The translations under genes and the position numbers were made by a program. Below, in pieces: positions 1-64,000 of a stretch of DNA of 64,000 nucleotides (position 1 is the first letter of the stretch; each line of letters begins with the position of its first letter). Source of the DNA: an uncultured Acidobacteriota bacterium (lineage in GTDB: Bacteria > Acidobacteriota > Thermoanaerobaculia > Multivoradales > UBA5704); contig CAVYRF010000001.1 in assembly GCA_963770895.1 (NCBI GenBank), positions 1,408,001-1,472,000 of the forward strand, written 5' to 3'. The notes under the pieces are model-generated. The model was not told the origin of the DNA, did not search any database, and saw only the letters and a list, made by a program, of their open reading frames with translations.

Positions 1-319
1 CCACCCGCGGCACGTGGATGAGCGCCGCGACGCTCACGCCGACGCCGGTGCCCAGCCCCAGCGCCAGGATCAGCGGCAGCGCCCACCGCCGGAAAGGCCG
101 GCGGCCCCGCCGCCGGTCGCGAGGCACCGGGCGGGAAGCGAAGGTGGGTCCCTCTTGGCTGCGGGTCCCGGAGTCTGCCACGCCGTTCATTATAGGTGCA
201 GACCGGTCCGCCGGCCGCCGCAATGCAGGCTCCCGGCTCCTGCCGTTTGCCGTGCCGACGGGTGCGACGCATGGGCACGGCTTGCCGCTGCCGGGTGGCG
301 GTGATAGAAACGGTACCCC

Positions 320-946
320 GTGGGCGAGCCTGCAGGTACTCCTAACGCGCCGTTCAACCCGCCGCACGCCATCCAGGTGCCGCGGGATGGTCCCGGATGC
401 AGCAAGCCGATGGTGGTGGGCTGTGCCGGGCTGCTGCTCGTCGGCGCCTTCGCCCTGCTGATCAGCCTGGCGCCCAGCTTCATCCGCTGGTCGTTCCAGA
501 AGATGGAGGAGTCGCTGTCGGCGCGCCTGCCGGCCGATCTGACGCCGGCCGAACGCGACCGGCTGCACCGCGCCTTCCAGACCGCCGGGCACGCCGCTTC
601 CAGCGGCCAGGGCGACTTCGACGGCATGCGGCGGTTCCAGCAGCAGATGCTGTCGCTCGAAGGCAGCCAGCGGCAGCTCAGCCACCTGGAGGTGCAGCAG
701 CTCACCCGCGCATTGGAAAGCCTCAGCCGCCGGCCGGCCGCGTCGCCACCAATCCCCGGCGCGCCGGGCGCGCCGGGTGCGCCGGCCGTGCCACAGGCGC
801 CGTCATCTGGCGCGCCGCCGCCTCCCGCGCCGCCGGCGCCGGCCCATGCGCAGGGTCCGGCAGGCACGCAAACCGTGCGTTTCCAACCCCAGGCGCCGCA
901 CTGGCTCCGGCCGGCGGCGGTCCAATACGCCGCGGCGCCGGCCTGA
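320..946 (+). CDS. Hypothetical membrane-anchored protein with Pro/Ala-rich tail
   Basis: ORF with one hydrophobic segment ([19 protein letters not shown]) and host-like codon usage, directly upstream of uvrB; start uncertain. Confidence 0.6.
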
Positions 947-996
947 GTCGGACGCCGCCGGAACAAACCGCGGCGGCGGCGGGTTTTAGCACTGGC

Positions 997-2991
<1,995 letters not shown>

Positions 2992-3058
2992 GGCTCACCC
3001 TCCGATCACCATCAGAGCACCGGCTTTTCCCCACCCCATCCGCCGCCGGCCCAGCCGC

Positions 3059-4981
3059 ATGCAACCGCAGGACACTCTCGCCACCCGCATCAAGGAGCTG
3101 CCCGACCGGCCCGGCATCTATATCTTCAAGGACGCCGCCGGCAAGGTCCTCTACGTCGGCAAGGCCAAGTCGCTGCGCAAGCGCGCCTCGTCGTACCTGG
3201 TGCGCGACCACGAGCCGCGGCTGGCGGCGATGATGGCCGAGGCGGCCGACCTGGAATTCGTGGTCACCGACTCGGAGCCCGAGGCGCTGCTGCTCGAAAA
3301 CAACTGGATCAAGCGCCGCCGGCCGCGCTACAACATCCTGCTGCGCGACGACAAGACCTATCCCTATCTCAAGCTGACGGTGCAGGAGGCGTGGCCGCGC
3401 ATCGCCTTCACCCGCCGCATCCGCGACGACGGCGCCGAGTATTTCGGCCCCTTCCTGCCCGGCGGCCTGGCGCGCAAGGCGATCAAGCTGGTGCAGAAAC
3501 TGTTCAGGGTGCGCGTCTGCCACATCGAGGTCGACGGCTCGCTGGCGCGCCCCTGCCTGTATTACGACATGCACCGCTGCCTGGGGCCCTGCGTCGCGGC
3601 GCTCACCACCGCGGACCACTATGCGCAAGCCGTGGTGCAGGCGCGGCTCTTCCTGGCCGGGCGCAACGACGTGCTGCTGCGCAGCCTCAAACGTGAGATG
3701 TGGGAGGCCGCCGAAGCGACCGACTACGAGCGCGCCGCGCGGCTGCGCGACTCCCTGGCCGAGATCGAAGCGATCGGCGAACGGCGCAAGCTGTCCTCCG
3801 TGGACGGCGAGGACGTCGACGTCTACGGCGTCCAGGTGGCCGGCGGCAACGCCGCGGTGGTCGTCCTGGTGATGCGCGGCGGCCAGGTGCTCGATCGCCG
3901 CGAGCTGTTCTGGGAAGGGGTGGGGGACATCTCGGCCGAGCTGCTGCTGTCGCAGGTGGTGCCCCAGATCTACGACCGCACCACGTTCATCCCCAAGGAG
4001 ATCCACCTGCCGGCGCCGATCGAAGGCGAAGAGGCGCTGCTGACCTGGCTGTCCGAGCGCAAGGGCGCCAAGGTCTACCTGCGCATGCCGTCGCGCGGCG
4101 CCAAGGCCGAGCGCGTGACGCTGGCGCGCCACAACGCCCAGATGGCCCACCGGCGGCGCTTCCGCGGCGAGCAGACGCCGCCGGGGGCGGCGGCGCTGGA
4201 GCGTCACCTGGCGATGCTGGAGCCCCCGCGGCGCATCGAAGGCTTCGACATCTCGCACTTCCAGGGCGGCGAAACCGTCGCCTCGATGGTGGTCTGGGAA
4301 GAAGGCAGGATGCGCAAGTCCGACTACCGCAGCTTCAACATCCGCGGCCTCGATCAGCCGGACGACTTCGTTTCGATGCGCCAGGCGGTCGAGCGCCGCT
4401 ACCGCCGCCAGCTCGAAGAGGTGGGGGAGATGCCCGACCTGATCCTGATCGACGGCGGCCGCGGACAGCTCAACGCCGCGCTGGCCGCGCTCAGCGAGCT
4501 GGGGGTGGAGGAGACGCCGATCGTGGCGCTGGCCAAGCGCGAAGAGGAGCTCTACGTGCCGGCCAGCCCCGAGCCGCTCAAGCTGCCGCGGCAGGACCCG
4601 GGCTTGCAGCTGCTGCAGCAGATCCGCGACGAAGCGCACCGCTTCGCCGTGTCGCGCCACCGGCGGCGGCGGTCGGCGCGCACGCTGCACAGCCGCCTGG
4701 ACGAGCTGGCCGGGATCGGCCCGCGGCGCCGCCGGCTGCTGCTGACCCGCCTGGGCAGCCTGGAAAAAGTCCGCCAGGCCACGGTCGAAGAGCTGGCCCA
4801 GGTCCTGGGCCCGACCGTGGGCCGCCGCACCTTCGCCCAGCTGCATGCCGCCCCAGCCGGCCAGGCAGCGGCGACCGATGCGGCGATGCCGGCCGACGCG
4901 CCCGCGGTGGCCGAGCCGGTCGACGCCGCCCAGGTCGCTGAATCGGCTGGCCCGGCAGCCACACCGCGGCTACCGGGTTAG
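3059..4981 (+). CDS. uvrC: Excinuclease ABC subunit C
   Basis: GIY-YIG (PGIYIF..YVGKAK), UVR domain, EGFDISH, LIDGGRGQL, RDEAHRFA, C-terminal HhH. Confidence 0.97.
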   Translation: MQPQDTLATRIKELPDRPGIYIFKDAAGKVLYVGKAKSLRKRASSYLVRDHEPRLAAMMAEAADLEFVVTDSEPEALLLENNWIKRRRPRYNILLRDDKTYPYLKLTVQEAWPRIAFTRRIRDDGAEYFGPFLPGGLARKAIKLVQKLFRVRVCHIEVDGSLARPCLYYDMHRCLGPCVAALTTADHYAQAVVQARLFLAGRNDVLLRSLKREMWEAAEATDYERAARLRDSLAEIEAIGERRKLSSVDGEDVDVYGVQVAGGNAAVVVLVMRGGQVLDRRELFWEGVGDISAELLLSQVVPQIYDRTTFIPKEIHLPAPIEGEEALLTWLSERKGAKVYLRMPSRGAKAERVTLARHNAQMAHRRRFRGEQTPPGAAALERHLAMLEPPRRIEGFDISHFQGGETVASMVVWEEGRMRKSDYRSFNIRGLDQPDDFVSMRQAVERRYRRQLEEVGEMPDLILIDGGRGQLNAALAALSELGVEETPIVALAKREEELYVPASPEPLKLPRQDPGLQLLQQIRDEAHRFAVSRHRRRRSARTLHSRLDELAGIGPRRRRLLLTRLGSLEKVRQATVEELAQVLGPTVGRRTFAQLHAAPAGQAAATDAAMPADAPAVAEPVDAAQVAESAGPAATPRLPG

Positions 4982-5068
4982 CAGGTGCCGCCCGCCGCTA
5001 GAGCGCGCGACAGGTGCAGGTATCGGTGCCCGACGTGCAGAAGTTGGGCAGGGCAAAGCAGCGCGGCG

Positions 5069-5209
5069 TCAGCCGCAGGCGGTGGAGCACAGGCCGCAGA
5101 AGGTGTAGCGGCCCGACCCGACGGCGGCGGCGGCCGCACGGGCTTCGCGGGTGTCGAGGGCGCGGACGGTTTCCTTGTGCAGGTGGAGCGTCACTGGCTG
5201 CTTTTTCAT
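5069..5209 (-). CDS. 46-aa Cys-rich putative RiPP (lanthipeptide-like) precursor
   Basis: MKKQPVTLHLHKETVRALDTREARAAAAAVGSGRYTFCGLCSTACG; AAGGGAG RBS upstream; LxLxKETVxxL leader; Ser/Thr/Cys-rich core. Confidence 0.65.
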   Translation of the reverse strand: MKKQPVTLHLHKETVRALDTREARAAAAAVGSGRYTFCGLCSTACG

Positions 5210-5355
5210 GGAGTCTCCCTTGGGCCGCACGCAGCCGGCCGATTGGAACGCACGCGCGACAAGCGCGCGGCGCATGCAGAGGCTACCGTATCGGACCGCC
5301 TCCCTGCGGCGCAAAGCCAGCAGGGGGTATGGTGGCGACGCGGCGGTGGGTGGCG

Positions 5356-7770
5356 CTACTCCTGGCGCAGCGTGTCGAGCGGGTCGGCGCGCAGCGCCCG
5401 GCGCGCCGGCAGCAGGCTTGCCAGCAGGGCCACGCTGCCCAGGAACAGCGAAATGAGGCCGAAGTTGGCGGGGTCGGTGGGGCTCACCTGGTAGAGCAGC
5501 TCGCCCAGGATCGGCGCCAGCGCCCGCGCCACCACGATGCCGCAGGCCAGGCCGATCGCGGTCAGGCGCAGCGCCTGGCCGAGCACCAGCCGCATCACGT
5601 CGCGATCCTGGGCGCCCAGCGCAATGCGCACGCCGATCTCGCGCTGGCGCTGGCTCACCGCGTAGGACAGCACGCCGTAGATGCCGATCGCCGCGAGCAG
5701 CAGCGCCAGGGCGCCGGCGCCGGCGAACACGCCGCTGAACAGGCGCTGCGTCCACGCTCCGTCGAGCCGCAGGTTTTCCATGGTGACGGGGCGGTAGAGT
5801 GCCAGGCCGGGGTCGGCGGCGTGGACCTGGCGGCGGATCAGCGCCGTCAAGGTCGCCGGCGCGACGCGGCTGCGCACGATCAGACCGTTGCTGCGCTCGG
5901 CCTGGTAGGGGTAGGGCAGGTAGGCGCTGGGCCGCATCGGCGCCACCAGCTGCTCGTCGCCGCGGAAGTCGCCGACGACGCCGACGACGGTGATCCATTC
6001 GCCGTGGCCGGTTTGCGCCAGCTTGAAGCGGTGGCCCAGCGCCGCGCCGTTGGGCCAGAAGCTCCTGGCGAAGGTGTCGTTGACCACGGCGACGGGCAGG
6101 CCCGCCGCGACCTCGCCCTCGCTCAAGGCGCGGCCCGCCACCATCGGCGCCCCCAGCGCTGCGAAGTACTGCGCGGTGATGCCGGTGTAGTAGGCGGTCG
6201 GCGCGGGGCCCGGCGGCGCCGGCTGCCCATCGATCGCCACGTCGACGTCGTGACCGCCGTCGCCAAGCGGCACCAGGTTGGCGGCGGCGGCGCGCTCGAC
6301 CCCGGGCAGCGCCGCGATGCGCCGCAGGACGTCGTCGATGCGGCGGGCCTTGGCGGTGTCGGAGTCGTAGGCCGGGCCGGCCAGGAACACGCGCGCGGTC
6401 AGGATGCGCGCCGGGTCGAAGCCGATGTCGGCCTGGCGCAGCTGCAGGAAGTTGCGGGCGGCAAGCGAGGTGCCGACCAGCAGCACCAGCGCCAGGGCGA
6501 TCTCGACGACCACCAGGACGCTGCGCAGGCGGTGGCTCTCGCGGCCGGCGCTGGCGTTGCGGCTGCCGTCCTTGAGCAGCGCGTTCACGTCGCGGCGCAA
6601 CGCGCCGGCAGCGGGCGCCAGTCCGAACAGCACGCCGGTCGCGACCGCCGCGGACAGCGTGAACAGCAACACCGGACCGTCCAGGGTGAAGTGCAGCCAG
6701 TAGGCCAGGTGCTGGCGCGGAATCGCGGCCACGATCAGGCGCATGCCCGCCTCGGCGACCGCGACGCCGAGCACGCCGCCGGCCAGTGCCAGCAGCAGGC
6801 TCTCGGTCAGCAGCTGGCGCAGGATGCGGCCGCTGCCGGCGCCGAAGGCGAAGCGCACCGCCATCTCGCGCTGGCGGCTGGTGGCGCGCGACAGCTGCAG
6901 GTTGGCGACGTTGGCGCAGGCGATCAGCAGCACGAACAGCACCGCCCCCAGGAGCGAGTTCAGGAACAGCTGGGTGCCCTCGAACAGCAGGTCGTCGCGC
7001 AGCGGCCGCTGTCTCACCTTCCAACCGGCGTGAGCGGCGGGGTGGGCCGCCGCCTGGCGGCGAGCGAAGGCGGCCAGCTCGGCGTTCAGCGCCGCGGCCG
7101 AGGTGCCGGGCCGCAGCCGTGCCAGCACCATCAGCCGGCGGTCGGTGCGCAGGCTGGCGTGGTAGCGGGGGGCCAGCGGCACCCACGCCATCGAGCGCGC
7201 GGGGAAGGCGAACTCCGGCGGCATGACTCCCACCACCGTATGCGGCGTGCCGTCGACCAGGATGGAGTGCCCGACGATGCCGCGGTCGCCGCGGAAGGCG
7301 CGGTGCCACACGCCGTCGCTCAGCAGGATGGTCGGTGCGGCCCCCGGCCGGTCGTCCTCGGGGCTGAAATCGCGGCCCAACGCCGGTGGCACTCCCAGCA
7401 GCGAAAACAGGCCGGCGGACACCGCCTGCGCGTCCAGGCGCTGCGGTTGGTCGACGCCGTTGAGGACCAGGCTCTGCCCGGTGGCGGCCGCCACGCTGGC
7501 GTTGCTGAGCCCCTGGTGCGCCAGGTCGTAGAAGTCGGGCCAGGCGAAGTCCTCGTAAGCCGGGCGGGCCGCGCGGCTGCGGTGCAGCACCACGATGCGA
7601 TCGGGGTCGGCAAACGGGAGGGGGCGCAGCAGCACCGCCTCGACGACGCTGAACATCGCCGTGCTGGCGCCGATGCCCAGCGCCATGCAGGCGATGGCCA
7701 CCGCCGCCATCGCCGGGGTCCGCCGGAACCCGCGCAGCGCCAACCGCACATCCTGCGCCAACGTCTCCAT
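5356..7770 (-). CDS. ADOP-type duplicated ABC permease (MacB/FtsX x2)
   Basis: METLAQDVRLALR start, ALGIGASTAMFSVV, LLIACANVANL, RQREMAVR and RQREIGVRIALGA, ARRALRADP ending. Confidence 0.93.
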   Translation of the reverse strand: METLAQDVRLALRGFRRTPAMAAVAIACMALGIGASTAMFSVVEAVLLRPLPFADPDRIVVLHRSRAARPAYEDFAWPDFYDLAHQGLSNASVAAATGQSLVLNGVDQPQRLDAQAVSAGLFSLLGVPPALGRDFSPEDDRPGAAPTILLSDGVWHRAFRGDRGIVGHSILVDGTPHTVVGVMPPEFAFPARSMAWVPLAPRYHASLRTDRRLMVLARLRPGTSAAALNAELAAFARRQAAAHPAAHAGWKVRQRPLRDDLLFEGTQLFLNSLLGAVLFVLLIACANVANLQLSRATSRQREMAVRFAFGAGSGRILRQLLTESLLLALAGGVLGVAVAEAGMRLIVAAIPRQHLAYWLHFTLDGPVLLFTLSAAVATGVLFGLAPAAGALRRDVNALLKDGSRNASAGRESHRLRSVLVVVEIALALVLLVGTSLAARNFLQLRQADIGFDPARILTARVFLAGPAYDSDTAKARRIDDVLRRIAALPGVERAAAANLVPLGDGGHDVDVAIDGQPAPPGPAPTAYYTGITAQYFAALGAPMVAGRALSEGEVAAGLPVAVVNDTFARSFWPNGAALGHRFKLAQTGHGEWITVVGVVGDFRGDEQLVAPMRPSAYLPYPYQAERSNGLIVRSRVAPATLTALIRRQVHAADPGLALYRPVTMENLRLDGAWTQRLFSGVFAGAGALALLLAAIGIYGVLSYAVSQRQREIGVRIALGAQDRDVMRLVLGQALRLTAIGLACGIVVARALAPILGELLYQVSPTDPANFGLISLFLGSVALLASLLPARRALRADPLDTLRQE

Positions 7771-7891
7771 CGTCGCCTCCCTCGTGGCGCCACGTCGCCG
7801 CGCGGCCCTCCACCACCCCATGCGCTCCTTCCAGGCATGATACGGCAGCGCCCGCCGCGGGTTGCGCCGCGGCGCCGAGAGGCTAAGATGA

Positions 7892-8548
7892 GTGCGGGGG
7901 GAGGCGGCGATGAACAGCTCGAAGACGATCTGGGCGCTGCTGGCGGTGCTGACGCTGCCGGCGCTGCTGGACGTGGCGGTGCCGGCCGGCGCCGGTCAGC
8001 AGGTCACCGCTCCGGCGACCCCGCCGGCCCCGGCGGCTCCAGCGGGCGACAAAGGGGCGGCGGCGGCGCGGGTCGAGCCTGGCAGCACGGCGCCGGCCGC
8101 TGCCGTGTCGCTGCGCCTGGTGCCGTTGAGCGGCGCTGCGCTCGAATTGACCGCCGCCGACCTGGCGCGGATGCCCCGCCAGACCCTGAAGACCGCCGCG
8201 CCCGCCGGCGGCGCCGGCCATGCCGAAAGCGGCCAGCCCGCGGCGCTGGAAGGCGTGCCGCTGCGGGCGCTGCTCGATCGGCTGGGGGTGCCCGCGGGGC
8301 ACGATCTGCACGGCGATGCCCTGCAGCTCTACGTCGTCGCCGAGGGAGCGGACGGCTATCGCGTCGTGCTCGCCGTCCCGGAGCTCGACGCAAGCTTCAC
8401 GGACAGCGTCGTGCTGGTCGCCGACCGCAAGAACGGGCGCCCGCTCGATGCGGTAGAGGGGCCGTTGCGGCTCGTCGTGCCGACAGACAAACGCCCCGCC
8501 CGTTGGGTCCGCCAGCTGGTGCGCATCAGCGTGCGGCGGGCATCCTGA
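7892..8548 (+). CDS. Exported molybdopterin-dependent oxidoreductase-like protein
   Basis: Signal peptide; GVPLRALL, GADGY, GPLRLVVP..RWVRQL motifs; adjacent to a TOBE gene. Confidence 0.8.
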   Translation: MRGEAAMNSSKTIWALLAVLTLPALLDVAVPAGAGQQVTAPATPPAPAAPAGDKGAAAARVEPGSTAPAAAVSLRLVPLSGAALELTAADLARMPRQTLKTAAPAGGAGHAESGQPAALEGVPLRALLDRLGVPAGHDLHGDALQLYVVAEGADGYRVVLAVPELDASFTDSVVLVADRKNGRPLDAVEGPLRLVVPTDKRPARWVRQLVRISVRRAS

Positions 8549-8583
8549 ACTCTTGAACTGAGGATCGAAGGAGGGACTCGCAG

Positions 8584-8799
8584 ATGAAAATCAGCGCCCG
8601 CAATCAACTGCCCGGCAAGGTCACCAGCGTGCAGCTGGGAGCCGTGATGGCCGAAGTCACCGTCGACATCGGCGGCGGCAACTCCCTGGTATCCGCCATC
8701 ACCCGCGGCTCGGCCGAGTCGCTGGACCTGCGAGAAGGCGCCCCGGTGGTGGTCATCATCAAGGCCACCGAAGTCCTCATCGGCCGCGAGGACCAGTAG
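8584..8799 (+). CDS. TOBE/Mop molybdate-binding protein (molbindin)
   Basis: MKISARNQLPG..SAIT..IKATEV signature; GAAGGAGG RBS. Confidence 0.93.
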   Translation: MKISARNQLPGKVTSVQLGAVMAEVTVDIGGGNSLVSAITRGSAESLDLREGAPVVVIIKATEVLIGREDQ

Positions 8800-9982
8800 C
8801 CGATCCCTGCCGCCCACGCCGCCCATGCCGGCCGCGGGCGCGCGCGGCGGTTGTCCGCCGCCGCGCCGGCCGCGCCCCCCGCGACCGCCGCGCCGGCGAT
8901 TCCGGCGCGGGCAATCCCTCCAGCAAGGCCAGCGTCTGCGCTTCCAGCTGCGGCAGGATCGCTCCCGCCGCCCCCTCCGTCGCCGCCGCGACCGCCGAGG
9001 CGACCGGCTTGCCGTGCAGCCTGCCCTCCAGGAACGCGGCGATCACGCCCGGATGGACGTAATACTTGCGGCAAATTGCCGGCCGATTGCCAAGCTGAGC
9101 GGCAACCCGCGCGATCGCCTCGTTGACCGCGTGGCGGGCGTCGCGCGGCCCGCCAGCCGCGTTGTCCGCGGCCTCGGCAGGATCGCCGCACATCGTCAGC
9201 AACGCCGCCAGCGCCAGCACCGTACCGCCCCAGGTGCGAAAATCCTTGGCCGTGAACTCTTCTCCGGTGGCTTCCCGCAGGTAGCCGTTGACGTCCGCCG
9301 AATCCACCCCCTGGCGTTCGCCGGCTTCGTCGACGTATTGAAACAGCTCGTGCCCCGGCAGCTCGCGGCAAGCCCGCACCACCCGCGCCACCCGGCGGTT
9401 GGAGATCGCCACGCTATGCTCCTTGCCGCTCTTGCCGCGGAACTGAAACCGCACCGTCGAGCCGCTCACCTCCACGTGCCGCGACCGCATCGTGGTCAGC
9501 CCGAACGAGCGGTTCTCGCGCGCGTACTCTTCGTTGCCCACCCGGATCAGCGTCGTTTCCAGCAACTTGACCACCAAGGCCAGCACCTTGTCGCGAGGCA
9601 ACCCCGGCAGCCCCAGATCCCGCTCCAGCCGCGCCCGCAACCGCGGCAGCGCCTCACCGAAAGCCACCATGCGGCCAAACTTCGTTTCGTCCCGCACCGT
9701 CCGCCAATCCGCATGGTACCGATACTGCTTCCGGCCCCGCGCGTCGCGCCCCGTCGCCTGCAAATGCCCATTCGCCACAGGACAGATCCAAACGTCCTGC
9801 CAAGCCGGCGGGATCGCCAGCGCCTGAATCCGCCGCCGCTCCGCCCGGTCGTGCAGCGGCCCTCCAGCCGCATCCACATAGCGAAAACCCTCACCCTGGC
9901 GGCGGCGCCGGATCCCCGGCCGGGCGTCCGACACATACCGCAGTCCCGCCGCCTTGGCGCTGCTCACAGGATCGATCACCAT
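8777..9982 (-). CDS. Bacterial DNA topoisomerase IB
   Basis: LAIPPAWQDVWI, GRKQYRYH, IRVGNEEY, FRGKSGK, KDFRTW, LGNRPAICRKYYVHP. Confidence 0.93.
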   Translation of the reverse strand: MVIDPVSSAKAAGLRYVSDARPGIRRRRQGEGFRYVDAAGGPLHDRAERRRIQALAIPPAWQDVWICPVANGHLQATGRDARGRKQYRYHADWRTVRDETKFGRMVAFGEALPRLRARLERDLGLPGLPRDKVLALVVKLLETTLIRVGNEEYARENRSFGLTTMRSRHVEVSGSTVRFQFRGKSGKEHSVAISNRRVARVVRACRELPGHELFQYVDEAGERQGVDSADVNGYLREATGEEFTAKDFRTWGGTVLALAALLTMCGDPAEAADNAAGGPRDARHAVNEAIARVAAQLGNRPAICRKYYVHPGVIAAFLEGRLHGKPVASAVAAATEGAAGAILPQLEAQTLALLEGLPAPESPARRSRGARPARRRTTAARARGRHGRRGRQGSATGPRGR

Positions 9983-10160
9983 GCCGCCCCGCCCTTGCAC
10001 CCCGCGTGCCGCCCCCCGCGCAGATCGCGGCCGCGCCGTCAGGCGCGCTGCGATGGGCGCGACAGAACAGCCAGCCGGCCTGCCGGTGTGCTGGCGTAAA
10101 CTGTCTGCCTTGCTGAGGGAGACAGGCTTGGAGGGACAGGACCGCCAGGTGGGGGCAGGT

Positions 10161-11309
10161 GTGCCGGCGCGCCGCAAGGTGCTCATGGTGCAGGGTTCGC
10201 TGCAACCGCCGGGCGGCGGCAACGGGGTGGCCGCCTGGATCCTGCAGGCTCTCAGGGGGCGCTGCGAGCTGACGGTGGTGATGGTGGGCGCGGTCGATCT
10301 GCAAGCGGTCAATCGCCATTTCGGCACCACGCTGGCCGCGGACGACTTTACCGTGGTCACCGTGCGGTCCCTGGTCTGGCGGCTGCTCGACCGGCTGCCG
10401 CTGCGGCTCGCCCTGCTCAGGGGGCTGCTCCTGACGCGCCACGCGCGCCGGCTGGCTCCCGCTTTCGATGCAGTGGTGGGGGCGGCGGGCGAGACCGATC
10501 TGGGCGTGCCGGCCGTGCAGTACGTGCACTTCCCCTGGTCCTATCTGCCGCGCCCACCGCAGGACCTGGTCCACACGTACCACGTCGCCTGGCTGATCCG
10601 CCTCTACACCTGGGGCTGCGCCGTGCTCACCGGGTTCTCCTTCGCCCGCATGCGCCGCAATCTCACCCTGGCCAACTCGCGGTTTACCGCCCGGCATTTC
10701 GCCGCACGCCACGGCGTCGCAGCGGAGATCCTGCATCCGCCCACCATCGGCAGCTTCCCCAAGGTCGCCTGGAGCGACCGGGCCGACTCGTTCATCTGCA
10801 TCGGCCGCATCGCTCCCGAAAAGGAGCTGGAAAAGGTGATCGCCGTCCTCGCCGCGGTGCGGGAGCGCGGCCGGCCGGTCACCCTCACCCTGGCCGGCAT
10901 CGCCGACGATCCTGCCTACCACGCGCTCATCCGCGGGCTGGTGGCAGCGAACGCCTCATGGATGCGGCTGTGCGAGGACCTGCCGCGCGCCGAGCTCTGC
11001 CGGCTGGTCGCCGAGCACCGCTACGGCATCCACGGCATGCAGCGCGAGCACTTCGGCATGGCGGTCGCCGAGATGGTGCGCGCCGGCTGCATCGTCTTCG
11101 TGCCGCGCGAAGGCGGGCCGGCGGAGATCGTTGGCGAGGAGGATCTGCTGCTCTACGACGACGCGCCCGACGCCGTCGAAAAGATCCTGCGGGTCGCCGG
11201 CGACGCCGAGCTCCAGGCCGCCCTGTGCCGGCGTCTCGCCGTGCGCGGCCGCGAGCTCTCGACCGAGCATTTCGTCGCCCGCATCCGCGAGGTCTGCGGC
11301 GCCGCCTGA
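10161..11309 (+). CDS. GT4 glycosyltransferase, ALG11-like
   Basis: PGGG..AW, YVHFP, NSRFT, ILHPP, GRIAPEK, EHFGMAVAE motifs; start approximate. Confidence 0.85.
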   Translation: MPARRKVLMVQGSLQPPGGGNGVAAWILQALRGRCELTVVMVGAVDLQAVNRHFGTTLAADDFTVVTVRSLVWRLLDRLPLRLALLRGLLLTRHARRLAPAFDAVVGAAGETDLGVPAVQYVHFPWSYLPRPPQDLVHTYHVAWLIRLYTWGCAVLTGFSFARMRRNLTLANSRFTARHFAARHGVAAEILHPPTIGSFPKVAWSDRADSFICIGRIAPEKELEKVIAVLAAVRERGRPVTLTLAGIADDPAYHALIRGLVAANASWMRLCEDLPRAELCRLVAEHRYGIHGMQREHFGMAVAEMVRAGCIVFVPREGGPAEIVGEEDLLLYDDAPDAVEKILRVAGDAELQAALCRRLAVRGRELSTEHFVARIREVCGAA

Positions 11310-11312
11310 GCT

Positions 11313-12552
11313 TCAGGGGATGTCAGCCAGCTGGCGGATGCGGTGCTGGAAGCTTTCGACCGAAAGGTCCGGCAGGCCGGCGGCGAGGCTGCGGCGCAGG
11401 TCGGCGACCAGGCCGCATCGATCGGCCCCGTTGCCGCCATCGCTGCCGTCACCGTCGTGCTCGGCGGCGGCGAGCACGCGGCAGATCTTGTCGACGGCCT
11501 CTTGCACGGTGGCGAAGCGCAGGCGCGGGTCGCGCACGATGTCGCTCACGCCGCCGCGGTTGGGAGCGAAGACCAGGCAGCCGCCGGCGGCAAGCTCGGC
11601 GACCGCCATGCCGAACGGCTCGCGCGGGTTGGCGTGGATGGCGTAGCGATGGTGGGCGACCAGGGCGAGCAGGGCCGTACGCTCCAGATTGTGATGGACG
11701 GTGATCCAGGACGCATGGCGGGCAAACACCTCGCCGAGAGCGCGGGTGTGAGCCGGTGAGTCGTCCAGGGCGGCGATGGTCAGGCGCACGGCGTGGCCGC
11801 GGCGGCGCACCTCCTGCAGGATGGCGACGATGGTTTCGTAGCGCTTTTCCGGTGCCAGGCGGCCGATCGCCAGAAACGCGTCTGCGCGCTGTTCCCACGG
11901 CAGCCTTGGAAAGCTGCCGGCGAGCGGCGGATGGAGCACCTCCCGGCGGCGCGCCGGGGTGGCGGCGGGCGTAGACCTTGCCGGTCCAGCGCGAGTTGAC
12001 CAGGGTGACGTTGCGCCGCGTGCGGCGCATGGCAAAGCCGGTGACGGTGCCACAGGCCGCATGGTAGAGCGCGACGCGCAGCCAGCGCCCCCAGGGCCAG
12101 CGCGGGGCGGTGCGGTAGAAGCCGCGGTCGGCACTGGGGCGCGGCCACCAGGTCCAGGGAAAATGGACATATTGCAAGCCGGGACGGCGGCCCAGGTCGG
12201 CCTCGTCCTTGGCGGCGACCAGCAGGTCGTAGCCGCCGGCCAGGGCGCGCCCATGGCGGTAGAGCAGCAGCTGCTTGAGCATGATGAGAGGCGTGGGAGC
12301 GCTCGCCAGCAGGCGCCAGAGCCAGGAATCGGGCACGATCTCGCTCAGCTCGTGCGGCGCGAGCGCGGTGCCGAAGCTGCGGTTGATCGCCGCCAGGTCG
12401 GCCGGCTCGATCGACAGCAGGGCGAGATCGCAGCGCCCCGCCAGCGCCTGCAGCATCCAGGCGGCGACGGCGCTGCCGCCGCCCGGCGTGTGCAGCGACG
12501 GGTGGATGAACAGCACGCGGCGGCGGCGCGCACCTGCCGCGGCGCCGCTCAC
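11313..12552 (-). CDS. GT4 glycosyltransferase, ALG11-like paralog, with a 1-nt frameshift near 11943
   Basis: N-half (FIHPSL..GGG, YVHFP, NSRWT) in one frame, C-half (VLHPP, GRLAPEK, EPFGMAVAE) in another; shift falls in a G-run; GTG start overlaps the ABC stop codon. Confidence 0.8.
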
Positions 12553-14519
12553 CCGCGCGTTCCGGCGGGCGCGCCGGCCCCAGATCCGACTTCGGCCCCA
12601 GTCCCAGCCCCGGCGACGACGAGGGCGCGAAAGGTGGCGCTTCGCGCCAGCAGCTCGTCGTAAGGGCCGACCGCTTCGACGCGCCCTTCGCGCAGCAGCA
12701 CCAGGCGGTGGCAGCGCCGCACGGTGCTCAAGCGGTGCGCCACGATGACCAGGGTGCGGTCGCCGGATAGCGCCTCGATGGCGGCCGCCACCTCCTGTTC
12801 GGTGCGATTGTCGAGCGCCGCCGTGGCTTCGTCGAGCACCAGCACGCGCGGCTCGCCGTAGAGGGCGCGGGCGATGGCGACCCGCTGGCGCTCGCCGCCC
12901 GAAAGGCGCACGCCGCGCTCGCCGACGCGGGTGTCGAGACCGCCGGGCAGAGCGCTGACGAAGCGCTCGAGCTGCGCCAGGCGGATGGCGCGCCGCAGGC
13001 GGTCGGGGTCGATCTCGGCATCGGCGAGGCCGAAGGCGATGTTGCGGCGCAAGGTGTCGTCGGCGAGGTAGATGGCCTGCGGCACGTAGCCGATGCGGCG
13101 CTGCCAGGCGCGGCCGTCGTGCGCCAGGTCGACGCCGCCGGCCAGCACGCGGCCGGCGGTGGGGTGGAGCAGCGCCAGCAGGTGATCGACCAGGGTGCTC
13201 TTGCCGCTGCCGCTGGGGCCGACGATGCCGATCGCCTCGCCGGCCGGCAGGCGGAGGTTGATGTCGCAGAGCGCCGGGCGGTGCGCCGCCTCGTAGGTAA
13301 AGGTGACGTGCTCGAAGACCACCGCGTCGTGGCCGCTCGCCATCGTCGCCAGCGTTGCCATTGTCGCCATCGTCGCCAGCGGCTCCGCGGCCAGCGCGGC
13401 CGGTGGCGGCGGTGGCGACGCCGGGGCGGCAGCGGTCGGCGGCGCGGCCGGAGCGTCCGCGGCGGCCGGGGCGGCAGCGTCGCGGACGCGCGCCAGGTCG
13501 GCGGCGAGGCTGGCGGCGGCGGGGGCTTCGAAGCGCACGGTGTGCAGGTTGTAGACGACGCGGTGCGCCGAGGGCAGGATGCGGAAGCCGGCGTAGACCA
13601 GCAGCCCCAGCATCGGGATGCTGGCGCGCACGCTGCCGCCGGCGGCGGCGCCGGCGGGGGCGGTGACCGCGGCGGCGAAGACGATCGCCGCCATGCCGAG
13701 CACGAAGAGCGCCTCGACCAGCAGGCGCGGCACGGCCTCGGCGGTCACGCGCAGGGTCTGCAGGCGGGCGCGCGCGGTGCGCAGGCGCAGGAAGCGCTCG
13801 ACGAAGTGGCGCTCGCGCCCCAGAACCTTGACCTCCTTGACGCCGCCCAGGCCCTGGTTGAGCAGTCCGAGCTCGGCCAGCTCGATCTCGCGTGCCTCGC
13901 CGCCCCAGGTCTTGAACGCCTGCTGGGTAACGCGCAGGCCGCGCGCCAGGGCGAAGGTGACGACGATGCCGGCGGTGACCGCGGCGAGCGGCGCCTTCCA
14001 CAGCAGCACCGCGGCCATCGCCGCGATGTTCAGCGACTCAGAGAGCGCGACGGTGGCGGAAAGCAGCACCGAGCGGCAGGTGCGCTCCATCGATTCCTGG
14101 ATGGTATGGATCAGCTCGGCCGAATTGCGCCGCAGATGGAAGGCGTAGTCGGCGGCGAGGTAGCCGGCGAGCAGCTCGGCGGAGAGTGCCGCGATGGTGC
14201 CGTAGGCGAAGCGCGACTGCGCGTAGGCTTCGAGCGCCAGCAGGCTGTTCTTCAGCAGGTAGAAGGCGCCGACGAAGACGGCGAGGGCGGTGATCGCGGC
14301 ACGCTCGCCGGGGTGTCCGGAGAGCGCCGCGACGGAGCGTACCAGCGCCAGGTCGTGCGCCCGCGCCGGGTCGAGCAGCACGGTGACCAGCGACAGCACG
14401 GCGACGGCGCCGACCATCTCGAAGCTGGCGTTGAGCGTCGCCGTCGCCGCCAGGCCGGCCCACTGCCAGCGGGCGCGGCGCGGCAGGATGGCGAGGAGGT
14501 GATCCAGCGTCTCCTTCAT
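12549..14519 (-). CDS. ABC transporter permease/ATPase, PglK/MsbA-like putative lipid-linked glycan flippase
   Basis: TMD then GPSGSGKST, IGYVPQ, LSGGERQRVAIARA, LDEATAALD, IVAHRLST; located in a GT cluster. Confidence 0.88.
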   Translation of the reverse strand: MKETLDHLLAILPRRARWQWAGLAATATLNASFEMVGAVAVLSLVTVLLDPARAHDLALVRSVAALSGHPGERAAITALAVFVGAFYLLKNSLLALEAYAQSRFAYGTIAALSAELLAGYLAADYAFHLRRNSAELIHTIQESMERTCRSVLLSATVALSESLNIAAMAAVLLWKAPLAAVTAGIVVTFALARGLRVTQQAFKTWGGEAREIELAELGLLNQGLGGVKEVKVLGRERHFVERFLRLRTARARLQTLRVTAEAVPRLLVEALFVLGMAAIVFAAAVTAPAGAAAGGSVRASIPMLGLLVYAGFRILPSAHRVVYNLHTVRFEAPAAASLAADLARVRDAAAPAAADAPAAPPTAAAPASPPPPPAALAAEPLATMATMATLATMASGHDAVVFEHVTFTYEAAHRPALCDINLRLPAGEAIGIVGPSGSGKSTLVDHLLALLHPTAGRVLAGGVDLAHDGRAWQRRIGYVPQAIYLADDTLRRNIAFGLADAEIDPDRLRRAIRLAQLERFVSALPGGLDTRVGERGVRLSGGERQRVAIARALYGEPRVLVLDEATAALDNRTEQEVAAAIEALSGDRTLVIVAHRLSTVRRCHRLVLLREGRVEAVGPYDELLARSATFRALVVAGAGTGAEVGSGAGAPAGTRG

Positions 14520-15664
14520 TGCGTCATCGCGTCGTGGCGCGGCGTCGCCAGCAGGTCCTCGCACGCGGCCAGCACGCGCTCGGCGGCGTCCGGCACCACG
14601 CAGCGGCGCGCCCGCGCCGCCGCGGCGTCGAGCGCGGCCGGATCGGCAAGCAGGCCGGCGAGGCGGTCCGCCCACGCTTCCGGCTGCCAGCCGGCCTCGG
14701 CCGCCCACCAGCCCGCCGACGCGGCGGTAAAGGCCGCCGCGTTGTGCGTCTGGTGATCGTGTGCCGCGCCGGCGAGCGGCACGAACAACGACGGCACCGC
14801 GGCGGCGGCGAGCTCGAACACGGTGCCGGCGCCGGCGCAGGCGATGGCAAAGTCGGCCCAGGTGTAGGCGCCCGGCATGTCGTCCAGGTAGGGGTCGACG
14901 GCGGCGGCGATGCCGGCGGCGGCGTAGGCGGCGGCGATCGGCGCCGGCGGCGAGTCGCCGCACTGGTGGCGCACGGTGAGCGCTACGCCGCGGCGGGCGG
15001 CGCGGGCGAGCAGGTCGGGGGCGCGGCGGTTGAGGAACTCCGAGCCCAGCGAGCCGCCGGTGACCAGGATCTGGGCCGGCCGGTCGCCGCGCGTGCCGGC
15101 GCCACGGCGCTCCGCTCCCAGGCGCAGGATCTCGCGCCGCACCGGCGTGCCGGTGCGCTCGACGCGCGCCGCGGGCAGGCCGGCGGCGGCCGGTTCGAAA
15201 GCGGTGAAGACACGGTCCACCAGGCGGGCCAGCAGCCGGTTGGCGAGGCCGGCGGTGGCGTTCGATTCATGGATGGCGGTGCCCAGGCCCATGCAGCGCG
15301 CCGCGAGCAGCGGTGCCGCGGTGGCGAAGCCGCCGAAGCCCACCGCCAGGCCGGCCTGGCGGTGGGCCAGGATGCGGCGGGCGCGCCCGACCCCCCGCGC
15401 CGTGCACAGCACCGCCTTCAGCTGGGATCCAGGCGAGGCGCCGAGCAGGGGCAGGCTGTCGAGGGGTTCGATGGGGTGCCCCTCGGCGGCCACCAGGCGT
15501 GCCGCGAGCCCCTGCGCCGGCACGACGAAGAACACCGCGCCCTCGCCGCGCGAGCGCCGCCACAGGTCGGCGACGACCAGCGCCGGGTAGACGTGGCCGG
15601 CGGTGCCGCCGCAGGCGATGGCCAGGCGGTGACGTGGTGCGGTGGGCTGGCGGCCGCGCGGCAT
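14516..15664 (-). CDS. MurG-like GT28 GlcNAc transferase (outside a dcw cluster)
   Basis: GGTAGHVYP, GFGGF, HESNA..GLANR, GTPVR, GGSLGS, DHQTHNA. Confidence 0.88.
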   Translation of the reverse strand: MPRGRQPTAPRHRLAIACGGTAGHVYPALVVADLWRRSRGEGAVFFVVPAQGLAARLVAAEGHPIEPLDSLPLLGASPGSQLKAVLCTARGVGRARRILAHRQAGLAVGFGGFATAAPLLAARCMGLGTAIHESNATAGLANRLLARLVDRVFTAFEPAAAGLPAARVERTGTPVRREILRLGAERRGAGTRGDRPAQILVTGGSLGSEFLNRRAPDLLARAARRGVALTVRHQCGDSPPAPIAAAYAAAGIAAAVDPYLDDMPGAYTWADFAIACAGAGTVFELAAAAVPSLFVPLAGAAHDHQTHNAAAFTAASAGWWAAEAGWQPEAWADRLAGLLADPAALDAAAARARRCVVPDAAERVLAACEDLLATPRHDAMTQ

Positions 15665-15738
15665 CGTGCGGGGTGGCGGCGGTAGGCTCAGTGCAATGCT
15701 CCCGGCGGCGCGCGTCGCCTTCCACTACACTCGGGCGC

Positions 15739-17055
15739 ATGCTTGGCGCGCGCTGCCGCGTGGTGATCGTTGTCCTGGGCGAGCTCGGGTACAGTTCGCG
15801 TATGTTTTATCACGCCCTCGCCCTGGGCGCCGCGGGGGCGGCGGTCCACCTGGTGGGGCTGGCCGGGGCGGACCTGCCGGCGGCGGTGTGCCAGCATCCC
15901 AATATCAAAGTGCATGAGCTGGGCGCACCCCCGCGGCCGGCGCCGCGGCGTCGGGCGTGGTCGCCGGTGGCGGCCGGGGCGCGAGCGCTGCGCCTGGGCG
16001 CGGCGCTGCTGTGGTGCCTGCTGGCACGGGTCGAGCGGCCGGATTTCGTGCTGGTGCAGACGCCGCCCGCGCTGCCGGCCCTGCTGGTGGCGCTGGTCGC
16101 GGCACGCTGGCGGGCGGCGGCGCTGGTCGTCGATTGGCACAACTTCGGCGACCGCATGCTCGCTCTGCGGCTGGGCGGCGGCCATCCGCTGGTGCGGTTT
16201 CTCGGCGCCTGGGAGCGCCGGCTGGGGCGCCGCGCCGACGCGCACTTCTGCGTCTCGGCGGCGATGCGCGCCGAGCTGGCGGCGCGGTGCCGCATCGCCG
16301 CGAGGGTGCTGCGCGACCTGCCGGCGGCGCGCTTCGCGCCCACCCCCGAGCCGCGGCGCGCCGAGCTGCGGCGGCGCGTCGCCGGCGTGGCGGGCGCGGC
16401 GGATGCGACCGGCTGGGTGGGCGGCGAGGCGGCGCAGGGCCAGGCGGTGCAGGGCGAGGCGGCGACGATCGCGGTGACGGCCACCAGCTGGTCGGCGGAC
16501 GAGGACCTGGCGCTGTTGCTGGCCGCCGCGGTGCGCTGCGAGGAGGCGCTGGTGCGGCGCGGCGCGGCGCCGCTGGTCCTGCTGGTCACCGGCCGGGGCG
16601 GCGCGGTGCAGGCGGAGTTCGAGCGGCGGGCGGCGGCCCTGGAGCTGACGCGGGTGCGCATCGTGACCGCCTGGCTGGCGGCGGACGAGTATCCGGCGAT
16701 GCTCGGCGCCGCGGACCTCGGGGTGTCGCTCCACCGCTCGGCCTCGGGGTGCGACCTGCCGATGAAGATCGCCGACATGTTCGGCGCCGGACTGCCGGTG
16801 TGTGCGTTCGACTACGGGCCCTGCCTGGCGGAGCTGGTGCGCGACGGCGAAAATGGCCGGCTGTTTCGCACCGCCGACGAGCTTGCCGCGTGCCTGCTGG
16901 CGCTGGCCGGCGGCGGCGCCGACGCGGCGGCGGCGCGCGCGGCGCTGCGTCCTGGGGTGGTGGCGGCGGCGCGGCGGCGGTGGCACGAGGAGTGGGCGGC
17001 GGTGGCGGCGCCGCTCTTCGCGCCCAGCGCGGCGCGGCGGCGCGGCGGCGGATGA
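15739..17055 (+). CDS. ALG1-like beta-1,4-mannosyltransferase (GT33)
   Basis: VLGELGYSSRMFYHA, QTPP, VDWHNFG, TSWSADED, ADLGVSLHRSASGCDLPMKIADMFGAGLPVCA match the eukaryotic ALG1 signature motifs. Confidence 0.88.
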   Translation: MLGARCRVVIVVLGELGYSSRMFYHALALGAAGAAVHLVGLAGADLPAAVCQHPNIKVHELGAPPRPAPRRRAWSPVAAGARALRLGAALLWCLLARVERPDFVLVQTPPALPALLVALVAARWRAAALVVDWHNFGDRMLALRLGGGHPLVRFLGAWERRLGRRADAHFCVSAAMRAELAARCRIAARVLRDLPAARFAPTPEPRRAELRRRVAGVAGAADATGWVGGEAAQGQAVQGEAATIAVTATSWSADEDLALLLAAAVRCEEALVRRGAAPLVLLVTGRGGAVQAEFERRAAALELTRVRIVTAWLAADEYPAMLGAADLGVSLHRSASGCDLPMKIADMFGAGLPVCAFDYGPCLAELVRDGENGRLFRTADELAACLLALAGGGADAAAARAALRPGVVAAARRRWHEEWAAVAAPLFAPSAARRRGGG

Positions 17056-18308
17056 GCGAGCCCTTTCCGGCGCGGCGCAACGCCCTGCGCATCGCCGTGC
17101 TGCATCCCGAGCTGACGGTTGGCGGCGCCGAGCGGGTGATGGTCGATGCCGCGGCGGCGCTGCAGGCGGCGGGGCACGCGGTCACCCTGTTCACCGCCCG
17201 GCTCGACCGGCAGCGGGCGTTCACCGAGGCCGTTGACGGCACGCTGCGGGTGCGGGTGGTGGCCGGCGGCTTGCTGCCCGGAGCGGTGGCGCAACGGCTG
17301 CGGGTGCCGTGCGCGGTGGCGCGCAGCCTGTGGCTGGCGGCGGCGGCCGCCGCCGCGGCGCGACGCGGCGGCTGGGACGCGGTGCTCTGCGACCAGGTGG
17401 CGCAGGCGGTGCCGCTGGCGCGGCGCTGGTGCCGGGCGCCGGTGGTCTTCTACTGCCACTTTCCGGATCGGCTGCTGGCGCCTGCCGGCGGGCGATTCTA
17501 CGGCTGGTACCGCGGTCCGCTCGACCGGCTGGAGGCGGCCGGCATGGCATGCGCCGATCGCGTGCTGGTCAACAGCCGCTTCACGGCAGCGGCCTTCCGC
17601 GGTGCTTTTCCGCATGCCGCGGCGCCGGCGGTGGTATATCCGGGGGTCGAAATCGCCGCGTGCAATCCGGCGCTCGCCACTGTGGCACAGGGCGGCGGAG
17701 CGGGTGGGCCGGCGACCATTCTTTCGCTGGCGCGCTTCGCGCCCGCCAAGGGGGTCGAGCTCGCGATCGACGCCCTGGCGGAGCTGCGCACGGCGGCGCC
17801 GGCTGCATTCGCCGGCTGCCGGCTGGTCCTCGCCGGCAGCTGCGACGAGCGGGTGCGCGAGCAGCGCGAGACGCGCGCGGCGCTCGCGGCGCGCTGCACG
17901 GCGCTGGGGCTGGACGGCCGGGTGGAGCTGCGCCCTTCGGTGGACGAAGCGGAGCGCCGGGCGCTGCTCGCCGGCTGCCGCTTCCTGGTCTATACGCCTG
18001 CCGCCGAGCACTTCGGCATGGTGCCGATCGAGGCCATGGCCGCAGGGCGGCCGGTCGTCGCCATCGCCGGCGGCGGGCCGGCGGAAACCGTCGTGGACGG
18101 CGAGACGGGCTACCTCTGCCCACCGGCGCCGGCGGCCCTCGCCGCGGCTTTCGCCCGGCTCCTAGATCGGCCCGATCTCGCCGCGCGCCTGGGCGCCGCC
18201 GGCCGCCGCCATGTCGAGCACCATTTTTCGCGGGCCGCCTTCGGCGCCGCGATCGAGGCGGCGCTTCAGCAGGCGGTGCGCGGTCGCGTGCAGCGGTACA
18301 GGGCGTAG
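17052..18308 (+). CDS. ALG2-like alpha-1,3/1,6-mannosyltransferase (GT4)
   Basis: LHPELTVGGAERVMVDAA, CDQV, FYCHFPDRLL, YRGPLDRLE, ADRVLVNSRFT, YTPAAEHFGMVPIEAM; ATGA overlap with the ALG1-like gene. Confidence 0.85.
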   Translation: MSEPFPARRNALRIAVLHPELTVGGAERVMVDAAAALQAAGHAVTLFTARLDRQRAFTEAVDGTLRVRVVAGGLLPGAVAQRLRVPCAVARSLWLAAAAAAAARRGGWDAVLCDQVAQAVPLARRWCRAPVVFYCHFPDRLLAPAGGRFYGWYRGPLDRLEAAGMACADRVLVNSRFTAAAFRGAFPHAAAPAVVYPGVEIAACNPALATVAQGGGAGGPATILSLARFAPAKGVELAIDALAELRTAAPAAFAGCRLVLAGSCDERVREQRETRAALAARCTALGLDGRVELRPSVDEAERRALLAGCRFLVYTPAAEHFGMVPIEAMAAGRPVVAIAGGGPAETVVDGETGYLCPPAPAALAAAFARLLDRPDLAARLGAAGRRHVEHHFSRAAFGAAIEAALQQAVRGRVQRYRA

Positions 18309-20458
18309 CGCTCACCCAGGAGCGGCGGCGCGGTCGCGGCACAGCAAATGGCGGCCAGGCCGCTGGCCAACGGTGCGGCCCAGGGCAGGCTGGTATCGAC
18401 AGCGACCAGGTCCACCCCGCGGCCGGCGACCAGGGCGACGTCGCCGGCGAGCCGAGGGGGCGGCTGGCTGGTCGCGGGTCCTCCCACCAGGGCTTCCAGG
18501 CGGCGGCGCTCGTCGATACCGCGCGGGCCTTCGCCGGCGACGGCGCCGTAGTACTCGGGGCGCACGCCGATCAGGCGCGGATGGCGGCGGAAGGTGGTGA
18601 CCCATTCGGCAAGGTCGTAGGGAGCCAGCACCAGGTCGGTAGGGCGGCTGAGGGCGACCAGAGTAGCGGCCAGCTCGTGCTCCGGCGGCACCTTCGGCGC
18701 GGGCAGGCCGAGGCGCGTGCCGTCGCGCGGCGAAAGCGTCCACGTGCCGGGAAGGCAGGCGAAGATCACGCTGAAACCGGCGGCGGCGGCGGCTCCCGGC
18801 AGCCAGCCGGGCCAGCCGGGCGATCGCGGCCACGCGGCGCGCGGTACCGGCGCTTGCGGGGCGGCGGCGCGGCGGCGCAGGGTGGCGAGGCGTTGGACAC
18901 AGAGGCCGATCAGCAGCGGGAACGGCACCGCCCAGAAGATGCGCCACAGGAAGCGCTGGACGAAGCGGCCGGCCAGCGCCGGCGTCCAGGGGTTCATCAC
19001 CGCCAGCAGCAAGGCGAGGACGTAGGCGATGGCCAAGCGGCGCCGCCGGCCCGGCGCGGCCACGAGCGGTGCCAGCAGCAGTGCGAAGAGAGCGAAGCGC
19101 GCGCGCGGGCCGGTGCCGAGCACGGCAGACAGGCCCGAGGTGGAGAGCGCGGGAAGCTGCGTCACGTCGGCCCACGAGATCGCCAGCCGTTGCGCCAGCG
19201 GCATGCGCGCCACCGTCGCCGCGGCGAAGCCGGCGACCGGCAGCGCCGCGGCGCCCGCCCAGAGCACGAGCGCCGGCCGGCGCTCGGCCGCGCTCCAGGC
19301 GGCCACCAGCAGCAGTGCCGTGGTGGGCACGGCGACGACGGCGCTGCCGGATATGCCCACCGCGGCCACCTGCACCAGGGCAAGCAGCATCCAGGTGCGC
19401 GCGCCCGGCGTGCGGCAGAAGCCCGCCGCGTAGGAAAGGGCGGCGGGCACGGCCACCACCACCGCCACCGCCTTGCCTTGGAACATGCGGACAAACGCAA
19501 AGTTGCCATACGCCTGGTGCACGTCGCCCCAGGCAAGCAGCGCCAACACCACCGCCGCGGCGCCGGCCACGGCGCCCGGCCGGCCGCCCAGGCGGCGCAG
19601 CGCCGACCAGTGGGCGAGCACGCAGAGCACCGCAAAGAGCGCCGGGAAGACCAGGTAGTAGAGCGCCTTGGGATCCACGCCGCCGAGCCGCGACAGCGTC
19701 GCGACCAGCGGTTCATAGCTCTTCAGCCGGTACCAGGTTTCAAAAGGCGGCAGACCGCGCTCGCCATAGAGCCCGTCATACGCCAGCAGCGGCTCCGCCG
19801 GGCGATCGAGCGCCGTAACCACCAGGTTGAGATAGAAGCTGTCGTCCGCATCCGGCCGGTGCGCCGCAAGGGTGACCCCGGCAGCCAGCACGCACAGGGC
19901 AAAAAGCGCAACGAGCGCCGCGCCGCCGCCTCTGTCGTGCGGCGCCGCCGACGTCAGTGTTGCCGGCAGCGCCGACACTGCCGTCGGGGCGGCGGCCGGC
20001 GCGCGAGCCCCATCTGCCGCCGCCGCGTTGTCCGGCCCGTCGCGGCGCGCCCGCACGCCGGCCGCGACGAGCACACCGACCGCGAGCACCCAATAGACCG
20101 GATATGCGCCCTTGCCGGCGGCGCCGGCGACCACCATCACCAACCCGGACGCCGCCGCGGCAACCGCCAGCGCCCGCGGCTGCAGCGCCTCCGCCTCCAA
20201 CTTCGCCACCGCCCCCTGCGGCGCCGCCGCCCCGCTACAAGCAGAGTTCGGCGCCGGCAGCCAGCGCAGTACGGCCGCGGCGGCCAGCAACGGCACCCAA
20301 GCGAGCGAAACCAGGGTGTCGAAGCTAGCGCCGAGCGCCTGCAACGTCCAACACCACGAGGTCCAGACGCCGAACAGCACCACGCTGCCATCGAGCAGCC
20401 GCACCGCCGCCGCTTCCCAGCGAAAAGCGCAGCTTTCCCCGGCCATCGGAGCCAGCAT
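18266..20458 (-). CDS. Polytopic membrane protein, GT-C-like (DUF6077-like)
   Basis: About 12 or more hydrophobic segments, DADDSFY acidic motif in an early loop, RMFQGK motif, soluble C-terminal domain. Confidence 0.65.
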   Translation of the reverse strand: MLAPMAGESCAFRWEAAAVRLLDGSVVLFGVWTSWCWTLQALGASFDTLVSLAWVPLLAAAAVLRWLPAPNSACSGAAAPQGAVAKLEAEALQPRALAVAAAASGLVMVVAGAAGKGAYPVYWVLAVGVLVAAGVRARRDGPDNAAAADGARAPAAAPTAVSALPATLTSAAPHDRGGGAALVALFALCVLAAGVTLAAHRPDADDSFYLNLVVTALDRPAEPLLAYDGLYGERGLPPFETWYRLKSYEPLVATLSRLGGVDPKALYYLVFPALFAVLCVLAHWSALRRLGGRPGAVAGAAAVVLALLAWGDVHQAYGNFAFVRMFQGKAVAVVVAVPAALSYAAGFCRTPGARTWMLLALVQVAAVGISGSAVVAVPTTALLLVAAWSAAERRPALVLWAGAAALPVAGFAAATVARMPLAQRLAISWADVTQLPALSTSGLSAVLGTGPRARFALFALLLAPLVAAPGRRRRLAIAYVLALLLAVMNPWTPALAGRFVQRFLWRIFWAVPFPLLIGLCVQRLATLRRRAAAPQAPVPRAAWPRSPGWPGWLPGAAAAAGFSVIFACLPGTWTLSPRDGTRLGLPAPKVPPEHELAATLVALSRPTDLVLAPYDLAEWVTTFRRHPRLIGVRPEYYGAVAGEGPRGIDERRRLEALVGGPATSQPPPRLAGDVALVAGRGVDLVAVDTSLPWAAPLASGLAAICCAATAPPLLGERYALYRCTRPRTAC

Positions 20459-20683
20459 ACCAGCGCCCCGCGCCGACCGTGGCGCGGCGCACGCACGCCG
20501 ATTCCGCCGTCTGGTCGCCCGCGACGGCCTCAGCCGTTCACCCCCTCGCCGCCTTTGACGTTCAGGATTTGGCCTGAGACCTACGGCGCATCCAGGCTTG
20601 CCAAGAAGACCCCCTTGCACCCACCCCCGCCATCCCCTAAACTTCACGCTCGCCTCGGCTTCCACCCGAGCCCGCTCCTCCCG

Positions 20684-20758
20684 GCCGACGTAGCTCAGCG
20701 GTAGAGCAGCTGATTCGTAATCAGCAGGTCATCGGTTCAATCCCGATCGTCGGCTCCA
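20684..20758 (+). tRNA. tRNA-Thr(CGT)
   Basis: Cloverleaf GCCGACG..CGTCGGC-T-CCA; anticodon arm GCTGA-TTCGTAA-TCAGC; GGTTCAATCC T-loop. Confidence 0.97.
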
Positions 20759-20826
20759 GCATAAGCCCAATTCTGTCAGCGATTTAACCCCTCTCCTTCG
20801 GGTCGCGTTATCGCGCGATTCGAGAT

Positions 20827-20848
20827 CTGACTCAGCACTGACTCAGCA
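20827..20848 (+). repeat. Integrase arm-type repeats (CTGACTCAGCA x2), left arm
   Basis: Same 11-mer is repeated at 31077-31109 near the other att. Confidence 0.75.
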
Positions 20849-21034
20849 CGCGGAGCAGTTTCGTCGGCCGCGTGGAAAGGAGGGGATCGACCCAGCGGAA
20901 CAACCAGGCAGGCACCAGCCACGACCCACAGGCAGCCGGTCGGTTCCGGCACCGCCCCCCACAGATCTAACAGCGGCCTCGGCGAGAGTTGATGGCTCCC
21001 GCCGAAGCCTGACCAACGCAAAGGAAAACGCCCT

Positions 21035-21439
21035 ATGCGAGGCTCACCGCAGTCTACAACCCCGCCGCCCCCACCCTGGAACGCCGCCGATTCGTTCCGG
21101 GAAACAACCCTCATCTGCATTGACGATCCGGTGTCGCGCGAAGCCCTCCGTCAGGTCGGCCGGATGATCTACGAAATGGCGATCGTGACGGCCGAGTTCC
21201 CCAGCGACGAGTCCACCAGCCACGCGGAGATGCGCGCCGCCCTGGCCGAGCTGCGCTTCATTGAGGGGTTCTTCCTCTCGATGCACCAGGCGGCCGAGGA
21301 ATCGTGCCTCGATCCCCAGGAAGCCCGCCTTGCCCGCTTCGCCGGCAAGATGGCAGTGCAGGTAAGCGCAATCGTTGCCGCCGTCGAGCGCGAGTTGCGA
21401 CCGATCGCCAGTTGGCCCGGCGACAAGGCAGAGAGGTGA
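21035..21439 (+). CDS. Hypothetical helical protein, paralog of 21562-21927
   Basis: Shares ELRAA.A.LR..EG.. and LARFAGK.A motifs with the next ORF; AAAGGAAA RBS. Confidence 0.7.
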   Translation: MRGSPQSTTPPPPPWNAADSFRETTLICIDDPVSREALRQVGRMIYEMAIVTAEFPSDESTSHAEMRAALAELRFIEGFFLSMHQAAEESCLDPQEARLARFAGKMAVQVSAIVAAVERELRPIASWPGDKAER

Positions 21440-21561
21440 TCGCAGTCGAGTAGTCCAGAGACACGGAGGGGCGGCGCCGTGCCGCCCCGTTTCCCTAGAA
21501 GCGGCCCCGGCAAGAGGTGTGAACTCTCACCGGAGCCTAGTCACGCAAAGGAAACCGCCCA

Positions 21562-21927
21562 ATGCGCAACCGCCACAAATCTACCACCGCATCCGCCACC
21601 TGGACCGAGGCAGCCTCGATCCGGGAAACCACCATGCGCAGTATCGACGACGCGAAGGACCGGAAGGCGATCCGCCGTCTCAGCAGAATGCTCTACCTGT
21701 ACGCGCTGGAGACGACGCGCGGGCCTTTCACGGAGTCCCCAACCCGCGACGAACTGCGCGCCGCCGCCGCCGATCTCCGGTATCTCGAAGGCTACCTATC
21801 CATGACCGGCGATGCGCACAGCGCCTCATCGCTCCCGCCGCCGGATGACGACCTGGCCCGGTTCGCCGGCAAGCTCGCCGGGAAGGTCGGCGCCATCGCG
21901 GAGTCGATCGAAGGGAGGCTGTCATGA
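21562..21927 (+). CDS. Hypothetical helical protein, paralog of 21035-21439
   Basis: Shared motifs; AAAGGAAA RBS; ATGA overlap with the next gene. Confidence 0.7.
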   Translation: MRNRHKSTTASATWTEAASIRETTMRSIDDAKDRKAIRRLSRMLYLYALETTRGPFTESPTRDELRAAAADLRYLEGYLSMTGDAHSASSLPPPDDDLARFAGKLAGKVGAIAESIEGRLS

Positions 21928-22223
21928 CCACTGGCCGTCACCCGGACGCCGAGCGGTCGCGCCAGGCGCTTTGCCGTCTCGTTGGGTTGGCAGGGGTAAG
22001 CCGCGTTGAGATGTCCCGCCGCCTCCAAGGCCGGGGCTTCTCATGCGACGTGCAGCGCGCTCTAACCGGCAGGACCGACCTGCGGTTGTGGCAGGTGCTG
22101 GCGATCGTAGAAGCGGTGGACATGGCGCCCGCCGAGTTCTTCCGCATGGTGTTCAAGGCGCCCAAGGAGCCCAGCCCGTTTCGGCGGCAGCTTGAAATTG
22201 TAGCGACCACGCTTCACGAGTAG
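21924..22223 (+). CDS. XRE-like HTH protein
   Basis: GVSRVEMSRRL..VQRALTGRTDLRLWQVLAI..PAEFF pattern. Confidence 0.6.
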   Translation: MTTGRHPDAERSRQALCRLVGLAGVSRVEMSRRLQGRGFSCDVQRALTGRTDLRLWQVLAIVEAVDMAPAEFFRMVFKAPKEPSPFRRQLEIVATTLHE

Positions 22224-22365
22224 GCGAGAAGGACCACCGCAAGACACCCCCCGCGCCAACGTCACCGACGCTAAACCGTCAAACCGTCCGGGCCTGTGAA
22301 GCAGAGCACAGGCCCGGACTTCTCGCCTTAGCGCTAACGCCATACATGATCATATCTGCATAAGC

Positions 22366-23049
22366 TTGCGCCTTAAGGCAGTGAGGCATAGCCTTACGTT
22401 GGTGCCAAAGTCAGCTGTGCGGATCGCGCTAGCCGTAGGCTGCGGACTTGTGCTCGCTCTCGTCGTTGCCTTTGCGGGCTGCGTCCTATTTCTCCGACAC
22501 GAGGTAAGAAAACAGGCTGATACCACTCGCAAAGTTGCCCAGCATCAACTTGCCGAACTTCAGGAGCAGGTTCGCACACGCCAGAACGAACTAGACTCCA
22601 AGCTGACTGCGTGGCATGAGGCGCCGCTAAAATCGAGCATGGACGGTTCGACCGGCATTGGGATAGCGCACTTTGCGTCGAATGAAATCGCCGGCTGGTT
22701 GGAGCATTCTAGGCCACTGCTGAGCATCGGATGCACTGAGCACAAAACACGTTTATTTGTTGTCACCGGAATGAACGCCCAGCCTGAGCTTGCATTGTAC
22801 GAACGATATACAGTCCGACTCAGGCTTGACCAGGGTAGGCCAGAGCGCCAAGAATGGAGCCAAGGCACTGACGGCAAGCTGCTGTTTGCGCCTAACCCCA
22901 TCCTGCTAGCCAAACAGCTCGCAAAAGCTCAATTACTGCGCTTTGAGTTTACGCCATTCAACGCCACCAGTCAGGTAGCCGAATTCAACCTTGCCGGTCT
23001 AAAGGATCATCTCTCCAAGGTCGCCGCCGCTTGCGGATGGCAACTGTAG
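22366..23049 (+). CDS. Membrane-anchored VasI/TagO-like protein
   Basis: N-terminal TM; L.I.C.E.KT, VRLRLD, LFAP, FTPF, F.LAGL..ACGW pattern. Confidence 0.65.
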   Translation: MRLKAVRHSLTLVPKSAVRIALAVGCGLVLALVVAFAGCVLFLRHEVRKQADTTRKVAQHQLAELQEQVRTRQNELDSKLTAWHEAPLKSSMDGSTGIGIAHFASNEIAGWLEHSRPLLSIGCTEHKTRLFVVTGMNAQPELALYERYTVRLRLDQGRPERQEWSQGTDGKLLFAPNPILLAKQLAKAQLLRFEFTPFNATSQVAEFNLAGLKDHLSKVAAACGWQL

Positions 23050-23065
23050 ATCGTCGAGCAATAAC

Positions 23066-23800
23066 ATGGAACCGGCCGGGCATATTCAATTGCAACCATC
23101 TCGGCTTTCAGCATTCATGATGAATCCGAGCAATTCACGTTCACGCGAGCACATTCTTACAACTCGGGCGATATACGATCTCTCGCTAGCGGCAGCGGCT
23201 AGCGGCTATCATCTCCAAACATACAGTCCGGTAGTTGACCGCGACGGCTTCGACCTCATTATAGACGACCACGACTCTATCGTTCCACTCCAGCTAAAGT
23301 CGAGAGCCGGGAGCCAGAGCAGATGGTCGGTGCATCGGAAGCTTCTTCGGCCACAGCGCCGCGACTGTGAACTGTTCGGGTTTGAGGAGAGTCCTGAGGG
23401 AGAGGGGCTCGGCGGAGGAGTTCTACTTGCGCACATAGAGCCGCATGACAGCGCACTCGACGTAACGTATTACTACACCGATGTCCATATCCTAACTGCC
23501 CTATGGCAACGAGTTGTCGATCGCAACCGCTCAGAAGATGTGGCACTCCGCAGATTGCAAATTGATCTCTCAGCCGACGTTGCCGGCTTTGTGGCTCTAC
23601 CTAAGGCTGCATTCGTCCGGGCCAATTCTCCTGACGCAGTGCTAGCCTTGGCTGGTTTGCATAGCCGCTACAACATGGCATGGCGTCTCAATATTAGGCG
23701 CCTTGCTGGGTCTGCCAACCGAGGCGAACCATTAGATTTACCGGAAGGTCGCCTGCGCTCCACAATCGCTGCCGAGTTGGCTGCGATGCAACGCCCGTGA
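23066..23800 (+). CDS. Putative PD-(D/E)XK nuclease-like protein
   Basis: VDRDGFDLIID..PLQLKS restriction-fold motif; low GC. Confidence 0.6.
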   Translation: MEPAGHIQLQPSRLSAFMMNPSNSRSREHILTTRAIYDLSLAAAASGYHLQTYSPVVDRDGFDLIIDDHDSIVPLQLKSRAGSQSRWSVHRKLLRPQRRDCELFGFEESPEGEGLGGGVLLAHIEPHDSALDVTYYYTDVHILTALWQRVVDRNRSEDVALRRLQIDLSADVAGFVALPKAAFVRANSPDAVLALAGLHSRYNMAWRLNIRRLAGSANRGEPLDLPEGRLRSTIAAELAAMQRP

Positions 23801-23965
23801 CTTTCCGGTGCTGGTGCGGGGCGATACTTTGGGGTAACGCCGAATTGCCGGCTATTGGGCTCGCGTAGTGGGCGCCGGCCCATAGACCCAGAGCGATACC
23901 ACCATAGGCTTGTGCCGGTGGCGATGCCGCGCATAGCCTCAAGGGAGGTTCCTGGAGACTGCACT

Positions 23966-24475
23966 ATGGATCGTAAGGCGCTCCCTCGATCTCTCGCCCT
24001 CTTTGTCGCCGTCGCCTCTCTTGCCCTACCGTGCGCAGCACAAAAGCCCGCACAGCCCGCGCCGCAGGCAGCCCAACAGTTAGGGTTTGGTAAGTGGCAG
24101 GTTCTCAGTGAGGGGGCCGTTTTCATACAGCGCGGTACGCTTGCCTTGGTCCTAACGGTGGGCCAGATTAGGCAGGCTCCGGTCGGCACCGCCTACATTG
24201 TAGACCGACTGTCCGATGTGCCTAACAGCCGCCAGCGGGATTTGTCGGGGTGTCCCCAGCGTCTCCGCGTTGACTCGAATCCGGCGCTAGCGATTGGGAT
24301 CGGCGCCGGGTCCGTCACAGACGGACGCGTGCTACTGCGTGAAATGCTCGCCGGGAACTCGCTGACTGCGGAGTATTGCATTTGGCCCAACCATCGGCCG
24401 GCCCATTCCACTTTCGAGCTAAAAGGCTTCGCGCAAGCGTGGCACGCAGCCGGTGGGCGTGAACCGAAATCGTAG
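23966..24475 (+). CDS. Exported protein (IalB/VasI-like fold suspected)
   Basis: Signal peptide; LRVD, LLREMLAG, FELKGFAQA ending. Confidence 0.6.
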   Translation: MDRKALPRSLALFVAVASLALPCAAQKPAQPAPQAAQQLGFGKWQVLSEGAVFIQRGTLALVLTVGQIRQAPVGTAYIVDRLSDVPNSRQRDLSGCPQRLRVDSNPALAIGIGAGSVTDGRVLLREMLAGNSLTAEYCIWPNHRPAHSTFELKGFAQAWHAAGGREPKS

Positions 24476-24549
24476 GTCCGCCTCAATGGCAAGACTACCC
24501 AATAGATATCTGTTGTTTGTAGATTTGGGCGCCGAAATGGGAGACAGGA

Positions 24550-24924
24550 ATGAAAAAGGCCACTCTCACGCCTCTCACGCTGCTGATTTTCCAACTCAAC
24601 CACCTTCTCGACACGGGTCGCTACGACAGGATCACATTCCAGGAGGTGACTTCTCGAATCGAAGATGGATCCATCCTCCATTTCCTCAAGGAACGCGCAG
24701 GCGAAGATGTAGACCTCAGCGCGCATCTTGAGGGCGGTCTTATGCATGGCAAGTTCGAGCACTTCTACGTGCCGTATTTGCAATCGTTCCTCAACGCCGA
24801 GGATTTCCAGCGCAAGTGGCTTGTACAAAACCGGGGGCTGTGCCTGCTTATCGCGATGACCAACGAGATTGTCCAGCAAGGCAGTGGTTGGTCCTCCTCG
24901 ACCGACGTTGCTGGTGTGGAATAG
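24550..24924 (+). CDS. Hypothetical protein
   Basis: 124-aa ORF with GGGAG RBS and globular composition. Confidence 0.65.
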   Translation: MKKATLTPLTLLIFQLNHLLDTGRYDRITFQEVTSRIEDGSILHFLKERAGEDVDLSAHLEGGLMHGKFEHFYVPYLQSFLNAEDFQRKWLVQNRGLCLLIAMTNEIVQQGSGWSSSTDVAGVE

Positions 24925-24967
24925 CGCGCCGTGCGCAGCAGGTCAGAGGTCAACGCCACGATCAGAT

Positions 24968-26512
24968 GCGCTCAGCCGCGGTCACACCAAGGCCGCCGCC
25001 GCCGGCCTGGCTGGCGTGAGTGAAGTGGTGCGCGTATAAGCGAGCTTCCGAAGATCCCGACTTTGCGGAGCAGAAATGGATAGCATGCCCACCGGGGAAC
25101 AGCGGCGCTGATGACGGTGGCGTTTGAGAGGATTACCGATCGAGTGCCCGAGCGACAGGATTGCTCGCGGTGTGAATTCGAGACAGGCCATAGAGCACAC
25201 CCGGCATGCTGATGGACCGATCGCGAGTCCGAAGACGATACCGATTGACAGATTGACAGGCTATCGCTTGAGACGAGACGCCGCTTGCTGGCAGAGCTGG
25301 CGGCAATTGAGCGTGATAATTTGGCACCTCCTTGATTGGGGGGTAAGCTGCGGTATAATGAGATCGGCTATGCCGGCCTTGGCTGCCAGGAAAATGCTCC
25401 GACGAAGGCTCATCGCGCAAAGCACCATCGGCCAGAGGCAAATGACATCGCCTCCTTCTAGGCACACATCGCACTTTCGATCATCTCTTATGTCCACCCG
25501 ATAAAACGACACCAGATTGAGGTTACACATGCCGACTTGCTTCGTAATTCAACCATTCGACTCGGGGAAATTTGACAAGCGCTATTTTGATATCTATGAG
25601 CCTGCGATCAATGCGTCGAACTTGGAAGCATATAGAGTTGACCTCGACCCCTCCGTAGAAGTACCAATCGAAGCTATCGAAGACGGCATCCGGGCCGCCG
25701 CCATCTGCCTGGCCGACATCACTACCGACAATCCGAATGTCTGGTATGAGCTGGGGTACGCATTTGCGGCTGGGCGCCCAGTAGTCATGATCTGCTCGGA
25801 GGAGCGAAAGGACAAGAAGTATCCATTTGACATTCAGCACCGGACGGTCATTCGCTACAAGCCAGATGCTCCAAGTGATTTTGCAGCACTACAGATCGCC
25901 ATTACAGAACGGCTGCGTGCGAAACTCAACAAGGCGCAGGCACTTCGTCAGATAATTGAGTCTGAGCAAGTGGCCCCCACGCAAGGCCTGAGTCAGCCAG
26001 AGCTCATGGTGCTAGCAGAGCTCGCTGGTGACACACCCATCCCTGGCGCCATTGTCGCCGTATCCTCCTTGAAGCACTCATCGGAAGGAGCGGGGCTCAC
26101 CGCGATAGGCTTTTCGCTTGCACACAGACGGTTGGTGGCGAAGGGCATGGTTGAGCGCGTAGATGGTCAGGACGAGCGCGGCGACTACTACGACGCCAGT
26201 AGGCTGACTGAGCAGGGCTGGAGTTGGATCGACACAAATGAATCACTATTTGTTCTCCGGCGCCCCGAACCTGGTGATGACATCCATTTCTAATTGGGGG
26301 AGCAAGGACCCGGAGCGGGAGCTGAGCCGCAAAGCGACTGTGGTCAATGGCCGCAGCCGCCGGCATGCCCTTCCTGCTGTTCTGCTGTTCAGCGCTAAGC
26401 AATACCGCCGTATGACAACTCGGAGTCTTCGGCCGCTCGCTTATACGCGCACCACTTCACTCACGCCAGCCAGGCCGGCGGCGGCGGCCTTGGTGTGACC
26501 GCGGCTGAGCGC
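24968..26512. repeat. 78-bp perfect inverted repeats (24968-25045 and 26435-26512) flanking a 1.4-kb cassette
   Basis: Direct reverse-complement match read from the sequence. Confidence 0.9.
25529..26293 (+). CDS. Nucleoside 2-deoxyribosyltransferase/TIR-like protein with C-terminal wHTH-like region
   Basis: CFVIQPF, AYRVD, ADITTDNPNVWYELGYA, PFDIQH. Confidence 0.8.
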   Translation: MPTCFVIQPFDSGKFDKRYFDIYEPAINASNLEAYRVDLDPSVEVPIEAIEDGIRAAAICLADITTDNPNVWYELGYAFAAGRPVVMICSEERKDKKYPFDIQHRTVIRYKPDAPSDFAALQIAITERLRAKLNKAQALRQIIESEQVAPTQGLSQPELMVLAELAGDTPIPGAIVAVSSLKHSSEGAGLTAIGFSLAHRRLVAKGMVERVDGQDERGDYYDASRLTEQGWSWIDTNESLFVLRRPEPGDDIHF

Positions 26513-26712
26513 GTCGAAGTAGGCGGGGATTCCCATTCGGCCCCCGCGTTGGCGCAGGCCAGTGACAGCTGTTGCGCCAGTGCCACAACGTGCTTACGTA
26601 ATATCGCGTTGCGACACATCGTGAGAAGGCGCCGTCTGTACAAAAGCCGTCCACGGTTGAGGCGACAGCGCGAGAGACGTGGTGACGCTGGACGGATGGA
26701 CGGATCTCTACA

Positions 26713-28017
26713 CTACTCGCTTCCTGGCCCATCTGGACGGATGGACGACCCGGACGGACTTGTGGAGCAAGGCAAAGGGTCGGCAGGCGGTAGGTACTCG
26801 CTCCAGGCGTAGGCGAAATCTTCAGCCCAATAGCCGCGCATGGTTCTCTTCGAATTATGACGCGGCTTAATAGGGTGATTGGGGTCACCATCAATCGTGA
26901 AGAGACTTATTCTCAGCATAGATGACAGGATATGTTCATTAATGCCGCGGCCGTTTTTCATGGTTTCCCAGGGCTCCTCCTTACGCGCTTTTAGCTCATC
27001 AATGACGTTCCCTGATGACCGAAAGGTGAACCCGGTAAAGATCTCTCTGAGTGCGGAGAGAAGGAGCGTAGCAAGAGACTGCGAGTCCTGTTCCGCGTCT
27101 TTATTGTCGATGGCATCGGCATACTTCTTGAGCTGGTTGATGCTTTCGCAGTCCTCCTTGCAGCCACCTGCAATCCATAACACTACCTGCAATGGTCGCA
27201 GCAGTTCAGCCATCCTGCTGTTTCGGATGGGTAGCGGCGAAACCATCGTGTAGTAGGTAGAGGCCAGCTCCTCTTTCTCTTTGGCCCATTCATGTAGCCT
27301 CTCTCTAAGTTCCTTTCCCCGATCTTCGACCCGTTTTCGGTCGAATGTAGCAACGGTTCCGTGCGCCCTATTCAGGTATACAGGAATGCACCTGTCGGCC
27401 AAAATTGGATGCGGCCTACCGATCATCGCCAGAATCTTGGCGCCGTATATGCTGAATGATTTTGGTGAAAAACGTTTGTTTATACCTGGTTCGCAGCGGC
27501 CGATAACTGCGTCAACTTCGATGCCCGCTTGCAGCAGCTTGCGTAGTGCCTGACCCATTGCATCGCGTTTGTCTCCCAGCGACATGTGCGCTTCGTCAAA
27601 TAGGAGGGTAAGCGGCTCGCCCCTTTTTCTGCCCGCCTCAATCGCACGAAATAACCACGCTGGAGTGACATCCGGCGAGAACTCGGGGAATGGCACGACG
27701 GCCTTCAAGATCTTAAGGAGGCGCGTTTTCCCGCATCGCATCTCAGGCGACATAAGGGCAAGCACCGGGAAGATATCCCAACATTCGAGCAGGTAGATCG
27801 CTCCTACGTATGCGGTGATGATCGTGATCGCTTCGGGTGGAAGTATCATGTACTCGGCTATCAACCTATACACGTCGCCTAGCGGCCCTTGTATCTCTTT
27901 TTCGGCCGTCCATCCGTCCATCCGTCCAGGAATGACGGGTGCCGGCGGCAGCGGTTGTCCCTCGGGGGCCTTCTCCGCGCCGTATGGGATCGTCGGCGCC
28001 GCGCGCCTTATCCCCAT
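26713..28017 (-). CDS. DUF3631-family P-loop protein (satellite replication/primase-associated)
   Basis: SPEMRCGKT, TPAWLFR, LLFDEA, LADRCI, C-terminal RGY...F..AW..YL. Confidence 0.8.
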   Translation of the reverse strand: MGIRRAAPTIPYGAEKAPEGQPLPPAPVIPGRMDGWTAEKEIQGPLGDVYRLIAEYMILPPEAITIITAYVGAIYLLECWDIFPVLALMSPEMRCGKTRLLKILKAVVPFPEFSPDVTPAWLFRAIEAGRKRGEPLTLLFDEAHMSLGDKRDAMGQALRKLLQAGIEVDAVIGRCEPGINKRFSPKSFSIYGAKILAMIGRPHPILADRCIPVYLNRAHGTVATFDRKRVEDRGKELRERLHEWAKEKEELASTYYTMVSPLPIRNSRMAELLRPLQVVLWIAGGCKEDCESINQLKKYADAIDNKDAEQDSQSLATLLLSALREIFTGFTFRSSGNVIDELKARKEEPWETMKNGRGINEHILSSMLRISLFTIDGDPNHPIKPRHNSKRTMRGYWAEDFAYAWSEYLPPADPLPCSTSPSGSSIRPDGPGSE

Positions 28018-28130
28018 GGTGACACCGCCTTTTCCGACAGACGATGCGGCGCTCGTTTGTTGTTCATGGGTCTATCACCCGGTGACCCGGCACTTGGCAC
28101 CATAGAGTAGCCGACGCTGCGCTTGCCCTG

Positions 28131-28445
28131 CTAAGACCGGCGAGCATTTGCACCTCTCGCAATCTGTCGGGACGATCGCGGTAGACTTGCGCTTTGTGTA
28201 TCGGAAGTAGAGTGCCGCTCTTGCTCGGCCATAAACTTCTCGATGGCTTCTCGTCGGTAAATCACACGACGCCCGAGTTTCACGAAGGTAGGGCCTTTGC
28301 CGTTCAGGCGCCACGCTTCTAAAGTTTGTCTCTTTAACCGCAGATACGTCGCCGCTTCCTCCGTGGTGATGTTGTCGTTCAGTATGTTCACTTGCGTTCT
28401 CTCCATTCTGAGCGTTCCCGCGTCTGGCAGGACTTGACGGGGCAT
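28131..28445 (-). CDS. Excisionase/AlpA-like HTH protein
   Basis: ITTEEAATYLRLKRQTLEAWRLNGKGPTFVKLGRRVIY; true start probably near 28406. Confidence 0.85.
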   Translation of the reverse strand: MPRQVLPDAGTLRMERTQVNILNDNITTEEAATYLRLKRQTLEAWRLNGKGPTFVKLGRRVIYRREAIEKFMAEQERHSTSDTQSASLPRSSRQIARGANARRS

Positions 28446-28567
28446 AGGAGAGCATGCGCATTGGATGAGCAGCGAGGCTAGCTCATCCAGATTCTTTGCG
28501 AGGAAAGAGGGGCGGCGGCCAGCCTCTTGTCCGCGAGGTTCCCGAGGCAGGGAAGGAGAGGGGGGAG

Positions 28568-29149
28568 CTACCGGATGCCCAGCTTCTTGAGGCGGTGTCT
28601 GATGGTGTTTTCGTTCTTGCCGAGCTTGCGGGCGATGCGGACAGCCATGCGGCGAGTCGAATTGGTGCGGCGATCGTATAGATTTTGCGCGCGGTACTCC
28701 TTGGCGGCGGACTCGACATCGCGTTGCAGGCTCTCGGCGGCTTCGCTCAGTTCTCGCCCTCGTTTGCGTGCAGCCTCACGGCTTCTATCGCAAAACTTTA
28801 GCCAGCTCTGTACTTCTTTCCAGTTGTGGCGGGCCTCGGCCTCAGCCGCCCACACACCGATCGTGACCGCCTCGCTCGCGGCATACACTGCTTGGCCATG
28901 TTTCAAGTAGTCGCGCACGAGCCAAATTGAGAGCAGGATTTTTTCAGCATACCAAGCGCGTGAAAGCTCTGATGGTTCCGGTTCATGTGATCGCCCAAAC
29001 CGCACTCCTGGAGTGTTTTGACAGACCCTCTCCAGCTCCTTGATAAGCCCCTCGAATGAGGCAAAGGGGGCGCGCCTTCTCATTTCGGCCTTGAACCGCT
29101 CGAACTCCTCCAGGTTCGGCTTAGGCGGTCTCTTCGGCTGCTCGCTCAT
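28568..29149 (-). CDS. Hypothetical protein with C-terminal HTH
   Basis: ATGA-coupled to higA; IARKLGKNENTIRHRL ending. Confidence 0.65.
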   Translation of the reverse strand: MSEQPKRPPKPNLEEFERFKAEMRRRAPFASFEGLIKELERVCQNTPGVRFGRSHEPEPSELSRAWYAEKILLSIWLVRDYLKHGQAVYAASEAVTIGVWAAEAEARHNWKEVQSWLKFCDRSREAARKRGRELSEAAESLQRDVESAAKEYRAQNLYDRRTNSTRRMAVRIARKLGKNENTIRHRLKKLGIR

Positions 29150-29466
29150 GACGCAAAGGCGTGCTCGGGAATCTTGCGGATCTCGTCGCGCAGCTTCCGC
29201 TCGGCGTGCCATAGGTCGTGGGCTGTCTGCATACGAAGCCAGAAGCCGGCGCCGTTGCTGCAAAACCGCCCAAGGCGCACCGCCATCTCGGGTGAAACGG
29301 CGGAGTTGCCGGCGAGAATTGAATGCAGCATCTGGCGGGAGACTCGCAACTGGCGGGCCGCTTCGGTAACGGTCAGCCCGAGCGTCGGCAGCACGTCTTC
29401 GCGCAGGATCTCGCCGGGGTGCGCAGGCTTCATGTCGGATGGGTGCTTGGCGTGGTACTCGGGCAT
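29146..29466 (-). CDS. higA: HigA antitoxin
   Basis: PAHPGEILRE, LTVTEAARQL, SPEMAVRL, FWLRMQ. Confidence 0.93.
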   Translation of the reverse strand: MPEYHAKHPSDMKPAHPGEILREDVLPTLGLTVTEAARQLRVSRQMLHSILAGNSAVSPEMAVRLGRFCSNGAGFWLRMQTAHDLWHAERKLRDEIRKIPEHAFAS

Positions 29467-29477
29467 CGGTCGGCTCC

Positions 29478-29753
29478 TCAGTGGTACTGCTCAAGATCTA
29501 CTCGTACGGCGTCACCGTCTTCCCATTCGAAGGTGATCCGCCATGGGCCGTTAACGTCGATCGCGTAGCGCACGGGCTTGCCATGAAGCCGGTGCAGCCC
29601 CAGCCCAGGCATGCCCAGCTCGCGTAGATCCTGCGCCGCGTGAAGGACGGTCAGTCGCCGCCGCACGCGGTCGAGCAGATCGGGACGGACCCCTTTCGGA
29701 TCATTCTCGTTCCAGAGCTTTGCGAGCCCCTTGTGCTGGAAGCTTCGGATCAT
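29478..29753 (-). CDS. higB: HigB (RelE-family) toxin
   Basis: MIRSFQHKGL, LHRLHG, VNGPWRITF, DLEQYH. Confidence 0.93.
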   Translation of the reverse strand: MIRSFQHKGLAKLWNENDPKGVRPDLLDRVRRRLTVLHAAQDLRELGMPGLGLHRLHGKPVRYAIDVNGPWRITFEWEDGDAVRVDLEQYH

Positions 29754-29829
29754 CCCGTCCCTAGCTTAGGAGAGTCCATCCTGGGTGTCAATCGTGCCTT
29801 TACAGTTTCGCTGGACCGTTGCGGGGGGC

Positions 29830-31038
29830 TCAGGTCCTCATGGGCAAGACTTTGGCGGACGGCTCGGGCTCGCGGTCGAGCGCCGCGCGCAACCACCCGC
29901 TCACGCGGTCAGCCGCCGCGACCAGGGAATGGCTCCGGTGCGTGTAGCGGTCATGCGCATCCGTTCCAGGCGCATGGCCCATCAAGAGCTTGCGGACTTC
30001 CCGGTCCACGCCCAGCTCCGCCGCCGCAGTTCCGAAGGCATGGCGCGTGGCGTCGTATAGTCGGATACCAGCGGGAACCTCGGCGCGGGCCGTGACGCGC
30101 TCCCATAGGAGGCGCAGACTCGGGATGTGCTTGCCACTGGCGGGCGGACGAACAAAAACCCAAGGGCCAGTCCTGGCGAGCCCTGCGAGCACTTCCACCG
30201 CCGCCGCTCCCAGGACCACCACCCGTGGGCCGGTCTTCGCTGCCTTGAGCCCCCAGGTGCGGTCCGCCACGTTGATGTGCTCCCATCGGGCGGCGATCAC
30301 CTCAGCCGGCCGCGCACCGGTCAGCAGGCAAAACTTGAACGCAGCGACCGCTGCCGCGTCGTCTTCCTCTTCGAGCGCCGCGCCGATGCGCCCAAGCTCT
30401 TCGCGGCTGAGACCGCGCCCCCGTGGGGGCTCCGCAAAGCGATCGTGACGGGCGGCGGGGTTGCTGCGGTCCTGCGGGAACCACTGCCACCGCTGCGCCA
30501 GCGACCAGGCTTTCGAGGCAAGCGAGAGCAGCCGGTTCGCCATGAAGGGGTGAGCCGCGCCCACGTCCCGGTGCAGCTTGTCGAGATCCTGCCAGGTCAC
30601 GTCCGCAACCGGCCGCGCCTTGAGCGCCGGCACCAGGTAGAGGCGGAAGAGCATCTCAGCGTTTCGGCGTGAGCTTGCAGACTTGCTAGCGTAGTGCTCT
30701 GCGAGGACGCGATTGGCAAGGTCGGCAACGGTCGGCGCCGTGTCCGTCATGTGGCGCCGCGCCCGCCGGTCCTTGAGAGGGTCTTCCCCTCGGCCGACCG
30801 CCGCCTTGAGCTGGCGGGCCTCTTCGCGCGCGGTGTCTACGGTCCACTCGCCAAAGCGCCCGATCGTGTAGCGGCGCTCCCGCCCGCCGGCCCCTCGGTA
30901 GTTCAGCACGAAGGACTTCACGCCACCGCGAGAGACCGCGATCCCGAAGCCCTTCACGTCGGTATCCCAGGCGACCTCGGCGCGGTCGGGGCCGGGCTTC
31001 AAGCTGTCGGCCAGTTTTTTGGTGAGCTTCCGAGCCAT
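29830..31038 (-). CDS. Tyrosine integrase with N-terminal arm-binding domain
   Basis: WDTDVKGFG..RRYTIG arm domain; LTGAR, KTG, YDATRH, LMGH, RY catalytic set. Confidence 0.93.
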   Translation of the reverse strand: MARKLTKKLADSLKPGPDRAEVAWDTDVKGFGIAVSRGGVKSFVLNYRGAGGRERRYTIGRFGEWTVDTAREEARQLKAAVGRGEDPLKDRRARRHMTDTAPTVADLANRVLAEHYASKSASSRRNAEMLFRLYLVPALKARPVADVTWQDLDKLHRDVGAAHPFMANRLLSLASKAWSLAQRWQWFPQDRSNPAARHDRFAEPPRGRGLSREELGRIGAALEEEDDAAAVAAFKFCLLTGARPAEVIAARWEHINVADRTWGLKAAKTGPRVVVLGAAAVEVLAGLARTGPWVFVRPPASGKHIPSLRLLWERVTARAEVPAGIRLYDATRHAFGTAAAELGVDREVRKLLMGHAPGTDAHDRYTHRSHSLVAAADRVSGWLRAALDREPEPSAKVLPMRT

Positions 31039-31076
31039 GGCTGCATCCTCCTGTCCGGGTCCGCCGATCTCGCCTG

Positions 31077-31109
31077 CTGACTCAGCGCTGACTCAGCACC
31101 GACTCAGCA
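31077..31109 (+). repeat. Integrase arm-type repeats (C[TC]GACTCAGC[AG] x3), right arm
   Basis: Three tandem 11-mers between the integrase start and att. Confidence 0.75.
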
Positions 31110-31212
31110 ATTTGCGTCAAACTCAGTACAGTAGTATCATACCACCCGGAGAGGAAAGTGCGGCAGAATAAGGGTTTGCAGGGCCAGGTCAAATTCAGTA
31201 AGGTTGGCCGCT

Positions 31213-31262
31213 GCTGATTCGTAATCAGCAGGTCATCGGTTCAATCCCGATCGTCGGCTCCA
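31213..31262 (+). repeat. att site: duplicated 3' 50 bp of tRNA-Thr
   Basis: Identical to 20709-20758. Confidence 0.95.
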
Positions 31263-31700
31263 TAGAATCAAGTAGTTAGGCGGTTGGGGAGAGCGGCTGG
31301 TTTGGAATTGTGGCACACTCGTGGCACAAAAAGCATGGGCAGGTCTGGCAGGTCGAAACGGTCCTTCTTCATTTCGATTTCGCTGTCCTCTTGCCCGCCG
31401 GCTGGTGGGTGGAGGTGGCAAATCCTCGAGACCCTGTAGAGTGACTCGATACTCGCGCCGCATGCTGAACCACTAGACATATCTCCTTTCGCGGGAGACC
31501 GGGGGCGGCGACGACGGTGAGAAGGTCGGCGTGAAAGATGCGGGTCTTCTGGCCCGCGCGCGTGGGTTTCGCCTCGATCGCCAGGTGGCGGAGGGGGGAT
31601 GGCGCGGCCATGTCGAGGTCTCCTTGGAGGTCGTGGCGCTCGCCGGAACGGCGAGCGCTCGACCGGGAGGCGCTTATTTCTCCCTCTCGGTGGGAGAGAG

Positions 31701-32426
31701 CTACCGCCGGGGGCGGCGTTCCTGGGGCAGGAACTTCCAGGTGCGCGCTTCGATGCGGGGTGTGCGATGGCGCAGGCAGCCGGTGGCGTCGGTGTAGAAG
31801 ACTTGGCGGAGCGCCGCGCGGACCCGTAGGTGCCGGCCGGGCTCGACGCGGGCGAGAGCGGTGGCGAGGTCGCCGGCGGCGACGATGCGGTAGGTCCTGG
31901 CGATGTGGCCATCGCCGCTGGCCGGCCACTGGGCTTCGAGGTCGAAGGCGGCGCAGGGAGATCCATCCACCATGGAAAGGGTCGGGCGGCGGGCGAGCTT
32001 GCCGATGAGCGGTGCGAGCCGCAGTCTGTAGATGGTCAGCGGACGGCGGTCGTGGCGGGCGCGGGTGATGGTGTCGTGGGTGCCGTTGCTGGCGCCGTCC
32101 CAGAAGGCGACCAGGTGATCGCAGGTGTCGACGATGCGCTGGTTGCGGATGCGGCCGGCGGCGAAGCGGCCGTCGCGGTCCCAGTCGGCGCGGTGCTCGA
32201 CGAAGCGGAGGCAGCGCGCCCGCGCGGTGGTGAGGGCCGTGCGATCGACGCCGCGGGCGTCGCCGGTGACCAGGACGACGCCTTGGGGGAGGGTCGCGAC
32301 GAAGCTCTTGACGCGATCGAGGTCGGCGAAGAGGCGCGAGCCGACGACGGCGACGCGGTGGCCTTCGGGGTGGGTGGAGTGGGCGGCGGCGGCGGGGGTT
32401 GGCGGGAGGGGATGGAGTGGGTCCAT
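31701..32426 (-). CDS. SLOG (YspA/DUF2493-like) protein with OB/SSB-like C-terminal part
   Basis: VAVVGSR, VTGDARGVD, AGRIRNQRIV, VAFWDGASNGT. Confidence 0.75.
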   Translation of the reverse strand: MDPLHPLPPTPAAAAHSTHPEGHRVAVVGSRLFADLDRVKSFVATLPQGVVLVTGDARGVDRTALTTARARCLRFVEHRADWDRDGRFAAGRIRNQRIVDTCDHLVAFWDGASNGTHDTITRARHDRRPLTIYRLRLAPLIGKLARRPTLSMVDGSPCAAFDLEAQWPASGDGHIARTYRIVAAGDLATALARVEPGRHLRVRAALRQVFYTDATGCLRHRTPRIEARTWKFLPQERRPRR

Positions 32427-32881
32427 GTCGGAACCTCCTATGGAGGGGCCCGCGGAGGATTCCGCGGGCCTCTCCTGTATCCCCCTTTCTCCCCTGGTTG
32501 GCAGGAGTGACCCGGGTCGGCGTCGGCGATGCGCTCGACTGTGAGGACGGCGAACGGCTGTTAGCAGAAGCCACCTCGGTCAAGGGGCGGTGGTTGCCTC
32601 CTCCGATCCGTGCGCCGGCTGGTTCGCGCAGTTCCTGGCCTGGCTGCCCCAGGCGCCGCCGGCGCCATCGGCCACGACCCCCGGTCAGTGCACGACCTGG
32701 GAAGCCCTCGTCCAAGCCTGGATCAGCCGGCTGCCGCCGCCGGCGCCGCTCGCGTGTCTCACGCCCCAGCCCTGAAGGCCGCCGGCGAAGGGGCCGCCGT
32801 GCCGAGCCGGCGGCGCCCCGCTGCGCCCCCATCCCGCGCCGACCGCTCACGCCAGCAGCTGTGCTACCCTGAAGGCGAGCC

Positions 32882-33157
32882 GTGCCGGACACGACCATGG
32901 GCAGCTACCAGCGACAGGAAGGGATTCGCGTCTTCGAGGCCATCTACGAGGACGGTGTTTTGAAGCCGGTTGAGGACCCGGGTCTCCCGGAGCATCACCG
33001 CTTCTCGGTGCAGGTCCAGGAAGTGCGAGAGGAATCGGGAGCGGCGGCTCTTGCGGCCTGGCACCGGGTGTACGAAGGGCTTTCCGCCGAAGACCAGGCC
33101 GCCGTCGAGGTCATCGCGCTCGACCGCAGCGGTTTTTCCCGCAGTCAGCCGGAATGA
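32882..33157 (+). CDS. DUF104/AF2212-like antitoxin
   Basis: EAIYEDGVLKP motif; ATGA-coupled to a PIN toxin. Confidence 0.8.
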   Translation: MPDTTMGSYQRQEGIRVFEAIYEDGVLKPVEDPGLPEHHRFSVQVQEVREESGAAALAAWHRVYEGLSAEDQAAVEVIALDRSGFSRSQPE

Positions 33158-33570
33158 CGAGCGGGCTCGCGCTTCTTGACACCGATACTCTGTCCGAAGT
33201 CATCAAGGGCCGGGATCTCGTCACCCAGCGCAATGCGCAGGCCTATCTGGGCGTTCACCGCCGCCTGCAATTTTCGATCATCACCCGCTACGAGATCTTG
33301 CGTGGTTTGAAGGCGAAGGATGCCTTCGCACAGGTCGAGGCCTTCGAGGTGCAGTGCCGCGGCAGCAGCGTGCTGCCTTTGAACGATGCGATCGTGGTGA
33401 AAGGTGCCGATATCTTCGCGATGCTGCGCACGCGTGGCGAGCCGATCAGCGATGCCGACATCCTGATCGCAGCGACGGCGCTGGTTCACAACCTTGTCCT
33501 GGTCACCAACAACCTGAGGCACTTTCGGCGGATCAGCGATCTTCGTGTGGAGACCTGGCGGTCTCCGTAG
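33154..33570 (+). CDS. vapC: VapC PIN-domain toxin
   Basis: LLDTDTLS, YEILRG, DILIAATAL, LVTNNLRHF. Confidence 0.92.
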   Translation: MTSGLALLDTDTLSEVIKGRDLVTQRNAQAYLGVHRRLQFSIITRYEILRGLKAKDAFAQVEAFEVQCRGSSVLPLNDAIVVKGADIFAMLRTRGEPISDADILIAATALVHNLVLVTNNLRHFRRISDLRVETWRSP

Positions 33571-33649
33571 GCCCGCTCACGCAGCACCGCCGACGGAGCT
33601 CTCGGCCCGCTTGCCGACCTACGAAGCAGCAAGGCTCGATCGGCACCGC

Positions 33650-35409
33650 TCAGCGGGTCGAGGAGCAGGCGCACGTAGCGCTCACCGCGATGCCGGCGGC
33701 GTTGGCCGTGCAAGCGTTGCCGCAGGTCTTGCCATCGCAGCCGCATACTGGGCTGAAGACGAGCGCGCACGCCTCCGGGATCGGCCGGCAGAGGCCGCCC
33801 GCAGCGCTCAGGCCGCAGCCGGCAGCCAGCAGGTAGTCGCAGAACTGCCCGGCGGCACAAGGTTCGGCATCGGGGACGCCACAAACCTGCATGGGTACGG
33901 CGGGAGTGCACTTGCCGGCCCCCGCGGCGCGATAGATGCGAGCAAAATCGGCGGCGGCAAGAGCGCGATCGAAAACCTCCAGCTCGTCGAGCTTCCCCGC
34001 GTAGTGCTGCGGCGCGCCGAGCTGCGTCAACGCCGGCACGAATCCGATCAGGAACGTCCCGAGGAAGGGCGTGGGGCCGCTCGCGGCGCCGGTGACGGCG
34101 CTGGCGCCGGCAAGCCCATCCAGGTTCTGGGGCGCGAAAGCCTGCGCTATCCGGCCGTCAACATAGAGATGGACGACGACGTTGGCGCCCCCCGGGTCGT
34201 GGGTCAAGGTCGCGCCGACCAGGTGCCAGCGATCGTCGGCGAGCTGACTGCACGCCGGCACGCTACAGGTACCGCCCGCGCCGAGAACCGCAAAGCGCAG
34301 CGCGCCGCCGCTCAGGCTGAGCTCCCAACCCACCGGCACATCGTCCGGTGCCGCGAGCTTCCCGGCGAGCGGCGCGTCGAGCTGGCCGGTGCGGATCCAG
34401 GCATCGATCGTGTAGCCCGCTCCGTTCACCAGATTCGGGTCCAGCATCGCATCGGCGGCCACGCTGGCAGCGCCGGACGCGCCGTCGAAGGCGAGGGCGC
34501 GGCCGACCCTGCCGCTGGTATGACCGACGCCCGAAAGCGTCGCGTCGTGCGGTCCCGAGAAGTGTCCCGCGATGTCGGCGGCAAGGGTACCGGTCGTCTC
34601 GTCGAAGGGCCACCAGGCTACGGGGTGCGCCGGCAGCGGCGCGCATTTGCACTTGCCGGCGGGCCGGACCTGGCGATGTCGCGGACCTCCGGTGCGCTGA
34701 GCCGCCGGCTGAAGATCTCGACCTCGTCGAGGACGCCTGCCCACGAAGGCGACGGGCCTTGCGCCTCGGCGCCGAGCAGCAAGGGCGCGGCGTTGGACAG
34801 CGAGCCATTGTGGGCATTGGCCGTCAGCGTGTCCTGCGCCGCGCCGTCGACAAAGAAAGTGATCGTCAAGGGCTGGCGGGTTACCGTCACCGCAACGTGG
34901 TGGAAGGCGCCGTCGGCGGCAACATGGGCGAGCTTCGAAACGTAGTTATCATGGGTGCCGTCGGCGACTTGCAGCCCCAAGGCGCCCCCATAAAGAAAGA
35001 GCTCGTAGCCGGTGACGAGCGCTCCGGCGAAGGACCGCTTGTCCACGATCGACCGCACGCCCTGGATTTGGGCCGGTAACACCCAGGCGTCGAGCGTGAA
35101 GTCGCCGGTGCCGACGTTCAAGACGGCGCTGTCGGGGACCTGCACGTAGTCGCTGGCACCGTCGAAGGACAGCGCGCCGGCGACGGCGCCCGGCACCGGC
35201 TGCGGGCTGCCGACGAAAAACCCGTCGTTGGCGGCCACCAGGTCCCCCGAAACCGTGCCCGCCGTCTCGTCGAGCGGCCACCAGGCGACCAGGCCCTGCG
35301 GCGGGCCGACACAGGCCTTCCCCGGCGGCGCCACGGCAGGGGCAGCGGCGGCCGCGAGCCACCCTGGTGTTGCCAGCCAGCCGGCGAGCAGAGCCGAAGC
35401 CACGAGCAT
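33650..35409 (-). CDS. Secreted protein with two LamG-like domains and a C-terminal Kazal domain; 1-nt frameshift near 34660
   Basis: Two AWWP.DE..G / T.DAW / LDE.E.F.R.L units; PVCGCDGKT.GNAC; shift lies in a C-run. Confidence 0.8.
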
Positions 35410-35432
35410 GATCGTCTCCTTGGCGCGCCGTT

Positions 35433-36195
35433 TCAGAACGCCTGGGTACCGACGAAATACCCAAAACCGCACAGCCCGGCGAAACCGCCGGCCTGCTGCG
35501 CCACCGCGACAAGGTTGTAACCGCTGCCGCCGGTGCCCTGCACCTGCAATACCTTGCCGTTGCCCAGGGTGACGAAGGTGTAGGTCCCGACCTCGGCAAG
35601 GTCCGCTACCGGCGAGGCGAAGTTGGTCGAGCCGACCAGGTAGTTGTACCCCGCCACGGTGGCGAAGCCGCCGCCTGTCTCCGTCACGGCGAACATGTTG
35701 TGGCCGGTGCCGCCGGTGCCGGTGACCTTGAGCAGCCTGCCGCTCTCCATCCCCAAGAGCGTCTGACCCGCCGCGAACGCCAGCGAGGTCACCGGCGAGC
35801 TGAACTTCTGGTCACCGACATAGTAGGGATAGGGCGATACGCCCTGGATGCTGCCCGCGGACTCGAGGACGGCAAACATGTTATGGCCGGTGCCGCCGGT
35901 GCCAGCGACCTTGAGCAGCTTGCCGTCGCTCAGCCCGACCAGCGTCACTCCCATCCCGAAGCTCAGCTGGACCACCGCCTCGTTGAACTTCTGGTCGCCG
36001 AGGTAGTGGGCGTAGCCCGCGACGCTGCTGAACCCGCCGCTGGTCTCGACGACCGCGAACATATTGTGGCCCGTGCCTCCGCTGCCGTTCTCCTTCAGCA
36101 TCTTGCCGTCGACAAGGCCGATGATCGTCTGGCCCGGGACCGCCAGGACGCTGCTCACGGCAGCCCCGAACTTCTGATCGCCGACATAGTAGGGC
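35433..36195 (-). pseudogene. 5'-truncated ~61-aa-repeat (beta-propeller-like) protein
   Basis: Four repeats Y.GDQKF...GK.LKV.GTGGTGHNMFAV; no credible start codon before the CRISPR flank. Confidence 0.6.
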
Positions 36196-36362
36196 CGGCC
36201 GTCAGGCCGGGCAAGCCTCCGGTGGGAGCTGCCGCGGTGGCCGGTGAGTCGGTCGCCGCCACCGGCGACCTGGGCGGCACCGCGGAGCTCGCCGCCGCCT
36301 ACGTCATGTACACCTTGGGCTCGACCGGTCGGGTGCACCGGTAGTCGCAACCCGAACTCATT

Positions 36363-37661
36363 GTCGCAATCCCACCGCACGCATCAGGTCTTCTCCGACA
36401 ATATCCAGGCCCGACGATCAAGGAGGCGCTGCAAAAGTCGCAATCCCACCGCACGCATCAGGTCTTCTCCGACGGTCGGGCGCGTGTCGAAGAACAAGGC
36501 CGAAGACATGTCGCAATCCCACCGCACGCATCAGGTCTTCTCCGACTCAGAGCGAAATCAAGGCGCAAGAAGTGAACGGCTCCTTGGGTCGCAATCCCAC
36601 CGCACGCATCAGGTCTTCTCCGACGTTGTCGACAAGCTCAAGGTGGAAGACGTCCAGAAGTCGCAATCCCACCGCACGCATCAGGTCTTCTCCGACGCAG
36701 GCGGCCGGCCAGACCGATCCCGCCGAACTCCAGAAGAAAGTCGCAATCCCACCGCACGCATCAGGTCTTCTCCGACCATGTCGCAGCACTCCTGGGAAAT
36801 TGTGCGGGTAAGTCGCAATCCCACCGCACGCATCAGGTCTTCTCCGACGTCGGCCGGTCACTTCTTCGAGCCGGTGAAAATCGGTCGCAATCCCACCGCA
36901 CGCATCAGGTCTTCTCCGACGACCTCGCGGTCGATTCGGTCCGAGAGGCACAGAAAGTCGCAATCCCACCGCACGCATCAGGTCTTCTCCGACCGGGACC
37001 GGGGCTGATCTCTATGCGCAGTGCTCTGCGTCGCAATCCCACCGCACGCATCAGGTCTTCTCCGACCAAATCATGCCGGATGGCAAGTTGCGGCTGGTGG
37101 TAGTCGCAATCCCACCGCACGCATCAGGTCTTCTCCGACGCACGCCGGCACACAGGTGGCCAAGCAGATGGAAAAGAGTCGCAATCCCACCGCACGCATC
37201 AGGTCTTCTCCGACCTGGCCATCTTCGTGATGGCGATCAAGGACGAGAAGTCGCAATCCCACCGCACGCATCAGGTCTTCTCCGACGTTCTCTTAGTATC
37301 GGGCTCGGTGCGCCAGTTACGGAGTCGCAATCCCACCGCACGCATCAGGTCTTCTCCGACGCGGCGGTTCGCGGTGGCGGTATGACGCAAGACGAAACAG
37401 TCGCAATCCCACCGCACGCATCAGGTCTTCTCCGACCTTGAAGCGCTGAAAGGCGCCCGCCGGCGTCTCGTCGGCGTCGCAATCCCACCGCACGCATCAG
37501 GTCTTCTCCGACATGACTGCTGCCGGAGCCATCGTCGCTGCCGCGATCATGGGTCGCAATCCCACCGCACGCATCAGGTCTTCTCCGACAGGGAGAGGCC
37601 GTATTGGTCGCATAGAGAGTCGAGGTCGCAATCCCACCGCACGCATCAGGTCTTCTCCGAC
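36363..37661 (-). CRISPR. CRISPR array 1: 18 repeats, 17 spacers
   Basis: 37-bp repeat GTCGCAATCCCACCGCACGCATCAGGTCTTCTCCGAC on +; leader on the right, next to cas2. Confidence 0.98.
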
Positions 37662-37880
37662 TGCTGGATTTATAACTCCTTTCCCCTCAATGAGTTGAGG
37701 TCTATTCGGCCGTTACCTGGCAAATGACGTCCCCGCGACGCTCCGGTCTGACTCGGTTTCAATCATGCTTTGGAGGCGGAAACCTCTGAAACGACGCGGC
37801 TTGCAGCCGCGGCCGTTACCTGGGTGCCGATTTGGCGAAAATGGGTTGGCACGGTTGATGCCATTCCATAAGCGCCATGA
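37662..37880 (-). promoter_or_regulatory. CRISPR leader 1
   Basis: Homologous to 41269-41490 and 54437-54655. Confidence 0.8.
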
Positions 37881-38156
37881 TCAGACGACATAAACCTCCG
37901 GATCTTCGGTTACCACGCCGGTCCCCAGGATCATGATCTTCGGAGCGCATTCCTTACAAATGCGATAGATCCGCACGCTGTCCTTGCTCTCGTCGATCAC
38001 CTTGCCCAGCCGCCGCGCCATGACCTCCAGCTGCTCAAGGTCGAGCCGGCACTCGAACACCGAGAGCTGCACGCGCGCGCCGAAGTCCTTCAGCACGTTG
38101 GACACCTTGGTGCGCCGGCGGTTGTCGACCACATCATACGAAATCACGGTCAGCAT
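37881..38156 (-). CDS. cas2: Cas2
   Basis: ISYDV.DNRRR, RVQLSVFEC, DSVRIY. Confidence 0.95.
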   Translation of the reverse strand: MLTVISYDVVDNRRRTKVSNVLKDFGARVQLSVFECRLDLEQLEVMARRLGKVIDESKDSVRIYRICKECAPKIMILGTGVVTEDPEVYVV

Positions 38157-39142
38157 GGGTACCGGAATCCCGCGTACGGCTCGCCCTCCAGGAGGTGCCG
38201 AGCGAGCCGCTCCGCCTGACGGCGGAAGATCTGGCGGAAGCCGAGCGTCTGGCCGCCGAACGCCATCGGAGTCGTCATCTCCTTCTCGTAGGCCGCAAAG
38301 TAACGCTTGAGCGCCGGCGGCGTCAGGAAGACGCCGCGCTCGGCCGTGCCCGTGAAGTCCGCCGGTGCGAGCACGCCGAGGTTCAGAAGGTTGGTGGTCC
38401 AACGGTCGACGAGCGGCGCGCGCAGCTCCTCGAGCAGGTCGAGCGCCAGGGAGGGGCGGCCGTAGTCCAGCTGATGGAAGATCCCCAGGTACGGATCGAA
38501 GCCGATGGCGTTGAGCAGGGCCTGGATCTCGTTGCCCACCAGGACGTAGCCCAGCGACAGAAGCGCGTTGACCGGATCGCGCGGCGGCCGGCGGTTGCGG
38601 CCGTCGAAGCCGTACACCTCCGGCACCATTGCGGCCAGCAGCGGGAAATATGCGGCCGCCGCGGCGCCCTCGAAGCCGCGCAGCGAGTCGAGTGAGGCGG
38701 CGCCGGCGGCACCGTCGAGGTGACGCTCGAGATCCGCGACCGCCTCGGCGGCGATCGCCTCGGGGTGGTTGGCGCGAAACCGACGCGCCACGGCGACGCT
38801 GTTCGCGATCTTGCAACAGACCAGCTCCCGCGCCAGCGGCAGGCACCGCTCCTCGCTCCGGCTCAGCTCGTACTGGCGCATCCGCAACGGCACGTTCTTC
38901 GCCTTGGGTGGCGTGAGCTGGCCGCGGAGCTTGCCAGCGCGCGACAGAAGCGCCAGCTCGATCCCGTGGTCGAGCAGCTCGGCGAGCGCCTGCGTGGTCA
39001 CCTGGACGTTGCCATAGAGGAGGACCGCCTCGAGCTTGAGGCACGGCACGTCGAGCAGGGTCGTCCTGTCCTTCTCAACGACCAGACGGTCACCGGTTTT
39101 GCGCACGATCGCGTTCTGCTCGGTGATGTAGAGCGTCGCCAC
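38150..39142 (-). CDS. cas1: Cas1
   Basis: TLYITEQ, LRGFEG.AA..YF, RNRRPPRDPVNALLSLGY, FDPYLGIFH, SLALDLLEELR. Confidence 0.96.
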   Translation of the reverse strand: MATLYITEQNAIVRKTGDRLVVEKDRTTLLDVPCLKLEAVLLYGNVQVTTQALAELLDHGIELALLSRAGKLRGQLTPPKAKNVPLRMRQYELSRSEERCLPLARELVCCKIANSVAVARRFRANHPEAIAAEAVADLERHLDGAAGAASLDSLRGFEGAAAAAYFPLLAAMVPEVYGFDGRNRRPPRDPVNALLSLGYVLVGNEIQALLNAIGFDPYLGIFHQLDYGRPSLALDLLEELRAPLVDRWTTNLLNLGVLAPADFTGTAERGVFLTPPALKRYFAAYEKEMTTPMAFGGQTLGFRQIFRRQAERLARHLLEGEPYAGFRYPC

Positions 39143-39147
39143 CGCTG

Positions 39148-40089
39148 CTATCCCTTCTCTCGCAGCTCGAGATAGGTCAGCAGGTCGAGCGGCGGCGGCA
39201 GCGTCGGTGCGCTCGGTTCGGGCTTCGCCGGATCGAACGGTAGATAGATGGCGTCCTTCAGGAAGGTTGCGCCCAGGAACTTGAAACCTTGCTCGAACGA
39301 GCTGGTATGCGTCTTCTCCTGGTTGAGGCGCAGCTCGAGCTGCGCCAGGAGGTATTCGGTCAGCTCGAGCGCCTCGCCGGCCTCCGCGGCGCTTTTGCAC
39401 AGGATGAGCAGGTTGTCGGCGTAGCGCACCACGGTCTTGCCGAACAGCGCGAGGTTCTCGTCGAGCTCGTCGAGGAAGAGGTTGGCGAGCATCGGCGAGA
39501 CGACCGGCCCCTGCGCGATGCCTCGCTGCGGCCGGTACACCCGCTCGCCGTCGTAGATCTCCGCCCTGATCCAGCCCTCGAAGAGCGCGAAAAGTGCAGG
39601 TTCGAGGCGCAGCCTGCGCAGGCGGTCGAGCAGGCGATCGTGTGCAATCTGGCCGAAGAAGTCCTCAATGTCGGCGTCCACGAGGAAGCGGTAGCCCGCC
39701 TGGCGCAGCTCGTCCACGCGGCGGATCGCGCTCTTGACCGACCGACCGGGGCGAAAGGCGTAGCTGCACTGTTCGAGCTCGGCCTCGAAGCGGTCCTTGC
39801 TCACCAGGTAGGCCGCGGTTTGGGCGACGCGATCGCGCACCGTGGGCACCGCGAGGTAGCGGATGCCGTGCCGCGGCTTGGGGATCGGAAAGCGGAGCAG
39901 AGGGTAGGGGTGGTAGCGCCGGCTGCGCAGGCGGTCCTCGAGGTGGTCCAGCTCCTGCTCCAGCCGCTCGGCGAAGCGGCCGAGCGTGGTGCCGTCGGCG
40001 CCGCGGCAGCCGCTGTTGCCGCGCACCCGCTCGAAGGCGGCACGCAGCGTCCGCCTCGCGCAGAGATCCTCGATCGTAGGTTCGAGCAC
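39148..40089 (-). CDS. Stand-alone CRISPR-associated reverse transcriptase (YADN variant)
   Basis: G.DG, IPK, VPTVRDRVAQ, SYAFRPGRS, DADIEDFF, QG..VSP.LANL.LD, RYADN, LNQEKT, FKFLG; ends 5 nt before cas1. Confidence 0.92.
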   Translation of the reverse strand: MLEPTIEDLCARRTLRAAFERVRGNSGCRGADGTTLGRFAERLEQELDHLEDRLRSRRYHPYPLLRFPIPKPRHGIRYLAVPTVRDRVAQTAAYLVSKDRFEAELEQCSYAFRPGRSVKSAIRRVDELRQAGYRFLVDADIEDFFGQIAHDRLLDRLRRLRLEPALFALFEGWIRAEIYDGERVYRPQRGIAQGPVVSPMLANLFLDELDENLALFGKTVVRYADNLLILCKSAAEAGEALELTEYLLAQLELRLNQEKTHTSSFEQGFKFLGATFLKDAIYLPFDPAKPEPSAPTLPPPLDLLTYLELREKG

Positions 40090-40413
40090 GTTGGTACCTC
40101 AACCGTCCTGGGTGAGACACCATCATTCGGGAATTGGGTGTGCCTTTCGTTCGGTCAGTCTGCAGGCGCGGGGGTATCACTGACCTTGGCAAGGCTGGCG
40201 GCCGTCACCAGCGGCGCGCTGATGCCAGTGCTGGTGCCTTCTGAATGCTTTGGGCGCTGGGGCTGCCGACGGCCTCCCAGGTAAGTGTCGGACAGTGTTG
40301 CTGGCTTGGGTTCTTCAACTGGGGGCGGCCAATCAGGAGGTGAGCGAGGCTTCTACGGCGACGACGGCCCGTGCGGCGGGACAGCGGATCGCTCTGCGAG
40401 AAGTCGCGACCTT

Positions 40414-41268
40414 GTCGCAGCCCCCCACCGCACGCGTCAGGTCTTCTCCGACCGCAAGAACACGGCCTCATCGTGGCTGCCGACACGATTTGTCGCAATC
40501 CCACCGCACGCCTCAGGCCTTCTCCGACCAGTACCCCATCAACTGCAACTGCACCTTGGAAGAGTCGCAGTCCCACCGCACGCGTCAGGTCTTCTTCGAC
40601 TCATTGTCCCTCAGAACAAGCTGGCGATCGTCATCAAGAGGTCGCAATCCCACCTCACGCCTCAGGTCTTCTCCGACGAGGTCGGCGTCGAAAGGGTAGC
40701 CCGGGGAATGCAGAAGTCGCAATCCCACCTCACGCCTCAGGTCTTCTCCGACTCAACAACTACTGGGAGGACGATGCCGATCCGAGCTGGGTCGCAATCC
40801 CACCTCACGCCTCAGGTCTTCTCCGACGTGGCGGGTCGCTACGGTTCCAACCTGGCGAACATCGTCGCAATCCCACCTCACGCCTCAGGTCTTCTCCGAC
40901 GTGTTGGTCAACGTCGACGACGGCCGCCTGCGTCAGAGTCGCAATCCCACCTCACGCCTCAGGTCTTCTCCGACTTGGCTGGTGGCGGCCAGGCCGCAGG
41001 TGGGGAAAAGGTCGCAATCCCACCTCACGCCTCAGGTCTTCTCCGACCTTCCACAAGGGCTTCGTGGAAATTCATAGATAGATGGAGTCGCAATCCCACC
41101 TCACGCCTCAGGTCTTCTCCGACCTTGATCCAAATCTCAAAGGACCCGCCCATGTGGATGTCGCAATCCCACCTCACGCCTCAGGTCTTCTCCGACCGAC
41201 CACGATATCTACACTATCGTCCTCGCTGAGAGTCGCAATCCCACCTCACGCCTCAGGTCTTCTCCGAC
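40414..41268 (-). CRISPR. CRISPR array 2: 12 repeats, 11 spacers
   Basis: Variant GTCGCAATCCCACCTCACGCCTCAGGTCTTCTCCGAC; the three left (trailer) repeats are degenerate. Confidence 0.97.
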
Positions 41269-41510
41269 TCCTGGGTTTGTAACCTCTTTTCCTTCAATAA
41301 ATTAAGGATCACTCGGCCGTTACCTGGCAGAGTTCGCCCCGCAATGCTTCGGCCGGGCTCGGGGTTTAACCCGGCCTGGAAGATGGAAATCACTGAAACA
41401 AAGTAGCTTGCAGCCATGGCCGTTACCTGGGTGCCAATTTGGCGAAATCGGGTTGGCACGATTGCTGCCGTTCCCATAGATGCCATGATCAGGAGACATA
41501 AACCTCCGGG
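41269..41510 (-). promoter_or_regulatory. CRISPR leader 2 with a short cas2 3' remnant
   Basis: Similar to leader 1; ACATAAACCTCCGG as at the cas2 end. Confidence 0.7.
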
Positions 41511-41567
41511 CTTTCCTGTATCCCGCCTGTTCCCAGGAATATCACCTCCTGAGCTCTCCAACACCCA

Positions 41568-42566
41568 TCAGGTAATCTCGATCTTGCCCAGGCCGAAGGT
41601 GGCGCCCTTCCCTACGTGGAGCACCTGGGCGGTGCGTAGAAGCGGCGCGAACGGAGCCAAGTCGCCGGTCAGCTCGATTTCGCCGACGAACCCGCCGAGG
41701 CTCATCGTGCACTGCTGGCGGTTGCTGTAGCGTTGCCAGTCGTGCCAGTGCAGGTTGGTGGCGGTTTCTCGCACCGCGCTCGCAGCGTCGAGGAGCGGGC
41801 GGAAGCTCCAGTCGATCGCCGCGGCAGGGACGTGGAAATGCGCCAGCTCGAGGGTACGGCGCAGCATCGCGAAGGCCAGCCCGCGGAATCCGAGGGTTGT
41901 CACCAGGTGGTCGCGCACCTTAAGCCGCGTCGGCGTGACGAAACGGACGCGCACGCGGGAGGAATCGGGGAGCTCGCCAAGCGGCACCTCGACGGCGGCG
42001 GGAGTGAATCCCTCGCCGTGGAGCAGCTCGCGCGTCCGGCCGTCCGGCTCGCGAGCGGCGACGCGCTCGACCTTGAACCGGTGGCGCGCGCGGCCGAGGC
42101 CGGCCTCCGCCATGCGCTCGACAGCCAGGACGGCGAACGCCTGCAGGTCGGCCGCCTGACCGACGAGGAGGAGATCGAAGGCGAGAGACTCGCCGGCCGC
42201 GAGCTTTCGCGCGGAGCTCCCCGGCTCGATGACGTAGGGCCGCGGGGCGGTCGGCAGCCCTCGCATCAGCGGCGGCGCCTGGCCCTCGACAAACGTCTCG
42301 AACATCCGGGTGTAGACGCATTCGCGCCGCAACCGGCAGGTGGCACAGGCCTGCTCCCGCCCCATGACGCACACCAGGCGGCGCAGCGCGTGCCCGAACG
42401 CACCGCGGAGCATCGAGCCCTGGTACTCGGGCAGATCGGCTGGCGCCAGGGCGCGCAGGGTGAAGGTGAGGCGCACGTAGGGCAACGTGGGCAGGCGGTA
42501 TGCGACGGCCGCGGGGCTCGTGGGCTCGCTATGGCTCAGCATCACCACGCCCCTGCCGTGGGCCAC
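41568..42566 (-). CDS. cas6: Cas6 endoribonuclease
   Basis: GSMLRGAFG, C..C....C, PRPYV, F.TP.RL, GKGATFGLG G-loop. Confidence 0.93.
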   Translation of the reverse strand: MAHGRGVVMLSHSEPTSPAAVAYRLPTLPYVRLTFTLRALAPADLPEYQGSMLRGAFGHALRRLVCVMGREQACATCRLRRECVYTRMFETFVEGQAPPLMRGLPTAPRPYVIEPGSSARKLAAGESLAFDLLLVGQAADLQAFAVLAVERMAEAGLGRARHRFKVERVAAREPDGRTRELLHGEGFTPAAVEVPLGELPDSSRVRVRFVTPTRLKVRDHLVTTLGFRGLAFAMLRRTLELAHFHVPAAAIDWSFRPLLDAASAVRETATNLHWHDWQRYSNRQQCTMSLGGFVGEIELTGDLAPFAPLLRTAQVLHVGKGATFGLGKIEIT

Positions 42567-42584
42567 GATCAGCGGCCTCGGGGT

Positions 42585-43325
42585 TCAACTGCCAGACCCT
42601 CGCTTGAGGGTGTAGTGGATCTCGATCTCGAGCGGATCGCCCGGCGTCATCCCCCGCAGGCGGTCGTCCCTGGTGAGCGCCGGCACCACCTCGATGCGCC
42701 GGCCGGGCGCCAGGGCTGCCAGGAAGGCTCCGGCCGTCGTCTGCTTCATGCCGCCCATGATGTTGACCACGACCTCGCTTTGCGGGATCGGCGGCATGAT
42801 GTCGGCGAGACGGCGGTAGACGCGCTCCTCGATGGCGTCCCGCACCGCCTCGGGATCGCCGAACGCTTTGTCGGTGAGGGAGATCTTCTCGAAATGCCGT
42901 ACCGATAGGCGCTCGTGGCGGCTCAGATCGTCGACCAGCTTGTCGGCTTCTGCCGCCGAGTCCGGGGAGTGCACGAGCCAGATGCGGCGGAGCGTCGCGG
43001 CGTGGTATTCGATCGCTTTGCGCGCGGTGGCGGCGCCGTCGCCGGAGCTCACGAGCGCGACCAGACCCTGGCATTCGCCGGCCCGGTGCTGGCGCGCCGT
43101 CGGCACCGGGCTCAGCGGCAGGAATCTGCGCACGATCGGCGGGGCGAGAAGCGTCAGGATCGCGAGCGGCACGACGAGAGCCAGGAGCCAGCGCGCCGCG
43201 GCGTTGTGCTGCAGCCAGTTGGAGTTGATGTTGGCGCTCAGGCTGAGCAAGTAGCCGACGATATAAAAGAGCAATGGGATTCGTTCCGCGGTGATCAACC
43301 CGGCGCGCAGGTCGGAAAGTTTCAT
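42585..43325 (-). CDS. 2TM-CARF membrane effector (Cam-like)
   Basis: Two N-terminal TM segments; GLVALVS, AIEYH, IWLVHS, VVNIMGGMK (D-x-T-GG-x-K variant). Confidence 0.78.
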   Translation of the reverse strand: MKLSDLRAGLITAERIPLLFYIVGYLLSLSANINSNWLQHNAAARWLLALVVPLAILTLLAPPIVRRFLPLSPVPTARQHRAGECQGLVALVSSGDGAATARKAIEYHAATLRRIWLVHSPDSAAEADKLVDDLSRHERLSVRHFEKISLTDKAFGDPEAVRDAIEERVYRRLADIMPPIPQSEVVVNIMGGMKQTTAGAFLAALAPGRRIEVVPALTRDDRLRGMTPGDPLEIEIHYTLKRGSGS

Positions 43326-43380
43326 GGGTGTGGCCTCGGCATGGGTCGCGATATTGCAAGATGTGGAACTGCAAGCATTG

Positions 43381-43771
43381 CCTGGCCGACCAGCACGAGG
43401 TTGAAGGAAAGAGCCCGCCGGCGGCGAGCCGTCGCGCGCAGCTCCCCGGTTCGAAGACGTATGGCCGCGGGGCCGCCGGCAGCCCTCGCATCAGTGGCGG
43501 CGGCTCGCCCTCGGCGCTTACGCGCCGGCCTGAACGTGGCGGAGGGAACTCCTCCCACGTCGCTAGGCCTCTTGAGGAGGCGAGGGAGGGTGAACACCAG
43601 GACGACGGCAGCGGGCGCGCCGAGCGCGATGGCCAGCGCGAGGCTCGCGTGCGACTGCAAGGCCCCCGCGAGCAGGTTGGCGCTGAGCGCGAGGGCGAAC
43701 CCGGTGGCAACGGACACGAACGACTCCGGGTCGACCATCAGCTTGCGCCATCGTCTCCAGTCCAAGGTCAT
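43381..43771 (-). pseudogene. Scar: 2TM N-terminus of a second effector joined to an internal cas6 fragment
   Basis: TM with ALSAN motif like the Cam-like gene; PPLMRGLPAAPRPYVFEPGS matches cas6 near 42150-42285. Confidence 0.7.
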
Positions 43772-43832
43772 TGCTCTCGTCCCCTTCCGGCGGCGCCTTG
43801 CTCGGCCGCGATGGCCGATGCCCGTCGCGCTC

Positions 43833-45227
43833 TCAAACCTTGACGCGCAGGACCCTGCCTTTCTGGTCCACCGTCTCGACGTGCACGGTCCGGCGATCGC
43901 CGGCCTGCCACGGCGTGGGCACACGCGGTGCGAACACGATGTCGTCCTGCCCGGTCGCCGTGTCGCGCAGGCGGAAGACGTTGCCCTCGGCGGTCAGGAC
44001 TTCGACCTTGATCTTGTCCTTCTTTTTGCGCTGCGGCGGCGCCGGCATGGGCCGTTCGCGCACGAGCGCTGCGAGCGTCTCAAAGGCCGCGTGCGGGTCG
44101 CCGGTCCCGTCTCCGGGGCTGTTGACGCCGGTACCGCCGGTCTGGTCCAAAGCGCCTCTCGCGGCCGGCACATACCTGCCGTGCCGATCCAGGCCGACCC
44201 CGCGGTACCCTTGGTGCCCGAGGTAGCCGGTGACGCTCTCGCGCGGCCGGTCCCGTCGCAGCAGCTCTTCGAGCTCTCCCTGGAGCCAGCCCGGAGGCTG
44301 CGGCCAGGCCGCGGCATCGAAGCCTGCATGCGCACCCCACGCGCCGTAGCGGTGGGCGGGGGTGGCAAGCTGCGAGTCGGCGGCCCTCACCGTGACGATG
44401 CACGAGCCGTAGCCCAGAGGCTTGGCCATCCCCTGCTTGTGCGCATGTCGCTCGTCGAGTACGAGGCAGGCGAGAAAGCGACAGACCTCCTCGTCGGACA
44501 GGCTATGGAGGTGTACCTGGAAGTCGAACCGCGTGCCCGAGCTCGCGTACTCGCAGATGGCGTGCGACCGGGTGCTCCAGGAAGCCTGAGCGACGCCGGG
44601 CGCGGGCAGGGGTGGGTGGTGGAAGTACAGCTTGCGGCCGCGGATCGGGCCGCCCGCGGCGCCGGAGCTGCTGTAGATCGCAGAGTGCTGCGGCTTGGGT
44701 GAGGAGAGCTCGGCGAGCCGCACGGTGTCCGCGGTAAGAGCCGAGCCCGGAGCCAGGACCGCGTCGGTGAAGCGTACCCGGCTGGCGGCGTGCACCTTGT
44801 CGCCCAGGGCGATACCGAACAGACGGCAGGCCGGGCAGAGGTGCGTCACGTCGTTGCAGCGGTCGTGACGGTACAGCTCGGGTACCGCAAGCCGGTATGC
44901 GCCGGCGCCCGCACCGAGTGGCAGGCAGGAAGGAAAGGCAGCCTCAAAGACGGCGCGCAGCATGCCTTTGAGCGACGCGCCCTGGACGATTGGCCGGCCG
45001 GCACCGTCGCGGAGAAATCCCAAGCGGAGGCGCTTGTCGCCCGGCGCCACGGGCTCCTCCCGCCGATGGTCGGCGGTGAAGAGCGGACCGAGCGCCGTGA
45101 GCTCGCACGACAGAACGCCGGTCACGCCTACATCACGACGCCAGCCGGGAAATGCGCTGCGCTCCGGGCCCCGAGCCGGCAACGGCACAAAGCCGTAGGG
45201 GCTGTGGGTGGGCCGCGGGCCGGTCAC
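43833..45227 (-). CDS. cas7: Type III-D Cas7-family RAMP (TIGR03986-like)
   Basis: SPYGFVPL, GASLKGMLRAVFE, CPACRLFG, SRVRFTDA, LSSPKP, RGRKLYFH, GMAKPLGYG. Confidence 0.85.
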   Translation of the reverse strand: MTGPRPTHSPYGFVPLPARGPERSAFPGWRRDVGVTGVLSCELTALGPLFTADHRREEPVAPGDKRLRLGFLRDGAGRPIVQGASLKGMLRAVFEAAFPSCLPLGAGAGAYRLAVPELYRHDRCNDVTHLCPACRLFGIALGDKVHAASRVRFTDAVLAPGSALTADTVRLAELSSPKPQHSAIYSSSGAAGGPIRGRKLYFHHPPLPAPGVAQASWSTRSHAICEYASSGTRFDFQVHLHSLSDEEVCRFLACLVLDERHAHKQGMAKPLGYGSCIVTVRAADSQLATPAHRYGAWGAHAGFDAAAWPQPPGWLQGELEELLRRDRPRESVTGYLGHQGYRGVGLDRHGRYVPAARGALDQTGGTGVNSPGDGTGDPHAAFETLAALVRERPMPAPPQRKKKDKIKVEVLTAEGNVFRLRDTATGQDDIVFAPRVPTPWQAGDRRTVHVETVDQKGRVLRVKV

Positions 45228-45826
45228 GGGCGACCTCCACGTCCGCGCCGCGGAGCACCCGCGCCCGCACCGAGGTCCTCTCGTGGCTCCTCGTCGCGGA
45301 GCATCGCGAGCCCGACGCAGCGCACGAACTCGCCGCGCTGCCGCACCGCGTCGCGATACCAGCGGGCGGTGAGCCGTGGTGTCGCGCCCGCAGGCGGCGG
45401 CAAGACCTCGCGGTCGAGCGGAAAGGTCTGGATCTCCGGCAGCTCGCGGGCGTAGAAGCGCGCGCCCCCATCGGGGTTGCCTTCCCGATCGCGCTGCGGA
45501 TCGACCCACTCGCCCCAGAGCACGATGTGGGCCTCGCGCGTCCGCACGAGATCGAGCGGTGCCGAGAAGCCGGCCGGCATCGGCACCGCCGGCTCGAGGA
45601 GCAGCACCGCATGCACGCCCTCCTCCGCGCGGTGGCGCTGCCAGCGGTACTCGCCAGCCGGTCCGAAGAGCCGCCCCGCGGGCCATGCGGCCAGGTCGGC
45701 CCAGTCCGCCACCTCCTGGCGTCGCGCCAGGCGTGCCGCGGCCGGCGCCTCCAGCCAGGCGTAAGCGAAGTCCGGCAGGCCCGCGGGATGGCCGGCAAGG
45801 CGGGCGAAGGCGATGCAGGCGCTCAC
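45224..45826 (-). CDS. csx19: Csx19-like subunit
   Basis: GRLFGPAGEYRW, LWGE; position between RAMPs. Confidence 0.65.
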   Translation of the reverse strand: MSACIAFARLAGHPAGLPDFAYAWLEAPAAARLARRQEVADWADLAAWPAGRLFGPAGEYRWQRHRAEEGVHAVLLLEPAVPMPAGFSAPLDLVRTREAHIVLWGEWVDPQRDREGNPDGGARFYARELPEIQTFPLDREVLPPPAGATPRLTARWYRDAVRQRGEFVRCVGLAMLRDEEPREDLGAGAGAPRRGRGGRP

Positions 45827-46857
45827 GCCGGCACCTGCGCGGATTCCGGTCCGCCGCCCGGGCGCCCGATGAAGTCGGCGAACGCCGCCGCCGCGGCGCG
45901 CCACAGGTCGTCGAGGTCGGCAACAAGGTAGGTCTCGTAGAGGGACAGGCTGTGGTCGGGCTTGGGGGTGAGGCGCGCGGCAGGCGCCGGCCACTCGTGG
46001 AGGCCATAGTGCTGCCGCTCGGCCGGCGACGAGAGGCTGCCCAGGTGGTCGATGCACTTGCCGCCGTGGCCGGCGGGGTAGGCGAGGCGCGCTTCGCGGA
46101 CCGTTCCTTGGACCTGCCCGAAGCCCTTGGACTTGCCGAAGCCGAGCGCCACCATTCCGTCGGCGAAGTCGTTGAACACGTGGGCGAGAAGGCCGAGCTG
46201 CCAGAGCTCGAAGTTGGTGACCGTCACCGTGGTCGTGAAGGTTGTGTCCTCGAGCGCATGGAAGCGCATGTTGGCGCCGCCGCGGGCGCCAGTCTCTTCG
46301 TTTGCGTTCCCGGCGTAGACGCCGCCCGTGAAGCGGTCGATGCCGATCATGTCGCGGTAGACCGACCGGCAGGGGCCGGTCAGGTCGGCGTCGGCGAGCT
46401 GCACGCGGCTTGCGGTTGCTGTGCAGCCGAAGAGCCGGCAGGCAGGGCAGGCGGCGGCATAGGGCGAGGGTTCGGGCGGGCTGGCGCGGAGCCGCGAAGA
46501 GCACGAGGCGAGGTCAGCCGGCGCGTCGACGAACGGATCGCAGGCCGTTGTCGGTGGGCGGTCCTCGGCGCCGCGGAGGGAGCGTACGATCCGCTCGGCC
46601 TGGGCGCGGAACGGACCCCGCAGCGAGGTGCCGGGCACGTAGAAGGGTAGGTCCGGCGGCTTGCCGGGGTGGCTCAACACCGCACGCTTGAGCTCATGGT
46701 TGTGGTCGCTGCTGCGGCTGACAAACAGCTTGTTGGGGAGCTTCCCGCGGTTGGCCCGATCGTCGGGTTTCTCGTAGCGGCCGTCAGCGATGAGCAGCGG
46801 CCCAGGACAGGCAAGGGTCCAGGTGAAGCTTGCACTACACAGGCGGCGCCGCATCAT
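45823..46857 (-). CDS. cas7: Cas7-family RAMP (Csm3/Csx7-like)
   Basis: YVPGTSLRG, CPACRLFG, GIDRFTGG, GFGKSKGFG. Confidence 0.88.
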   Translation of the reverse strand: MMRRRLCSASFTWTLACPGPLLIADGRYEKPDDRANRGKLPNKLFVSRSSDHNHELKRAVLSHPGKPPDLPFYVPGTSLRGPFRAQAERIVRSLRGAEDRPPTTACDPFVDAPADLASCSSRLRASPPEPSPYAAACPACRLFGCTATASRVQLADADLTGPCRSVYRDMIGIDRFTGGVYAGNANEETGARGGANMRFHALEDTTFTTTVTVTNFELWQLGLLAHVFNDFADGMVALGFGKSKGFGQVQGTVREARLAYPAGHGGKCIDHLGSLSSPAERQHYGLHEWPAPAARLTPKPDHSLSLYETYLVADLDDLWRAAAAAFADFIGRPGGGPESAQVPA

Positions 46858-47678
46858 GCCGCGCCTCCGGCCCACACGAGCGGGGCGTGAGGGTCGCCGC
46901 CGCCCGCCAGAGCCCGCCATAGGGCCTCGGGGCTCTCGAAACCGCGGACCTCGAGGCCCTCACGCCGCAAGCAGACCTCGCCGAGGCCGGCGGAGCGCTT
47001 GCCGCCGACGAAGAGCCCGTGGTGCAGGAGGTCCAGGGAGAGCTGGACCAGCCGGCGATCGGCGCTCCCAGGCGGCCCCAGGTTCTCGGCCTCCATGCCG
47101 AAGTGGAAGACCGGCCCGCACTCGAGGACCTCGAAGTTGAATTTGACGTTCTCGCGCGCCGTACCGGTGTCGCGGTCGATGCCCACGCCGTCGCGCACCA
47201 CCGACTTGTCGGCGAGCGGCGACGGCGACTCGGGGCGGCAGTCGCCAATGCGCAGCCGCGAAGCGAAGGTGGGGGAGCCGAAGAGCTTGCAGACGTCGCA
47301 CAGCTCGCTCTCAAGGAAGCCGAAAACATCAGAGTCGTCCCCCTGGACGAGCTCGGCGAGCTGCTCCTGCTTGCGGCGACTGGCGGTCACGCAGGCGTCC
47401 GCGGCGTCGTCGGCGACGAAGAGGGTGCAGGAGCGCAAGCCGGCGGCCGCGCCGCAGCCGCCGAGGATGCGCTCGACCTCGGAGCGCAGCGCACCGCGCA
47501 GGCTGCTGCCCGGGATGATCGGCACGCCGGCGCGATCGCGCATGAGCGGCGCATCCGTGATCTCGGAGGCGCGGCCCGACGACAGGCGGAGCGGGCTCTT
47601 GAGCTCGAGCTTGCCACGAAAGCGGTAGCGGTTGCGCAGCACGTCGTGACCAGATAAGCGGGGCGGGCCGGTGGTCAT
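46854..47678 (-). CDS. cas7: Cas7-family RAMP (Csm3/Csx7-like)
   Basis: TDAP catalytic-Asp loop, IPGSSLRGALRS, CDVCKLFGS, RDGVGIDRDTGTA, GGKRSAGLG. Confidence 0.9.
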   Translation of the reverse strand: MTTGPPRLSGHDVLRNRYRFRGKLELKSPLRLSSGRASEITDAPLMRDRAGVPIIPGSSLRGALRSEVERILGGCGAAAGLRSCTLFVADDAADACVTASRRKQEQLAELVQGDDSDVFGFLESELCDVCKLFGSPTFASRLRIGDCRPESPSPLADKSVVRDGVGIDRDTGTARENVKFNFEVLECGPVFHFGMEAENLGPPGSADRRLVQLSLDLLHHGLFVGGKRSAGLGEVCLRREGLEVRGFESPEALWRALAGGGDPHAPLVWAGGAA

Positions 47679-48217
47679 CTGGGAGCTCCTGGGGCGCTCT
47701 CGGCGGCAGCGCCGGATGGGGTGGCCTCGGCGGCAAAGGCCAGAAGGGGCATGGGCACGCCTACCGCGGCTTCGTAGCGATAGAGGCCTGAGAACCGACT
47801 CCAGAAGCGCTGGAGCGCCGCAAGGCGGTTGAGGTCCGCGGGGGGCTCGGCGGGGATGTAGAGTTCGCCCTCGACCCATCGCAGCAGCTCGCCGCCGAGG
47901 CTCTCCGCGACGCCTTCGCCAAATGCCGGCGGCAGCAGCCAGGAGGCCGGCGGCGCGCCGCGCTGGGCGCGCGCCTCCAGCCGATCGAGTTGGTGCCGCA
48001 GCCAATACCGGAGCGACCCGCGCGCCTGGTCGAAGGTGGTGGCGGAGGCGATGAGCTCGCCGGCTGCCGCGAGCTGTGCGGCCGAGATGCGACCGGGTGT
48101 GAAGCCCAGCCGGTACAGTCGCTGCGCCGCCTCGATCAGCACATCGTCGAGCGCCGCGAGCGCCGCATCGGCGCGCAGGGCGCATTCGAGGGCCGGTGCC
48201 TCCGCGTTTGGGCTCAT
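47675..48217 (-). CDS. Putative Cas11/small subunit
   Basis: Helical 180 aa, ISAAQL motif, coupled within the type III operon. Confidence 0.6.
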   Translation of the reverse strand: MSPNAEAPALECALRADAALAALDDVLIEAAQRLYRLGFTPGRISAAQLAAAGELIASATTFDQARGSLRYWLRHQLDRLEARAQRGAPPASWLLPPAFGEGVAESLGGELLRWVEGELYIPAEPPADLNRLAALQRFWSRFSGLYRYEAAVGVPMPLLAFAAEATPSGAAAESAPGAPR

Positions 48218-49293
48218 CGCTCGTCCTCCGGGCCGAGGTGGAACGGATGCCAGAGCACCGCGCTGCCGTAGCCCTCGCCATGGCTGCCCCCGATCCAGCC
48301 GCGGCCGTTGCCCTCGGGTAGCTGGGGCGTCCGGGTCGGGCTTGCTGCCTCGAAGAGGAAGGCGCTGCCGGCGGCTACCGCCAAGCGCTCGGACCGCGGC
48401 AGGCGGACCGGCTCGCCGTCGAAGCCGAACACCTCGCGGGTGGCGGCGAAAGCGCGCGGGCGTGGCCGCCAGTCGCCGGGGGAGATGCCGAGCGGCGTCA
48501 GATCCGCAAGGTCCGGCGCGCTCGCGGGGCGCAGGTAGTCGTCGTGGAAGAGCCCGTCCGACAGCAGGGTCACCGCCAGTACCGGTCTACCGGCCGTGGC
48601 CGCGTAGCGCTCGAACCGCTCGCGCACTGGACAGAGCTCGAGCGCAGTCGGTGCTGCGCGGCCCACCGTCGCCCAGCCCTGTCCGCGGCTGCCACCGGTG
48701 CCGAAGGAGGCTTGCCACGACTCGGCGATCAACCCTTCCAATGTCGCGGCCAGGTCCGAGGGCGCCTCGATCGTCGCGGTGAAGGTCTGCCCGGCCGCGA
48801 GGAGACGCTGGCTGTACAGTTGCCCGGCGCTCGCCGTACCGCGACGCGGATCGATCGCCGTGCGCGTGGCGAGCCGGATGATCGGCGAGACGCTGCGGCG
48901 CTCTCTCGGCAGCCAGAAGCCCTCGCAGTAGTCGAGGGGCCGCCGGCACCGGGCGCAGACCGATGGACCGCTCCCCAGCAGGAGGAGGTCGGCGATGCCG
49001 TGGCCGCCCTCAGCCAGGGCGCCCGGCTCGTACTTGCAGCTACGTGCCGAAAGCGGCATCACCTCGGCGCCGCAGAGGGTCGCCGGTCCATAGCGGACTT
49101 CGCCGGCGAGAAAGAGGCGTCCGAACAGAGCGTCGGGAACGCCGCCCCGCCGCTCGAGATACCGGCGCGCGAGGACACCGCGCAGCGCATTGCCGGGGAT
49201 CGCGACCAGGGTGTCGGTGAGGTTGGAGGCGGGCGGGGCGGCAGCAAGGAGCGCCGGCGAGACAAGGGTGATGTCCACTGCCAGCGCGGTCAT
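48214..49293 (-). CDS. cas5: Cas5-family RAMP (Csx10-like)
   Basis: IPGNALRG, RTAIDPRRGTA..GQLYS, GSRGQG, GSAF, GEGYG. Confidence 0.82.
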   Translation of the reverse strand: MTALAVDITLVSPALLAAAPPASNLTDTLVAIPGNALRGVLARRYLERRGGVPDALFGRLFLAGEVRYGPATLCGAEVMPLSARSCKYEPGALAEGGHGIADLLLLGSGPSVCARCRRPLDYCEGFWLPRERRSVSPIIRLATRTAIDPRRGTASAGQLYSQRLLAAGQTFTATIEAPSDLAATLEGLIAESWQASFGTGGSRGQGWATVGRAAPTALELCPVRERFERYAATAGRPVLAVTLLSDGLFHDDYLRPASAPDLADLTPLGISPGDWRPRPRAFAATREVFGFDGEPVRLPRSERLAVAAGSAFLFEAASPTRTPQLPEGNGRGWIGGSHGEGYGSAVLWHPFHLGPEDER

Positions 49294-49931
49294 CGCCACG
49301 TCCCCTCGATCCGCACGCCGCCGGCGAGCCGCCCCCAGCCCGCGGCCTTGCGGGCGCCGATGGCATCGACGATCGCCCCGCTCCAGCGCAGGAACACGAG
49401 CTCGTCGTCGGCGAGTGCGCCGTTCGCGACGATCGTGCCGTGGAAGCCAAGCTCGGCCGGCAGCGCCTCGTCGAAGAACAGGTGATCGGCAAGGGCCGTG
49501 CGGCTGCGGCGGGCCACCGCCAGGCCGGGACGGATCTCGACATCGGGGTGCACCACCGGGTTGGCATGGCCCCGGAGCAGCGCTGCACAGAGCTCCCGCC
49601 ACGGCTCGCTCAATGCGGCGTCGCCGACGCGCACCTGGCCGGCGACCGCACCGTTGCCGAAAAGGCGGCAGGCGGTACAGGCCGTGGACAGCCGTTTGCA
49701 GGCGGGTTTCTGTGCATCGTGGAGCCAGTAGGGGTCCGGCGCCCCACCGGAGCGCAGCAGGCGCTCGGCATGAAAGCGCAGCCGACCCTTGATCGTGGAC
49801 CCGGGGACGACCGGCAGGCCCGCGGCGTCGCGCACCGTGAAGCGATCGACGAGTCCCGCGGCGCCAAGCCCGGTGAAGATGCCGGTGGGCGAGGCGAGCG
49901 ACAGATCGTAGGCCGCCGCGCGCTCAGGCAT
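49290..49931 (-). CDS. cas7: Cas7-family RAMP
   Basis: VPGSTIKGRLR, CTACRLFG, IGARKAAGWG. Confidence 0.85.
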   Translation of the reverse strand: MPERAAAYDLSLASPTGIFTGLGAAGLVDRFTVRDAAGLPVVPGSTIKGRLRFHAERLLRSGGAPDPYWLHDAQKPACKRLSTACTACRLFGNGAVAGQVRVGDAALSEPWRELCAALLRGHANPVVHPDVEIRPGLAVARRSRTALADHLFFDEALPAELGFHGTIVANGALADDELVFLRWSGAIVDAIGARKAAGWGRLAGGVRIEGTWR

Positions 49932-51729
49932 GGGTGTCCGGGTCCTCTGCAGGGTGGGCGCCGGCTGCCGGCGGGATGGGCAGGCTGCCGGCGGGCGCGG
50001 CGGGCGGGACGAAGTCGAGCATTTCGACCAGCTCGGTCAGCGGCGTGCTCCAGGCGGACTTGTCACGCTCGCGGAAGGGGAAGCGGTCGAGCTCCGCCAC
50101 CAGCTCGGCGAGCGGTCCGCCGGCCGCGAGGTCGCCGGTCGTCTGGAGCCGTTCGCGTAGCTGAAGCGCCTCGTATTGCGCCTGCACGGGTTGCCGGAAG
50201 AGGGCGGCATAGAGCGCCTTGAGTTTGCTCCGCGGCACGGACGATGCCTTGAGCGCCGCGATCCGCTGGCGCAGCGCGCCGAGGCCTGCCGCCGTGTACG
50301 GCCGCTCGGTGCGAAGCAGCGCCGCGCCGCTCGGCAGCGTCGTGCGGTACTCGGTGGCACGGCGGTGTTTCAGGCTCTCGCTGCCACTCTCGTGGATCAC
50401 CGCGAAGTCGATCGTGCCGGCGGCCGTCCCCGACTCGGCAAGATCCGAGGCGAAGTGTTTGGCGAGCTTCATCAGCTCTGCGGCATGGTCCAGGAGCTGC
50501 GACGCCGGGAACGAGGCGTGCGCGATCGCCACGCCGGCCGAGGTCGTCAGGCCGTCGGGTGCGAAGCACCGGGCGAGGGCGCCGCTCCGCACCCGCTCGC
50601 GCTGGAGCTCGCGGGTCCGCTCCTGAAACAGCGTGACGAAGCGCTCCGCCACCGCCAGGGCCGATTGCGCTGGGACGATGAGCACGAGGTCGTCGCCGCC
50701 GGCGATCACGAACTCGGCCGGAATGAGGCGCGCCGGCTCGCCGCGGCCTGTGCCTGACCGGCGGCGCGGGCGCGTCTCCGCAGGCTCCGTCGCGACCTCG
50801 GCGATCACCGCTTCGACGGCCGCGGCGCGGGTGGCCTGGTCGACGATGGCGGAGAACGCTGCGTAGGCCGCCCTGGCCTCTCCATCACCGGCCGACTGAG
50901 CGCCGATCTGGCGGATGGTCTCGCCCATCCGGTTGCCGTCGGCATAGATGAGGGCGAAGTAATTGCGCGGTAGGGAGCGCGCGCCGATGTCGTCGAAATC
51001 CACGGGTAGGAGAACTCGGACCTTGGCGCCAAAGCGCTCCGCCGCCTGGGCCGCGAGGGTGGCAAGGACGCTGTCGGGCCAGCGCTGCTCGATCTCGCGG
51101 AGGGTGGGGATCGGTGTGAGCAGGTCGTAGTTCCGCTTGGCCTCGCGGTAGAACTCGCGGATGGTGTCGCGCTTGTACAGGCACGAGGAGCAGAGGAAGT
51201 GCCGACCCTGAACGTCGGCAGGCGGAACGGTCTCGGCGGGCCGCCTGCCGCACGACGAACAGGGCCGCAGCCAGCGACCGCCCAGCACCGGAAACGCCGC
51301 CAGACGGCCGAGCTTGTTGCTCTGCGACTCGGCCACGCCGCGCGCCACCCACGTGGTGAAAGGCTCGCTGGGCAGGCGGTCCAGGACCTCGATGGAAATG
51401 CGTGCGCTGCCCGTACGGTCACGATAGAGAGCGGCGACCGCCTCGGCAAAGCGCTCCGCGGCCACCCGGGTCGGAAACAGGATCCGCCCCGAGCCGCCCC
51501 CCAGATAGACAATCTCCGCATCGCGAAAGTCGGGCTGGGCGAGGAGCGAGCGCGTGTCCACGCGGTTCAGACGATCGAGGAGAAGGCTTGCCCCGCGCGT
51601 CTCGCGCAGATAGCGGGAACCAAAGAGATAGCTCTTGACCCGCTGGGTCTCCAAGACGACGAGCACCGGCGGCTCGGGCGCTGCCGGCGACGGGGGATGC
51701 CTGTGGAAGGTACCGGTCGGGCTCGTCAT
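49924..51729 (-). CDS. cas10: Cas10, HD-less, intact cyclase palm
   Basis: VKSYLF..L.ETRGAS, GGG, C..C zinc finger, YADGNRMG, GGDD. Confidence 0.92.
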   Translation of the reverse strand: MTSPTGTFHRHPPSPAAPEPPVLVVLETQRVKSYLFGSRYLRETRGASLLLDRLNRVDTRSLLAQPDFRDAEIVYLGGGSGRILFPTRVAAERFAEAVAALYRDRTGSARISIEVLDRLPSEPFTTWVARGVAESQSNKLGRLAAFPVLGGRWLRPCSSCGRRPAETVPPADVQGRHFLCSSCLYKRDTIREFYREAKRNYDLLTPIPTLREIEQRWPDSVLATLAAQAAERFGAKVRVLLPVDFDDIGARSLPRNYFALIYADGNRMGETIRQIGAQSAGDGEARAAYAAFSAIVDQATRAAAVEAVIAEVATEPAETRPRRRSGTGRGEPARLIPAEFVIAGGDDLVLIVPAQSALAVAERFVTLFQERTRELQRERVRSGALARCFAPDGLTTSAGVAIAHASFPASQLLDHAAELMKLAKHFASDLAESGTAAGTIDFAVIHESGSESLKHRRATEYRTTLPSGAALLRTERPYTAAGLGALRQRIAALKASSVPRSKLKALYAALFRQPVQAQYEALQLRERLQTTGDLAAGGPLAELVAELDRFPFRERDKSAWSTPLTELVEMLDFVPPAAPAGSLPIPPAAGAHPAEDPDTHA

Positions 51730-51921
51730 CAGGTGCTGTACAGATGCGAGGGGAGCCGCGCCCCACGGCCGCGACGGTCAGCGATCGTGGCGGTCGGCGC
51801 CCCCACGAAGAACCCCGTGGCAGTCCATGCAGGGCTGAGCATATGTCTCTTATTCTCAAGCTTTCGCTAGCATGCTTAGGCTATCGCCTCGTAGATGCGA
51901 TGTAAAGCGCGGCGCGGGGTG

Positions 51922-52156
51922 CCTGGGGGAGGAACTTCCAGGTGCGCCGCGATGCGCGGTGTGCGATGGCGCAGGCAGCCGGTGGCGTCGGTGTAGAAGA
52001 CCTGGCGGAGCGTCGCGCGGACCCGTAGCTGCCGGTCGGGCTCGACGCGGGCGAGAGCGGTGGCGAGGTCACCGGCGGCGATGATGCGGTAGGTCTTGAC
52101 GATGTGGCCATCGCCGCTGGCCGGCCATTGGGCTTCGAGGTCGAAGGTGGCGCAGG
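51922..52156 (-). pseudogene. Degenerate copy of the 3' part of the SLOG gene (31721-31957)
   Basis: High nucleotide similarity with an indel. Confidence 0.8.
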
Positions 52157-52294
52157 CGAGCAGTGTATTTAAGGTCAGGAGAATGCCGCGCTCGATTTTT
52201 CTCGCTTCACACCGCGGAGCTCGCCGCCGCCTACTTCATGTACGCCTCGGGCTCGACCGGTCGGGTGCACCGGTGGTTGCAACCCGAACAGATT

Positions 52295-54436
52295 GTCGCA
52301 ATCCCACCGCACGCATCAGGTCTTCTCCGACACCATGCCGGACGAGCGCTAGCGCCAGATTCGCGATCATCGTTAGTCGCAATCCCACCGCACGCTTCAG
52401 GTCTTCTCCGACGCAGAAGAGATCATCAAGCTCTACAAACTGCAAGCCACTTTGTCGCAATCCCACCGCACGCTTCAGGTCTTCTCCGACAGGAGTGATC
52501 GCGTTCCTGCTGTGGGGGGCATCAGAAAGTCGCAATCCCACCGCACGCTTCAGGTCTTCTCCGACTACAAGGAGTACGTCCGTGACGTCACGAGCGTCGC
52601 TCGTCGCAATCCCACCGCACGCTTCAGGTCTTCTCCGACCTCGACATGACCACCACCGAACAGATCAAGCTTCAGAAGTCGCAATCCCACCGCACGCTTC
52701 AGGTCTTCTCCGACTTCATCGTGGACTCGAACTGGGGCGTCAATCGGATGGGTCGCAATCCCACCGCACGCTTCAGGTCTTCTCCGACGCCGACTACGAC
52801 CACAAGACGGCGCTCGCAGCTTTCGTCGCAATCCCACCGCACGCTTCAGGTCTTCTCCGACGGGCCTATCGTTGAGATCAATCGACTGGATGGCGAAGTC
52901 GCAATCCCACCGCACGCTTCAGGTCTTCTCCGACCGTCCACTCGGACCGGCTCAACGGCAAGAGCGACAACGTGTCGCAATCCCACCGCACGCTTCAGGT
53001 CTTCTCCGACGCATCCGCTTCTACTACGATGGCGACCGCAGCACCTGGTAGTCGCAATCCCACCGCACGCTTCAGGTCTTCTCCGACTCGTCTGCGAGCT
53101 GAGCGACGAAGAGCTTGAGCTGAGTCGCAATCCCACCGCACGCTTCAGGTCTTCTCCGACTCGGACCCGCGAAGGCATCGATGTCAGCGGCCTTAAGTCG
53201 CAATCCCACCGCACGCTTCAGGTCTTCTCCGACAATGGCTGCGCGGCGCAGGTCCGATCCCTGCAAAAAGACGGTCGCAATCCCACCGCACGCTTCAGGT
53301 CTTCTCCGACTCGTACACGAATGTCTCAACCGATTCACTACTGGCGGAGTCGCAATCCCACCGCACGCTTCAGGTCTTCTCCGACGCTGATGGTCATGTT
53401 GTGTCTGGGCTTCACGGCAAACGGTCGCAATCCCACCGCACGCTTCAGGTCTTCTCCGACGCAGGTCCTCGGCGCCTCTCACAACACGAACGTCCAGAAG
53501 TCGCAATCCCACCGCACGCTTCAGGTCTTCTCCGACCCGTTTGGGAGAGGTTCAGCCGGCGGTCAGGACGCCTGGTCGCAATCCCACCGCACGCTTCAGG
53601 TCTTCTCCGACAGCCACCATGAGATGTATTAATACCCCTTTACATTGGACATGGTCGCAATCCCACCGCACGCTTCAGGTCTTCTCCGACGCGAATCCGA
53701 TTAGTCCAGAAATAGGTCTCGATACTCGTCGCAATCCCACCGCACGCTTCAGGTCTTCTCCGACAAGCGGTACCCGCGGTCGCTCACCCAGGTCAAGAAG
53801 GACGTCGCAATCCCACCGCACGCTTCAGGTCTTCTCCGACGTCGAGGTCCAGTTTCCAGGCCTGCTCGGCACGCACGTGTCGCAATCCCACCGCACGCTT
53901 CAGGTCTTCTCCGACGTACAGCGAGTGGATAGCTCGGAAGGTTCTGGATCAGGTCGCAATCCCACCGCACGCTTCAGGTCTTCTCCGACTCGGACCGACA
54001 AATCCCCTCTATCCGATCTTCTGGTACCGTCGCAATCCCACCGCACGCTTCAGGTCTTCTCCGACGTCGAATGCGACTATGACGCGATGCGCCAGACCGC
54101 AGTCGCAATCCCACCGCACGCTTCAGGTCTTCTCCGACCATTCACGCCGCCGAGCAGCGCTTCTGGGTGGCAGTCGTCGCAATCCCACCGCACGCTTCAG
54201 GTCTTCTCCGACGGAGTTTGACGGCCTTCAGTGTGCATGCCAGATGCTTGTCGTCGCAATCCCACCGCACGCTTCAGGTCTTCTCCGACTTTGGTCGAAT
54301 TCGTAGTCCATGCCGGTGTTGTTGAGTCGCAATCCCACCGCACGCTTCAGGTCTTCTCCGACTAGAAAGGAAAGGGAGGACACACGACATGGACTTAAAG
54401 TCGCAATCCCACCGCACGCTTCAGGTCTTCTCCGAC
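52295..54436 (-). CRISPR. CRISPR array 3: 29 repeats, 28 spacers
   Basis: Variant GTCGCAATCCCACCGCACGCTTCAGGTCTTCTCCGAC; the leftmost repeat equals the array 1 type. Confidence 0.98.
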
Positions 54437-54655
54437 TGCTGGATTTTTAACCTCCTTTCCATCAATGAGTTAAGGGCCATCCCGCCGTTACCTGGCAAAT
54501 GGCGCCCCCGCAACTCTCCGGTCGGGCGCGGTTTCAACTCCGCCTTGGAGGCGGAATTCTCTGAAACGACGCGGCTTGCAGCCGCGGCCGTTACCTGGGT
54601 GCCGATTTGGCGCAAACGGGTTGGCACGATTGATGCCATTCCATAAGCGTCATGA
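54437..54655 (-). promoter_or_regulatory. CRISPR leader 3
   Basis: Close homolog of leader 1. Confidence 0.8.
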
Positions 54656-55170
54656 TCAGACGACATAAACCTCCGGGTCTTCGGTTACCACGCCGGTCCC
54701 CAGGATCATGATCTTCGGAGCGCATTCCTGACAAATGCGATAGAGAGCTGCACGCGCGCCGAAGTCATTCAGCAGGTTGGACACCTTGGTGCGCCGGCGG
54801 TTGTCGACCACATCATACGAAATCAAGGTCAGCATGGGTACCGGAACCCCGCGTACGGCTCGCCATCGAGGAGGTGCCGAGCGAGCCGCTCCGCCTGGCG
54901 GCGGAAGATCTGGTGGAAGCAGAGCGCTTGCCGCCGAACGCCATCGGAGTCGTCAGCTCCTTCTCGTAGGCTATAAAGTTACGCTTGAGCGCCGGCGGCG
55001 TCAGGAAGACGCCGCGCTCGGCCGTGCCCGTGAAGTCCGCCGGTGCTGGCACGCCGAGGTTCAGAAGGCTCGTGGTCCAGCGGTCGACGAGCGGCGCGCG
55101 CAGCTCCTCGGGCGGGTCGAGCGCCAGGGAGGGGCGGCCGTAGGCCAGCTGATGATCCCCAGGTACGGGT
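54656..55170 (-). pseudogene. Degenerate cas2 (internal deletion) and cas1 3' fragment
   Basis: Paralogous to 37881-38500 with deletions and frameshifts. Confidence 0.9.
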
Positions 55171-55383
55171 CGAGGCTCCGGGGACTGTCTGCCTTGCCGC
55201 GCCCCGGATAGACGGTGCGTTACTGAGTAGGTCGCCAAGCTCGCTTCTTACTTGCGCCTGCGGATACGCTTCCGTCCGTCGACTTCCCGACTTCCGCGCT
55301 GCCTTATCAGCTCTCTTCGCATTGAAGCCGACAGAGGGCCTACCAAAGCACGATCTGATCTCAGATTTCCCGCATCCGGTTAA

Positions 55384-56886
55384 CTCTACTTTGTCAGATT
55401 TCGGAAGCGCTTGATTCCAAGGCGGTTAGCTCTTAGAATTGGGCTGGAAAGTATGATTTCTCGCCGAGACCAGATGCTTCCCCCCCTCAAAGGACCATAG
55501 TCGGAAGGAGAGACGCTATGCCCCAGCTCCCCTGCAAGAGCTGGGAGCGCGATTCCTGGCCTTTCAGCGGGGATTTGCGCTTCTTTTCCGCCTGCGGACC
55601 CGAGACGTGAACTTGCAAGCACGGGCGTATCTGAGCGGTTTGTTGCAGGCCGCAAAGCGCAACGTCCAGCGGATGGCAGAGGTGGTGCCCGGCACCGAGG
55701 CTCAGGCACTGCACCACTTTCTCGCTCATTCGCCCTGGGATGCGCGAGCCGTCATGGATCAAGTGGCGAAAGAGGTCGGCGGGCTGTTGGGCGGAGATCA
55801 GGACACCTGCCTGCTGCTCGACGAGACCTGCTTTGCGAAGAAAGGCGTTCGGTCGGTGGGCGTAGCTCGGCAGTGGTTCGGCTTGCAGGGCAAGACGGAT
55901 AACTGCCAGGTGGCGGTCTTCGCCGCCTTGGCGCGAGGCAAGCGGGTCAGCCTGATCGATGCGGAGCTGTACCTGCCGCGGGAGTGGGTCGAGGATCCAA
56001 TGCGATGTGCCGCGGCGGGTGTGCCGGTTGAGCGCCGCGTGATGAAGACGAAGCCAGCGTTGGCTCTGGATCTGGTTCGACGAGCACGACGCAACGGAGT
56101 GCACTTCGCCTGGGTGGCGGCGGATGGGACGTATGGTCAGGATCGCGCTCTGCTGCGCGCCCTCGACGACGCCGATGAGACGTTTGTCATCGATGTTCAC
56201 CGGGACCAACGGGTCTTTCTTGACAACCCGCGTCGGGCCAAACGACGTCGGGCGACACCGGAGTCTCGCGCTGAAGACTTGCGTGTGGACGAATGGGTTG
56301 CTCGCCAACCGGCCGCAGCATGGCAAGAAGTATGGGTCCGGCGCGGGACCCAAGGGGAGCTTCGTGTGCAAGCCCTGCGTTGCCGCGTCTGGGTGCGCGA
56401 AGCCACAGAGACCCAAGCCCGCTGTTGGCAGTTGATCGTGACGCGCGAGATCGGTGCGCCCGACACCACCAAGTACAGCTTCAGCAATGCCGCCGAGCAG
56501 ACCTCTTTGCAACGGTTGGCTTATATGCAGCGGCAGCGCTACTGGGTCGAACGTGCCTTCCAGGAAGCCAAGAACGAGGCCGGCATGGACGAATACCAGG
56601 CGCGAAGCTGGCAAGCTTGGTATCACCACATGGCCCTCGTCATGATGGCGCTGCTTTTCATTCTGAAAGAAAAGCAGTTGCAGAGCGAGGCTCTTCCTCT
56701 CCTGAGTGCTGCCGACGTGAAACATCTGCTCGTTCGGCTCTTACCCCGGCGGGACCTCGACATCGAGGAGTCGATCCGTCAGGTGCAGAGCCGGCACCGC
56801 CAACGTCAAGCCGCTATCGACTCTGCTTCTCGCCGACAGCAAGAATCCAGGGCCTCTACCTCGTCGACGAATCTGACAAAGTAGAG
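55384..56886 (+). mobile_element. IS701-family insertion sequence
   Basis: 17-bp IRs CTCTACTTTGTCAGATT / AATCTGACAAAGTAGAG, flanked by TTAA on both sides. Confidence 0.9.
55607..56884 (+). CDS. IS701-family DDE transposase
   Basis: DETCFAKKG..SVGVARQW.G..GKTDNCQV, ADGTYG, RYWVERAFQEAK..GMD.YQ.RSW. Confidence 0.93.
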   Translation: MNLQARAYLSGLLQAAKRNVQRMAEVVPGTEAQALHHFLAHSPWDARAVMDQVAKEVGGLLGGDQDTCLLLDETCFAKKGVRSVGVARQWFGLQGKTDNCQVAVFAALARGKRVSLIDAELYLPREWVEDPMRCAAAGVPVERRVMKTKPALALDLVRRARRNGVHFAWVAADGTYGQDRALLRALDDADETFVIDVHRDQRVFLDNPRRAKRRRATPESRAEDLRVDEWVARQPAAAWQEVWVRRGTQGELRVQALRCRVWVREATETQARCWQLIVTREIGAPDTTKYSFSNAAEQTSLQRLAYMQRQRYWVERAFQEAKNEAGMDEYQARSWQAWYHHMALVMMALLFILKEKQLQSEALPLLSAADVKHLLVRLLPRRDLDIEESIRQVQSRHRQRQAAIDSASRRQQESRASTSSTNLTK

Positions 56887-56929
56887 TTAATGCTCGAAAG
56901 AGGACTTCCTCGGCTGCTTTGTGGCCGCT

Positions 56930-58687
56930 TCAATGTGGCGGACCGTGCGATGCCGGACCGGCCGCACTCGGGGCCTTGGCTTGCTCTTGAAGGTACCGCA
57001 GCGGGTGGAAGAGCAGCTTCTGGTAGCCGGTGGCAGACGGATCGCGCATCGCCGCAAGCTGCGCCTGGAGATTTCTTCCCCAATGGATGCGGTCCAGGCT
57101 TTTCGTGCGGACCGCTTCGCCTGCGGCGAGGAACCAGGCGATGCGTGGGGCCGAAAAGCTGGTGCCGTAGACATCGTCGGTCACGGTGCCGTCGAAGCCC
57201 GCGGCCAAGGCCAGATCGATGTCCCCTGCCTCGACAAGGGTGGAGTCCGGAGCGACGCCGGCAGGGGTCATGTTGATGACGGCCATGGTGTCCGTGGAGT
57301 TCTCGGATCGCTGAGCAAAATCGAGGAGATGGGTCGTCCCGTCGTTGCCCGCGGCGGCGGTCACCACCCCATAGAGTGGACTGTCATACAACACTCTGTA
57401 CTTTCCGTCGTGCCGCACCGTCCAGGATTCGCTGGCCAGAAAAACCGTGGAAGCCTCTTCGGCATAGGCCTGGCCGATGAGCAGCACGGCGTCCATCACC
57501 GAGTTGTCGGTCTCGACTTCGTCTCCCGTCCAGCGCACGGGGAAGTGCTTTGCGACGAGCGCGGTGGCATAGCTGCGGGCGGCGCCGATGATCTGCGTGT
57601 TCAGGGCGACTCCTCGGGCGGCCCTCAATTGCAGCAGGTCGCTGGTCTGCAATAGGTCGGTCAGGATAGTACTCCCTCCCTGTTCGCGGGTCATCGGGAC
57701 ATAGATGACCCTGACCCGCCGGGGGCCTCCCTGGTCCAGCGCCCGCAGCTCACGCAGCGCCCGTTCAATGCACCGGCAATGATCGTGGCTGGCGGGGAGC
57801 CACGTTTTTTGAGCAGCGGGCTTCTGGAACGGCCGGCCGAAGTTTTCTTGCCAGACCTTGTCGAGAACCTCGTACAGTGTGTCACGGGACTCGCGATAGG
57901 CCTCCGGCGAAGGCCATCCCGTGTCGAGCACGAAGACCACCGGGGCGCGTTGGCCGTGTTCCATGAGCAGGCGCGAGATCTGCTCCTTGTCGCCGGCGGC
58001 AAGGGTGAGGTGATCGCGTTCCGGGGGCTCGGTATCGCATTTGCTCACGTCGGCTAGTTTCACCGGCATGGACTGGGTGAACTCCTTCACGGTCCCGGGG
58101 TCGAAGGCATCTGACGAGGCCAGGTGGTCGGCGACGGCCGCCGGCAGCTCGAACGCCAGCACCTCGAAGGGGCGGCGGTAGACGCGCTCCTCGATGGCGT
58201 CCCGCACCGCCTCGGGATCGCCGAACGCTTTGTCGGTGAGGGAGATCTTCTCGAAATGCCGTACCGATAGGCGCTCGTGGCGGCTCAGATCGTCGACCAG
58301 CTTGTCGGCTTCTGCCGCCGAGTCCGGGGAGTGCACGAGCCAGATGCGGCGGAGCGTCGCGGCGTGGTATTCGATCGCTTTGCGCGCGGTGGCGGCGCCG
58401 TCGCCGGAGCTCACGAGCGCGACCAGACCCTGGCATTCGCCGGCCCGGTGCTGGCGCGCCGTCGGCACCGGGCTCAGCGGCAGGAATCTGCGCACGATCG
58501 GCGGGGCGAGAAGCGTCAGGATCGCGAGCGGCACGACGAGAGCCAGGAGCCAGCGCGCCGCGGCGTTGTGCTGCAGCCAGTTGGAGTTGATGTTGGCGCT
58601 CAGGCTGAGCAAGTAGCCGACGATATAAAAGAGCAATGGGATTCGTTCCGCGGTGATCAACCCGGCGCGCAGGTCGGAAAGTTTCAT
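56930..58687 (-). CDS. Chimeric 2TM-partial CARF-S8 subtilase-like protein
   Basis: First ~171 codons identical to the 42585-43325 gene; then VFVLDTGW, DHCR, AAAGNDG, YGTSFSAP in one open frame. Confidence 0.75.
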   Translation of the reverse strand: MKLSDLRAGLITAERIPLLFYIVGYLLSLSANINSNWLQHNAAARWLLALVVPLAILTLLAPPIVRRFLPLSPVPTARQHRAGECQGLVALVSSGDGAATARKAIEYHAATLRRIWLVHSPDSAAEADKLVDDLSRHERLSVRHFEKISLTDKAFGDPEAVRDAIEERVYRRPFEVLAFELPAAVADHLASSDAFDPGTVKEFTQSMPVKLADVSKCDTEPPERDHLTLAAGDKEQISRLLMEHGQRAPVVFVLDTGWPSPEAYRESRDTLYEVLDKVWQENFGRPFQKPAAQKTWLPASHDHCRCIERALRELRALDQGGPRRVRVIYVPMTREQGGSTILTDLLQTSDLLQLRAARGVALNTQIIGAARSYATALVAKHFPVRWTGDEVETDNSVMDAVLLIGQAYAEEASTVFLASESWTVRHDGKYRVLYDSPLYGVVTAAAGNDGTTHLLDFAQRSENSTDTMAVINMTPAGVAPDSTLVEAGDIDLALAAGFDGTVTDDVYGTSFSAPRIAWFLAAGEAVRTKSLDRIHWGRNLQAQLAAMRDPSATGYQKLLFHPLRYLQEQAKAPSAAGPASHGPPH

Positions 58688-58861
58688 GGGTGTGGCCTCG
58701 GCATGGGTCGCGATATTGCAATATGCGGAAGTGCAAGCATCGCTGCATCGCTGCATCGCGCGGTGCGCTCAACATGATCTTTGCGGACGTGTCGCTTTCA
58801 AACGTTTGGTCTGGGGTCATCTTATAGTAGCCTACAGAGCAAGCAACTTCGGAAGTCGCTC

Positions 58862-60418
58862 ATGGAAGACCTGGAAGCACAGCTGCTCGCCGGCCTGGCC
58901 AGGGCCCTGCGCGTCGCGCCCGGCGACGGTCTGCGAAGCTACATCGCGACCGGTCGCGGCAGCCAGTCGGGGCGCGCCAAGCTGCTGGCCTGGGATGCCA
59001 ACAGCATCCACGCCTTTGTCTTCGACACCACGAACCCCACCGGGATCCGCGGCGCAAGCGACATTCTGCGGTCGATCGACGACGAGGTGCGCCGGGGCCG
59101 GGCTCTGGGCCTTGACGCCGGGCAGGTGCTCTTCGCCGGCGGCGGCAGCGGTCTCGCGATCGTCGCCCACGCCGAGGTCGAGTCCGCCGCGAGGCACCTC
59201 CATACGCTCTTTGCCACGCGCACCCGCATCGCCACCTGCACCGTGGCGAGCGTGGATCTGATCGCTGAGGCGGGCTTCGACGAGTGCGTCCGCCAGGCCG
59301 GCCGAGCGCTGGCGCGGGAGCGGGTGCTGACCGGCCCCGACGCCGAGCCGGCCGTGCCCTTTTTCGTGCAGCGCTGCCGGGTGTGTGGACGCCGCGCCGC
59401 CGCACGTTCCGAGCGGCGCCTGTCGTCGCCCGGTGAGCCGCGTGCGGAATGCGAGCCGTGCTACCTGCGCATCGAGCGGGGCAAGCAGAACGTCCACTAC
59501 CAGGGCGAGCCCACGGATTTCCAGGCCATCGCCGACGGCGACGGCTGGTACGCGGTCCTATACCTCGACGGCAACGGCATCGGCAAGGCGTTGACGCGGC
59601 TGCCGAGCCCGTTGCGCTATGCCTGTTTCTCGCGCGCGATCGCGAGCGTCTTCGCGGACAGCTTTCATCACACCGCCGCCAGCTACGGTCTGGACGAGGA
59701 TGGTGGCTCCGGAAGAGGCGGTTTTCAGCTGCCGATCTGCGGCGGCGACGACGTGGTGGCGGTGCTGCCCGGCGATGCCGCGGTACCGTTCGCCCGCGAC
59801 CTGCTGGCGGGCGTCGAGGCCGCTGCCGACGCGCATCCCGATCTTGCCGGCCAGGCGATCGGTGCCGCGGCGGGCGTCGCCCTGGCGCACCTGGGCTTCC
59901 CCTTGCGCCACCTGCTTGCCGAGGCCCACGGCCTGCTGGCCGAGGCCAAGCGCCGCCGGTACGACGACGAAAGCCGCAGCTCCCTGAGCTTCAGCGTGGT
60001 CACCGACGGCTCGCCGCGCAGCGAGACGCGGGAGCCCGAGCGCTGGGCGCGCCAGGCGGGGGAGCTGCTGCTGTCGGGGCGCCCCTACGGCCTCGACGAG
60101 TTCGCCAAGTTCAGCCGCCGGCTGCGCCAGATCCGCGATTCCGGTCTCGCCCGCACGCAGCTCCACGCCCTGCACGCCCACGCCGCGCGCGGTCCGGCGC
60201 AGTTCAGAAACCACGTGCTGTATCAGATCGGCCGCCGGAAGGAATGGCGCACGCTGACCGGTACGCTCGGCGGCGGCGCGGCCGTGGTGCGCGATCCAGG
60301 CGTGTGCCTCGACCAGTTCTTGCCGACCTACGGCGGGCGGCAGGTCTTCGACGTCGCCGACATGCTCGAGCTGACCCCTCATTGGCGGGAGCCCGCCGCC
60401 GCGATCGCCCCGCAATGA
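58862..60418 (+). CDS. cas10: Second Cas10, HD-less, intact cyclase palm
   Basis: IHAFVF..IRGAS, FAGGG, CRVC..CEPC, YLDGNGIG, GGDD. Confidence 0.9.
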   Translation: MEDLEAQLLAGLARALRVAPGDGLRSYIATGRGSQSGRAKLLAWDANSIHAFVFDTTNPTGIRGASDILRSIDDEVRRGRALGLDAGQVLFAGGGSGLAIVAHAEVESAARHLHTLFATRTRIATCTVASVDLIAEAGFDECVRQAGRALARERVLTGPDAEPAVPFFVQRCRVCGRRAAARSERRLSSPGEPRAECEPCYLRIERGKQNVHYQGEPTDFQAIADGDGWYAVLYLDGNGIGKALTRLPSPLRYACFSRAIASVFADSFHHTAASYGLDEDGGSGRGGFQLPICGGDDVVAVLPGDAAVPFARDLLAGVEAAADAHPDLAGQAIGAAAGVALAHLGFPLRHLLAEAHGLLAEAKRRRYDDESRSSLSFSVVTDGSPRSETREPERWARQAGELLLSGRPYGLDEFAKFSRRLRQIRDSGLARTQLHALHAHAARGPAQFRNHVLYQIGRRKEWRTLTGTLGGGAAVVRDPGVCLDQFLPTYGGRQVFDVADMLELTPHWREPAAAIAPQ

Positions 60419-62154
60419 GACGCTTCCCGATCGTCGTCGAGCCCTTCGGGTCGCTGTTCGTCGGCGGCTATGCCGGCGCCTCGGACGGGGCCGACGCCGA
60501 TACCGCCGCCGATCCGCTCGGGCTTCTGCTTCCCGGCAGCGCTGTCAAGGGAGCGCTGCGCGAATCCGCCGTGCGGCTGGTCAATGCGCTCGGTCGCGGC
60601 GACGAGCTGCGGCGCCGCCTGTTCGGCGAGGTGGACGGGCCGGGGCTTCTGCGCTGCGGCGTGCTCCGCCCGCATCTGCCGGGCGCCGGCGCGGCTGTCG
60701 ACCTCCCCGGCTCGGTGCGCAACCACGTGAGCCTCGAGCGGGCGACGCGGCAGGCTGCGGCACAGCGTCTCTTCCAGCACCGGGTGACGCCGGCGCTGCC
60801 GGCGTTGCGTTTCGAGGGGCTGCTCGAAGCGAGCGAGGAGCTGAGCGAGGACGAGCTGGGGCTGCTGCGTTGCGCGGCGCGGATCACCGACCAGGTCGGC
60901 GGCGGCAGGGGACGGGGCCTCGGCCTGGTGACGGTCACCTTGGGCGATCCCGTGCCCGCGGACGGGGGGGCGCCGGTGCCTGCCGAGGAGGCCGGCGGGG
61001 CCGAAGCGGCCGCTACGGCGAGCAAGCCGCTCCTGCGGAGCACGTCCGGCGAAGGCGGCGCCGCGGCGGCGATCGTTCTCTGCCTGGAAGCGCACGAGCC
61101 GCTGCACCTTGCCGGGGTGAAGGATCTGACCAACCACGCGCCGAGCCGCGACTTCATCGAGGGCAGCGCGCTGCGCGGCGCGGTGGCGGCGGCTCTGGCC
61201 GGCGAGGTCGCCGCGGCGGAGCTGGAGGATCTGTTGGGCCCCATCTCGCCCGCGGTCTTCGGCGACGCGCGGCCCGGCGACGCCGGCGCCGTGCCTGCGC
61301 CTTTGTCGCTGCGGGTGCCGAAGGGCAGCGGGCGGCCGGTCGACGAGGCGGCCCGGCTGTGCGCCGCATCGTGCGGTGGCCGCGGCGGCGCGCTTCTCGA
61401 GGACACCCGCGCGGCAGGTGGCACCTGGGTCCGGGGAGCGGAGGGTTGGTCGGCGATCGCGCTGCCGCGGCGCATCGTCATCCGCACGGCCCGCGATGCG
61501 GCGAGCGGCCGCAGTGCCGAGGGGAAGCTCTTCTCGCTCGAGGTGCTGGACCCGGCGGCCGTCCCCGCCGAACGCGCTGCCGGCACCGGCGCCGCGGCCG
61601 TCGGCAGGCTCCGTTTCTACGCTGCGGTCGCAGGCAGTCGCCAGCAGCTCGCCCTGGTCGTGGCGGCCGCCCGCAGCGGCCTGGTCGTCGGGGGAGAGCG
61701 CAGCTACGGCTGCGGGCGGCTGCATCTGGTCGGCGCCAGCAGCGAGCCGCCGCTCCTGCCGTGCGCGGTACGCCACGCCGCCTGGGTGCAGGTCGTCGGC
61801 CGCCTCGGGGTCCCGGCGCCCGAATCGACCGGCGTGCTGCTCGCTCTCGGGCCGCTTGCCGTCACCCAGGAGCGGCTGCTTGCGGCGCTCCGTGCCGCCG
61901 GGCTCGAGCTGCGGCAGGGCGTCTCGCGGCGGCAGATGCACGGCGGCTGGAATGCCCGCCTGCGGCTGCCGCGCACGCTGGCGGGCGCCTTCGTGCCGGG
62001 TTCGACGTTCGTCGTGGCGCGGCCGGATGGGCGGTCGGCCCTCGACGCGCTGGCCGAAATCGAGATGAGGGGAATCGGTCCCGGCCGGGCAGATGGCTGG
62101 GGCCGCGTCGCCGTCTGCCACCCGATCCACGTCGACTGCCATCAGGAGGAATGA
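60415..62154 (+). CDS. Cas7-Cas5 fusion RAMP (Csx10-like)
   Basis: LPGSAVKGALR..GGGRGRGLG, then IEGSALRGA..GERSYGCG..GRADGWG. Confidence 0.82.
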   Translation: MRRFPIVVEPFGSLFVGGYAGASDGADADTAADPLGLLLPGSAVKGALRESAVRLVNALGRGDELRRRLFGEVDGPGLLRCGVLRPHLPGAGAAVDLPGSVRNHVSLERATRQAAAQRLFQHRVTPALPALRFEGLLEASEELSEDELGLLRCAARITDQVGGGRGRGLGLVTVTLGDPVPADGGAPVPAEEAGGAEAAATASKPLLRSTSGEGGAAAAIVLCLEAHEPLHLAGVKDLTNHAPSRDFIEGSALRGAVAAALAGEVAAAELEDLLGPISPAVFGDARPGDAGAVPAPLSLRVPKGSGRPVDEAARLCAASCGGRGGALLEDTRAAGGTWVRGAEGWSAIALPRRIVIRTARDAASGRSAEGKLFSLEVLDPAAVPAERAAGTGAAAVGRLRFYAAVAGSRQQLALVVAAARSGLVVGGERSYGCGRLHLVGASSEPPLLPCAVRHAAWVQVVGRLGVPAPESTGVLLALGPLAVTQERLLAALRAAGLELRQGVSRRQMHGGWNARLRLPRTLAGAFVPGSTFVVARPDGRSALDALAEIEMRGIGPGRADGWGRVAVCHPIHVDCHQEE

Positions 62155-62621
62155 CCGTGCAAGCCCTTTCGCACACGCAGCGGCGGGCCATCGACCGCGC
62201 CAAGGAGCTGCTCGTCCCCAGGGCCGAGGGGCTGCTCGACGACTTCCAGGTCCAGCCGAGCAGGGATTTCGGCGAGTCGCAGCTGCGCAACCTGCTGGCG
62301 GTCGCGGCCGAGACCGAGTCGCCCGCCGCCGTGCTCAACTTCATCCGCTACCAGATCGGGCGCGACAAAAGGCACCTGCGGGGCTGGGCGCGCGGCGCCG
62401 AAGGATCGCGGTTGGGCGACCGGTTCATCAGCGAGCTGGGAGAGGGACCGGAGGCAGCGGTGGGGCAGGCTCTGGCGACGGTGCCCGACCTTGCCGACCC
62501 GCTCACTCGGCAGCTGGCGCGCATCGAGCTGATGCGCCATTTCATCGGCTTTGCGAGCCGTTACATGCGGTATCTGGCGCTTGGGGTTAGCCAGGCGGAT
62601 GGGGGAGGGGATCCCGCATGA
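62151..62621 (+). CDS. Putative Cas11/small subunit
   Basis: SQLRNLL..FIRYQIGR helical pattern; AGGAGG RBS. Confidence 0.7.
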   Translation: MTVQALSHTQRRAIDRAKELLVPRAEGLLDDFQVQPSRDFGESQLRNLLAVAAETESPAAVLNFIRYQIGRDKRHLRGWARGAEGSRLGDRFISELGEGPEAAVGQALATVPDLADPLTRQLARIELMRHFIGFASRYMRYLALGVSQADGGGDPA

Positions 62622-63913
62622 CGCCGCTCCATCGCGACGGTCCGCCGATGCTCCTGGATACGTTTCATGGGCGCCTGCGCCTGGTGGGCGTGGTGACGAC
62701 GCAGACGGCGTTGCACATCGGCGCCGGCGGCAGCGGCGAGCCGTTGGGCACGGACGCACCCGTCGTGCGCACGGCGGGTGGGGCGCCGTACATCCCAGGT
62801 TCGAGTCTGAAAGGGGTGCTGCGGAGCGCCGCCGAGGCGCTGTTCCGCGGCGGCGCGCCGGCCGAGGACGCTGCGGGCGCTGCGGCTCGGCGCCTCTGGA
62901 CCTGCAATCCGGTCGCCGGCATCGATGACGCCTGCGTCACCCATGCGGCGGCAAAGCAGATCCGCGAGCGGCTTGCGGCGGAGGCGAAAGACAGGGGGCA
63001 GGAGCTGGACAGCAGGGGGGTTGCGGAGGAGGTGTGGGCAAAGAGCTGCACGGTCTGCCGGCTCTTCGGTTCGCTGGCGCTCGCGAGCCGCGTGCGGTTC
63101 GCGGATCTGCCGGTGCGTGGCGAGGCGCCGCTTTTCGAGCTGCGCAACGGCGTCGCCATCGACCGCGACAAGGAGCTGGCGGCGGACAAGGCGCTGTACG
63201 ACTTCGAGGCCGTGCCGCCCGAAACCGCCTTCGATCTGCGGGTCACCGTCGACAACCCGACCGACCCGGAGGTCGGCCTCCTCCTCTACCTGTTCAGCGA
63301 GCTGGACCTGGGCAACCTGACCCTGGGGGGCAAGACCAGCCGCGGGCTGGGCCAGGTGCGCGTGCGCTGGGAGGCGATCGAGGAGACCACGCTGGCCAGG
63401 GACAATCCGTTCGCGAGCCTGCTGTCGAGCCGGGACCTGCTGGCGCCGGCGGCGGACGCCGGGGGTGGCACCGGAGACGGCGCCGGCGCTGCCGCCACGG
63501 CGGCGCCGGGCGGCGCCGCGCAGCTGCCGGCGACCGGCGATCGGGAAACCTGGCAGCAGCTGGTGGCGCTGCTGCGCGAGCTGCCGACGGTGGACAAAGG
63601 CCTGCTGGGCGAGCGCGCCGCCAAGCTCCGCCTGAGCAAGAAGGAGATCAACCAGAAGCTCGCGCTCGGGCTCGCAGACAAGGCTGATCGCCGCGCCTGG
63701 GACGTGGCGCTCGAGCAGCTGGCCGGCAGCGGCTTCCTGCTCGGTGTTGCGGGCGCCTACCGCCTGGCCGAGCGCGAGGGCACGACGGGCGGCGCGGCGG
63801 CCGGCACCGGGGAGGACTCGCCGGCAGGGGCCGCGCCCCGCACGCGCGCCCTGCAGGAGGTCCTCGACCGCTACGTCGGCGCCATGGCGCGGGTATGGGA
63901 GGAGGCACGCTGA
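62618..63913 (+). CDS. cas7: Cas7-family RAMP (Csx7/Csm3-like) with C-terminal extension
   Basis: LHIGAG, TDAP, YIPGSSLKG.LRS, CTVCRLFGS, RNGVAIDRD, GGKTSRGLG. Confidence 0.9.
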   Translation: MTPLHRDGPPMLLDTFHGRLRLVGVVTTQTALHIGAGGSGEPLGTDAPVVRTAGGAPYIPGSSLKGVLRSAAEALFRGGAPAEDAAGAAARRLWTCNPVAGIDDACVTHAAAKQIRERLAAEAKDRGQELDSRGVAEEVWAKSCTVCRLFGSLALASRVRFADLPVRGEAPLFELRNGVAIDRDKELAADKALYDFEAVPPETAFDLRVTVDNPTDPEVGLLLYLFSELDLGNLTLGGKTSRGLGQVRVRWEAIEETTLARDNPFASLLSSRDLLAPAADAGGGTGDGAGAAATAAPGGAAQLPATGDRETWQQLVALLRELPTVDKGLLGERAAKLRLSKKEINQKLALGLADKADRRAWDVALEQLAGSGFLLGVAGAYRLAEREGTTGGAAAGTGEDSPAGAAPRTRALQEVLDRYVGAMARVWEEAR

Positions 63914-64000
63914 TGTTTGCCCAGCAGCTCAACCAGATCCGTGTCGACCTGTCGGTCACGCCGCGCGGCCCGCTGCTCGTGCGCAGCGGCCGGAAGGGCG
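63913..64000 (+). CDS. Start of the next RAMP, truncated by the window edge
   Basis: MFAQQLNQIRVDLSVTPRGPLLVRSG. Confidence 0.65.
   Translation, partial: MFAQQLNQIRVDLSVTPRGPLLVRSGRKG

Follow-up and report, generated by a model that had tools for sequence, protein, structure and literature searches.

The window (the whole stretch of 64,000 nucleotides analysed here) contains a gene cluster that is best read as a copy, lacking an oligosaccharyltransferase (OST) and possibly eroding or rewired, of an undescribed bacterial ALG-type N-glycosylation cluster. We put the chances at about even that this copy builds a core glycan of the eukaryotic type on a polyprenyl-diphosphate carrier, on the cytoplasmic side of the membrane, and that the product is exported to reach its acceptor other than via STT3. 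Genes were called from third-position GC frame plots and translations:

D, 10179-11309, + strand: cluster-specific GT4 glycosyltransferase; start uncertain, 10128-10179
E/F, 11313-12516, - strand: paralogue of D; frameshift near 11936-11959
G, 12549-14519, - strand: ABC half-transporter (exporter type), candidate flippase
H, 14516-15664, - strand: second MurG-family (GT28) gene, candidate GlcNAc transferase giving chitobiosyl-PP-lipid
Divergent intergenic region, 15665-15738, 74 bp: separates the H-G-E/F and I-J transcription units
I, 15739-17055, + strand: ALG1-like beta-1,4-mannosyltransferase homologue
J, 17052-18308, + strand: ALG2-like alpha-1,3/1,6-mannosyltransferase homologue
K, 18266-20458, - strand: DUF6077 polytopic membrane protein

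The reading frames of D, G, H, I, J and K were uninterrupted over their full length, and third-position GC marked them strongly as coding. ATGA stop/start overlaps, read directly from the sequence, were present in both the I/J and H/G pairs. K was convergent with J, with a 43-bp overlap of the 3' ends, and is therefore not in J's operon. A sigma-70-like match was looked for in the 74-bp region between H and I, and none was found. The order from D to G and from G to K was also kept in a relative whose DNA is about 90% identical. The layout described in the earlier note (coupled I and J, divergent GT28 and ABC exporter genes, and a membrane protein with a DD motif, HRPDADD in K) proved real.

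All the motifs that the earlier note had quoted for the ALG1-like and ALG2-like genes were found in the translations: TSWSADED and LHRSASGCDLPMKIADMFG in I, and HPELTVGGAER, FYCHFPDRLL and YTPAAEHFGMVPIEAM in J. The JGI names among the 120 matches listed for I were without exception 'beta-1,4-mannosyltransferase', and those among the matches listed for J were all 'alpha-1,3/alpha-1,6-mannosyltransferase'. The named relatives of the two among these matches were MAG proteins of Polyangia, Binatia, Deltaproteobacteria and Acidobacteria (45-58% identity). The G-loop and EX7E signatures of eukaryotic and active bacterial ALG2 were family-wide among the relatives of J. The named bacterial relatives and the family motifs supported the assignment of I and J as probable members of the bacterial ALG1 and ALG2 homologue families, and bore out their description as ALG1-like and ALG2-like.

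Such homologues have been assayed. Xu et al. (bioRxiv 10.1101/2025.10.15.682550) reported bacterial ALG1 homologues that matched human ALG1 with BLAST E values from 6e-22 to 1e-104. The tested enzymes (GaALG1/2, PoALG1/2 and BiALG1) came from MAGs of Polyangia, Binatia and Gammaproteobacteria. The ALG1 homologues produced Man-GlcNAc2-PP-lipid and the ALG2 homologues Man3GlcNAc2-PP-lipid, and the same proteins rescued yeast alg1 and alg2 mutants; mannose transfer from GDP-Man to GlcNAc2-PP-lipid was shown for three bacterial ALG1 homologues and not for two others. The ALG1 and ALG2 activities are therefore not new, and the earlier statement that no characterized bacterial pathway of this kind was known is outdated for these two enzymes. 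Operon, gene cluster, neighbour and synteny are absent from the main text of Xu et al., and we could not find the gene-cluster context (ALG1/ALG2-like genes with STT3/AglB) in print.

As read from the family alignments, both I and J carry rare substitutions at near-invariant positions. In the bacterial ALG1-like family (118 sequences), four near-invariant positions of the N-terminal VLGDLGRSPRMQYHA motif deviated in I. The usual residues there were D (97/118), R (95/118), P (101/118) and Q (79/118); those of I, E, Y, S and F, were seen in 5/118, 3/118, 1/118 and 2/118, one of them being unique among the 118. The other three also occurred in P0007, a relative 78% identical, and are therefore older than this genome. 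The C-terminal family motifs were intact; TSWxADED and LHRSASGxDLPMKIADMFGAGLPVCA were both kept. In the ALG1 tree the window lineage stood on a long stem.

The EX7E motif of J, EHFGMVPIE, was intact compared with E-H-F-G-I-V-P-L-E; its Val was present in 103/117 relatives and both Glu were invariant. On the other hand, the G-loop of J, T-V-G-G-A-E-R, departed from the consensus G-I-G-G-A-E-R of Xu et al. The first position was G in 105/117 family members and T in 2/117. According to Xu et al., changing this first Gly to Ala abolished the activity of human and one bacterial ALG2. There were signs that the cluster copy here is under relaxed or shifted constraint.

H matched both GT28 domains (PF03033, N-terminal, 69.9 bits; PF04101, C-terminal, 96.5 bits). 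It aligned full length to MurG 3s2u, with GGTAGH, IHESNA and DHQTHNA kept; GGTAGH aligned to GGTGGH of 3s2u, so that the histidine of GGxGGH was present. The score against TIGR01133 was 226.7, under the cut-off of 250.25. The housekeeping murG on contig C2, which lies about 3 kb from a match to PF00953 (MraY family), scored 255.7 bits, and its product was 33% identical to H. The sub-cut-off score and this housekeeping copy spoke against H as the peptidoglycan MurG. All the carrier genomes tested (5/5) had two MurG genes, and the cluster-linked copies formed one group, split from the housekeeping MurGs by one branch (support 89/96). A role for H as a dedicated second MurG copy was supported by these comparisons. 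The earlier assignment to MurG-like GT28 thus held and gained a dedicated role; the sugar that H would add is suggested by its context.

G contained an ABC_tran domain (105.1 bits) and an ABC_membrane match slightly below the cut-off (26.9 against 28 bits), in the exporter architecture of a TMD plus an NBD. Its scores on the NCBIfam models fell far short for both MsbA (265.1, cut-off 602) and PglK (236.6, cut-off 1000). Full-length relatives of G were present in 5/13 loci of other genomes, and in G026 such a relative was fused to a WecA-like domain. Of the label 'PglK-like ABC exporter', the exporter type and the recurrence in the cluster stood, and the PglK equivalog cut-off was not reached.

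D matched Pfam Glycos_transf_1 (41.3 bits). Its start is uncertain, as the collection's copy of D, P0247, has 393 aa. The family recurred beside ALG1-like genes in L012, L017, L018 and G026. No match of D to ALG11_N (PF15924) was found at E<=0.01, none of the 35 family members matched it at E<=1, and the relatives carried generic JGI names. The term 'ALG11-like', which had been given to two GT4s here, found no support for D and E/F, given the 0/35 result and the generic names; the D-type GT4s are a cluster-specific family.

A tblastn search with D matched E/F in one frame over residues 1-178 (47% identity) and in another over residues 165-372 (42%). The switch, near 11936-11959, falls in a C/G-rich run. 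A 175-nt contig of run X2 matched 11813-11987 without a single difference or gap; the same frameshifted sequence was thus found in a contig of another run. The two GT4 genes noted earlier are paralogues, and one of them is frameshifted.

The grouping is not due to chance: the same gene families recurred together in other phyla, as a synteny check across MAGs showed. At 13 loci in genomes of other phyla, MurG-like genes were found in 9/13, ALG2-like in 5/13 and STT3-like in 10/13. WWDxG is the motif of STT3-type oligosaccharyltransferases. The STT3 candidates tested all matched Pfam STT3 (8/8), six of the eight contained WWDYG, and two cluster-linked OSTs passed the cut-off of NCBIfam archaeo_STT3 (TIGR04154). 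In a sample of the Binatia class (121 genomes, 18 with and 103 without an ALG1-like gene), STT3 was present in 16/18 carriers versus 9/103 non-carriers, and lay within 8 kb of the ALG1-like gene in 12/16. Further carriers checked had STT3 in 6/6. A WecA-like initiator was often near the cluster in other carriers, and fusion proteins joined WecA to ALG1 (P0014, P0058) or to the ABC protein (G026). The region is best explained as one copy of a bacterial gene cluster that is conserved and has spread horizontally.

Neither STT3 nor a WecA-like gene was in the cluster here. A PF02516 search of this genome (94.95% completeness) found no STT3, tblastn with three cluster-linked STT3s found nothing, and no ORF of at least 400 aa had WWDxG where a polytopic OST would be expected to carry it. 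The only WecA-like gene of the genome was on contig C2 and was 39-42% identical to the cluster-linked ones; the earlier statement that the window contains no such initiator is correct. A GDP-mannose pyrophosphorylase-like gene was also present. The distribution of ALG1-like genes was patchy, with 0/9 same-genus genomes and 5/301 in a sample of the phylum.

From these genes the following pathway may be proposed. The WecA-type enzyme of contig C2 would make GlcNAc-PP-lipid, to which H would add the second GlcNAc. [quoted passage not shown] D, and formerly E/F, may add a further sugar, and G would flip the lipid-linked glycan; both specificities are suggested by context. In most other carriers an adjacent STT3/AglB would then put the glycan on protein asparagines. 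With no detectable STT3 in this genome, a different transferase would have to pass the flipped glycan to a different acceptor. This enzyme could be K, or one of the genome's 4 Wzy_C-type ligases or 25 PMT_2-type GT-C enzymes.

K matched PF19554 (DUF6077; 79.3 bits, cut-off 27) and no other Pfam family, and DUF6077 occurred in single copy in the genome. About 13 hydrophobic helices and a C-terminal soluble domain were predicted. R201, D203, D205 and D206 were near-invariant in the family; this motif (RPDxDD) opens an acidic loop of 70 residues, for which an outward orientation is predicted. Acidic loop motifs are typical of GT-C enzymes. K might thus be a GT-C-type enzyme that replaces STT3, taking or modifying the flipped glycan at the periplasmic face for a protein or cell-envelope acceptor. 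Besides this architecture, the idea draws on the position of K next to the cluster, kept in the relative of about 90% identity, and on the glycan loci in which DUF6077 lies elsewhere, with large GT2 genes at 26 loci and Wzt-type ABC ATPases at 13. However, K did not match the STT3 Pfam, and hhalign against the cluster-linked STT3s gave a probability of 1.9%; by sequence, K is not an oligosaccharyltransferase. A profile search against solved structures returned nothing. None of 90 other DUF6077 loci had ALG1-like, ALG2-like, MurG-like, D-type GT4, STT3 or WecA-like genes, and none of 14 other ALG1-like loci had DUF6077. K is not part of the cluster in other genomes, and its convergence with J places it outside the operon of J. 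We therefore consider replacement of STT3 by K improbable. If true, K would be a new class of lipid-linked-glycan transferase. The wider proposal appears equally doubtful: here the cluster family would be a system of N-glycosylation native to bacteria, with a trimannosyl-chitobiose core of the eukaryotic type, and would represent the living counterpart and possibly the donor lineage of the cytosolic ALG1/ALG2 steps of the ER, with K replacing STT3 in this genome. The earlier picture of a eukaryote-type core being made, flipped and transferred is partly supported. It keeps the families of I, J, H and G; the ALG11 step has no support, and neither has K as the end transferase, given the STT3 results and the 0/90 loci.

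The cluster may instead be a decaying remnant, horizontally acquired, whose OST and WecA-like genes were lost or never there, with I, J and E/F degrading and no product now. The absence of STT3, against 16/18 and 6/6 of the other carriers, the E/F frameshift, the Thr of J where Ala kills activity, the four rare residues of I (one unique among 118) and the long stem are all in its favor. We nevertheless considered it rather unlikely: every frame but that of E/F is open and has a strong coding signal in third-position GC, P0007 shares three of the four odd residues of I, the relative of about 90% identity keeps the gene order, and neither the catalytic motifs at the C-terminus of I nor the EX7E of J are damaged. 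An ordinary exopolysaccharide or LPS cluster of GT4s, with ALG1/ALG2 likeness due to generic GT-B similarity, would account for the generic GT4 families given to D, I and J by Pfam and NCBIfam, the generic names of D's relatives, and a sequence search against solved structures that matched J only to generic GT4s and found no match to I. It is very improbable in view of the specific JGI names for I and J relatives, the family-wide ALG2 signatures, the fusion of ALG1-like to WecA-type domains, the tight STT3/AglB linkage and the biochemistry of the homologues. For the preferred reading, an OST-less copy of an ALG-type cluster, we counted the activities of tested homologues, the family assignment of I and J, the fusions, the STT3 linkage, the two MurGs, the WecA-like and GDP-mannose pyrophosphorylase-like genes and the patchy distribution; against it, the lack of STT3, the E/F frameshift, the Thr of J, and the residues and long stem of I.

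The cluster bears on where eukaryotic N-glycosylation acquired its mannose-adding steps. Lombard (2016) reported that ALG1 could not be placed, and Xu et al. state that reliable ALG1 homologues are lacking in archaea. Xu et al. showed activity of the bacterial homologues and did not address their function in bacteria. The gene neighbourhood (dedicated MurG paralogue, WecA fusions, ABC exporter, and tight linkage to WWDYG-bearing STT3/AglB genes in Binatia, Myxococcota, Acidobacteriota and others) offers a physiological context for the active bacterial homologues. This context would be a bacterial route of protein N-glycosylation with a eukaryote-like core. Compact operons for the production of core glycans of the eukaryotic type could also be drawn from such bacteria. 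As the odd case without an OST, the window lends itself to asking what becomes of such a pathway once the last step is lost or replaced.

Compared with the homologues of Xu et al., I and J belong to the same families, a likeness at the family level, and J shares EX7E with Val and most of the G-loop; the Thr at the first G-loop Gly of J and the N-terminal motif of I differ. The gene set implies the same succession of reactions as in the cytosolic half of the dolichol pathway of eukaryotes (ALG7, ALG13/14, ALG1, ALG2, ALG11, flippase, STT3). The shared steps are a HexNAc-1-P transferase, a GT28, ALG1- and ALG2-type enzymes, a further GT4 and a flippase, and in other carriers an STT3-type OST. 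Unlike in the eukaryotic pathway, the GT28 here is a single MurG-like polypeptide rather than a split ALG13/14, and Pfam does not identify the further GT4 as ALG11. An ABC exporter is the candidate for flipping, undecaprenol is the presumed carrier, and no STT3 was found in the genome.

With Campylobacter-type pgl (PglC/A/J/H/I, PglK, PglB) the cluster shares its general logic of cytoplasmic assembly on polyprenyl-PP, flipping by an ABC protein (although G, at 236.6 bits, is far below the PglK cut-off of 1000) and, in other carriers, an STT3-family OST. The glycosyltransferases, on the other hand, are of the ALG1/ALG2 type and not the Pgl type, and two cluster-linked OSTs pass the archaeal-type TIGR04154 and not the cut-off of PglB. 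As in the archaeal Agl pathway (Agl24, AglB), a fused GT28 with the GGxGGH histidine is the candidate maker of chitobiosyl-PP-lipid, and AglB-type OSTs are cluster-linked in other bacteria. H differs in aligning full length to bacterial MurG and in grouping with the cluster-linked MurG paralogues.

Genes were called from third-position GC and then by translation in this DNA of about 71% G+C. Seven genes were found within 10.1-20.5 kb of the window. This confirmed the gene cluster described in the earlier note, and every motif quoted there was found in the translations.

10179-11309, plus strand: D, GT4 glycosyltransferase
11313-12516, minus strand: E/F, paralogue of D
12549-14519, minus strand: G, ABC exporter
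14516-15664, minus strand: H, GT28/MurG-like
15739-17055, plus strand: I, ALG1-like
17052-18308, plus strand: J, ALG2-like
18266-20458, minus strand: K, polytopic protein

ATGA overlaps join I to J and H to G, and a 74-bp spacer separates the divergent H and I. A promoter scan gave 0 promoter-like sites, and a terminator scan gave 5 terminator-like sites versus 3.1 expected. E/F matched D in two frames (tblastn-type match), with 47% identity over D residues 1-178 in one and 42% over residues 165-372 in another. The frame switch lies at about 11936-11959, inside a C/G-rich run. A 175-nt contig from sequencing run X2 spans 11813-11987 with 0 differences and 0 gaps. The extra base is thus not confined to this assembly, with the reservation that X2 may be the source sample.

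Both GT28 domains were found in H; D, I and J matched generic GT4 models only (Pfam and NCBIfam). Sequence searches against solved structures gave no match for I and only generic GT4s for J. In a large protein collection, I had 175 relatives at E<=1e-5. The JGI names among the 120 of these listed were all 'beta-1,4-mannosyltransferase', and NCBI names of I relatives led to Polyangia and Binatia MAGs. J had 456 relatives, and the JGI names among the 120 listed were all 'alpha-1,3/alpha-1,6-mannosyltransferase'. These names supported the proposed ALG1 and ALG2 identities of I and J. D had 1281 relatives, with generic JGI names among the 120 listed, and 0/35 D-family members matched Pfam ALG11_N even at E<=1. 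The designation of the two GT4s as ALG11-like is therefore unsupported. D is a cluster-specific GT4.

H scored 226.7 bits with the murG model, less than the cut-off of 250.25. It aligned full length with Pseudomonas MurG, with GGTAGH, IHESNA and DHQTHNA kept. The earlier reading of H as a MurG-type enzyme was right. H is the second copy in its genome. The housekeeping murG (255.7 bits) is on contig C2, where some 3 kb separate it from a match to PF00953 (MraY family). Exactly two MurG genes were present in all five other carrier genomes tested. In a tree of 16 MurG sequences, one branch (89/96 support) split the 10 cluster-linked from the 6 housekeeping copies. These results fit H as a candidate UDP-GlcNAc transferase acting on another lipid-linked acceptor.

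The genome assembly consists of three contigs (2.24 Mb, 5.83 Mb and 88 kb), which are equal in G+C (70.7-70.9%). On the 2.24-Mb contig is the glycan cluster, and the housekeeping murG/mraY and a WecA-like gene are on the 5.83-Mb contig. The set of PMT_2-type GT-C matches (25) is unusually large.

Other genomes, one per species, were scanned for I relatives, and the neighbours were searched by tblastn. Thirteen loci encode an I relative, in Binatia, Myxococcota, Acidobacteriota, Pseudomonadota and unclassified MAGs. A MurG-like gene is present in nine, usually divergent from the ALG1-like gene, an ALG2-like gene in five and a D-type GT4 in three. A full-length G-type ABC exporter is found in 5/13, which supported the exporter reading of G, itself scoring far under the MsbA and PglK cut-offs. 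A WecA-like gene, for the initiating enzyme, is present in five, and an STT3-like oligosaccharyltransferase (OST) gene in ten. The other three, which lack STT3, span 3.9, 5.0 and 13.8 kb. The cluster genes recur together in other phyla.

STT3 was verified by Pfam in 8/8 candidates tested, including that of G026, which is from the same order as the window. WWDYG, the hallmark motif of STT3, was present in six of these eight. Two cluster-linked STT3s (494.6 and 521.7 bits) passed the NCBIfam archaeo_STT3 cut-off of 450.

Some of the genes are fused. The metagenome I relatives P0014 and P0058 (761 and 763 aa) carry an N-terminal WecA-family domain and a C-terminal ALG1-like enzyme. In G026 (locus L032, contig C11, 7406-10357), a single frame of 984 aa encodes a WecA-family phosphoglycosyl transferase and a complete ABC exporter (TMD and NBD), immediately upstream of ALG1-like, D-type GT4 and AglB-type OST genes. 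The pathway's first enzyme and flippase would be one polypeptide there. Long ORFs in loci L021 and L022, considered as WecA-like/STT3 fusions, look like adjacent genes read through.

The linkage was also seen in a sample of 121 Binatia-class genomes. These are related and not independent, and the counts are raw, without a statistic. An ALG1-like gene was found in 18, of which 16 had STT3, versus 9 of the 103 genomes without an ALG1-like gene. In 12 of the 16 with both, ALG1-like and STT3 share a contig and are no more than 8 kb apart. ALG2-like was found in at least nine genomes, eight of them ALG1 carriers (a lower bound, with 14 candidates scored per genome). The two carriers without an STT3 match, G341 and G444, each encode an ALG2-like protein and may be additional OST-less cases or incomplete assemblies. 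We conclude that the ALG1/ALG2-type enzymes are part of a bacterial gene cluster that is conserved and is linked to STT3/AglB OSTs.

The window's own genome differs in this respect. At 94.95% completeness, it gave no match to the Pfam STT3 model or to three cluster-linked STT3 queries, and no WWDxG at a plausible position. STT3 was present in 6/6 other ALG1 carriers checked in the phylum, versus a background of 29/301 in the phylum sample (unpublished genome G063 included). The sole non-MraY WecA-family gene is on C2, with epimerase, acyltransferase and GT4 genes around it, in agreement with the earlier statement that the window holds no initiating WecA. Its product and the cluster-linked WecA domains share 39-42% identity. 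A GDP-mannose pyrophosphorylase-like gene is present.

The enzymes themselves also differ. The first glycine position of the G-loop of J is Thr (G in 105 and T in 2 of 117 relatives); the EX7E motif is intact. In the N-terminal motif VLGDLGRSPRMQYHA, E, Y, S and F of I stand against D, R, P and Q in 97, 95, 101 and 79 of 118 relatives. Three of these four changes are common to a 78%-identical relative, and in the ALG1 tree these two proteins sit on a long stem, apart from a same-order copy.

The window cluster is an OST-less variant, either eroding or rewired. Four Wzy_C-type and 25 PMT_2-type membrane enzymes in the genome could serve as alternative end transferases. An ALG1-like gene was found in 0/9 same-genus genomes and 5/301 genomes of the phylum sample. 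This patchy distribution points to horizontal acquisition. A topoisomerase IB gene alone was common to the flanks in the same-genus genome G003, too little to place insertion boundaries.

K had been proposed as the cluster's transferase. Its only profile match was DUF6077, a family of 1527 representatives at E<=1e-3, in which R201, D203, D205 and D206 are near-invariant. A crude hydropathy count gave about 13 helices; the conserved motif starts a 70-residue acidic loop, and the C-terminal part is soluble. The K profile had no match among solved structures, and its comparison with cluster-linked STT3s was negative. None of 90 other DUF6077 loci had an ALG1-like, ALG2-like, MurG-like, D-type, STT3 or WecA-like gene. 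The transferase assignment is accordingly wrong or unsupported. The genes that recur beside DUF6077 encode large GT2 enzymes, in 26 loci, and Wzt-type ABC ATPases, in 13. A relative with about 90% DNA identity also has K beside J. On this evidence K is a glycan-related membrane protein whose tie to the window cluster is local and unproven. Two ALG-locus neighbours tried as K-like, of 645 aa (G026) and 678 aa (locus L012), gave 0.15% and 0.11% probability in hhalign with the K profile.

Beyond K, G+C drops to 57% (versus 71%) after a tRNA-Thr (CGT) gene (20684-20758), in a stretch that encodes a DUF3631 protein and a protein with a VasI-like domain. A tyrosine integrase gene on the minus strand (29830-31038) closes it. 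The region 20684-31038 looks like a mobile element that integrated at this tRNA gene, immediately next to the glycan cluster. Two adjacent genes (33650-35472) for Laminin_G_3 (concanavalin-A-like lectin/glucanase) domain proteins lie between the integrase and the first of three CRISPR arrays (about 36360-37690, 40489-41293 and 52454-54437). The arrays have a common 37-nt repeat and lie on both sides of a reverse transcriptase gene (39148-40089) and of type III cas genes, including these:

41568-42566: Cas6
49924-51729: Cas10

The region 36360-54437 is probably an RT-associated type III CRISPR system.

The literature search, with most subscription journals outside it, gave no description of DUF6077 and nowhere a description of the cluster context. 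Lombard (2016) was unable to place ALG1. The preprint of Xu et al. (2025; 10.1101/2025.10.15.682550) reported, in its main text, 204 ALG1 homologues in bacteria and none that is reliable in archaea. For ALG1, homologues from Gammaproteobacteria, Polyangia and Binatia MAGs rescued yeast alg1 and made Man-GlcNAc2-PP-lipid; for ALG2, those from Gammaproteobacteria and Polyangia MAGs rescued alg2 and made Man3GlcNAc2. The eukaryotic ALG2 signatures given there are G-I-G-G-A-E-R and E-H-F-G-I-V-P-L-E, and changing the first Gly to Ala abolished activity. The earlier statement that no such bacterial pathway had been characterized is, given this work, dated for the ALG1 and ALG2 enzymes. The words operon, gene cluster, neighbour and synteny are absent from that main text. 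The larger result here is the setting of these enzymes, in a conserved cluster of bacterial genes with a link to STT3/AglB.
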